Shown: positions 1-34,981 of the stretch, piece after piece
Layout: each line of letters opens with the position of its first letter
How positions within the stretch are numbered: position 1 is the first letter of the stretch
Assembly: GCA_000934665.2 (NCBI GenBank)
Contig: JYFJ02004076.1
Span: 1 to 34,981, forward strand
DNA: 34,981 nucleotides
Source of the DNA: Catajapyx aquilonaris
Taxonomy: Eukaryota
Direction of reading: 5' to 3'
Position numbers and translations under genes: made by a program
The notes under the pieces: model-generated
What the model saw: the letters and a program-made list of their open reading frames with translations, nothing else
Databases searched by the model: none
Told to the model about the DNA's origin: nothing

Positions 1-599
1 ATAGGGTTGCTTCAAGACAAGGATAAAGTGGCCAAAACAATTTGAGCCCCATAGTACAGGGTTCTTGATTGATAATTATGTACACAAATTGTGAATTATA
101 ATAATTTCATGACATACGGTATATTTTGTTGAATTGAAGATTCAATTCGGCTTTTTAAATATCCATAAGCCAATATTAAGAAAAGTTTTTAAAACAAAAT
201 ATGACGACCTCCTAGGCAATAATAAAATTGCCTAACCTTTCATATACCTAATTGGTACATAGGCTATTTCCAATATTTGAACATATCAGGGCACTGTAGT
301 ACACTGTGTGCGGAGCATTATTCTGCAGTAACTTTGTTGCGCAATGTGCGTCACTTTGACTTGAAGTTACTGTAGGAGAGTTACATAACTTATACCGTAA
401 ATAATTTAATGATGACACTATCCTTAATATTCTACACAATATTATAGAAAATAATAATCTTACTAGTGTGTCAGTATCCTGTCAGAAGGCAGCATGAAAC
501 AAAGTGCATAAATTAAAGCATAAGAATGTGTTGTTCGTATTTTTCCTATTTTCATTGACTTCTGTGTATACGATACTGGTTTATTCATTGATAAAAATA

Positions 600-3500
600 G
601 TCAAGCCAATTTTTCCTTATGTTCATAGGACTTGGCTATGGGTTCGCCTTTTATAATACTATACAAGTAAGTGGTATATTTAAAGGATTTATTGCTCTGG
701 TTTCCTCCTTTGCAATTGTGGAAAATGTCTGTCGAAGAATTGCAAGTTTCTGAAAGGACGGCCTGAAAATGGATCTTTCAAATATTCAACTACATAATAA
801 ATGCAAAGTGTTGGAAGGCTGCATATCAACAGAATTATCAGTAAGCTTTAGTTACTCTGTTTGCATTATTTTTACATCAGCCTTGTTATTTGAAATGCAT
901 ATAGGTCTTACTACTTTCAAAAATATGGGTCCGGTGCTTCAACATGTATACTTAAAAATTATGGAGATTCCATATCTGTCTCACAGAGCATGATTTTTCA
1001 GTGCTTATAGGATTTTCCATGAAAGTAATAAAGTGAAGGAGGCAAAAAAAACTTATTACCGTCAAAATTACATGGGCAACCATCCTCACCTTTACAGTCA
1101 CAAGCAGTCACAAGCAGTTGTGTGCACCGTTTGGTCTATTCGATACGTGGGTGTCCAAGATGAAGCTGCTGGTGTGCATCGGCGTGCATCTGTCGCTCGC
1201 CTGCATCGTTGCAGAGTTGATCATACGTCAAAATGATGACAATCACATGTCCCTGGTGACCTCCCTCATTGCCAGAATCCACCGTGAGAGAAACGACTGT
1301 CTGTTGGTACTTGGTCACGATTACGAGGTCATCCCGGATGCCATCAACAACCTGGTCAGGAACATTGCCAGCGGAGGAGGACTGGTTACTCCTGTCCGTT
1401 GGTCCGAGTCTACGATACTTCCATCGCCCAACCCAAACCGTGACGGCAACTTTGAGTACTGGTTCTCATGGATGGAGAGGCCCACTGCCCAATGGCTGAC
1501 CAACTGCGGCTTCTTCGTGATGATCTACCACAAAGGTCACTTCCAGCAGGTCATGCGGTACATGGCCAGTCTGGTCAGGACTAACCCCAGGATAGACCGA
1601 TACTTGTACTACAGCCCCGACTCGGACATCTCTCAGGATATGCTGAACATGGACTATCGATTCCTGTTCCAAGTGGGACTGGTCCAAGAGGATCCGGGCA
1701 CCATCAGCATTGTCAACAACTGTCATTTCTGCAACAAAGGATACGCTAAGATTGTCCAAAGGGGCAAGTACACCAGCAAATGGGGACTGAGTCCGAATGA
1801 CCTGGAGATTTTCCCTGATTACTCCAACAGTGTGAACGGACAGTACGTCAACATCACATTCGCTGTTGGGTCGACCAAAGCAGACATTGATTACTTTCTG
1901 GAGAACGACATGCCCGTGTTTCCGTACCTAAAAGGGTTCCACATGGCTGCTGAACACTTCAACTTCGACTTCCACATCGAGTCTCCTGTGGAAGAAGCTG
2001 GGATCGAAGCGGTGTTGCCAGATGGGAACTGGACTGGTCTGATCGGACCTTTGCAGAGAAGAGAGTCGGAATTGGGGGCAGCTTTGTGCACCAGTGATGT
2101 CATGGCTGTCATTGACTTGGCCACTTGTTTCTACCCAACGACAATCACTCTTGCTACCAGGATGCCTCGACCTTTGTACACCTGGGGAGCCATAGCCAAG
2201 CCTTTCACGCCCGACATGTGGGGAGCAATATTGGCAACAGCAACAGTGGTTAGCTGTTTCTTCTACTTTCTCCTAAAAGTAGAGTACATCATTGGAAGTC
2301 CTTTTCCTGTAGAAGCAACCCCACCAACTCACCTCTCCTTGTACTCTCTCCGGTTCTCATTCTCCGCCCTGATTGAAGAAAACCCAAACCTTGTCCCAAC
2401 AGTCGACTCGCTGAAAGTTTTGCTGTGCTTTTACTGGCTGTTTTGTGACCTGATTATCCTGGCTTACGAGGCCATGTACTTCGGATTCATGGTCTCTCCA
2501 GCACTGGAGCCTCTGCCCAAGAGCCTGAAGGAGATGGTGGACTGGCCCAACTGGAAGTGGGACACCATGGACTATGTGACGGACTCGGCCAACATGCTGA
2601 CGGAGTTTTCAGAGGAAGAGCACATCAAGAAGTTGAGGGCAGGGATGCAAGGAGGCAGCGACATGACCGGATGCATGGTGAGGACGATTGAGGAGGACTT
2701 CAGCTGCCTGGCCTTCGATCAGATCCTGGACGCCTTGTCCTGGCAGTTTGTGGACTTGGAAGGAAATCGTCCTGTCCAAACAGTGCCAGACCCTGAGTTG
2801 TGGATCATTGCTGGATTCTCGACCCCCAAGTATTCAATTATGTTTCACGCAATCAAGCGTTTCGAGTTGTCTCACGTAAAGTCAAACATGTACGGCCAGT
2901 TCACAAAAGAATTTGCACATTTAATTTCTCTGATTGCCCTGAAAGATGCGAGGGAGAAGAATCTGTCCTACACTCCGTCCATGGCCCTCAACATCAGTCA
3001 GTTGAAGGCTCCGTTTGCCATTCTGGGAACCTTCATCACCATTGCTTTCTTCGTCTTCACAGGAGAGGTCATTAAATTCCGTGTGGACAAAAAGAAGAAA
3101 TAGAACATGTGTAATGCAACAGGCGCATTGTTTCAATCTATTAGGGCAGGCAATAAGTAGCATATGGTAAACACTAAAATATATGCACATCGAATAATTT
3201 TATTTTCACATTCAACAGTCATTTGAATTATTGTGAGAACCGCATGGATGCTTTTACACTAAAATGAGACACCCTAAGTATCGAAGAATAGTAGAGGCAT
3301 GCTAATAATAGTAATCTATGCTAATGCACTGTACGGTTCAGTTACTGTTTAATTAATTGCAATAAATCGTCATATCGTAACTTCAAATCATAGTCACGTC
3401 TATTCCTTCCAAACTTGTAATTTCCGTTTGAAAAATGAAATTTATGCCAGGAAATTGATGTAATGCATTACATATAACGTACACTAATTGTACGTGGACA

Positions 3501-3850
3501 CTGATATTTTACTTATTCAGCTAGTACTGTATAGCGATATCTAGATACGGCATGTGGTGTTAATTAGGAAATAGTTTAGTCGTAAAGTAGTGTCGTGGTT
3601 CATTACAATGATTGTATAGTACATTTTGCACACAAATTGCACCAGCACCCAACGAGGTAGCATTATGTGAAGGAAACCTCCTGTCCTATAAATGAAACAT
3701 GCTGAAATATTGTAGTGAATTAGCCAAAGAAAAATAAAATCGTTTAAACATCCCCAGAAACATACGATTTGTAGCAACCCATGAGAGTTATGGTGATTGT
3801 TGTATGTAGTGATGATGTTGCTTGAAACGTATCATAAACGAATATCATCA
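600..3850 (+). repeat. Segmental duplicate (IR-A plus flanks) of ~17400-20550; boundaries approximate
   Basis: Non-coding anchors are shared with the IR-B flanks: gtgcttataggatttt (~1001 / ~17623), aaaacttattac, gacactga (~3498 / ~20128), cctgtcctataa (~3680 / ~20382), aagaaaaataaaat..tttaa (~3727 / ~20430). Confidence 0.75.
1160..3103 (+). CDS. Divergent ionotropic receptor (IR-A), single coding exon, 647 aa
   Basis: First ATG in the 661-codon ORF is 1160, giving a signal peptide (MKLLVCIGVHLSLACIVA). CHFC motif, S1 motif DGNWTGLIGPLQRRESELG, pre-M1 KPFTPDMW, three TM helices plus pore loop, and last helix LNISQLKAPFAILGTFITIAFFVFTGE. This is the variant iGluR (IR) architecture. Confidence 0.9.
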   Translation: MKLLVCIGVHLSLACIVAELIIRQNDDNHMSLVTSLIARIHRERNDCLLVLGHDYEVIPDAINNLVRNIASGGGLVTPVRWSESTILPSPNPNRDGNFEYWFSWMERPTAQWLTNCGFFVMIYHKGHFQQVMRYMASLVRTNPRIDRYLYYSPDSDISQDMLNMDYRFLFQVGLVQEDPGTISIVNNCHFCNKGYAKIVQRGKYTSKWGLSPNDLEIFPDYSNSVNGQYVNITFAVGSTKADIDYFLENDMPVFPYLKGFHMAAEHFNFDFHIESPVEEAGIEAVLPDGNWTGLIGPLQRRESELGAALCTSDVMAVIDLATCFYPTTITLATRMPRPLYTWGAIAKPFTPDMWGAILATATVVSCFFYFLLKVEYIIGSPFPVEATPPTHLSLYSLRFSFSALIEENPNLVPTVDSLKVLLCFYWLFCDLIILAYEAMYFGFMVSPALEPLPKSLKEMVDWPNWKWDTMDYVTDSANMLTEFSEEEHIKKLRAGMQGGSDMTGCMVRTIEEDFSCLAFDQILDALSWQFVDLEGNRPVQTVPDPELWIIAGFSTPKYSIMFHAIKRFELSHVKSNMYGQFTKEFAHLISLIALKDAREKNLSYTPSMALNISQLKAPFAILGTFITIAFFVFTGEVIKFRVDKKKK

Positions 3851-4039
3851 TCACCACCACCATCACGACATTTTCCCTATAAGGGGTAGTCAGCTATGTA
3901 ATGGACGCCATTGCACCTGGCCACACCAGGGAGAAATTGGGACGAAGATGAGCAGCCTAGCAGACAAACCAGGTAATAGCCTGCTACATATTCAGCTCGT
4001 TACGCAATACGTCAAAGGGCAGAGAAATGTTGACGGTCA

Positions 4040-4156
4040 CAAGAAGAGTCGATAGAGGTGATCAATGCCATTGTGTCCAGAAGGGAGTGTGTGGTCAGGG
4101 TGGAGACAGGTCAAAGTCAGGGAGCGGCCTCTCCGCACAAGAAATCCATAACCAGA
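4040..4156 (-). repeat. Orphan partial copy of the GR inter-gene/upstream module
   Basis: gagtcgatagaggtgatcaatgccattgtgtccagaaggga...ggagacaggtcaaagtcagggagcggcc...aaatccataaccag matches 6020-6137 (-), 7897-7961 (-), 10971-11080 (+) and 12709-12830 (+). No GR follows it. Confidence 0.85.
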
Positions 4157-4403
4157 TAATAATTTATGACAGTGCTTCCCAATTGTTTTAGTTGGCGACC
4201 CCATAAAATTGTCTCGTAATGTAATGGGCTTGCTTGCAGTGTCATTACTACCTTTGGGTGCAACCATGATTTTGGTAGATGATTATAATAATTAGAATGT
4301 GATGATTAAGAGTTATTGCGAACCATTTGATGGTGATTATGCTCCAGACTGGTGAGTAGTGTAGAAGAATTTGAATATGATGCAAGTGCAGGGGGTGCAA
4401 CAG

Positions 4404-5811
4404 TTACTCTGCTTCCTTGAATTGCGCCAGGACTATGACGTATGTGGTCATGCACCAGCCAACTGCTGTGAAGGAGACATGAACTGTGATTACACCTTTG
4501 TGTTAATCAGCTCTGTAGACTTACGGCTGTCAATAGGCCCCTGTTGACAGCAAAGTAATTGGCTGCGGATATCTCCAAGGGAGGACCGGTCAGCTTTTGT
4601 ATGAAAACTTCCATCTGAAACACACAGTTGTGCATTTCAGAAATGAAGGATTAAATGTGTAGGTGCATCACTCACATGTGCCTTGATGCTTGGATTGGTG
4701 GCCAGAGGACAAGAGTGGATGAGGTGAGGCAATGCCCTTGTGCTCTGAAAACATCAAAAAGAGTCATTATTATTATTATTATCGCACCAATGGACACCAA
4801 TGGAAGATACATTACCTGCTGAGGTATGCGTCCTAAGATGATGGTGAAGGTAACGACTGATGAGACTATTATCCCAATAATCACTATTAATATTATTGGG
4901 TCAACTATACTTTGGTATGTAATAACACTAAAAAGAAGCAAGTAAAACATATAGCCTGTAATCCACGCGACATATATGAGGAAGATGGCCATGATGAGTG
5001 GTCCGTAAGTGCTGCCCATGTCATCCACTATCAGGCAAAGGTCGCACAGCAGGTCGCTGGCAGACATTAACTTCTCAACCAGCTTGTTACCACTAGGTGC
5101 GTTTCGTTGTGTAGTGCATACATGTATTACTTCCTCATTGAAATCATCCAGCTTCAACGCGATGACTGTAGCCAAAAAAGTCACTTGCACTGGGATCAAG
5201 TGAAGCAGAAAAAGAGAGTGCCACACAATGATTATGTCAACCATGTTGTAAGATTGAAACACTAGTCCACTTTTAAGATAGGCAAAAATCATGTATGAGA
5301 CTTCAGCTGACGGCAGCAAGAAGCAAGCAGCCATCAGCAGTGCGGAATATTTTCGAAGTTTCCTCTCGTGGAGACGCAGGTTTAGTCCAGAAAAACGGTC
5401 CATTATTTTCGAAATCTGAGTGACTCTGGTTTGGCAGAAAATGTAGTGAAGCCATGGAGCACCCTCTGCTATTCCATTAAGAGTTAATACTGAGATCCAA
5501 CTTGTTGTACTCGTGTAATTGCTCCTGTACCAACCGGGTAATGTCATCCAAGTTACCTTTGCAGAATATGCAGCCAAAAGAATGAAGTGCACCATTGCAG
5601 GCCACCGTTGGTACCACTTCCAACTCTGCTCTTTCCTGGGCCAAGGACAAGGAGCGATTCCTCCAAAGGTGGCCAAGATGGACAGTGGTCTGAACGAAGT
5701 CCAAAACGCGTCTCTCTGCTCATCACTTTCTTTTGGTTTCTTCTTCTCTTCCACATGAAACACTGGTGGTGTTCGACGTAACGTGAGGAATACGCGATTT
5801 GATCTCTTCAT
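4404..5811 (-). pseudogene. Gustatory receptor GR-a, frameshifted in last exon (or sequencing error)
   Basis: Exons 5811-4816, 4744-4676, 4614-4525 and 4462-4404, all phase-0 GT-AG. Exon 4 reads TTG GCT GGT GCA TGA where paralogs read TTG GCT GCA GCA GTG ACC. This 1-nt loss creates a stop at 4450-4448 and puts TTYVIVLAQFKEAE out of frame. Confidence 0.8.
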
Positions 5812-6137
5812 TTTTCTGCAACAAGCGGTAAATACTCTGCACCTCTTTGAACCTTCACCACGGCAGCCAAGTGTACCATCACCCCCGACCACGACGTAAA
5901 CAGTCTGACCCTTTGCTGGCGACTCGTCTGAACGTGTCCAAACTATCTTAGAAATTGTGCCCCGGAGAGCCCATAAATATCACAGCATCCGAGTTAAGCC
6001 AAAGGGTGACAGTGAAAAGGAGAGTCGATGGAGGTGATCAATGACATTGTGTCCAGAAGGGAATGTTTGGGTAAGGTGGAGACAGGTCAGGTCAAAGTCG
6101 GGGAGCGGCCCCTCTCCACCCATAAATCCATAACCAG
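5812..6137 (-). promoter_or_regulatory. Conserved GR upstream/5'UTR module (copy before GR-a)
   Basis: ~300-bp non-coding block repeated in front of each tandem GR start, including a pyrimidine tract + CAG (ctccttttca(c/g)tgtca). A regulatory role is inferred only from position. Confidence 0.5.
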
Positions 6138-6273
6138 GCTATAATCTGTCACATTCATGTGGCTTTATCAGGGCTTTATGGTACAGCCAAACCTAATCAT
6201 TATTGCGGGCAATGGTGGTCATAAATATGCGCAGAAAAATTTGAATAATCTGCAAGTGCATGAGGTACAACGG

Positions 6274-7693
6274 CTATTCTGCTCCTTTGAACTGCGCCAG
6301 GACTATGACGTATGTGGTCACTGCTGCAGCCAACTGTGAAGGAGACGTGAAGAGTGATTAGCTACACTTCCACATAAGTTTATCAAAATTAATATGCTCT
6401 GCATAGTTACGGCTGTCAATAGGCCTCGGTTGACTGCAAAGTAATTGGCTGCAGATATCTCGATGGGAGGACCGGTCAGCTTTTGTATGAATACTTCCAT
6501 CTGAAACATACAGTTGTGCATTTCAGAAATGAAGGTTTAAATGTGCAGGTGCATCACTCACGTGTGCCTTGATGATTGGATTGGTGGCCCGAGGACAGGA
6601 GTGGATGAGGTGACGCAATGCCCTAGTGCTCTGAAAACATCAAAATAGTAATTATTATCACAGTCAATGGCTCTCAATAGAAGAGAGATGTCCCGGTACT
6701 AATTACTTGCTGAGGTATGCGTCCCAAGATGATGGTGAAGGTAACGACTGATGAGACGATTATCCCAAAAGCCACTACTAATATTATTGTGCCAACTATA
6801 CTTTGGGATGGTTCGAGAAGGAAGTGAAACACATAGCCGGTGATCCACACGACAAATATGAGATAGGTGGCCATGATGGATGCTCCGTAAGTGCTGCTCA
6901 TGTCATCCACTATCAGGCAAAGGTCGTTCAACATGTCGCTGGCAGATATTAACTTCTCAACCAGCTTGTTACCATTAGGCGCATTTCGTTGTGTAGTGCA
7001 GACATGTATTACTTCCTCATTGAAATCATCCAGCTTCAATGCGATGGCTGTAGCCAAAAAAGTCACTTGCGCGGGGATCAAGTGAAGCAGAAAGAAAGTG
7101 TCCCACAAAATGATTATGTCAAACATCTTGTCATATTGAAGCAGTTTTCCCCTTCGAAAGTAGGCAAATAGCTGGTAAGAGACTTCAGCTAACGGCAGAA
7201 ATAAGCAAGCAAACACTAGGAGTGCGGAATACTTTCGCAGTTTCCTCTCGTGGAGACGCAGGTTTTGTGCAGAAAAAAGATGTACTAGTTTCGAAATCTG
7301 AATGACTCTGGTTTGGCAGAAAATGTAGTGCAGCCATGGACCACCCACTGTTACTCCATTAAGAGTTAAACTTGTCAACCAACTCGTTGTACTCGTGTAA
7401 TAGCTCCTGTACCAACTGGGGAATGGCATCCAAATTACCCTTGAAGAATATGCAGCCAAAAGAATGAAGTGCACCAATGCAGGCCACCGTTGGTACCACT
7501 TCCAACTCTGCTCTTTCCTGGGCCAAGGACAAGGAGCGATTCCTCCAAAGGTGGCCAAGATGGACAGTGGTCTGAACGAAATCCAAAACGCGTCTCTCTG
7601 CTCATCACTTTCTTTTGGTTCCTTCTTCTCTTCCACATGAAACACTGGTGGTGTTCGACGTAACGTGAGGAATACGCGATTTGATCTCTTCAT
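6274..7693 (-). CDS. Gustatory receptor GR-b (7tm_7 family), 4 exons, 401 aa
   Basis: Exons 7693-6707, 6630-6562, 6500-6411 and 6333-6274, with three phase-0 GT-AG introns near the C-terminus. C-terminal signature IEISAANYFAVNRGLLTA-LAAAVTTYVIVLAQF (TYhhhhhQF). Multiple TM helices. Confidence 0.92.
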
Positions 7694-7961
7694 TTTTCTG
7701 CAACAAGCGGTAAATACTCTGACCCTCTTTGAACCTTCACCAGGGCAGCCAATTGTACCATCACCCCCGACCACGACTTAAACTGTCTGATCCTTTGCTG
7801 GCGACTCGTCTGAACGTGTCCAAACTGTTTTAGAAATTGTGCCACGGAGAGCCCATTAATATAACATCCGAGAAGCCGAAGGGTGACACTGAAAAGGAGA
7901 GTCGATGGCGGTGATCAATGCCATTGTGTCCAGAAGGGAGTGTTTGGTTAAGGTGGAGACA
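7694..7961 (-). promoter_or_regulatory. Conserved GR upstream/5'UTR module (copy before GR-b)
   Basis: Near-identical to 5812-6085 and to the reverse complement of 11010-11277. Confidence 0.5.
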
Positions 7962-8230
7962 TATCTATCTGTCAACTTCATGTGGCTCTAGGTCTAGGGT
8001 ACATCCAAATTTATTCATTATTGTGGACAATGGTGGTCATAAATTTGCGTAGAAAAACACTTAAGCGGAGACAGTGTTACGTGGCAGTTTCACTATTGGC
8101 ACAGTTGAAAGGTGATTATGTTTCAGACGTAGTGACATGTGAAAACAAAATCTGCATACGCAGGCGGTGCAACAGTCATTCTGCTCCCTTGAACTGTGCC
8201 AGCACTATCACGTATGTCGTCACTGCTCCA

Positions 8231-9628
8231 GGGGTCATTCCAGGACAGGACGCCCCTAGGACAACACCCTCCATTTTTTGATTTTGATGAAATGCTGCAT
8301 GCAAGTCCCAAAATGGACGAGTAAGTAAATACCCAATTTTCAGACACTTAGGTTCAATAGGCCAAGAGTTATGCCATGGTCAAAATTGAAGAAAATCCGA
8401 AACATGTACTCAAAAATCGCACCATATCTCAGTAAGTACTTACTCTACCGCGACTTTTCGCATATCGATAGATTTGCAATAGTGTGGAGGAGACGATGGA
8501 TGCATCAAAAGAATTTTTCAGTGCAGGAAAAGCGTCATTTTCGCGAGGTCAAGTTTTGTGACCTTTGACCTTGACCATGTCCTCCGGTCGAAATGCTTGA
8601 GAATAAACACACTGATACCCACACATCTGTTGTATTCACCTGTATAAGTTTAATTTTAGTACGAAAATGTCTTCTGGGCGAAAAAAAATCCAGACTGCTA
8701 CCGTGTCATTGAAATCTTCAATGGCGGTAAGGTCGAGATTGCATGCCGAGTCTCTTGCAATCTCGACCTTATTGATTAGCGGATGGGTATTTTTTTCTTG
8801 AGACCGACGAGTATTACGCCTACCAACTCCGGGGCTACGCCGTCATGTTACCTGGGACACAATTTTGCAGTTTACAATCATGTGTCTGCATTTAACCTCC
8901 TGAAGCCCAGATTTGTTTTAAAAAATTTTTTTAAATTTTAATTTTTAATTTTTTTAAAAAAAATTTACAATAATTTAAAAACCCAATGGCTAAAGGGCTG
9001 TACGCGGGGCGTCAGGAGGTTAAATCAAATCAGGAAATTTTTATGAGGGCCATCCCCTAATCACCATCCACTAATCAATAAGGTCGAGATTGCAGGAGAC
9101 TCGGCATGCAATCTCGACCTTACCGCCATTGAAGATTTCAATGACACGGTAGCAGTCTGGATTTTTTTTCGCCCAGAAGACATTTTCGTACTAAAATTAA
9201 ACTTATACAGGTGAATGCAACAGATGTGTGGGTATCAGTGTGCTTATTCTCAGGCATTTCGACCGGAGGACATGGTCAAGGTCAAAGGTCACAAAACTTG
9301 ACCTCGCGAAAATGACGATTTTCCTGCACTGAAAAATTCTTTTGATGCATCCATCGTCTCCTCCACACTATTGCAAATCTATTGATATGCGAAAAGTCGC
9401 GGTAGAGTAAGTACTTACAGAGATACGGTGCGATTTTTGAGTCCATGTTTCGGATTTTCTTCAATTTTGACCATGGCATAACTCTTGGCCTATTGAACGT
9501 AAGTGTCTGAAAATTGGGTATTTACCTACTCGTCCATTTTGGGACCTGCATGCAGCATTTCATCAAAATCAAAAAATGGAGGGTGTTATTCTAAGAAAAA
9601 AGGGGGCGTCCTGTCCTGGAATGACCCC
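8231..9628. mobile_element. Non-autonomous foldback/MITE-type DNA transposon with ~560-bp terminal inverted repeats
   Basis: 8231-~8788 and ~9063-9628 are near-perfect inverted repeats (ggggtcattccaggacaggacgcccc ... ggggcgtcctgtcctggaatgacccc). Removing the element restores GR-c exon 4. The target duplication reads as CA (2 bp) or CCAG (4 bp, with termini 8232/9627). No transposase ORF. Confidence 0.92.
8896..9019. mobile_element. 124-bp piggyBac-like mini element nested in the foldback element
   Basis: TTAA at 8892-8895 and 9020-9023. TIRs CCTCCTGAAGCCC / GGGCGTCAGGAGG around an A/T-rich core. TTAA TSD with CC..GG ends is typical of piggyBac. Confidence 0.7.
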
Positions 9629-10970
9629 CAGCCAACTGTGAAGGAGACAATAACAGTCATTAGCTGCACATTTTTATCAAATCCGCCCTGTACATGACTT
9701 ACCGCTGTCAATAGGCCCCGGTTGACAGAAAAGTAATTGGCTGCTGATATCTCGATGGGAGGACCGGTCAGCTTCTGAACCAGTACTTCCATCTGAAACA
9801 TACAGTGGTACGCTTCAGGAAATGCAGATTGAATGGGGGAAGAGTTGAGGTGCATCACTCACATGTGCCTTGATGCTTGGATTGATGTCCCGAGGACAGG
9901 AGTGGATGAGGTGTGGCAATGCCCTCGTGCTCTGAAAACATCAAAAAGAAGCGGATTATAGTCCCAGCAAATGACACTCACTGTCAGTGGAAGATATACA
10001 CCATACCTGCTGCGGTATGCGTCCCAATATGATGGTGAATGTAACGAGTGATGACACCATTACCGCAATAACGAATATTTCAATTATTGGGTCAATTATA
10101 CTTTGGTGGGCGTTCACAAGCATGTAAAAGACAAATTCGGTAATACGGATGACATATATCAAGAAGGTGGCCATGATGGATGCTCCGTAAGTGCTGCCCA
10201 TGTCCTCTACTATCAGGCAAAGGTCGTACAAGAGATCGCTGGCAGACATTTAACTTCTCAATCAACTCTTCATCATTGTTGTGATCCTCCCTGGGACCGG
10301 TGCTTTGGGCTGTACAGACATGGATTACTTCCTCGTTGAAATCATCTAGCTTCAGTCGAAGGACTGTAGCCAAAAAAGTCACTTGCACGGGGATCAATTG
10401 TATCAGAAAGAAGGAATGCGCAACAATGATGGTCTGAAACATGTTGTGAGACTCAATCTGTTGTCCACCTCGAATTAGCAAAAATATCACGTATGTTTGT
10501 TCAGCTAACGGCAGCAAGAAGCAAGCAGACGCCAGAAGTGCGGACCATTTTCGCAGTTTCTTCTGGTGGCGACTAATGTTCAGTGCGGAAAAGCGGTGCA
10601 TCAGTTTCGAAATCCGAGTAATTCTGGTTTGGCAGAAAATGTAGTGAAGCCACGGACCAACCACAGCTACTGCAAAGAAAGTTATGATTGTCGCCCAAGA
10701 GGTTGTGCTCGTGCCATTGTTCCTGTGCCATTTCTGAAGTGGTTTTCAAGTCAGTACTGCTATGTAAGTGGCCAGCAGAATGAAGTGCACCATTGCAGGC
10801 CACCGTTGGTACCACTTCCAATTTGCATCTTCCCTGGGCCAAGGACAAGGAGCGATTCCTCCAAAGGTGGCCAAGATGGACAGTGGTCTGGCCAACATTC
10901 TTTACAATTGAATCAATTTGAATGTACTGTTCTGTACAGGCGTAGGAAGGTCATAAATAATAACCTGAGC

Positions 10971-11277
10971 ATGGATTTATTGGTGGAGAGGCCGCTCCCT
11001 GAACTTGACCTTGTCTCCACCCTAACCAAACATTACCTTCTGGACACAATGGCATTGATCACCTCCATCGACGCTCCTTTTCAGTGTCACCCTTTGGCTT
11101 CTCGGATGTTATATTTATGGGCTCTCCAGGGCACAATCTAAGACACTTTGGGCATGTTCAGACGAGTCGCCAGCAAAGGATCAGACAGTTTAAGTCGTGG
11201 TCGGGGGTGATGGTACAAGTGGCTGCCCTGGTGAAGGTTCAACGAGATTCAGAGTATTTTCCACTTGTTGCAGCAAA
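10971..11277 (+). promoter_or_regulatory. Conserved GR upstream/5'UTR module (copy before GR-d)
   Basis: Same module as 5812-6137, in the opposite orientation. Confidence 0.5.
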
Positions 11278-12697
11278 ATGAACAGATCAAATCGCGACTT
11301 CCTCACGTTACGTCGACCATCACCAGTGATTCAAGTGAGCGTGGCAATGCCACCGGAAGGAAGTGAGGAGCAGAGAGACGCGTTTTGGACTTCATTCAGA
11401 CCACTGTCCATCTTAGCCACCTTTGCAGGAATCGCTCCTTGTCCTTGGCCCGGGAAAGATGCAAATTTGAAGTGGTACCAACGGTGGCCTACAATGGTGC
11501 ACTTCATTCTAATGGCTGCATATGTCGCAAAAGTGACTTGGATGCCATTCACGTTTTGGTACAGGAGCAGTAACACGAGCACAACAAGTTGGTTGACAAC
11601 ATTAACTCTTACTGGAGTACGGGTGTGTGGTCCATGGCTTCACTACATTTTCTGCCAAACCAGAGTCATTCAGATTTCGAATCTAGTACACCATTTTTCT
11701 GCACTAAACTTGCGTCCTCATGAGAGGAAACTTCGAAAATATTCTACACTGCTGGTGGCTGCTTGCTTCTTGCTGCCGTTAGCTGGAGTCTCACACATGA
11801 TATTTGCCTACTTTCGAAGAGGACAACTGTTTCAATCTTACAACATGTTGGACATAATCATTGTGTGGCACTCTTACTTTCTGCTTCACTTGATCCCCGT
11901 GCAAGTGGCCTTCTTGGCCACAGCCATCGCATTGAAGCTGGATGATTTCAATGAGGAAGTAATACATGTCTGCACTGCACAACGAAACGGACCCAGTGGT
12001 AACAAGCTGGTCACGAAGTTAATGTCTGCCAGCGACATGTTGAACGACCTTTGCCTGATAGTGGATGACATGGGCATAACTTACGGAGCATCCATCATGG
12101 CCACCTATCTCATATATGTCGTGTGGATTACCGGCAGTGTGTTTTACTTACTTCTTGATACAGACCAAAGTATAGTTGGCCCAATAATATTAGTAGTGGC
12201 TTTTGGGATAATCGTCCTATCAGTCGTTACCTTCACCATCATCTTGGGACGCATACCTCAGCAGGTAATTAGTACCGGGACATGTCTCTTCTATTGAGAG
12301 CCGTTGACTGTGATAATAATTACTATTTTGATGTTTTCAGAGCACTAGAGCATTGCGTCACCTCATCCACTCCTGTCCTCGGGCCACCAATCCAATCATC
12401 AAGGCACACGTGAGTGATGCACCTACACATTTAAACCTTCATTTCTGAAATGCACAACTGTACATTTCAGATGGAAGTATTCATACAAAAGCTGACCGGT
12501 CCTCCCATCGAGATATCTGCAGCCAATTACTTTGCAGTCAACCGAGGCCTATTGACAGCCGTAACTATGCAGAGCATATTAATTTTGATAAACTTATGTG
12601 GAAGTGTAGCTAATCACTCTTCATGTCTCCTTCACAGTTGGCTGCAGCAGTGACCACATACGCCATAGTCCTGGCGCAGTTCAACGGAGCAGAATAG
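11278..12697 (+). CDS. Gustatory receptor GR-d, 4 exons, 401 aa
   Basis: Exons 11278-12264, 12341-12409, 12471-12560 and 12638-12697, all phase-0 GT-AG. Ends LAAAVTTYAIVLAQFNGAE*. Confidence 0.92.
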
Positions 12698-12708
12698 CCG
12701 TTGTACCT

Positions 12709-13006
12709 GGTTATGGATTTGTGGGTGGAGAGGGGCCGCTCCCTGACTTTGACCTGACCTGTCTCCACCTTAACCAAACATTACCTTCTGGACACAATGG
12801 CATTGATCACCTCCATCGACTCTCCTTTTCAGTGTCAGTCTTTCGCTTCTCGGATGTTATATTTACGGGCTCTCTTGGGCACAGTTTGGACACGTTCAGA
12901 CGAGTCGCCAGCAATGAACAAGACTGTTTAGGTCGTGGTCGGGGGTACACTTGGCTGCCCTGAAGGTTCAACGAGGTTCAGAGTATTTTCCATTTGTTGC
13001 AGAAAA
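12709..13006 (+). promoter_or_regulatory. Conserved GR upstream module (copy before the displaced GR-c 5' end)
   Basis: Module begins 12 nt after the GR-d stop and runs into ATG 13007. Confidence 0.5.
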
Positions 13007-13191
13007 ATGATCATATCTAATCGAGACTTCCTCACGTTAGGTCGAACATCACCAGTGATTCAAGTGAAAGTGACATGTGCTCTATTGCCAGAAACCATGT
13101 TTTCCCGAACTTCTACTGTGCTTCAGGTGGGAAAAGAGAAATCTGCAGGGGGAACAGATGAGGTTAAGGAAAATTCTTTTTGGACAGTGTT
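13007..13191 (+). pseudogene. Displaced 5' fragment of GR-c
   Basis: Encodes MIISNRDFLTLGRTSPVIQV...VLQVGKEKSAGGTDEVKENSFWTV, homologous to the GR-d/GR-a N-termini. Ends TGG ACA GTG TT, which joins in frame to C AGA CCA at 10890 (-) to give FWTVFRPLSIL. Confidence 0.8.
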
Positions 13192-13303
13192 ACGTGGCAG
13201 TTTCACCATTGCAGTGGAGTGACACGGACTGAAAATAGGCAAGGCCAAATCGAGAGGACATTCCCTATAGCTGGCACTTAGGATTGGACAAGAAATTCTG
13301 CTC

Positions 13304-14752
13304 ATGATAAGGTCCAACAGAGTGGTTTCGATGAAGGAAATGAACAGCTCAAAAGACAATGCATTTTGGGAAGTGTTGAGACCAGTGGCCATCATGTCAG
13401 TGGTTGGAGGAATCGCTCCTTTTCCATGGCCCAAGAAAGAGGACGATTTCAGAGGAAAGTGGTACAGACTGTGGCCAACAATGGTTCACTTCCTCTTACT
13501 CGCCACTTACATCGCCATCTTCAGCTGTCATCCTCCGAAGGTCCTCCTGACCAGTGAGAACCAAGAGAAAAGCCAGAATAAAACATTGACTGGTCTCATT
13601 GTGCAGGCCCTTCTTAGCATTGCCTCGTGGCTGAACTTCATCTGGGTTCAAAAGAGTCTCACGAATATTTGGAAACTAATCAACCGATTGTCAAATCAAG
13701 ATGTGAGCAGGCACAAAAGGTCACTGCGAAAATGTTCATTGTTACTGGCAGTAGCCTCCGCCTTATTTCCTTTACTGGAATTGTCTAGGATGATTACTGC
13801 TCTGGCTCTTGAAGGGGTGTTATTTCAGTCGTATTACTTGTTCTTTGTGTTCTATGTGTGGCACTGTTTATTCCTGCTTCACATTATTCCCAGTCAGTTG
13901 GTATTCCTGGTACTAGTTATCCAGTCGCACATTAAGGATTTTAACAATGAAATCACAAGAATATGCCATTTTCTACACCAATCCACTCCGGAGCAACAAA
14001 ATAGCGAAAGTCTAATAAGGAGCACTAGCTATTCAGCTGATCTCTATTACGAATTCAGTGCCTTAGTGAACACGATTAACAACACTTATGGCATACACAT
14101 CATGATCTTTTTCCTGACATGTGTCATCTGGACTACGAAATCTCTATTTTGTTTAGTCTCGATTTCCGAGCCATTAATTATCACCTATACGAGACTCATT
14201 GTCATTACCCTCATCATCGTTTCTGTGGTGGTTCTCACTATTGTTTTGGGATCAATTGAAAGACAGGTACAGTGTTACATTTAGCAGTTAGTTTGTGACC
14301 ATATTAATGTTTCAACATTTTCAGAGCAGCAGTTCCCTGGACGATCTCATGAACGCAAATCGTCGGGTTGTCAATCCGAGTGTAAAGGCAGACGTAAGCG
14401 TTAGATGGTGTTCAGTGCAGTTTGTTTTTCATCATGTAATAACTGAAGAAATTAATTGCACTTTCGCTTCATTATTCAGATCGATTCGCTGATCCAGAAG
14501 ATGACTGGTTCTCCCATAGAGATAACTGTGGCCAATTATTTCACGGTTAATCGAAGCCTCTTGACGTCAGTAAGTTGTGATGCTAATTATTTTAGAGTCC
14601 GGATTTGTAGGCAAATGCCTATTTAGTTCCTTAACACTTCCTTAACTCTTCAGATCGCCGGATCTGTGACCACGTACCTTATAGTTCTGGCTCAATTCAA
14701 AGGGGCTGAGAAGTTGGAGGTTTCTTCTACCACAGCATCACCTAACATATAG
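13304..14752 (+). CDS. Gustatory receptor GR-e (more divergent paralog), 4 exons, 406 aa
   Basis: Exons 13304-14266, 14325-14393, 14480-14569 and 14654-14752. Internal exons are the same 69 and 90 nt as in the other GRs. Signature IEITVANYFTVNRSLLTS-IAGSVTTYLIVLAQF. Confidence 0.92.
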
Positions 14753-15059
14753 CAAGAGCACAGTGAGGCTGCACAGACCGTGTAAGGCAACTTATGCAGC
14801 TGCTTTTTATTTCAAAAGCTATGAAAATATGTTCCTGTTACATATTACACATCAAATATGTCGTCATTATCCTTGAATATGTTAGAAAACCAATATATTG
14901 AAGAGCCTCAAAAACATGAGTCACCCCGTTTAATATTATTTATTGGATCTATTTTGATACATTGATTGATGCGAGACATGCAAAATATTTCTATTCTTCC
15001 ACAGTACGACTGTACAGACGTACAGTACAGCACATAGGAGCATAATTACCGTATGTCTG

Positions 15060-15905
15060 TTACGGTGTCGAGCGTATCATACGCAATTTGTCCACGACTA
15101 CACAGCACAGTTCTCCCAAAAACGCAACCAACGCAGCTATGTTTCCAGACAAGAGAATCAGAAAAGGACCTTCCACATGATCCCAGGTGAACTGGACATT
15201 TTCATCGTCAAGTGGGTACCACTTATAGCGTATTTTGTCAAAGGTCACGATCCTCATGAGATCATGTTCGTGAATACTCTGCCAAAGAATGTCCAGACCT
15301 ATGCTATTAAAAACATGCATCCAGTGGTCAATGTTCTCAGCCAAGATGTTGTCCTTCAGGACTATTAGTGAGGCGTGGACAACAGCAAGTGTGTCGGAGG
15401 ATGTGAAGGTCTCAGAATTGCGGAATAGTGTGGCAAAATAGGCGACATCTTTCAAGACACCGTCGGACTCGAGTATTACAACATCGTCTGTAAGGATGTC
15501 ATCGTATCTCCTGTCAATGTAGCGTACAGCACGTATTTTATCCAAAAGGTCGGCATACATATCTCGGAATTCGACAACTGCTTCTTCTAGGAACATTTGC
15601 ACTACTCGAGACGTTTCTATGGAGAATTTTGAATGAGACAGCTCTTGAATGTCTCTGGGTATTTTTTCCACTGGAGGAAAAACCAGTGTGTCCAGACTCT
15701 GAGGGATTGGTCCGTCCCAGTCGTGGGTGACAGCCAGTGGACATTCAGTGTCCATGACGAGGTTTCTTTGGAGAATATTGTTGACAAACTTTGGAATCTG
15801 CTCCTGTGTATCATGTTCAGGTGTTAAAGTAACTAGACCCGATGCGACGTTGGCAAAAAAGATCACTGCTACTGCTCCAACCAACACCATTTTGAATTCA
15901 TACAT
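15060..15905 (-). CDS. Truncated IR-derived single-pass protein ('mini-IR'), 281 aa
   Basis: ATG 15905 with a signal peptide. ECPLAVTHDW resembles IR-A DCLLVLGHDY. LIVLKDNILAENIDHWMHVFNSIGLDILW resembles the IR-D S2 end FGFDKSNVLSPKIFRYHKRIQESGLVAQW. The C-terminus HVEGPFLILLSGNIAALVAFLGE is an IR last helix. No S1 motif, M1, pore or M3. Confidence 0.72.
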   Translation of the reverse strand: MYEFKMVLVGAVAVIFFANVASGLVTLTPEHDTQEQIPKFVNNILQRNLVMDTECPLAVTHDWDGPIPQSLDTLVFPPVEKIPRDIQELSHSKFSIETSRVVQMFLEEAVVEFRDMYADLLDKIRAVRYIDRRYDDILTDDVVILESDGVLKDVAYFATLFRNSETFTSSDTLAVVHASLIVLKDNILAENIDHWMHVFNSIGLDILWQSIHEHDLMRIVTFDKIRYKWYPLDDENVQFTWDHVEGPFLILLSGNIAALVAFLGELCCVVVDKLRMIRSTP

Positions 15906-16968
15906 CGTATCGGTTGTAATTCCCAACTGTCCCTTCCTCCACCATGCCTCAGAGTGTCACCTTGTGCTTCATTCTGGCCGGATATCACACAAATGAATTT
16001 TTAATTTCTGCATATCCTTTCAGCAATTCTGTGCAAGTGTTTCCGGCAAACGTGCCACATTCATCAAAGGACTCTTGGCACAAGGTCCCATCGATTGTTG
16101 TCGACTGAATTCCCGAAAATTCATCGCTTTATGGCAACGGAAATATTTATCGGTCTGTATGTGTGACTGCGAATTTTATAATATAGTAAAATGGTGCAAT
16201 ATCGTCAGATAATCCCACAAGCTCTCACAAAAATATCATCCTGAAATATGTCCCAACAGCCCACATCAACAGCATTTTGATATTCATTATGTTATTTCCC
16301 CAGTGTCTGTTCCTATACTTTGCCTATAGAAATGGCGTCCAACAGAATTGTTAATTACAGCAGAGTCGGTTGATTATTATGCATGAGAGACCTTTGCGGC
16401 ATGAGCTACAGAGCGGTCCCGGTCACTCCGTCACATGGATCTTGATCAAAGGAATGGTGCTCAAGGTATTATCGATTGTTATGGATAGAATTTCTGGGTA
16501 TGGGTCGTTATGTGGCACACACGTTGTTGATCTCAAATGTTGAAAATTGATGAAATAATATGCAAGTAAACATCTGGATGACTAATGCCTCTTTCTGGTT
16601 TTATACATCAGTCGACTCCCAAACTTGGTCAGTGGTTCATACACATAATTATGCAACGTTACTAACTAAACGGACAACTTCATTTTTTCTGTCTGTAGAT
16701 TCTTCTGATTTTTAGAAATACCTTATTACGAAAGCAGCACAACATTTTTTTTTTCGAAAAGGATGCGTAATGTTTGCGGTCACGTGGTATTTGCACGACC
16801 CCTAGATAGGATTGGAACCAACCAAACATTGACATAGTTGATGGGAAATTTCTGATGCACAAAGTGATTTGTCCAAGGTAGTGATATGCCTCATATACAT
16901 GCCTCATATATATGCACAAATATATTAGGCCAATGTAGTGATTTGGCCACGGAAGCTGAAGGTCGGGA

Positions 16969-17081
16969 CAGAAGGCCCTTATCGACGAAGTGGAGAGGTA
17001 CAGCCTGCTCTACGAGGTGGGGAAGACCGAGTATCGGAACAAGGGGAAGAACGATATGGGCGAAAGCCCTAGGAAGACCAA
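16969..17081 (+). pseudogene. MADF/Myb-SANT-like domain remnant, probably from a PIF/Harbinger DNA-binding gene
   Basis: GC-rich island reading QKALIDEVERYSLLYEVGKTEYRNKGKND, then WAKALGRP after a frameshift, followed by a gtaagt donor. Fits the MADF pattern LIxxVxxxxxLYxxxxxxY(K/R)N...W....LG. Confidence 0.6.
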
Positions 17082-17802
17082 GTAAGTTTTAATCAAATGC
17101 ATTCTGAACCATCCTGCCCATGTTCCGAGGGCCTACACAACACTTCACTTACTATTCCCATCCCAGGTCATAAATACGGGAATAATTGTTTAATACCAGT
17201 GAATAATGTACCGTATGAGAAACAGTTACGTTATGCATAGTTCGCAACCCGTTCAAATCCTTTCTATACTGTTCTCTTTGTACTGGTTATGTAATAGTCT
17301 AAGCAGGGTATTGATATGTACTGTACATGGGATATGACTGTATACTGTGACTGTACTAGGGTATCAGTATACTGGCAGGTGGAATTTTTCGTAATTATAC
17401 TAAGCAGATTTATTTTCTCTAAAAATAGCCAGTACTATTTTCCCCTAGGTTTATAGGATTATAATATTATGAGCTTGCCTTTCACATAGATGATATCATT
17501 AAAGGATTGATCCTCCTTTACTCCTTTGAGATAGTGGAAAATGTATATCTCAGAATTTCACGTTTCTAAAAGGGAAGTAATCGTGATGGCATAATTTATC
17601 TGGTTCGCAAAGCATCATTTTTGTGCTTATAGGATTTTGCATGAATGTGAGGGAGATTGTAAGGGAAAAAATCGGAAAACTTATTACGATGAAAATTACA
17701 TGGACCACCATCCTGCTGGATCATTACAGTCAATATAGTCAAATCAGCAAACAGTCACTTGTGTATCCCTTTTGGTTTAGTCGGTGTACGTGAGTGTCCA
17801 AG

Positions 17803-19755
17803 ATGAAGCTGCTCGTGTGCATCGCTGTTCATCTGTGGCTCACTTGCATCGTCGCAGAGTTGATAATACGTCAAAATGATAACAATCATCTGTCCCTGGT
17901 GACCTCCCTCATTGCCAGAATACACCGTGAGAGAAATGACTGTCTCCTGGTACTGGGTCACGATTACGAGGTCATCCCGGATTCCATCAACGACCTAGTC
18001 AGGAACATTACAAGCGGAGGAGGACTGGTTACTGCTGTCCGTTGGTCCGAGTCTACGATACTTCCATCGCCCAACCCAAACCGTGACGGCAACTTTGAGT
18101 ACTGGTTCTCATGGATGGAGAGGACCACTGCCCAATGGCTGACCAACTGCGGCTTCTTTGTGATGATCTACCACAAAGGTCACTTCCAGCAGGTCATGAG
18201 GTACATGGCCAGTCTGGTCAGGACGAACCCCAGGATAGACCAATACTTGTACTACAGCCCGGATTCGGACGTCTCTCAGGACATGCTGAACATGGACTAT
18301 CGATTCCTGTTCCAAGTGGGACTAGTCCAAGAGGATCCGGACACCATCAGCATTGTCAACAACTGTCATTTCTGCAACAAAGGACAGGCCAAGGTTGTCC
18401 AGAGGGGCAAGTACAGGATCCAATCAGGGCTTAGTCCTAATGATCTGAAGATATTCCCTGATTACTCCAACAGTGTGAACGGACGATATGTCAACATCAC
18501 TTTCTCTGTTGGGTCGTCCAAAGCCGACATGGATTATTTTTTGGAAAACGACATGCCGGTGTTGCCGTACATAAGACCATTTCACACAGCTGCTCAACAT
18601 TTCAACTTTGACTTCCATATCGAGTCACCTGTGGAAGAAGCTGGGATCGAAGCTGTTTTGCCAGATGGGAACTGGACAGGCATCATAGGTCCTTTGCAGA
18701 GAAGAGAGTCGGAATTGGGGGCAGCTCTATGCGCCAGTGGTGTGATGGCTGTCATTGACTTGACCACTTGTTTCTACCCAACGACAATCACTCTTACTAC
18801 CAGGATGCCTCGACCTCTGTACACTTGGGGTGCCATAGCCAAGCCTTTCACACCGGATATGTGGGCAGCAATATTCGCAACAGCAACAGTGGTCACCCTT
18901 GTCTTCTACTTTCTCCTAAAAGTAGAGTACAGCATGGGAAAACCTTTTCCTGTAGAAGCAACCCCACCCACTCACCTCTCCTTGTACTCTCTCCGGTTCT
19001 CATTTTCCGCCCTGATTGAAGAAAACCCTAATCTGATCCCAACAGTCGACTCGTTGAAGGTATTGCTGTGCTTTTACTGGCTGTTTTGCGACCTGATTGT
19101 CCTGGCTTACGAGGCCATGTACTTCGGATTCATGGTCTCTCCAGCACTGGAGCCTCTGCCCAAGAGCCTGAAGGAGATGGTGGACTGGCCCAACTGGAAG
19201 TGGGACACCATGGACTATGTGACGGACTCGGCCAACATGCTGACGGAGTTTTCAGAGGAAGAGCACATCAAGAAGTTGAGGGCCGGGATGCAAGGAGGCA
19301 GCGACATGACCGGATGCATGGTGAGGACGATTGAAGAGGACTTCAGCTGCCTGGCCTTCGATCAGTTCCTGGACGCCTTGTCCTGGCAGTTTATCGACTT
19401 GGAAGGAAATCGTCCTGTCCAAACTGTGCAGGACTCTTCCTTGTGGATCACTGCTTGTTTATCAACCCCCAAGTATTCAATTATGTTTCACGCATTCAAA
19501 CGTTTCGAGTTGTCTCACGTCAAGGGAAACTTGTTCGGCTTCTGGACCACCGAATTTTCATACTTGGTTTCGCTGATGGCCATGAGAGATGCCAGGGCAA
19601 AGAACCTGTCCTACACACCTCCCATGGCCCTCAACATCAGTCAGTTGAAGGCTCCGTTTGCCATTCTGGGAACCTTCATAACCATTGCTTTCTTCGTCTT
19701 CATTGGCGAGGTCATCAAATTCCGTGTGGACAAGAAGAAGAAAGAGACCAAGTAA
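17803..19755 (+). CDS. Divergent ionotropic receptor (IR-B), single coding exon, 650 aa; close paralog of IR-A
   Basis: ATG 17803. Colinear with IR-A at a constant offset of 16643 nt, with the same motifs. Confidence 0.9.
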   Translation: MKLLVCIAVHLWLTCIVAELIIRQNDNNHLSLVTSLIARIHRERNDCLLVLGHDYEVIPDSINDLVRNITSGGGLVTAVRWSESTILPSPNPNRDGNFEYWFSWMERTTAQWLTNCGFFVMIYHKGHFQQVMRYMASLVRTNPRIDQYLYYSPDSDVSQDMLNMDYRFLFQVGLVQEDPDTISIVNNCHFCNKGQAKVVQRGKYRIQSGLSPNDLKIFPDYSNSVNGRYVNITFSVGSSKADMDYFLENDMPVLPYIRPFHTAAQHFNFDFHIESPVEEAGIEAVLPDGNWTGIIGPLQRRESELGAALCASGVMAVIDLTTCFYPTTITLTTRMPRPLYTWGAIAKPFTPDMWAAIFATATVVTLVFYFLLKVEYSMGKPFPVEATPPTHLSLYSLRFSFSALIEENPNLIPTVDSLKVLLCFYWLFCDLIVLAYEAMYFGFMVSPALEPLPKSLKEMVDWPNWKWDTMDYVTDSANMLTEFSEEEHIKKLRAGMQGGSDMTGCMVRTIEEDFSCLAFDQFLDALSWQFIDLEGNRPVQTVQDSSLWITACLSTPKYSIMFHAFKRFELSHVKGNLFGFWTTEFSYLVSLMAMRDARAKNLSYTPPMALNISQLKAPFAILGTFITIAFFVFIGEVIKFRVDKKKKETK

Positions 19756-20479
19756 TGGAACAGCCGCATTGTTACAGTCTAATGGGACAGGCACTTGCAA
19801 CACTAAAATATCACGCAGAGTTATTGCATGCGATAAGCACAATCAACTGACATTTAACATGTGTTTATTCCACCATTTAATGGCTACTACACAGCAGCAA
19901 ATATCGCCCCAACAAATGCATGATGTATTCTGCAATAATAGGAGTGTATGCACTCTTATGTCCATTAACAGATTCAATGTGTAAAAGTATTCTCTCATTG
20001 CTTCAGATCAGAATATATTTTACTCATTCCAACAATATTGATATGCCCATCTTTAAAGCGACATCTATGTCCATCTGTGATGAATGAAGTGCATTAAATA
20101 TACCGACATTCAAGTGATGTTAGTATAGACACTGACGTTTTATTTTGCATATGTAGATAGGTCTAGAACAATTATTGACATGTTGAATTAATAATGAAAT
20201 AGCTTAGTCATAATTGAGTATGAAAAAACGTCACTCAAGTTACATGCACTTGTCAAAATGATCATAGCACATTACAATTAATAGCATCGTGGTTCTTTAG
20301 AGTGATTGTAGTACTACGTTTTACTCACAAATGACACCACCATCCAACATATAGTATGAAGCATTAATGTGAAGCAAAGGTCCTGTCCTATAAGTGCGAC
20401 TTTATGAATTATTGTAGTGAAATTAGTCCAAGAAAAATAAAATAGGTTTAACATCCACAAAATTATACGATTTCCTTTC

Positions 20480-20548
<69 letters not shown>
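20480..20548 (+). repeat. (GAT)23 microsatellite
   Basis: Perfect trinucleotide run counted directly. Confidence 0.97.
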
Positions 20549-20630
20549 ATCGTCGGTGATCATGCAAAACCTCGTATCTCCTGCAAAAACCAATGGAAGA
20601 TACGAGGTTTTGCATGATCACCGACGATAT
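20547..20630. repeat. Perfect 33-bp inverted repeat with 18-nt loop
   Basis: atatcgtcggtgatcatgcaaaacctcgtatct (20547-20579) is the exact reverse complement of 20598-20630. Confidence 0.95.
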
Positions 20631-21078
20631 TGTAATAAATGTGAATAAAGCACACACTATACCGTACATTTTCTCGGAAATAATTCAGGGTCAAATACTG
20701 TAAAATGGGTAAATATAGCCAATTTCATTACACCGTATGAATTATTATAACTCACGGTGAGTTATTTTCTCTAGGTCCTTTGGTTCGTTTTACTCCATAT
20801 GCTAATTGCAAAATTTCCGTCCATCCATCATGCTGATTACAAAAGTTTTTGTACTTAGACGTCACTCGGCATTGCACGCAATAGTAAATGTACTCCATTC
20901 TTCAATCATTACTCATGTGAAAGCGAGTTTCTCCATTTACCTGAAAACAGACCATTCGCATTCATTGCCACACTTTTTTTATATTACACAACAACACCAC
21001 GGATGTACATCTCATATGTTATGGTATTTCCTTTGGTTGCATCGCTTCATAAACTAATGTTAAGCAAACAGTGGTGCG

Positions 21079-21118
21079 TATATAAGTAAGACGATGACAT
21101 CGTGATTTTTCAGTCAGT
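21079..21118 (+). promoter_or_regulatory. TATA box + arthropod initiator of the FPPS-like gene
   Basis: TATATAA at 21079-21085, and overlapping TCAGTCAGT at 21110-21118 about 30 nt downstream. ATG at 21144. Confidence 0.7.
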
Positions 21119-21143
21119 TTCAAGCAAGACACAAGTGAACATT

Positions 21144-22596
21144 ATGGCCTCGGTTATCCAAGAAGAACTGGCCAGATTGGCCACGTAAGTAACAACAATG
21201 TTTGCATGATTATACCACATAATATTGGGCACACTTACATTTTCAGATGCAACAATGTAGTGAAGAATCCGATGAAAGAAGAACGCGAAAAGCTTTTCTC
21301 ATTATTCCCTCAAGTTGTGACCGATCTGACTCAAGAAATTGACCATCCTGTGCTTCAAGACCTAACTAAATGGTACACGGACGTTCTTCAGTACAACATC
21401 GTTGGAGGAAAGATGACCAGAGCACTCACGTTTGTAATGGCCTGCACGCATCTGATGGAAGGCTCGTTAAATGAAGCCAAATTACAGTTGATTTACAGCA
21501 TAGGATGGTGTATCGAACTGGTCAGTAATTTTTTAAATATATTTTTGACTTTTTTTAAAATATTTATTTGTAAAGCTTCAGGCAGCCGTGTTAGTAGCAG
21601 ACGATATTATGGACAGGAGTGAAACACGACGTGGTAAACTCTGTTGGTACAAACAAAGCCACGTGGGAGTAATGGCAGTTAACGACGCTTTTTTACTGGA
21701 CTCTGGAGTGTACTGCCTTTTACGAAAATACCACGAGAAGCAGCCGTATTACACGAATATTCTTGATGTACTTCACAAGGTAAGTGTACCCTGAATATTT
21801 CATACACATTTTAACATTATTTTCTCATCTTCTAGGTACATTTCTACACAAATTTGGGCCAAACACTTGATAGTCTTAGCTGTAGCACAAAAGCCACTCC
21901 TAGACTACACATGTTCAACGACGAGAGACTTGAGATGATATGCAAATACAAGACCACTTATTACACCTTCCTGCTACCAGTTTCATTGGCCATGTACGTG
22001 GCTGGTATAACCGACGAGAAGCTTCATAGCCAAGTGGACAAAGTGTTTGAGAGGGCTGGAGTATTGTATGAAGCAGAGAATGATTTTTTGGATTGTTATG
22101 GAGACGAGGTGATGACTGGAAAGGCTGGAACTGATATCCAGGAAGGGAAATGCACTTGGTTTGTGGTCACGGCTTTGAAACTGGCCAATAAGGAGCAGAG
22201 GAAGATTCTGGAGGTTAGGTTCGAATATTTGTAAAAATTCGTAGAATTCGTAAAATTCGTAGAATTTACACCTAAATATTCTAACAGTTGTCTGCGAGAT
22301 TATTATTTTTTTTGCGAAATATAGTATTAATAATATGATTTTTTTTTAAATTTTAGGAATGTTTTGGAAGTAGTGATCCAGATGATGTCATAAGAGTGAA
22401 GAATCTCTACAATCAACTGAATCTTCCTCGTCGTTTTCTGAAGTACGCTGAAGATCTGCGGTCTTCTTTGTTTGAAGATATCTGCAGTCTTCCTTCCGAG
22501 ATGTTCCGGTCATTGTGCAAACGAGTAATGGACGAGGCGTACATCAGAAACACGTCTTATGTCAAAAAAATTATTGAAGAGCAATTTCCAGTTTGA
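21144..22596 (+). CDS. Farnesyl diphosphate synthase-like trans-isoprenyl diphosphate synthase (divergent; candidate terpene synthase), 5 exons, 378 aa
   Basis: Exons 21144-21184, 21247-21520, 21576-21779, 21836-22213 and 22357-22596 splice in frame. Motifs [90 protein letters not shown]. Confidence 0.92.
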
Positions 22597-23581
22597 AGAG
22601 AAAAATAATTATTGTTGCCTTATCGAATTGATGTGTAAATTTCAAAGTAAAAACATTGCACAAAAATTATGTTTAGTTCGATTATTTTTGGTTATGTATT
22701 AGATAAAGTGTGGTTATTAAACTGGTAAATAATATGTAATGTGTAACTTACTTCACAAGGCCCCAACTATTGTATGGGTACCAATTGAATTAATGTGAAT
22801 TATAATAGTCAACCCACGCTTACGTAATTAACTCATTAACTTATCTCCAGGACAATGTATGGGAGTTTCGTAATATAATCCAGCCGACTTCTTACTCAAG
22901 TCTTATCATTTGTATCATTGTGTCACATGGTGTCAAACTAATGATTACGTTATCATAATGATCCCAATAAATTAGGATAATACGGTTTAAGAAATCTAAT
23001 ACAAGTAGAAAATACCGCAACTTTTGGTGACAACTGGTGAAAATAAAAGTATGCCAACCTTCAGTTCTATCGAAAAAGTTATTCTGCGACGCAATACTGA
23101 AATATGGTTGTGCAAAATTAATATGCGCTTACATAACATTGTCTGCTATCAGAGTGAGATTATTTAAAATATTTCCTAAAGTACGTTTGAAATATTCAGC
23201 CTAATATGAAATTCATGGTTTGAATGATCAGGCTGCAATTTCAGCTATCACAAAATTTGATTATAAATTATTAAATATTTTATCTACCTTATGCATAAAA
23301 AACTATGACCGTACGAATGTACAGTTATGATTTTATTTATTTATTATGCAACTTGATTGGAAAATTCCGAAACAAAATTTTAAACGAACTATGATGTTTC
23401 ATACAATCAACTTGAACAATGTCATTTTAATGCAATTGTTCCACAGTAATTGATGTCAAATTATTTGCATTGTACGTACTCTCTTTTTAAACTTGCATGA
23501 TGTTTCAATTATTATTTTGGGCATACCTATATATATATATATATATTGCAGGCATCTATGTACAGCCCGTGATATTTTACA

Positions 23582-26500
23582 ATGTCGCCCATCATTTTTC
23601 TGCTGCTGGTTGTACCTGCTCATACAACGGTACGTACTTTGTATTCACTTGTTGGTATGTGTAATTGACATCAAAAATTTCAGACTATATTACCAACCCT
23701 GCCAGATGAAACGGACATACAGTTGGTCAGTCGGTTCGTACAGGAGATACAACTTAAACAAAAAGATTGTCTGCTAGTTATCGGACACGACTACAGGATA
23801 ATGCCATGGTCCATCGTAAGTCTGGTAGGAAATATGAGCCACGAAGGTGTCACAACGGTGCCGGTACGTTGGTCCGAACTGACACCGGAACCGGACAAAA
23901 ACACCGGAGAATCAGGCAACTTCGAGTACTGGTTCTCATGGCTGGAAAGACCCACAGCCAAGGTACGTGACAAGTGCACAACGTTCGTCCTGCTGTACCA
24001 TCGAGACCATTTCGAAGCTCTGATCCGGTATGTGGCCAGTACAGTCCGGATGAACCCGAGGACAGACCGAGTGGTGTACTACAGCCCGAATTCGGACGTG
24101 TACGGAGCCATGTTGCATCCGGACTACCAGTTTCTGTACCAACTAGGACTGAGTCACGATCCGGCTTCCAAGTCACTCAGGATTGGCAACAATTGTCATT
24201 ATTGCAACTCAGGACACGCGAAAGTGGTCGACAGAGGAAGGTGGGTCAAAATTTCTGAAATATTGCATGTCCATAGACACGATAGGCAACCCACAGTGCA
24301 GATGTGTCTGGGGGCACCAATTTGTTTGCATTTTGTACCTAGACACACGTGTCACATAGGTTGCCTTGTGTGTCTAGGGATAGATTTGGAAATATTGCCG
24401 CCCCTAGACACACTTCAGCATTTGTGTCTAGGGGCATGCTAATTTTTCTAAAATTCCATTGAAAATTTTTAAGGAGCGCAACCGAGTGCGCTCCCACACT
24501 CGCGCAGCTCTCTTGTTGTGACATCAATATCGCCAGAGTTACTCTCCAGCGACCAACGTGACCTCTAAGTAGGGCTGTGCGATATCCGAAAGTGCATATC
24601 GACTTTTGATACTCAAAAATATCGAATCGATATATCGATATATCGAGAATCGAAATACCGTCATCGAATCGATATATCGATATATCGAGAATCAAAATAC
24701 CGACATCGAATCGATATATCGATATATCGAGAATAGAAATACCGACATCGAAAAATATCGAAAATCGCGATATTCGATACATCGCACATGCCAAGGGTAG
24801 GATATCGCAACTTCGATATTAGGAAAATATCGTATCGACAGTCGATGTATCGAAATATCGCACAGCCCTACCTCTAAGGTTCGTTCAAGAGCCTTGGCAA
24901 AGTCGAAAACGTCAGCCATTTTATTCCCCTCTAAGAGTAGCGTTGGAAATCAGTTCAGCGCTTACCCACTATACAGAGCTTACCAGATGTTATTAATAAT
25001 TCCAACCCTGCAAGTAGCGCGAACTGTGGTGCGCACTCGGTTGCTCTCATTAAAAACTTACCTACCGCAGCTAATTTTTAAATATATTTTGAACCAGGTA
25101 TGACCCACACGGGTTGTGGCCTCCCGAACTTGACCTGTTTCCTGACCTGTCCCGAGACCTGCATGGTCTCCATCTAAACGGGTCGTTTCCTGTCCCGAGC
25201 ACTCCGGACCAGATGCGAAGTGCTGTTGCCCTGGGCCTGCCGACCTTTACCTTCATGAGGATGTACCTGCTAGTAGGAGATGCGGTCAACTTCGACTGGC
25301 ACCTCGAAGCACCAGTGGCCGAACCTGGTGTTGAACAAGAGGCACTGACTGCAGACGGAAACTGGACCGGAATCATAGGTCGTCTATTGCATCGTCAGAT
25401 CCAGATGGGATCGTGTGTGGCGACTGCTCTTAACAATGTATGTGATCTGTCGTACCCGTACTATACCGGAAAGGTGGAGTTCATACGACGTACTCCAGGT
25501 CCTGTGTACTCATGGATGTCCATTGTACGACCGTACACACCCGGAATGTGGTGTTGTATCCTTGCAGCCGCAACTCTATGTAGCGGACTATTCTGCGCAA
25601 TGATATACGTACATCACGACCCGTTCGGTACCAATCCGCCTCGATCCATACCTCTGTACTCATTACGGTACATGTTCTCCAGCCTCATTGAAGAGAACCC
25701 GAACCTCATTCCGACCGCCGATTCGCTCAGAGTTTACATCGCATTCTGGTGGTTGTTCAGCGAGGTGATTCTCTGCGGGTTCGAGGCATTGTACATCGGG
25801 TTTCTGGTGTCCCCTGAGATGGAATCGCTGCCTGGAGACATGAAGGAGATGGTGGACTGGCCCAACTGGCAGTGGGGGTCAATCGGTTGGCTCAAACCGT
25901 ACATTATCACGTTCACGGCCGAGTCGGAGCTGGATACGCATATGGCGCTCAAACAAGGATTGCAGGTATCAAGAGAAATCCGCACTAACACGGAGAGAAC
26001 TGGGCGTACCAAGGAGAAACGCCCAATATCCAAACCTGGAGATATGACGTTTTTCCTTGGGACGACAGCAGATCTGGTAATATTTTCTTAGAACGGCGGC
26101 GGCATGTCCCAAGCAGAAACTACCTATCTCCAGGTTTGGAGATATGGCATTTCTTCTTGGGACAGCAGATCTGATCTTTTCATATAGGACGGTGGAGACA
26201 CCACGGATTGTCTTCTACGAGCGATCGAGCACGACTTCAGCTGCATTGGACTACTGGACATCCTGATATCCATGTCCTACCAGCGGATGGACATGGAAGG
26301 GACGCCACCGGTCGAGATATCGAACGACAACTCGATCCAGTTCTTGGCTGGAATAGCGGTTCCGAAGTATGCAATATTCGGTCCGATACTAGGTCGCACG
26401 CAACTGTACGCCAGGGACACTGGTATGCTCCAGAAGTGTGAAGATGACTTTGCACATGCTTTTGCAGTGCTGGGATTGAGGGAGGCAAGGGCTGAAGGAA

Positions 26501-26679
26501 GGTTGTATAAGTATTCAATGGCTCTCAATATCGGGCATATGAAAGGGATATTTGTCATGCTGGTGTTGCCACTTGCTGTGAGCATTGCGGTGTTTGCAGG
26601 CGAGATGGGGTGTTTTTGCAGGGGTAAGAATAGAGGTAAGTTGTCTGGGTCAAATCAGGTCATGCACTTCACAAATTGA
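23582..26679 (+). CDS. Divergent ionotropic receptor (IR-C), 4 exons, 654 aa; same subfamily as IR-A/B
   Basis: Exons 23582-23629 (signal peptide MSPIIFLLLVVPAHTT), 23684-24240, 25098-25965 and 26188-26679 splice in frame. Shares GNFEYWFSW.ERPTA, NNCH.CN.G, DGNWTGIIG, LIEENPNLIPT and KEMVDWPNW with IR-A/B. Confidence 0.88.
24473..25049. mobile_element. Older TTAA-flanked TIR element in IR-C intron 2 (Kolobok-like ends)
   Basis: TTAA at 24469-24472 and 25050-25053. Imperfect ~35-bp TIRs ggagcgcaaccgagtgcgctcccacactcgcgc / gcgcgaactgtggtgcgcactcggttgctctca. Superfamily call is tentative. Confidence 0.6.
24570..24870. mobile_element. 301-bp hAT-type MITE with internal ATCGAT-rich tandem repeats
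   Basis: TIR TAGGGCTGTGCGATAT / ATATCGCACAGCCCTA. Exact 8-bp TSD CCTCTAAG at 24562-24569 and 24871-24878. Three ~42-bp internal repeats at ~24621-24750. Confidence 0.92.
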
Positions 26680-27497
26680 TGCTAGGACACAGATGAACGA
26701 GGATGAATTAATATCCAAAATTTAATGCACTGTTCTAAGCTTAGATGTTGATGTTGTTGGTCAAACACGTAATAAAAACAATGCATATTGGGTATGTCGG
26801 AAATTTTACGTAAGTCAAAGCTACGTAAGTCGAGGGCTTCATGCACCAAGTTCTACCTTGTCTGAACGAAAGCTCTGGACAAACAAACAAACAGAAGACA
26901 TAACAATGGATTTTGATGTACGATAATGAGAAAAGGTTCAAAGGCTTATAAATCGAAATAAATAAATATCGTACTGCCCAATTGCACTTCAAGTTTTATT
27001 TACTAATTATTATTCTCAATCCATGCAGGATACAACAATGAAGGTGGATGATTTCATGTAAATAAAATAAACTGTTTAATTCTAATCGACACTGTCGGGT
27101 AATTACGACACACATATACTATGTAAAATGCAAGAAAATAATTAGTAATAGCTCAGTTCCAATTACACTATGATTATTATTATAATTCACAAACATATGT
27201 CACACTTAGCTGAAAGAATCATGCACATAAGACATTCGTGCACTGAATGTGCGTGCAGCAGTTTATGATTTTTATTACCTGTGCACACACACAAATTACA
27301 CACTAAATTATTTATGTATTCCAAGTCAAAGTGAGACATCTAACAAGAGTGTTAATTGCAGCAAAATGAGGCCAGTGTTGTACAAACTTTGCCTTATACT
27401 GTATGAACCTGCTCATATGTACATTACCTATGCACAAATCAATACGCTCTACCAGACTATTACATAACCAGTACAAGCAGTATAGCGGCATGAACAA

Positions 27498-29603
27498 TTA
27501 CTGCTTCTCATCATCTTCTTGGCTAATTACGAAAATTTCGGAATTTTCCTCATTGCTGCAGTCACTTGCTGGTTTTTCGTCTGAATCCTGCTGAACAGCC
27601 GCACTCTTCAGCATCTTTGTCATCTCCAGAACGAACGTCACCAAAGCAACGGCCATTCCAATGGCCCAAAACCCAACCACAACCAGTATGTTCTCACCTC
27701 TGACTCCAGAAGATGGACTCGCATCATCTACCACAGATTTTCTCTCGAAACTCAACTGCCTTCTATTCAACCAATACTTGTGAAATGACTCAACTCGAAT
27801 CCATTGAGCAACCAGGCCACTCTCCTGAATCCGCTTGTGGTAACGGAATATCTTTGGAGACAACACGTTACTTTTGTCGAAACCAAATGTGGTGTACAGA
27901 TCATACGATTTTTCTGGAGCAACTCTTAAGGTGTGTCGACCCATATGATCCAGATAGCTCTGTATGTTTCGTTCAATGAAAAAGTTGAAAGCCAGACACG
28001 CTCTCTTCTCCTTACCTATCACTTGTTCCATGCAGCTTTCAGTGTTGGGTAATGATGATGATTGGTTAATCATTTTCATATGGATCTGATTGTTGACCAC
28101 CTGACTCACCAAAATCTTACTGTAGATGTTCATCAAGCATTCAAATCCTTCTTGGTACAGCTGGTCCATGGTGTTTGGTAGATTCTCCTTAGGCAGAACA
28201 GACAATACGGCTAAGAGTTTGGTCACATATGCGCATGATATGATGATTGACATTAGCATCAAAACGCCTTCGAATATCCGAGATGTTGCAAGAGGCGGGA
28301 GGTCATACTGTTGATCAATCAGCATCTTAAATATAGAGGATGTTACTGACCCAAGGGTGGTTGACCCTCCTGAAGCTCGAATTAGCCTCCAGAGGACTAC
28401 TCCAGAGATGAACCAGGTCACACTCAGGGCCAGCCACAACCTTGGTGTGAATGGAAGGAAGAGTATATCCAGTGGAATGACATCGTTGGGCACTGCGGTC
28501 ACAAACTCAAACAGAAACACTGTGGGTTGAGTTGGAATTGCGACCTGTCGGACATGTAATCCGGACAAGATACTGATGGTTCCAGCATCAGCTTCTCCAG
28601 ATAAGATGTATCCAACAGCTCCTGTCCAACTTCCGTTTGGACGCATGATGTCGATAGCATCTTCTGTAAAATCGGTGTTGATTATCACCTCATATTTGAC
28701 CTTCATTGCGTTTTCCATTTCGAGAAACAAGGACTCTGTGCTGCTCAGATACTCTTTTCCAAGAAGAGCCTTGTTTTTACGGGACACATCTGTGTCCACT
28801 GTTTCGAAATGGACAAACTTGATGGCCGCAGGTTCGTTTGAAATTTCATCTTGATGTGTGTACATTTCTTGAGTCACTTGCTGGACAGGAAATGTTCCCA
28901 AGTTGCGGACAACTGGGCGTCCTTCATGGCAGAAGAAGCAGACAGTTTGCAATTTAATGGTTTCATCTTGATTGTAGCTGTAAAAATATCCCAAATTATT
29001 AAATTTTTTAAATTTCGGGTAATAGTCGTCAACATACCTGGAAATTAGCTTGTAACGAATTCCCTTGGCTGGATGATCCATCAGCTTCATTTCGTCAGAG
29101 AGATGTCGAAAATGGAGTAAGAAGAAGTCGTCCAAGTTCCGAACCTGGACTGTCCCAGCAACTTGTATTAGTTGTTCAGGGAAGGTGGTAGGAGTGTCGG
29201 ACACCAAGACGTGCAGGACACAGGTACCTCCAGGTTGCACTTGGGACATCATATCAGGAGGCATGGTGGTGAACGAGTAGATCTGATCATGACCTGTGAT
29301 TCCGATGTACTCGTTCCATGGTTTGGGTCGAAACACGTTTTGCCCTACATTGCTGAGCGAAACATATGTCGAATAAGCCAGACTCTGCTGTATAAACAGC
29401 CGCGATAGGGATTGACTCGCACATTTGTTGCCATCACCCACTGACAACACCAAAGAGCAACCGCTCAACTCTTTCTGTTTCAAAATATCGGAAGCCAACT
29501 GAAACACCAAGGCATCTTCCTGGTCCTCCGAATGCAACGTGACACTTTTACCATTACATAATGTCAACAGCATCAACACCAAATATGTGACAGTCATGAT
29601 CAT
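27498..29603 (-). CDS. Divergent ionotropic receptor (IR-D), distant from IR-A/B/C; 681 aa if the 60-nt intron is spliced, 701 aa if retained
   Basis: ATG 29603 with a signal peptide. Motifs CFFC, NGSWTGAVGYILSGEADAG, PFTPRLW, AYVTKLLAVL, IQESGLVAQW and last helix GMAVALVTFVLE. Probable intron at 29037-28978. Confidence 0.9.
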   Translation of the reverse strand: MIMTVTYLVLMLLTLCNGKSVTLHSEDQEDALVFQLASDILKQKELSGCSLVLSVGDGNKCASQSLSRLFIQQSLAYSTYVSLSNVGQNVFRPKPWNEYIGITGHDQIYSFTTMPPDMMSQVQPGGTCVLHVLVSDTPTTFPEQLIQVAGTVQVRNLDDFFLLHFRHLSDEMKLMDHPAKGIRYKLISRYVDDYYPKFKKFNNLGYFYSYNQDETIKLQTVCFFCHEGRPVVRNLGTFPVQQVTQEMYTHQDEISNEPAAIKFVHFETVDTDVSRKNKALLGKEYLSSTESLFLEMENAMKVKYEVIINTDFTEDAIDIMRPNGSWTGAVGYILSGEADAGTISILSGLHVRQVAIPTQPTVFLFEFVTAVPNDVIPLDILFLPFTPRLWLALSVTWFISGVVLWRLIRASGGSTTLGSVTSSIFKMLIDQQYDLPPLATSRIFEGVLMLMSIIISCAYVTKLLAVLSVLPKENLPNTMDQLYQEGFECLMNIYSKILVSQVVNNQIHMKMINQSSSLPNTESCMEQVIGKEKRACLAFNFFIERNIQSYLDHMGRHTLRVAPEKSYDLYTTFGFDKSNVLSPKIFRYHKRIQESGLVAQWIRVESFHKYWLNRRQLSFERKSVVDDASPSSGVRGENILVVVGFWAIGMAVALVTFVLEMTKMLKSAAVQQDSDEKPASDCSNEENSEIFVISQEDDEKQ

Positions 29604-30302
29604 GCGAGTGTCACACTCGCAATAGCTTATCCATGCCCATAGCCAACACAAAGTTGTAACTGTTGAGCACTTAGGTGATGAGAAATTATTGACTGGAACG
29701 AAACTCGCAAGGGCCTGTTAAGCAACAGCATGGTTTCAAATAAATCATGACTCATTTTCGCAAGTAAAGGTCAATGATGCCTGTGCTAACCTGTATTTGC
29801 AACACTCCATCGCAACTAACAGTACTAATTTTCACATTAATAGTCACACCATTGCCAAAGAAGTATGAAGAGATGTGTCAACACTATAGTTCTGAAAGAA
29901 ATCGACATAACATGTCGAAACTTCATCAAGAAGAGTGCTCCAGATGTGCCAATGACAAGAAATGAAGTATTATGACCAAATTATGACACATCCTCTGGAA
30001 ATTTTGGCTCAAATTGCTGGCAGCAGACAGGCCTATTCTGTGAAGACGTTCTTCATAACACTGTCATCTTCTTTCCATGGGCTGATTGCAAAGGAGTTTT
30101 AACTCATTCTCTTCATTAACTTAATGACCTTTTAGCTCAAGATGGGTGTGGATTGTCATTACCAAAATCACTTTGGTTTAGCACGTTGTAATCGACACGT
30201 TCAGCATGGTAAGTAGCTCTGGAGTCACTAAACTTGAATATTCGGAAGCAAACGACAGCGGGATGAAAGATAATCCCGTCATAAAAAGGCCTCTGAATTC
30301 AA

Positions 30303-31206
30303 CTAGTCCTCCTTGTCTTGGACACTCGTCTTCTTGCTCTTCTTTCTTTTCCCTGAGATCTTAGCCTTGGCCACCACATTCTTAGATCCGGGTAGGCTGG
30401 GGAACGCAGGGAGTCGCAATGGTTTCTTGTCCATTGGGGCCTGGACAGCTGAAGAAGGGCGAGAAGGAGGTGGTGATGGTGAATGGCTGTCATCAGACTC
30501 CGATGACCTGAAAGAGCATGGTATTATTACACCACTCTCTTAGATGTTGATCCATGTTGATTCTGGGTCAACCTACCTATGTTGTTTAAACCGCTTGAAT
30601 TGCTGGTTTCTGAAGGAGCGTCGCTTCGCCTTGGTCAGCCCCTGGGGTACGGGAACACTGAAACCACAAGGTACAATATTATTGACTGTCAAATTGCACT
30701 GGTACCAGTGTCATTGTGAAAAATGCAGAACATCGGTAATAAGACTTTTCAGTGCAAACAAAGGCCACCGGTGAAATAAGAATGACGAGACGAACTTACA
30801 TCAAATTCGGTGTTGTCTTCAGCTTGAGTGACGGATCGTACGTCCCATCCTGTGCCTCCTCCCAAGACTCGCATCCCTCTGACACATTAAGACTGGGATG
30901 TTCCATGTCCGACACATGTGAAGTCTGTGCCTCTGAGTTGGGACGGCTTGGGCAAGTGTCCATGTGGCTCTCCAACTTCGTGGACGGGACGTGGTGCGAT
31001 GAATTCCATCCACAAACTTCCAGCCCGGAGTGTGGGTATATCCTCCTGCATTTCACAATATGCTGGACGAACCTGCTGGCCAATATCTTATTGTGACTGT
31101 TGTTGTAAGGGCAGATCATGACCATCTCCCCTTCATCCAGCGGATACGACATCGAGACTCCCACCTGGTCCGAGTCGCTTCCGTCATGGACAGACGTCAA
31201 CGTCAT
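30303..31206 (-). CDS. GTSF1: Gametocyte-specific factor 1 / Asterix-like protein (two CHHC zinc fingers), 3 exons, 230 aa
   Basis: CPYNNSH...HIVKC and CGWNSSHHVPSTKLESHMDTC, followed by acidic ESWEE..YDP. Exons 31206-30800, 30657-30577 and 30507-30303 splice in frame (phase 2, GT-AG). Confidence 0.82.
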
Positions 31207-31429
31207 TTTCTTGCTCTGCCGAATAATTGAACATTTATTTCACTGGAATTTGCTCATAATAATAATTCATCTGATGAAATGAAATGGGCAGGCCACAGTC
31301 CTTTTCGTCAAATCCAAACTTGTGTGGACATGAATCTATGATATTTAAATACAGTATCTAATTAACCATGCCCCCGCCTACCATTGCCAATTAATCATAT
31401 TAAAGGATTTACTTAATAATATATTATGA

Positions 31430-32630
31430 AACGAATTAGGGGGGCACGGCAGTGCCCCCGCCAAGTTCTCGCCGCACTGCCGGACCACCTTTACCCGACA
31501 CAACTCAAGTCATTTTGACCCCCTCGAATCTTCGCACTGGTGAACATACGTAGCTTCAAAATTTTTATTTGGGTAGATAAAAATCGATTAAAAATAATAC
31601 CCCCTTACTTCCATGTTCATATCTCTTTTCATTTCCGACTTTAAAAATCCTAAAAACTTCCGAAACGGCCAAAATATGACACTCACTCACTGACTGATCA
31701 TCAAAATTATACGGAACTTCCAGTGGTCCTAGGATGCTGAAATTTGGTATGCTGGTAGAGCTTGTCAAACAAACATCAGAATAAATCTGAAAACGGCACT
31801 TTTTTGAGTCTAAATGCTCAAAAAAAATAATTCGCGAAGTCTGCTCCTGCTGACCGGATGCGGAATTTTTAAATTTTTATCACGGATTACTTTTTACTTT
31901 GAATTTCCAGTTATGCTGGTGCTCCTCCTGCCTTCCCCACGTTCTCATCTCCTCACCCCCTCCCTTCCCCCCCCCCCNCCCCCCCCCCCCGAAATCTTGT
32001 GGATTAATGCCATTTTATCTGGCTTATTAGCTTAGAAGATATCAATTAAATATGGAGCATGAAACAGAGATTCATTAGTGTCACTTAGAGATAATTGAAT
32101 GAAGATTGCAACTTTCATTGTTATTGGTCGATACTGAACCTTTTTCGAATTTTTGTCGTCTTAATTGTAATATTTTGACACGTATGGTGATATCTACAGG
32201 GTGATCAAACTTTTTTGTCGTTTTAGTTATTGACAAATTCAGTCTAAGCTGCTTATATTGTAGCCCGTTCCCTGGCAACCCCGTCCGGTGGGCCAATTCA
32301 AAAATCAGCCCATGGAGAGCGCTTCCATTGTTGCCACTGTTTACAAATCGCGTGAGTGACGCGGACGACCCAGCGACGGGTCTCTTCTGCCTGCGCACTC
32401 ACTCATTCGATTTGTAAACAGTGGCAACAATGGAAGCGCTCTCCATGGGCTGATGTTTGAATTGGCCCACCGGACGGCGTTGCCAGGGAACGGGCTACAA
32501 TATAAGCAGCTTAGGCTGAATTTGTCAATAACTAAAACGACAAAAAAGTTTGATCACCCTGGTATATTGCGATTTTTATATGGTGTTTTACATTCCAAAA
32601 TTTAATGCTGACAGCTCAAGGCTTTGATTA
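31430..32630. mobile_element. Probable Helitron/Helentron-associated non-autonomous repeat (DINE-1/HINE-like); boundaries approximate
   Basis: Subterminal hairpin gggggcac-ggca-gtgccccc (~31440-31459), internal (CACT)n/TGAC microsatellite followed by gctgaaatttggtatg (31681-31752), and a poly-C tract. Assigned by recalled resemblance to arthropod rolling-circle non-autonomous elements. Confidence 0.45.
32197..32561. mobile_element. 365-bp Tc1/mariner-type MITE, almost fully palindromic
   Basis: ~160-bp near-perfect TIRs CAGGGTGATCAAACTTTTTTGTCG... / ...CGACAAAAAAGTTTGATCACCCTG. TA on the left and GTA on the right (imperfect TA TSD). Confidence 0.88.
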
Positions 32631-32871
32631 TCACTATCACTGTTGACACCTTAGAAGAACATAGTTGCTCTTTGTGACGTCAGAATCATTGTTTGAACAA
32701 ATAATTTTACTCGTCAATCAAAGTAAATTCCAAAGGCAACATAGTGCCTTCAACAGTAGCGATGTGGTATTCGGCTGGGGTCCGGTAAACCCAGATTGCA
32801 ATGATGATCGATTTCATTTAATTGGATGTAATGCTTTACGGTCAGTAAATGCAAGACTAGTCATGTCATAT

Positions 32872-33161
32872 CAAAGAGTTCTGCTATATTATATATACAC
32901 CTAGAGGAGGTACTCGGCCTGAAATGTGAGGCAGGCAACAATGCAGGCAACAATATGACCTTCAACAAGATGGCGGACGCCTGACATTAGTGAACTAATT
33001 GTCGCCCAGTTGTCATTATTGGTTGTTGTCCCAGTTGCTAGACAACTGTTAGAACAACAACATGACCTTCAACAAGATGGCGACTGCCTCAGCCTGTCTA
33101 ATGGAAAAGGATAGGGAGTACCTCCTCTAGGTATTATATTATATAATAGCAGAACTCTTTG
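32872..33161. mobile_element. 290-bp MITE with 8-bp TSD (P- or hAT-like)
   Basis: TIR CAAAGAGTTCTGCTAT...CCTAGAGGAGGTACTC mirrored at 33116-33161. TSD TGTCATAT at 32864-32871 and 33162-33169. Internal direct repeat atgaccttcaacaagatggcg (2 copies). Confidence 0.88.
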
Positions 33162-34177
33162 TGTCATATAGATGTGCACTCGGTTGCACTCTAGCAAGAA
33201 TGGGGCCACGATCTGAAGTATTGTTATATGATCTTACATTGTTGCGTTGAGTAGTAACAGCGATTTGTTGACGTCTATTATTGTTTGACTCTAGACTAAT
33301 GTAAATTTAGCCATAATAATTTTACGCTACTTCAAATTTAACTGGGCGGGCCACAATGTATCCAAATCCAATCATGAATGAACAGGAAAGTATGATCCGC
33401 ATTTAAATACAGCAGAGTTAAAGCGTCCCCCATGTGCCATCGTCAATAATTATTAACAAATTATGAATCAAAATAACTAATGAATCTAATATATTATTAA
33501 ACTGATATCCCCATCCTCCCAGATATTCATTCAAGGCATATAACAACTCTAGTATAATTCATTACGTGGTGATGGATGTGGACAGGGGCTGGAGAGTCAA
33601 TAATTATTGAACAATAATACCCAAAGTGGTGAGTGGATGGATATTGTGACACCTTACCTTACAGAAGTGTTGAGCTGTTATGATAGATAATGTGGTATAG
33701 GCAATATTAGACGGAAGAATGATCGAAACCGAGCTGAGTGCGGAGGCCTCAAAAGTTGCGTCCGATCAACCAGCGATCACAAAAGCGACTAACAGTTATT
33801 ATTTACAGCTGTAGCCATAGCCACACTGTTGTTGACACTAGTTGCTAGAATAAACAGGTATCCAATGTTACCGCTACGTTTAATCCTCGTCATTGTCGCC
33901 TAATCATGTCAAGGAAATTACTAATTCATGATTTTGGGTGGGGGAGGGGGAAGTGCTACCAATTTCATCTAATACACACCCATTCAAATCTCCCATATTC
34001 ACCTAAGCTCGTGTGACCTTCGTCAACCCGAAAAAAATTCGCCTGCGATTCCTGGCTACGTCACTGCCGCTATCTATCTGAAGCTGCGATTGCATTTCAT
34101 ACAAATACAAATATTTCATACAAAATATACAACAACAAATTCCTAAATACCTAAAATACAAAATAATACAAATAAAA

Positions 34178-34450
34178 AATTCAAGGTCATCAACAGCCTA
34201 TGTGTACAGGGAACAATTCCCAATTTGTGTGGCGTATGCCATTACCATACAGAGGACAGGGCCAAGGCCTGAGTCTCACTAATGCACTCATCGATATGGG
34301 TTCCTCTGTCTTCTCGTGCGGTCAAGCCTACGTGGCTCTTTCCAGAGTTAAAAGTATCAATGGAGTGCATCTCATCCATGCCTCCTTTACTAACATCAAG
34401 GCTCAAGAGTAGGCTATTCTGGAGTACGATAGATTGAGATCTATTTACCG
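34178..34450 (+). pseudogene. PIF1-family helicase C-terminal remnant (Helitron/Helentron Rep-Hel relic)
   Basis: AYVYREQFPICVAYAITI, then a frameshift into QGLSLTNALIDMGSSVFSCGQAYVALSRVKSINGVHL, a premature TAG, then AILEYDRLR. These are PIF1 helicase motifs IV-VI. Confidence 0.85.
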
Positions 34451-34981
34451 ACAAACTTATTCATACACAAAAGAATGGGCTATGCGATCAGGTGTAGCAG
34501 ATGTCCAATTCGCACAACCACAACAGAAAAAAGGAAGCGCAATAATATTATGAGAAAGCAGAAGAAAATCATACCTATTCAGTGGAAAAGATAGAGTTTT
34601 ATATACTTTCGTATATAACCTACACCTTGCTTACACATTTTGCTCTAAGTTATTCATTGCCTTATTTGAAATATTTAACGGACCATTGCTTCCACGCCCA
34701 ACCGTAGGAGTCTCCCCTTATAATTATCCTACACTCCTGCCTACAAAAAGAGGTGAGATCCCACCAAAAACATTTCTGTAAAAAAAGGCCAAGTCCTCCT
34801 GACTGCTTGGCCGTCAAAAGTGGTGAGATCTGAAATACGGCCAAGTTCAACGTCGTTGTCAATTACTGGCATTCTCAACTTCTTCAACCTAAACCACTAA
34901 CTTTGTTTTTCCAGGTCGACCTTAAGTTTAATCATCAAAAAATTTTAATGGAATTTCTCTTGCTGTAACTTGGCCATTGCT

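Follow-up and report, generated by a model that had tools for sequence, protein, structure and literature searches.

The window, i.e. the whole stretch of 34,981 nucleotides that was analysed, holds an animal chemoreceptor cluster, and its Atlas matches are arthropod. Three of its ionotropic receptor (IR) genes consist of a single ORF, at positions 1160-3103 and 17803-19755 on the plus strand and at 27498-29603 on the minus strand. In a fourth one, at 23669-26679 (plus strand), colinearity is restored by two GT..AG introns read by eye, 24241-25097 and 25966-26187. A 7TM family is present in five copies between 4.6 and 14.3 kb, one of which matches 7tm_7 (gustatory receptor) with an E-value of 7.4e-10. 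The IR at 17794-19755 (P0003) was taken as the reference for residue numbering of the missing part described below. It is a bona fide member of the iGluR family, with 71 PDB sequences matched at E<=0.01 (best 5.7e-10), these matches being confined to its residues 266-474. The Pfam family Lig_chan (PF00060) is also recovered with P0003 (E 5.7e-6, 26.6 bits), as well as with the neighbour P0002 (E 3.5e-5), in both cases under the gathering score of 30.8.

A further ORF occupies 15060..15905 on the minus strand; its product is called here the mini-IR, or mini (also P0001). It comprises 281 codons (15905-15063) followed by a TAA stop at 15062-15060, and is embedded in a stop-to-stop frame of 298 codons (15060-15956), which is open upstream to 15956. 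In shuffled windows (1-kb block shuffle), the longest stop-free frame had a mean of 153.5 and a maximum of 274 codons, and a frame of 298 codons or more was obtained in none of 200 shuffles. The GC content at the three codon positions (0.555/0.302/0.477) is coding-like and near the values of the neighbour at 27498-29603. An AATAAA hexamer, which had been pointed out in the first-pass annotation, is indeed found 116 nt downstream of the stop, at 14939..14944 on the minus strand. Its distance is plausible, but it is weak evidence of polyadenylation, with 41 such hexamers in the window versus 31.7 expected by chance.

The anatomy of the product could be read along its whole length by hydropathy and by comparison with the neighbouring IRs (all coordinates hereafter being on the minus strand). 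Hydropathy windows above 1.6 delineate only two hydrophobic stretches, residues 2-29 and 244-277, and no equivalent of M1 or M3 is seen by hydropathy over the 281 residues. Hydropathy and alignment to the neighbours' signal peptides define a signal-peptide-like segment at residues 1-23 (...NVASG; 15837..15905), the presumed cleavage site being placed without a dedicated predictor. The true start is likely the second in-frame ATG, at codon 6 (15888..15890), where the mini stretch 'FKMVLVG' is aligned with the start 'SKMKLLV' (KMKLLV) of the neighbours. Residues 24-75 (15681..15836) are like the first ~66 residues of the neighbouring IRs, as detected by the N-terminal HMM described below. Residues 76-245 (15171..15680) open with a segment resembling the M3-S2 linker (PPVEKIPRDIQELS) and continue as an S2-lobe-like region, according to a colinear hhalign alignment; residues 112-220 within them are the part conserved in an unnamed protein, P0005. 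Then come a single TM helix equivalent to M4 (residues 246-272; 15090..15170; hydropathy and alignment), which retains the F..GE motif of the neighbours (F262, E265), and a short tail, residues 273-281 (the DKLRMIRSTP region; 15063..15089), predicted to be cytoplasmic from the IR/iGluR topology. The only cysteines are C55, C267 and C268, the sequence contains no N-x-S/T sequon, and the CxxC and G-x-W-x-G motifs of the neighbouring IRs are absent from it. Translation, hydropathy and the frame shuffles thus confirm the stop-free ORF of 281 residues, with its signal peptide and final TM helix, as initially described.

IR descent of the two ends

An HMM was built from the N-termini of the four IRs of the window. 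It scores residues 1-80 of mini at 14.2 bits, a value equalled by none of 1000 shuffles in which the signal peptide was kept fixed and residues 24-80 were shuffled. The alignment extends over mini 10-75 and ends with ...PIPQSLDTLV, facing ...IPDSINDLV in the neighbours. The signal peptide and start motif of the divergent IRs of the cluster, ...C-L-L-V-x-G-H-D-x-x-x-I-P-x-S-I-x-x-L-V, are therefore present in mini.

At the other end, an HMM of the IR region running from behind M3 to the C-terminus gives 12.2 bits, with no equal among 1000 full shuffles and 1000 shuffles confined to blocks of 20 residues. If the TM helix is left out, mini scores 2.9 bits, which 7 shuffles out of 1000 reach. When mini and P0005 were compared together to the IR alignment using hhalign, mini 71-276 was placed on P0003 444-650, colinearly over 193 columns, with a score of 28.6. 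Column shuffles scored 15.5 ± 2.1 (full, n=30) and 15.4 ± 2.3 (block, n=30), with a maximum of 22.4, none of the 60 reaching the observed value. The 'probability' given by hhalign for mini versus the IRs is ~6%. Considered alone, mini 76-182 yields a weak signal, its score being reached by 104 of 2000 shuffles; the piece aligned there is PPVEKIPRDIQELS, facing the post-M3 linker.

Two other placements, both proposed by MAFFT, were rejected. The first laid mini 76-137 on the IR N-terminal domain, but the HMM of that region scores only -2.2 bits, which is reached by 1795 of 2000 shuffles. The second paired 'PLPKSLKEMV' of the IR linker with 'PIPQSLDTLV' of mini, although mini possesses both motifs in tandem; this pairing is also opposed by a paralogous contig (X5, see below), which tracks the N-terminal motif to codon 74.

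Searches in family and structure collections with mini gave blanks. No Pfam family is found for the whole protein at E<=1, nor for residues 72-281 at E<=10, and neither the sequence nor its profile matches the PDB at E<=10. Pairwise BLAST against the neighbours in the window is not significant, the best E-value, 0.046 in a single comparison, corresponding to the last helix. The Pfam and PDB blanks are to be expected, since the same S2-M4 region goes unrecognised in the intact neighbours: an iGluR family is likewise absent from the Pfam results for the third exon of the fourth IR (26188-26679). Comparisons of Atlas features provide leads, not proof. For the whole of mini, 14 of the 30 nearest clusters belong to the Lig_chan set; for residues 76-245, this holds for 23 of 30 named matches, with scores of 0.91-0.93. 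The clusters nearest to mini are arthropod, ~190-220 residues long and in some cases named glutamate receptor; they possibly represent fragments of gene models.

Few relatives were retrieved outside the window. A phmmer search over 1.84 billion representatives returned two matches to mini, of which one is believable, namely P0005, a protein of 145 residues forming an unnamed singleton cluster (E 1.6e-6, 31/100 identities over mini 117-214). P0006, an internally repeated protein of 380 residues with six stretches matched to the hydrophobic residues 2-42, was discarded as compositional. A word-indexed protein search with mini, at near and longer lengths, revealed no relative; since the intact P0003 is blank in it as well, this collection seems to be without relatives of the organism, and the blanks obtained with mini carry little weight. 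Metagenome scans with the mini profile and with P0005 yielded no confirmed relative. The AF2 models of mini have a pLDDT of 32.7 (single sequence) and 44.3 (11-row alignment), only the TM helix exceeding 70. A Foldseek comparison of the latter model with the PDB gave no match at E<=0.001, which is uninformative with a model of such low confidence.

Judged from these sequence comparisons, both ends of mini descend from IRs, and mini belongs by descent with the divergent IRs of its cluster. The first-pass annotation had recognised the IR-like N-terminal start and had called for profile searches at both ends; these now recover IR homology on each side when measured against shuffles. It had also considered that the end of S2 was kept. 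An IR-like C-terminus is there, but the kept part is probably larger, beginning at the M3-S2 linker and including all of S2 as well as M4.

The missing middle and the paralogous copies

On the N-terminal side, likeness ends at P0003 V69, and it resumes on the C-terminal side at about V448, which leaves ~379 residues (P0003 70-448), or ~1.14 kb, without counterpart. The absent part includes the rest of the N-terminal domain with its CxxC motif, S1 with G-N-W-T-G, M1, the pore loop and M3. The gap of roughly 370 residues reported at first was thus correctly assessed, and so was the statement that the missing residues could not be concealed by an intron, since the frame runs through the junction uninterrupted. 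This junction lies between codon 74 (L) and codon 76 (15681..15686), where the boundaries of the HMM and hhalign alignments meet; X5 departs at 15685. No nucleotide-level likeness to 14300-17490 occurs elsewhere in the window, and tblastn with three full IRs as queries detects no IR remnant within 14285-17661. As no remnant lies nearby, the middle of mini has been lost, rather than moved close by.

What is left matches neither a working subunit nor a standard pseudogene in all respects. As a channel subunit, mini lacks the M1-pore-M3 core and the S1 half, and possesses M4 and a short tail. As a pseudogene, it has lost essential domains, with no disruption of its frame. Among the columns that are invariant in S2-M4 of the IRs of the window, mini keeps ~4 of 9 (I, K184, F262 and E265), a count that depends on the alignment, and both cysteines invariant in the S2 of the neighbours are missing. 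The lost columns and cysteines and the lack of sequons are signs of a lost constraint on the protein.

Additional information was obtained from DNA contigs, in three sets from one sample and one set from another sample with the same species label. In the set X1, the word depth of the flank 15808-16743 is ~37, corresponding to a single copy. Over the ORF it rises to 72 (14872-15105), 133 (15106-15339), 100 (15340-15573) and 341 (15574-15807). This raised depth indicates that other loci, at an identity of at least 85%, cover both halves of the ORF, and most of all its N-terminal block. Several separate contigs among those listed have single-copy depth and align colinearly to portions of 15165-15682. 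One of these paralogous contigs, 356 nt long, shows 29 differences over 15333-15506 and 11 over 15578-15682 (83-90% identity), and has 74 letters replacing 71, a length difference of 3 nt. The mini-IR had been described as highly diverged from all neighbours. This is true inside the window, as judged by BLAST and nucleotide comparison, but the genome contains copies with at least 85% identity.

Another contig, record 27 of X5, gives a view of the junction itself. It fits 15685-15762 (78 nt, 94%) with 5 differences and then diverges exactly at the junction. Its next 27 letters, translated by hand in the frame of the ORF, read L-L-S-N-M-S-S-A-G, which resembles LVRNITSGG or LVGNMSHEG of the full IRs, unlike FPPVEKIP of mini. 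These 27 letters give a slim indication that record 27 is a close paralogue without the deletion, and that the breakpoint in mini lies at 15684/15685.

Deletion relic or maintained gene

The first-pass annotation had taken an ORF so diverged and yet open for a maintained gene and not a decaying pseudogene, whose product could be an accessory, dominant-negative or ligand-presenting subunit. The ORF is open, but the argument is weakened by the paralogues of at least 85% identity, as well as by the fact that a young deletion is expected to be open. The time scale was considered through a neutral-decay simulation of the mini ORF, using an indel:substitution ratio of 0.1. The probability that the frame remains open and unshifted is 0.39 at 1% divergence, 0.14 at 2%, 0.06 at 3% and 0.009 at 5%. 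The ORF is thus expected to stay open only for ~1-3% of neutral divergence, which means either that the deletion is recent or that the ORF is under selection. With copies of at least 85% identity in the genome, a great age can no longer be assumed from the distant neighbours of the window, and the mini copy may be young. For a deletion dating back to the split from the S2-side paralogue at 83-90% identity, the probability of neutral openness would be ~0.01 or less (value for 5% divergence).

The mini-IR is probably a young, still undisrupted in-frame deletion relic of receptor birth-and-death, which is not kept by selection. In such a scenario, a copy of a divergent ('tuning'-type) IR gene would have undergone one in-frame internal deletion of ~1.1 kb; illegitimate recombination between two tandem paralogues would be an alternative route, with an equivalent outcome. 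Codon ~74 of the N-terminal region would thereby have been fused to the linker after M3, so that the greater part of the N-terminal domain would have been lost, along with S1 (one half of the ligand-binding clamshell), M1, the pore loop and M3. Since two membrane crossings would be lost together, the remaining parts are expected to keep their membrane sides, given the known IR topology. The predicted product would be a type-I membrane protein, with a signal peptide, ~50 N-terminal residues and the S2 half outside, the M4 helix, and a tail of ~10 residues inside. The mechanism of the deletion, its youth and the lack of function are what we infer from these comparisons.

The product cannot form a pore. 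Both lobes of the iGluR ligand-binding domain (LBD) are built from S1 and S2. A closed ligand-binding clamshell is thus impossible for mini, as S1 is absent, and the S2 half is unlikely to fold into a clamshell alone, because the lobes need both segments. A two-lobed LBD interrupted by the channel domain is what is described in the available part of a published account (PMC6472016).

Several observations do not readily fit with a relic: the 281 open codons, a deletion that is in frame and preserves topology, the coding-like composition and, weakly, the AATAAA hexamer. A random large deletion stays in frame about one time in three. Considering the large IR repertoire of a genome, a few in-frame deletion copies that are still open are expected by chance. 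The birth-and-death turnover of IR families, with the many fragments it leaves, also favours a relic beforehand. Overall, mini is best regarded as an ordinary product of receptor-family turnover, in an unusually tidy in-frame outcome.

The same observations are those that speak for a maintained gene, a reading which is nevertheless rather unlikely. The ORF would then encode a putative single-pass protein, anchored by M4 and displaying the S2 half outside, which might serve as an accessory or dominant-negative subunit in IR complexes, through packing of M4 on the channel helices of a neighbouring subunit or through contacts of the lower lobe. It can be argued in its favour that the frame is open, although it would be expected to close beyond ~3% of neutral divergence, that the in-frame deletion leaves a consistent topology with a signal peptide and one TM helix, that the codon-position composition is coding-like and that an AATAAA lies 116 nt past the stop. 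The conservation of the S2-like core (112-220) in P0005 (E 1.6e-6) and the 3-nt length difference of one paralogous contig (74 versus 71 letters) point in the same direction, as does, as a lead only, the size of the nearest Atlas clusters, which are arthropod proteins of ~190-220 residues, some of them named glutamate receptor. On the other hand, an isolated half-clamshell lacking S1 would be unlikely to fold, the invariant S2 cysteines of the neighbours are missing and there are no sequons. The relatives of at least 85% identity, one or more of which appear undeleted at the junction, allow a recent origin, and open in-frame deletion copies are expected by chance among many IRs. A more specific version, in which an expressed pore-less IR derivative would expose its S2 half at the dendritic surface, while its M4 docks onto IR heteromers or poisons them, is clearly improbable. 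Such pore-less derivatives might form a small family in this genome, given that the S2-side block is matched by several paralogous contigs.

That the junction results from an assembly artefact, by misjoining of two IR loci with a short common repeat, is very unlikely. Among the contigs listed, those identical to the window, which come from three runs, end at 15677 and restart at 15725. The junction thus falls in the 47-nt stretch 15678-15724 that they leave uncovered, and this stretch borders the section of the ORF with the highest repetition (bin 15574-15807, with a depth of 341 versus ~37). However, on either side of this gap the contigs reproduce the window without a difference, the bin has cover according to the depth table, and the gap between the listed contigs carries no weight as evidence. 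A misjoin would moreover have had to keep the frame and to coincide precisely with the end of M3 on one side and with the end of the LV motif of the N-terminus on the other. The two sides are also dissimilar at the nucleotide level inside the window. Almost no credence can be given to a mini that is not derived from IRs, i.e. a membrane protein specific to its lineage and unrelated to IRs, or a frame open by chance, whose ends look alike by composition: the blank Pfam and PDB searches, the non-significant BLAST against the neighbours, the hhalign probability of ~6% and the non-significant middle part would agree with it, but all the fixed-signal-peptide and block shuffles are beaten (0/1000, 0/1000, 0/60), the alignments are colinear and stop and start at one point, S2-M4 of the neighbours is equally invisible to Pfam and the PDB, and 23 of the 30 named Atlas matches of residues 76-245 belong to the Lig_chan set.

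Relation to known receptors and fragments

In the available part of Croset et al. 2010 (PMC2924276), the divergent ('tuning') arthropod IRs are described as mostly single-exon and clustered; mini is likewise intronless and part of a cluster. It has in common with the IRs of its own cluster the N-terminal start, the post-M3 linker, the S2-like region and M4. It differs from the divergent IRs by the lack of ~379 residues, and hence can be neither a channel subunit nor a clamshell-type ligand-binding protein.

Partial copies are well known in these families. Drosophilid IRs follow a birth-and-death evolution, and 49 of 926 were classed as pseudogenes, on the basis of short fragments, frameshifts or stops, according to the same source (PMC2924276). 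In the lobster, more than 200 putative IR sequences were set aside owing to their small length and missing domains, as far as the accessible text indicates (PMC6150509). The mini-IR resembles such pseudogenes and fragments, being a partial copy in a tandem cluster, with a domain region missing and copies of at least 85% identity elsewhere. It differs from them in its intact frame and in-frame deletion, and by the usual criteria would be considered as a fragment, not as a disrupted ORF. A literature search on ionotropic receptors with internal deletions found no described pore-less IR in the parts of the papers that it covered. Since repertoire studies routinely discard IR sequences lacking domains, as seen in the available text of the lobster study (PMC6150509), pore-less forms are not studied systematically.

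The significance of the locus depends on the reading. As a relic, mini would be a snapshot of how chemoreceptor families shed copies, one in-frame deletion taking out the channel core while the ORF left behind looks misleadingly intact. Automated annotation would call such an ORF a protein, which makes it a cautionary case. Were the gene maintained, IR genes would be recyclable into non-channel membrane proteins, which would offer an entry to the regulation of IR complexes. An expressed pore-less IR, if real, would represent a new type of auxiliary or decoy subunit, derived from a receptor, for invertebrate chemosensory channels.

Two other cases help to situate a receptor gene that looks incomplete. 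In Drosophila sechellia, read-through of a premature stop in the Ir75a 'pseudo-pseudogene' reportedly gives a full-length working receptor. The mini-IR similarly looks defunct by annotation rules and might give a protein, the difference being that the coding sequence of its pore and S1 is physically absent. The other case is that of tuning IRs analysed by cryo-EM, in which, according to the accessible part of the report, the ATD is half-truncated and only its R2 lobe is kept in a working subunit (bioRxiv 10.64898/2026.09.30.755715). These half-ATD receptors illustrate that half of a clamshell domain can be lost during IR evolution in a subunit that still works; they keep a complete LBD and channel, whereas mini has lost half of its LBD together with the channel.

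Bases and repeats at the mini ORF

The mini ORF, an ionotropic receptor (IR) copy devoid of S1, M1, pore loop and M3 (15060–15905, minus strand), carries directly past its putative in-frame deletion junction the 13 bases GTTTTTCCTCCAG (15671–15683, minus strand), in which GT is followed by a pyrimidine run and CAG, a layout resembling a splice donor fused to an acceptor. This splice-site-like appearance may be due to chance, since the codons of the F-P-P stretch are rich in pyrimidines and its prolines align with the M3–S2 linker of the neighbouring IRs. Alternatively, the pattern may be a vestige of the mechanism behind the deletion. The flanks of the mini ORF probably contain transposon-derived repeats: in DNA runs of the genome itself, the contig depth (word depth in contig sets) reaches about 4180 at 13234–13467, about 4240 at 14404–14637 and about 300–530 at 16744–17211, as compared to about 37 for single-copy sequence.

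Duplicated and intron-bearing IR genes

Two segments, 973–3152 and 17597–19793, each including one entire IR gene, are the products of a recent segmental duplication. They share 88.8% nucleotide identity across 2202 nt, their IR proteins are 86–89% identical, and the reading frame is open in both copies.

A fourth IR gene (23669–26679, plus strand) appears split into three ORFs. Reading by eye revealed two GT..AG introns, 24241–25097 (phase 2) and 25966–26187 (phase 0), the removal of which restores colinearity with the single-exon IRs. The IR cluster is thus a mixture of intron-bearing and intronless genes. The first of these introns also houses a tandem repeat, where an ORF on the opposite strand (24339–24818) encodes a repeated peptide.

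Gustatory-receptor-like copies and a probable non-receptor ORF

Five gustatory-receptor-like (7tm_7) copies, with 35–77% protein identity among them, are clustered on both strands at 4363–14284. The copy at 9628–10890, distributed across two frames, is probably a pseudogene, and additional fragments are found at 12704–13195. An inverted repeat of 565 nt with 95.8% identity (8231–8786 and 9064–9628) lies between two of the copies.

The ORF at 21098–21622 (plus strand) matches polyprenyl synthetase weakly, with an E of 3.9e-5 and a score under the gathering score; it is probably a single exon of an unrelated housekeeping gene within the receptor cluster.

Follow-up and report, generated by a model that had tools for sequence, protein, structure and literature searches.

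A transcribed FPPS-like gene with clustered active-site changes in Catajapyx aquilonaris, a candidate altered prenyltransferase

Results

Gene structure and transcription

The window, that is, the whole stretch of 34,981 nucleotides analysed here, contains an FPPS-like gene on the forward strand at positions 21144-22596. The gene includes five exons, and its CDS of 1137 nt encodes 378 amino acids plus the stop codon (Table 1). All four introns begin with GT and end with AG. Furthermore, a 1180-nt contig of the public run X5 omits exactly these four predicted introns and has no other differing letters. Because this contig joins all four GT..AG junctions without mismatch, the gene is transcribed and spliced as predicted, and the intact five-exon reading frame proposed by a first-pass annotation is confirmed. 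The kind of run X5 is unrecorded, and its RNA origin is inferred from the intron-less contig alone. The X5 contigs span 21124-22619 and 22607-22886; the spliced one begins at 21124, and they carry no information on true transcript ends, strand or expression level. In addition, the window is matched colinearly by a DNA contig of run X1, without a differing letter. Thus, the unusual residues described below are not assembly errors.

The same annotation had proposed a TATA/Inr promoter. Both elements are present, but as consensus matches only. In the 3′ region, an AATAAA lies at 22966, past the X5-covered part of the 3′ UTR. The encoded protein is without a presequence and therefore probably acts in the cytosol. 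A tblastn search of the spliced protein against the 35-kb window found its own exons only and no second FPPS-like copy. Meanwhile, searches with the neighbouring ionotropic-receptor-like ORF and CHHC zinc-finger ORF found no relatives.

Table 1. Features of the FPPS-like locus, in window positions
Feature	Positions	Strand	Details
TATA-like element TATATAAG	21079..21086	+	regex consensus match only; the Inr-like TCAGTC follows about 30 nt downstream
Inr-like TCAGTC, putative transcription start region	21110..21115	+	consensus match only
Exon 1	21144..21184	+	ATG at 21144; N-terminus acidic, without presequence-like extension
Exon 2	21247..21520	+	IBM-1 GGKMTRA 21404-21424; K69 and R72 kept
Exon 3	21576..21779	+	IBM-2, chain-length pair and FARM (21576-21614); IBM-3 SETRRG 21618-21635
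Exon 4	21836..22213	+	IBM-4 KYKTTYYTF 21944-21970; altered SARM YEAENDFLD 22067-22093; IBM-5 GKAGTD 22118-22135
Exon 5	22357..22596	+	tail ...EAYIRNT plus 13-aa extension SYVKKIIEEQFPV; IRNT..V 22543-22593; stop 22594-22596
3′ UTR	22597..22886	+	X5 contig coverage; ATTAAA at 22716

Family membership and nearest relatives

The gene belongs to the trans-isoprenyl diphosphate synthases, FPPS subfamily, and the earlier assignment to this family is borne out by its PF00348 (polyprenyl synthetase) matches and kept motifs. In a Pfam scan, which was run on the exons one at a time and not on the spliced protein, exon 3 and exon 4 scored 58.4 and 89.6 bits (cut-off 27). Exon 2 alone scored 22.3 bits, under the cut-off, and exon 5 had no Pfam match. 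In addition, the first aspartate-rich motif (FARM), DDIMD at aa 114-118, fits the pattern DD[ILMV][EFMQ]D given in Table 1 of PMC10108439.

A word-based search with exon 4 yielded 148 candidates, of which 35 reached E <= 1e-10; the best identity was 52%. A HMMER scan gave 2695 matches at E <= 0.001, and none was above 51% identity among the best 150 of the 2695. The best solved relatives were leaf-beetle IDS1 and FPPSs, and Phaedon cochleariae IDS1 ranked top for exon 4 (E 1e-34 to 5e-34). The nearest relative was the transcript protein P0002 (47-50% identity), which has fully canonical FPPS motifs and about 25 extra Arg-rich residues at the N-terminus.

The first-pass annotation had suggested a tree with homologues, and in it the window protein is sister to the canonical P0002. 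The SH-aLRT support for this pair was 99 in a quick tree of 103 rows, and the support was 100/99 in a careful tree of 34 rows. Neighbours in the tree are amphipod, termite, cockroach, mayfly, beetle and Hymenoptera. The end branch of the window protein is 0.96 versus 0.37 for P0002, so its rate of evolution is 2.6 times that of its canonical-looking sister. The proposed paralogy rests on this tree and on the rate asymmetry with P0002.

Active-site changes

We compared the protein with 102 full-length homologues. The chain-length pair before FARM is Ala-Val (A109/V110, in the peptide aa 106-118), where canonical enzymes have FF or YF. FF or YF was found in 45 of the 102 homologues, both positions were non-aromatic in 16 (2 further rows are gapped), and the exact AV pair occurred in none. 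Thus, the aromatic pair at -5/-4, which limits the product of housekeeping FPPS to C15, is missing. The second motif (SARM) is YEAENDFLD (aa 251-259) where FPPS has FQxQDDYLD, and four of its nine residues depart from the canonical form (Q to E, I/V to A, Q to E and D to N). Gln occupies position 252 in 101 of the homologues and position 254 in 98, and Glu occurs at either in none; Asn255 is shared by 9. Both the AV pair and the altered second motif had been pointed out before, and we recovered them at exactly the same nucleotides.

The C-terminal tail, IRNTSYVKKIIEEQFPV, covers aa 362-378. Y361-I-R363-N-T365 aligns with the P0002 end YHRNI and is followed by 13 further residues, where a housekeeping enzyme has a short basic C-terminus ending about 3 residues past the conserved Tyr-x-Arg. 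The tail was previously described as a replaced basic end. It does differ, but the difference is an extension after RNT, and the conserved Arg is kept.

Conservation among the homologues reaches at least 90% in 38 columns; the window protein keeps 34 of these, and P0002 has no changes in them. The four changed columns are Q252E, Q254E, D255N and Y302F, and three of them fall within four residues. Because 34 of 38 columns are kept and three of the four changes are so close together, the changes are focused and are not general decay. The word "erosion" in the first-pass annotation does not suit the window protein: its changes are few and clustered.

Retained IPP-binding and catalytic residues

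The window protein keeps 12 of 14 IPP-contact positions, versus 5-7 of 14 in terpene-synthase-like paralogues and 14 of 14 in P0002. The kept contacts, from IBM-1 to IBM-5, include K69, R72, E104, Q107, L111, R123, R124, T213, Y216, T217 (Ser/Thr) and K269. The residues that depart from the pattern in IBM-1 (T, A), IBM-2 (V) and IBM-4 (T) either make no contact or occupy naturally variable positions. KxxR, RRG and KT are retained as claimed earlier, within GGKMTRA, SETRRG and KYKTTYYTF. Judged from these residues, the allylic-substrate machinery (FARM DDIMD, R123/R124, K212/T213, D256/D259 and K269) is intact, and so are the basic residues for the second-substrate diphosphate (K69, R72 and Q107). 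The contact-residue changes are confined to one motif, SARM.

In addition, Asn at the first SARM Asp was compared with further losses of IPP contacts (at least two). Such losses were found in 5 of 9 homologues with Asn versus 9 of 92 others, a loose test of related rows.

Discussion

Our results suggest that this gene is a selectively maintained, transcribed and lineage-specific arthropod FPPS paralogue, which may have left the housekeeping role by small, focused remodelling of its active site. We give this reading a probability of roughly 0.4. Selection on the frame follows from a comparison with neutral trials. When CDS bases were substituted at random, the frame stayed open in 0.55% of 2000 trials at 10% and in 0 of 2000 at 20%, and the frame of the window gene is open in a protein that has diverged by about 50%. 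In insects, duplicated FPPS genes have been recruited time and again to make terpenoids for pheromones or defence, and such paralogues are common. By analogy with these, a terpenoid-related new job is probable.

The changed residues are tied in the literature to chain length, to carbocation and Mg-B handling, and to C-terminal closure. For instance, a stink-bug FPPS with both aromatic residues replaced has GGPP synthase activity (PMC6140472). The carbocation is stabilised by Gln240 with Thr201 and the Lys200 carbonyl, tail closure involves Gln242, Phe238 and Tyr349, and the terminal carboxylate bridges Lys57 (PMC4652608, PMC4106277); this human FPPS numbering was transferred by motif homology and not by computed alignment. 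The beetle enzyme uses D319 to hold Mg-B and F315 to position IPP (PMC10396970). The terminal carboxylate of the tail closes the IPP site (PMC4106277, PMC10396970). Furthermore, a mealybug FPPS-like enzyme with the first SARM Asp changed to Asn forms C10 at the wild-type level, and its C15 formation is hampered (PMC10960109, section 12). Thus, Asp to Asn is compatible with prenyl transfer.

Based on these sites, we propose the following mechanism. The paralogue would still ionise an allylic diphosphate and would still bind a second diphosphate-bearing substrate. Three units of the active site are changed. First, the aromatic floor of the product pocket has become Ala-Val, and the pocket would be deeper. 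Second, the helix L-Y-E-A-E-N-D in place of F-F-Q-x-Q-D-D lacks, by motif homology, the carbocation Gln, the tail-anchor Gln and the Mg-B Asp. Third, the C-terminus extends 13 residues past the point at which its carboxylate normally closes the IPP site. The deeper pocket together with altered closure and metal geometry would lead to a product other than (E,E)-FPP. One possibility is a longer chain (C20 or more), and another is a non-canonical coupling product, irregular or short. Against this reading, a carboxylate in place of the carbocation Gln and the displaced C-terminus may cripple IPP condensation. The same Gln-to-Glu mutation reportedly lowers activity strongly in a bacterial FPPS, a point given no weight here.

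A close second reading, somewhat less likely than the first, is a full switch to terpene-synthase chemistry. An IDS-type terpene synthase (TPS) would ionise GPP, FPP or GGPP alone at the intact FARM/Mg sites and quench the cation by deprotonation or water; the enlarged pocket would fold the chain, and Glu252 and the tail would replace IPP-dependent closure. The AV pair agrees with it, since non-aromatic residues at -4/-5 before FARM are a hallmark of insect TPSs and are needed for stink-bug TPS activity (PMC6140472). SARM substitutions are also found in bark-beetle and flea-beetle TPSs (PMC6140472). The sandfly TPS-like protein P0034 has a similar SARM, ENDYFD, and NDxxD is enriched among homologues that have lost many IPP contacts, although these rows are related. 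Furthermore, the window protein is fast-evolving and without an N-terminal presequence. A binary heuristic counts a protein as a TPS candidate as soon as one IPP-contact residue is substituted (PMC10108439, section 2.5), and at least one characterised TPS, from a leafhopper, keeps nearly all IPP contacts (PMC10108439, section 2.4).

However, the 12 kept contacts include every basic diphosphate ligand of IBM-1, IBM-3 and IBM-5. In characterised insect TPSs, about 10% of these positions are retained and four or more motifs are affected on average (PMC10108439, section 2.4), and the sandfly and flea-beetle enzymes retain 3-4 of 15 (PMC10962984). On average, three or more disrupted IPP-binding motifs mark an insect IDS-type TPS (PMC10108439, sections 2.4-2.5). 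The window protein has no such series of disrupted motifs, and contact loss in a single motif, here SARM, makes a marginal TPS prediction (PMC10108439). An altered prenyltransferase that binds two diphosphate substrates is thus more likely than a fully converted terpene synthase. The first-pass annotation had offered a neofunctionalised FPPS-derived enzyme of either kind. The gene is intact, transcribed and fast-evolving, and it is changed at literature-linked sites; the kept contacts weaken the terpene-synthase half of the proposal, and its altered-prenyltransferase half fits slightly better.

It is unlikely, though conceivable, that the gene encodes an FPPS-derived enzyme with new coupling chemistry that evolved separately in an arthropod lineage with poor sampling. 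Such an enzyme might be an irregular (non-head-to-tail) prenyltransferase, or a true IDS-to-TPS intermediate that keeps both diphosphate sites but has IPP-dependent closure replaced by a shifted acidic cluster (E252/E254/N255/D256/D259) and a lengthened C-terminal lid. An irregular prenyltransferase for the irregular terpenoid pheromones of arthropods has long been sought, and we know of no irregular-coupling enzyme of the FPPS-derivative type in arthropods with more than trace activity. The window protein does have Asn at the first SARM Asp (N255) together with a kept second diphosphate site (K69, R72 and R124). This second site is needed in irregular-coupling FPPS derivatives (chrysanthemyl/lavandulyl diphosphate synthase type) and in mealybug transIDS5, and one proposal makes the change of Asp to Asn a stage on the way to irregular coupling (PMC10960109, section 12, citing its ref 39). 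However, the same change abolished irregular activity in transIDS5 (PMC10960109), and the combination is only suggestive.

A similarly low probability applies to a subunit with weak or no catalytic activity that would partner the canonical FPPS, or another IDS, and modulate what it makes. FPPS-family enzymes are dimers, and IDSs are known to form heteromers with non-catalytic partners (PMC10960109). Here, the tail and three residues of the catalytic helix differ in a gene that is maintained and expressed. Nevertheless, FARM, the remaining SARM aspartates and the diphosphate-binding basic residues are kept, for which a subunit with a regulatory role alone would have no use.

It is still less probable that the gene is the sole, ordinary FPPS of the organism with lineage quirks, P0002 being the orthologue from a distant relative. 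The absence of a second copy within the window and the poor sampling of the lineage, in which neighbouring genes find no relatives, would agree with this. The protein also has much in common with canonical arthropod FPPSs (P0002, Hyalella azteca P0039 and hymenopteran FPPSs): the PF00348 fold family, FARM, IBM-3 and IBM-5 that fit the published patterns, and the K/R of IBM-1, E/Q/L of IBM-2 and KT..Y of IBM-4. It differs from them in AV, YEAENDFLD, the 13-aa extension, the missing presequence-like extension that P0002 has, and the 2.6 times longer branch. The near-invariant Gln at 252 and 254, never Glu in the homologues, and the intact columns and contacts of P0002 argue against an ordinary FPPS, and AV would not stop elongation at C15 (PMC6140472). 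Finally, a gene that was disabled recently and is turning into a pseudogene, transcribed without function, would explain the long branch and the loss of three near-invariant residues, but it was rejected as very improbable in view of the open frame over five exons, the exact splicing and the 34 of 38 conserved columns.

The altered prenyltransferase that we prefer would add a member to a familiar class of insect FPPS duplicates, and an independent origin in a lineage without close sequenced relatives. If the product is FPP or GGPP, the enzyme would simply be a further diverged isoprenyl diphosphate synthase. What sets this copy apart is its light modification: it keeps every diphosphate-binding residue, yet its floor, second-motif helix and C-terminal lid are all changed together, and its two Gln-to-Glu changes occur in none of the 102 homologues. 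It is still debated in which order mutations make a chain-elongating enzyme into something else (PMC10108439), and an assay of the window enzyme could show which changed unit alters the product outcome.

Insect IDS-type TPSs (stink-bug MhTPS, flea-beetle PsTPS1 and sandfly LlTPS) are likewise lineage-specific FPPS duplicates with non-aromatic -4/-5, a substituted SARM and no presequence (PMC10108439; PMC6140472; PMC10962984), and sandfly P0034 shares the E-N-D core of SARM with the window protein. However, most IPP contacts are lost in those enzymes, and KxxR and RRG are kept here. P. cochleariae IDS1 (PDB 8A6U and others) is another specialised FPPS-family enzyme, a metal-dependent GPP/FPP synthase for defensive terpenoids (PMC10396970). 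The wild type has FQIQDDFLD and a short C-terminus with its carboxylate between R427 and K133, and the NDFLD of the window gene is also found in its engineered variant 8A7B, in which Asn replaces the first SARM Asp (PMC10396970). In the window gene, the Asn is natural (N255) and is accompanied by the two Gln-to-Glu changes and a C-terminus displaced by 13 residues.

Gene structure and transcription

We found that the FPPS-like (farnesyl diphosphate synthase-like) gene is intact, with four short introns (62, 55, 56, and 143 nt; all GT..AG) and a coding sequence of 1137 nt that encodes 378 residues. The three changed motifs reported in the first-pass annotation were all recovered: the 13 residues before and at the first Asp-rich motif (FARM), with AV at positions -5/-4 where FPPS has FF or YF; the altered second Asp-rich motif (SARM), YEAENDFLD; and the C-terminal tail. 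The motifs it had described as retained are also found in the protein, as GGKMTRA, SETRRG, and KYKTTYYTF. As for the proposed TATA/Inr promoter, both elements are present, but they are mere consensus matches.

Features of the window, with positions and strands
Feature	Position	Strand	Remark
FPPS-like gene, exon 1	21144-21184	+	
FPPS-like gene, exon 2	21247-21520	+	
FPPS-like gene, exon 3	21576-21779	+	
FPPS-like gene, exon 4	21836-22213	+	
FPPS-like gene, exon 5	22357-22596	+	
TATA-like match	21079-21086		TATATAAG
Inr-like match	21110		TCAGTC
Motif before/at FARM	21576-21614	+	13 residues
Altered SARM	22067-22093	+	YEAENDFLD
C-terminal tail	22543-22593	+	IRNTSYVKKIIEEQFPV
Ionotropic-receptor-like duplicates	973-3152 and 17597-19793	+	two long ORFs without introns (688 aa; 653 aa)
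Receptor-like gene	23669-26679	+	three consecutive ORFs; middle ORF a weak Lig_chan match
Receptor-like intronless ORF	27498-29717	-	739 aa; no Pfam match
Gustatory-receptor-like gene cluster	4363-7961, 9699-12708, 13271-14284		
ORF with U11-48K-type CHHC zinc finger	30796-31239	-	PF05253, 33.4 bits
ORF between receptor clusters	15060-15956	-	298 aa; no Pfam match
Inverted repeat pair	8231-8786 / 9064-9628		about 565 nt, 96% identity
Long palindrome or inverted repeat	32197-32561		about 365 nt

Five public runs cover this stretch: four DNA runs from one sample, from which the window may itself derive, and X5, a run of unrecorded kind from a separate study, with 0.70 of the sampled words present. 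An X5 contig of 1180 nt spans 21124-22619, limits that need not be transcript ends, and omits exactly the four predicted introns and otherwise matches the window letter for letter. A further X5 contig extends the coverage to 22886. DNA run X1 is colinear over the stretch and shows neither joints nor differences. Most simply, X5 derives from RNA, and transcription and splicing of the gene follow the model. Since neither the X5 contig nor X1 has a deviating letter, the odd residues are not assembly errors.

Family and phylogenetic position

When the exons were scored one by one against PF00348 (polyprenyl synthetase; cut-off 27 bits), exons 3 and 4 matched with 58.4 and 89.6 bits, exon 2 weakly with 22.3 bits, and exon 5 gave no match. 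Among solved structures, exon 4 hit 56 distinct chains at E <= 0.001; the nearest was leaf-beetle PcIDS1 (8A7B, 1e-34; 8A6U, 5.4e-34), followed by animal FPPS structures at about 1e-30. No close orthologue turned up in the collections searched: 35 of the 148 candidates from the word-based search reached E <= 1e-10 (top identity 52%), and the exhaustive HMMER scan gave 2695 matches at E <= 0.001, the best 150 of which include none above 51% identity over exon 4.

The best full-length match was the protein P0002, which is 387 aa long and derives from a transcript contig (49.7% identity over 340 residues); it has canonical motifs throughout, an Arg-rich N-terminal extension, and a C-terminus ending in KIYHRNI. 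The two proteins were sisters both in a quick 103-row tree (SH-aLRT 99) and in a careful tree of 34 of these rows, named or near the query (support 100/99). In the careful tree they share a stem of 0.32, and the end branch of the query measures 0.96 versus 0.37 for P0002. The pair fell outside every named order, at an unresolved fork that includes an amphipod, a termite cluster, a cockroach, a mayfly, and Hymenoptera. Furthermore, homologue searches with the neighbouring genes of the window gave no matches and the Atlas placement was arthropod only; thus, the lineage is an arthropod one without close annotated relatives. From the tree, together with the asymmetric rates and the changed residues, we infer that the gene is a paralogue, specific to this lineage, of a canonical P0002-like FPPS. 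No second FPPS-like copy was found inside the window.

Rarity of the residue changes

We aligned the protein with the 102 stored homologues that had a match of 290 residues or more and a length below 520 aa; the remaining stored matches were excluded as partial or over-long. Position 252 is Gln in 101 homologues and position 254 in 98, and Glu occurs at neither. Position 255 is Asp in 92 and Asn in nine. The pair before FARM is FF or YF in 45 homologues and non-aromatic at both positions in 16 (two more rows are gapped there), and exact AV is absent from all 102. In a looser regex scan of 213 stored proteins, 177 had a recognisable SARM; none had Glu at the first Gln position and one did at the second, the sandfly (Lutzomyia longipalpis) protein P0034, with YVIENDYFD.

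For the 38 columns conserved in at least 90% of the homologues, the FPPS-like protein keeps 34 and has lost four (Q252E, Q254E, D255N, and Y302F), the first three within four residues. P0002 has no change in these columns, the median homologue has one, and 11 of the 102 have at least four. In addition, Y361-I-R363-N-T365 aligns with the P0002 end YHRNI and is followed by 13 extra residues; few of the 102 homologues, mostly strongly diverged ones, have any C-terminal extension.

IPP-binding motifs

Rebholz et al. (PMC10108439) defined six IPP-binding motifs, whose contact residues are 98% conserved in insect isoprenyl diphosphate synthases (IDSs) but 10% in characterised insect terpene synthases, where at least four motifs are affected on average. 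By these patterns, the FPPS-like protein passes FARM, IBM-3 (SETRRG), and IBM-5 (GKAGTD) and fails SARM. The contacts of IBM-1 (K69, R72), IBM-2 (E104, Q107, L111), and IBM-4 (T213, Y216, and Ser replaced by Thr at 217) are kept. Scored at 14 positions, P0002 and Hyalella FPPS (P0039) keep all contacts, P0172 keeps seven, and a Callosobruchus paralogue (P0120), sandfly P0034, and P0116 keep five each; sandfly sobralene synthase and a flea-beetle synthase keep 3/15 and 4/15 (PMC10962984). The FPPS-like protein keeps 12 of the 14 and by this yardstick sits near the diphosphate-synthase end, away from the terpene-synthase end.

Possible function

The gene is a transcribed, intact, and fast-evolving member of the FPPS family. 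Its changes are concentrated in three parts of the protein, namely the C-terminal lid, the helix that carries SARM, and the chain-length floor; FARM and all diphosphate-binding residues are kept. The protein probably still ionises an allylic diphosphate, and it is probably cytosolic because a presequence-like extension is absent.

[quoted passage not shown] Once IPP binds, the tail 350-KRRK-353 closes over the site: Gln242, Phe238, and Tyr349 rearrange, Arg351 then anchors to helix H, with a bridge from the terminal carboxylate to Lys57 (PMC4106277). A beetle enzyme has D319 as its first SARM Asp, which holds Mg-B; its F315 positions IPP, and R427 and K133 flank the terminal carboxylate (PMC10396970). 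If the motifs are taken as homologous (FFQIQDD versus LYEAEND; direct computation was for the beetle enzyme only), Phe238, Phe239, Gln240, Gln242, and Asp243 of human FPPS are Leu, Tyr, Glu, Glu, and Asn in the FPPS-like protein; Tyr349 and Arg351 are matched by Tyr and Arg, and the C-terminus is shifted by 13 residues. By this mapping, the changes fall in a single functional unit, made up of the helix-H segment plus the tail closing onto it; the pocket floor and the carbocation/Mg-B position would be changed along with it.

We tentatively favour a two-substrate prenyltransferase with an altered product (probability roughly 0.4). The AV floor might allow a longer chain, or the changed SARM and lid might lead to short or irregular coupling. 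A stink-bug FPPS whose aromatic pair was changed to Met-Ser retained prenyltransferase activity and made GGPP (PMC6140472). When the first SARM Asp of a mealybug FPPS-like enzyme was replaced by Asn, a change suggested earlier as a stage on the way to irregular coupling, C10 synthesis stayed at the wild-type level, C15 synthesis was hampered, and the enzyme's trace irregular coupling was abolished (PMC10960109).

A terpene synthase with a low level of motif loss is a close second candidate, which we consider less likely than not. A non-aromatic -4/-5 pair is recognised as typical of insect terpene synthases, and stink-bug terpene synthase activity depends on it (PMC6140472). Furthermore, homologues with Asn at the first SARM Asp have at least two further contact losses in 5/9 cases versus 9/92 for the others (one-sided Fisher p = 0.002, a loose test since the rows are mutually related). 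However, most IPP contacts are gone in insect terpene synthases, whereas the FPPS-like protein keeps 12/14 and its terpene-synthase-like homologues 5-7/14. That the protein is a modulatory subunit seems improbable, and that the gene is the sole, quirky housekeeping FPPS slightly more so.

Decay of the gene is hardly probable at all. Under random substitution of the coding sequence (2000 trials each), the frame stayed open in 6% of trials at 5% divergence, in 0.55% at 10%, and in none at 20% or 30%. About half of the residues differ from the nearest relative, yet the frame is open, the splicing exact, and 34 of the 38 conserved columns kept; purifying selection has therefore acted through most of this divergence.

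Diverged FPPS paralogues are common: of 430 insect IDS sequences, 126 were flagged as terpene-synthase-like, as were 88 of the 240 that are FPPS-like (Rebholz et al., PMC10108439). Thus, the gene adds to an already known kind of paralogue. Its origin is independent, and its substitution pattern is unusual in being only lightly modified; none of the 102 homologues has the E-x-E-N-D helix, which finds a partial parallel in one sandfly protein only.

Surroundings of the gene

The FPPS-like gene sits amid tandemly duplicated chemoreceptor-like genes, and no functional link with these neighbours is evident. The two ionotropic-receptor-like ORFs share 89% DNA identity over 2.2 kb and have weak Lig_chan (PF00060) matches under the Pfam cut-off. 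The second was grouped in the Atlas with arthropod ionotropic glutamate receptor clusters, and a word-based homologue search gave no match at E <= 1e-5. The 739-aa ORF shows 20% identity with ORF 17803-19752 (E 1e-09).

Within the gustatory-receptor-like cluster, ORF 13271-14284 matches 7tm_7 (PF08395, 39.1 bits). ORFs 4672-5979 (-), 6674-7777 (-), and 11194-12297 (+) share 85-91% DNA identity, and comparison of the last with the 7tm_7 ORF gives 35% identity (E 1e-63). A further copy at about 9956-10745 (-) lies in two frames and may be broken. The CHHC zinc-finger ORF, which may be gametocyte-specific-factor-like, gave no match in the homologue search. The inverted repeat pair lies between receptor-like genes, and the palindrome or inverted repeat, a 92% match to its own reverse complement, lies shortly past the single N of the window (31978).
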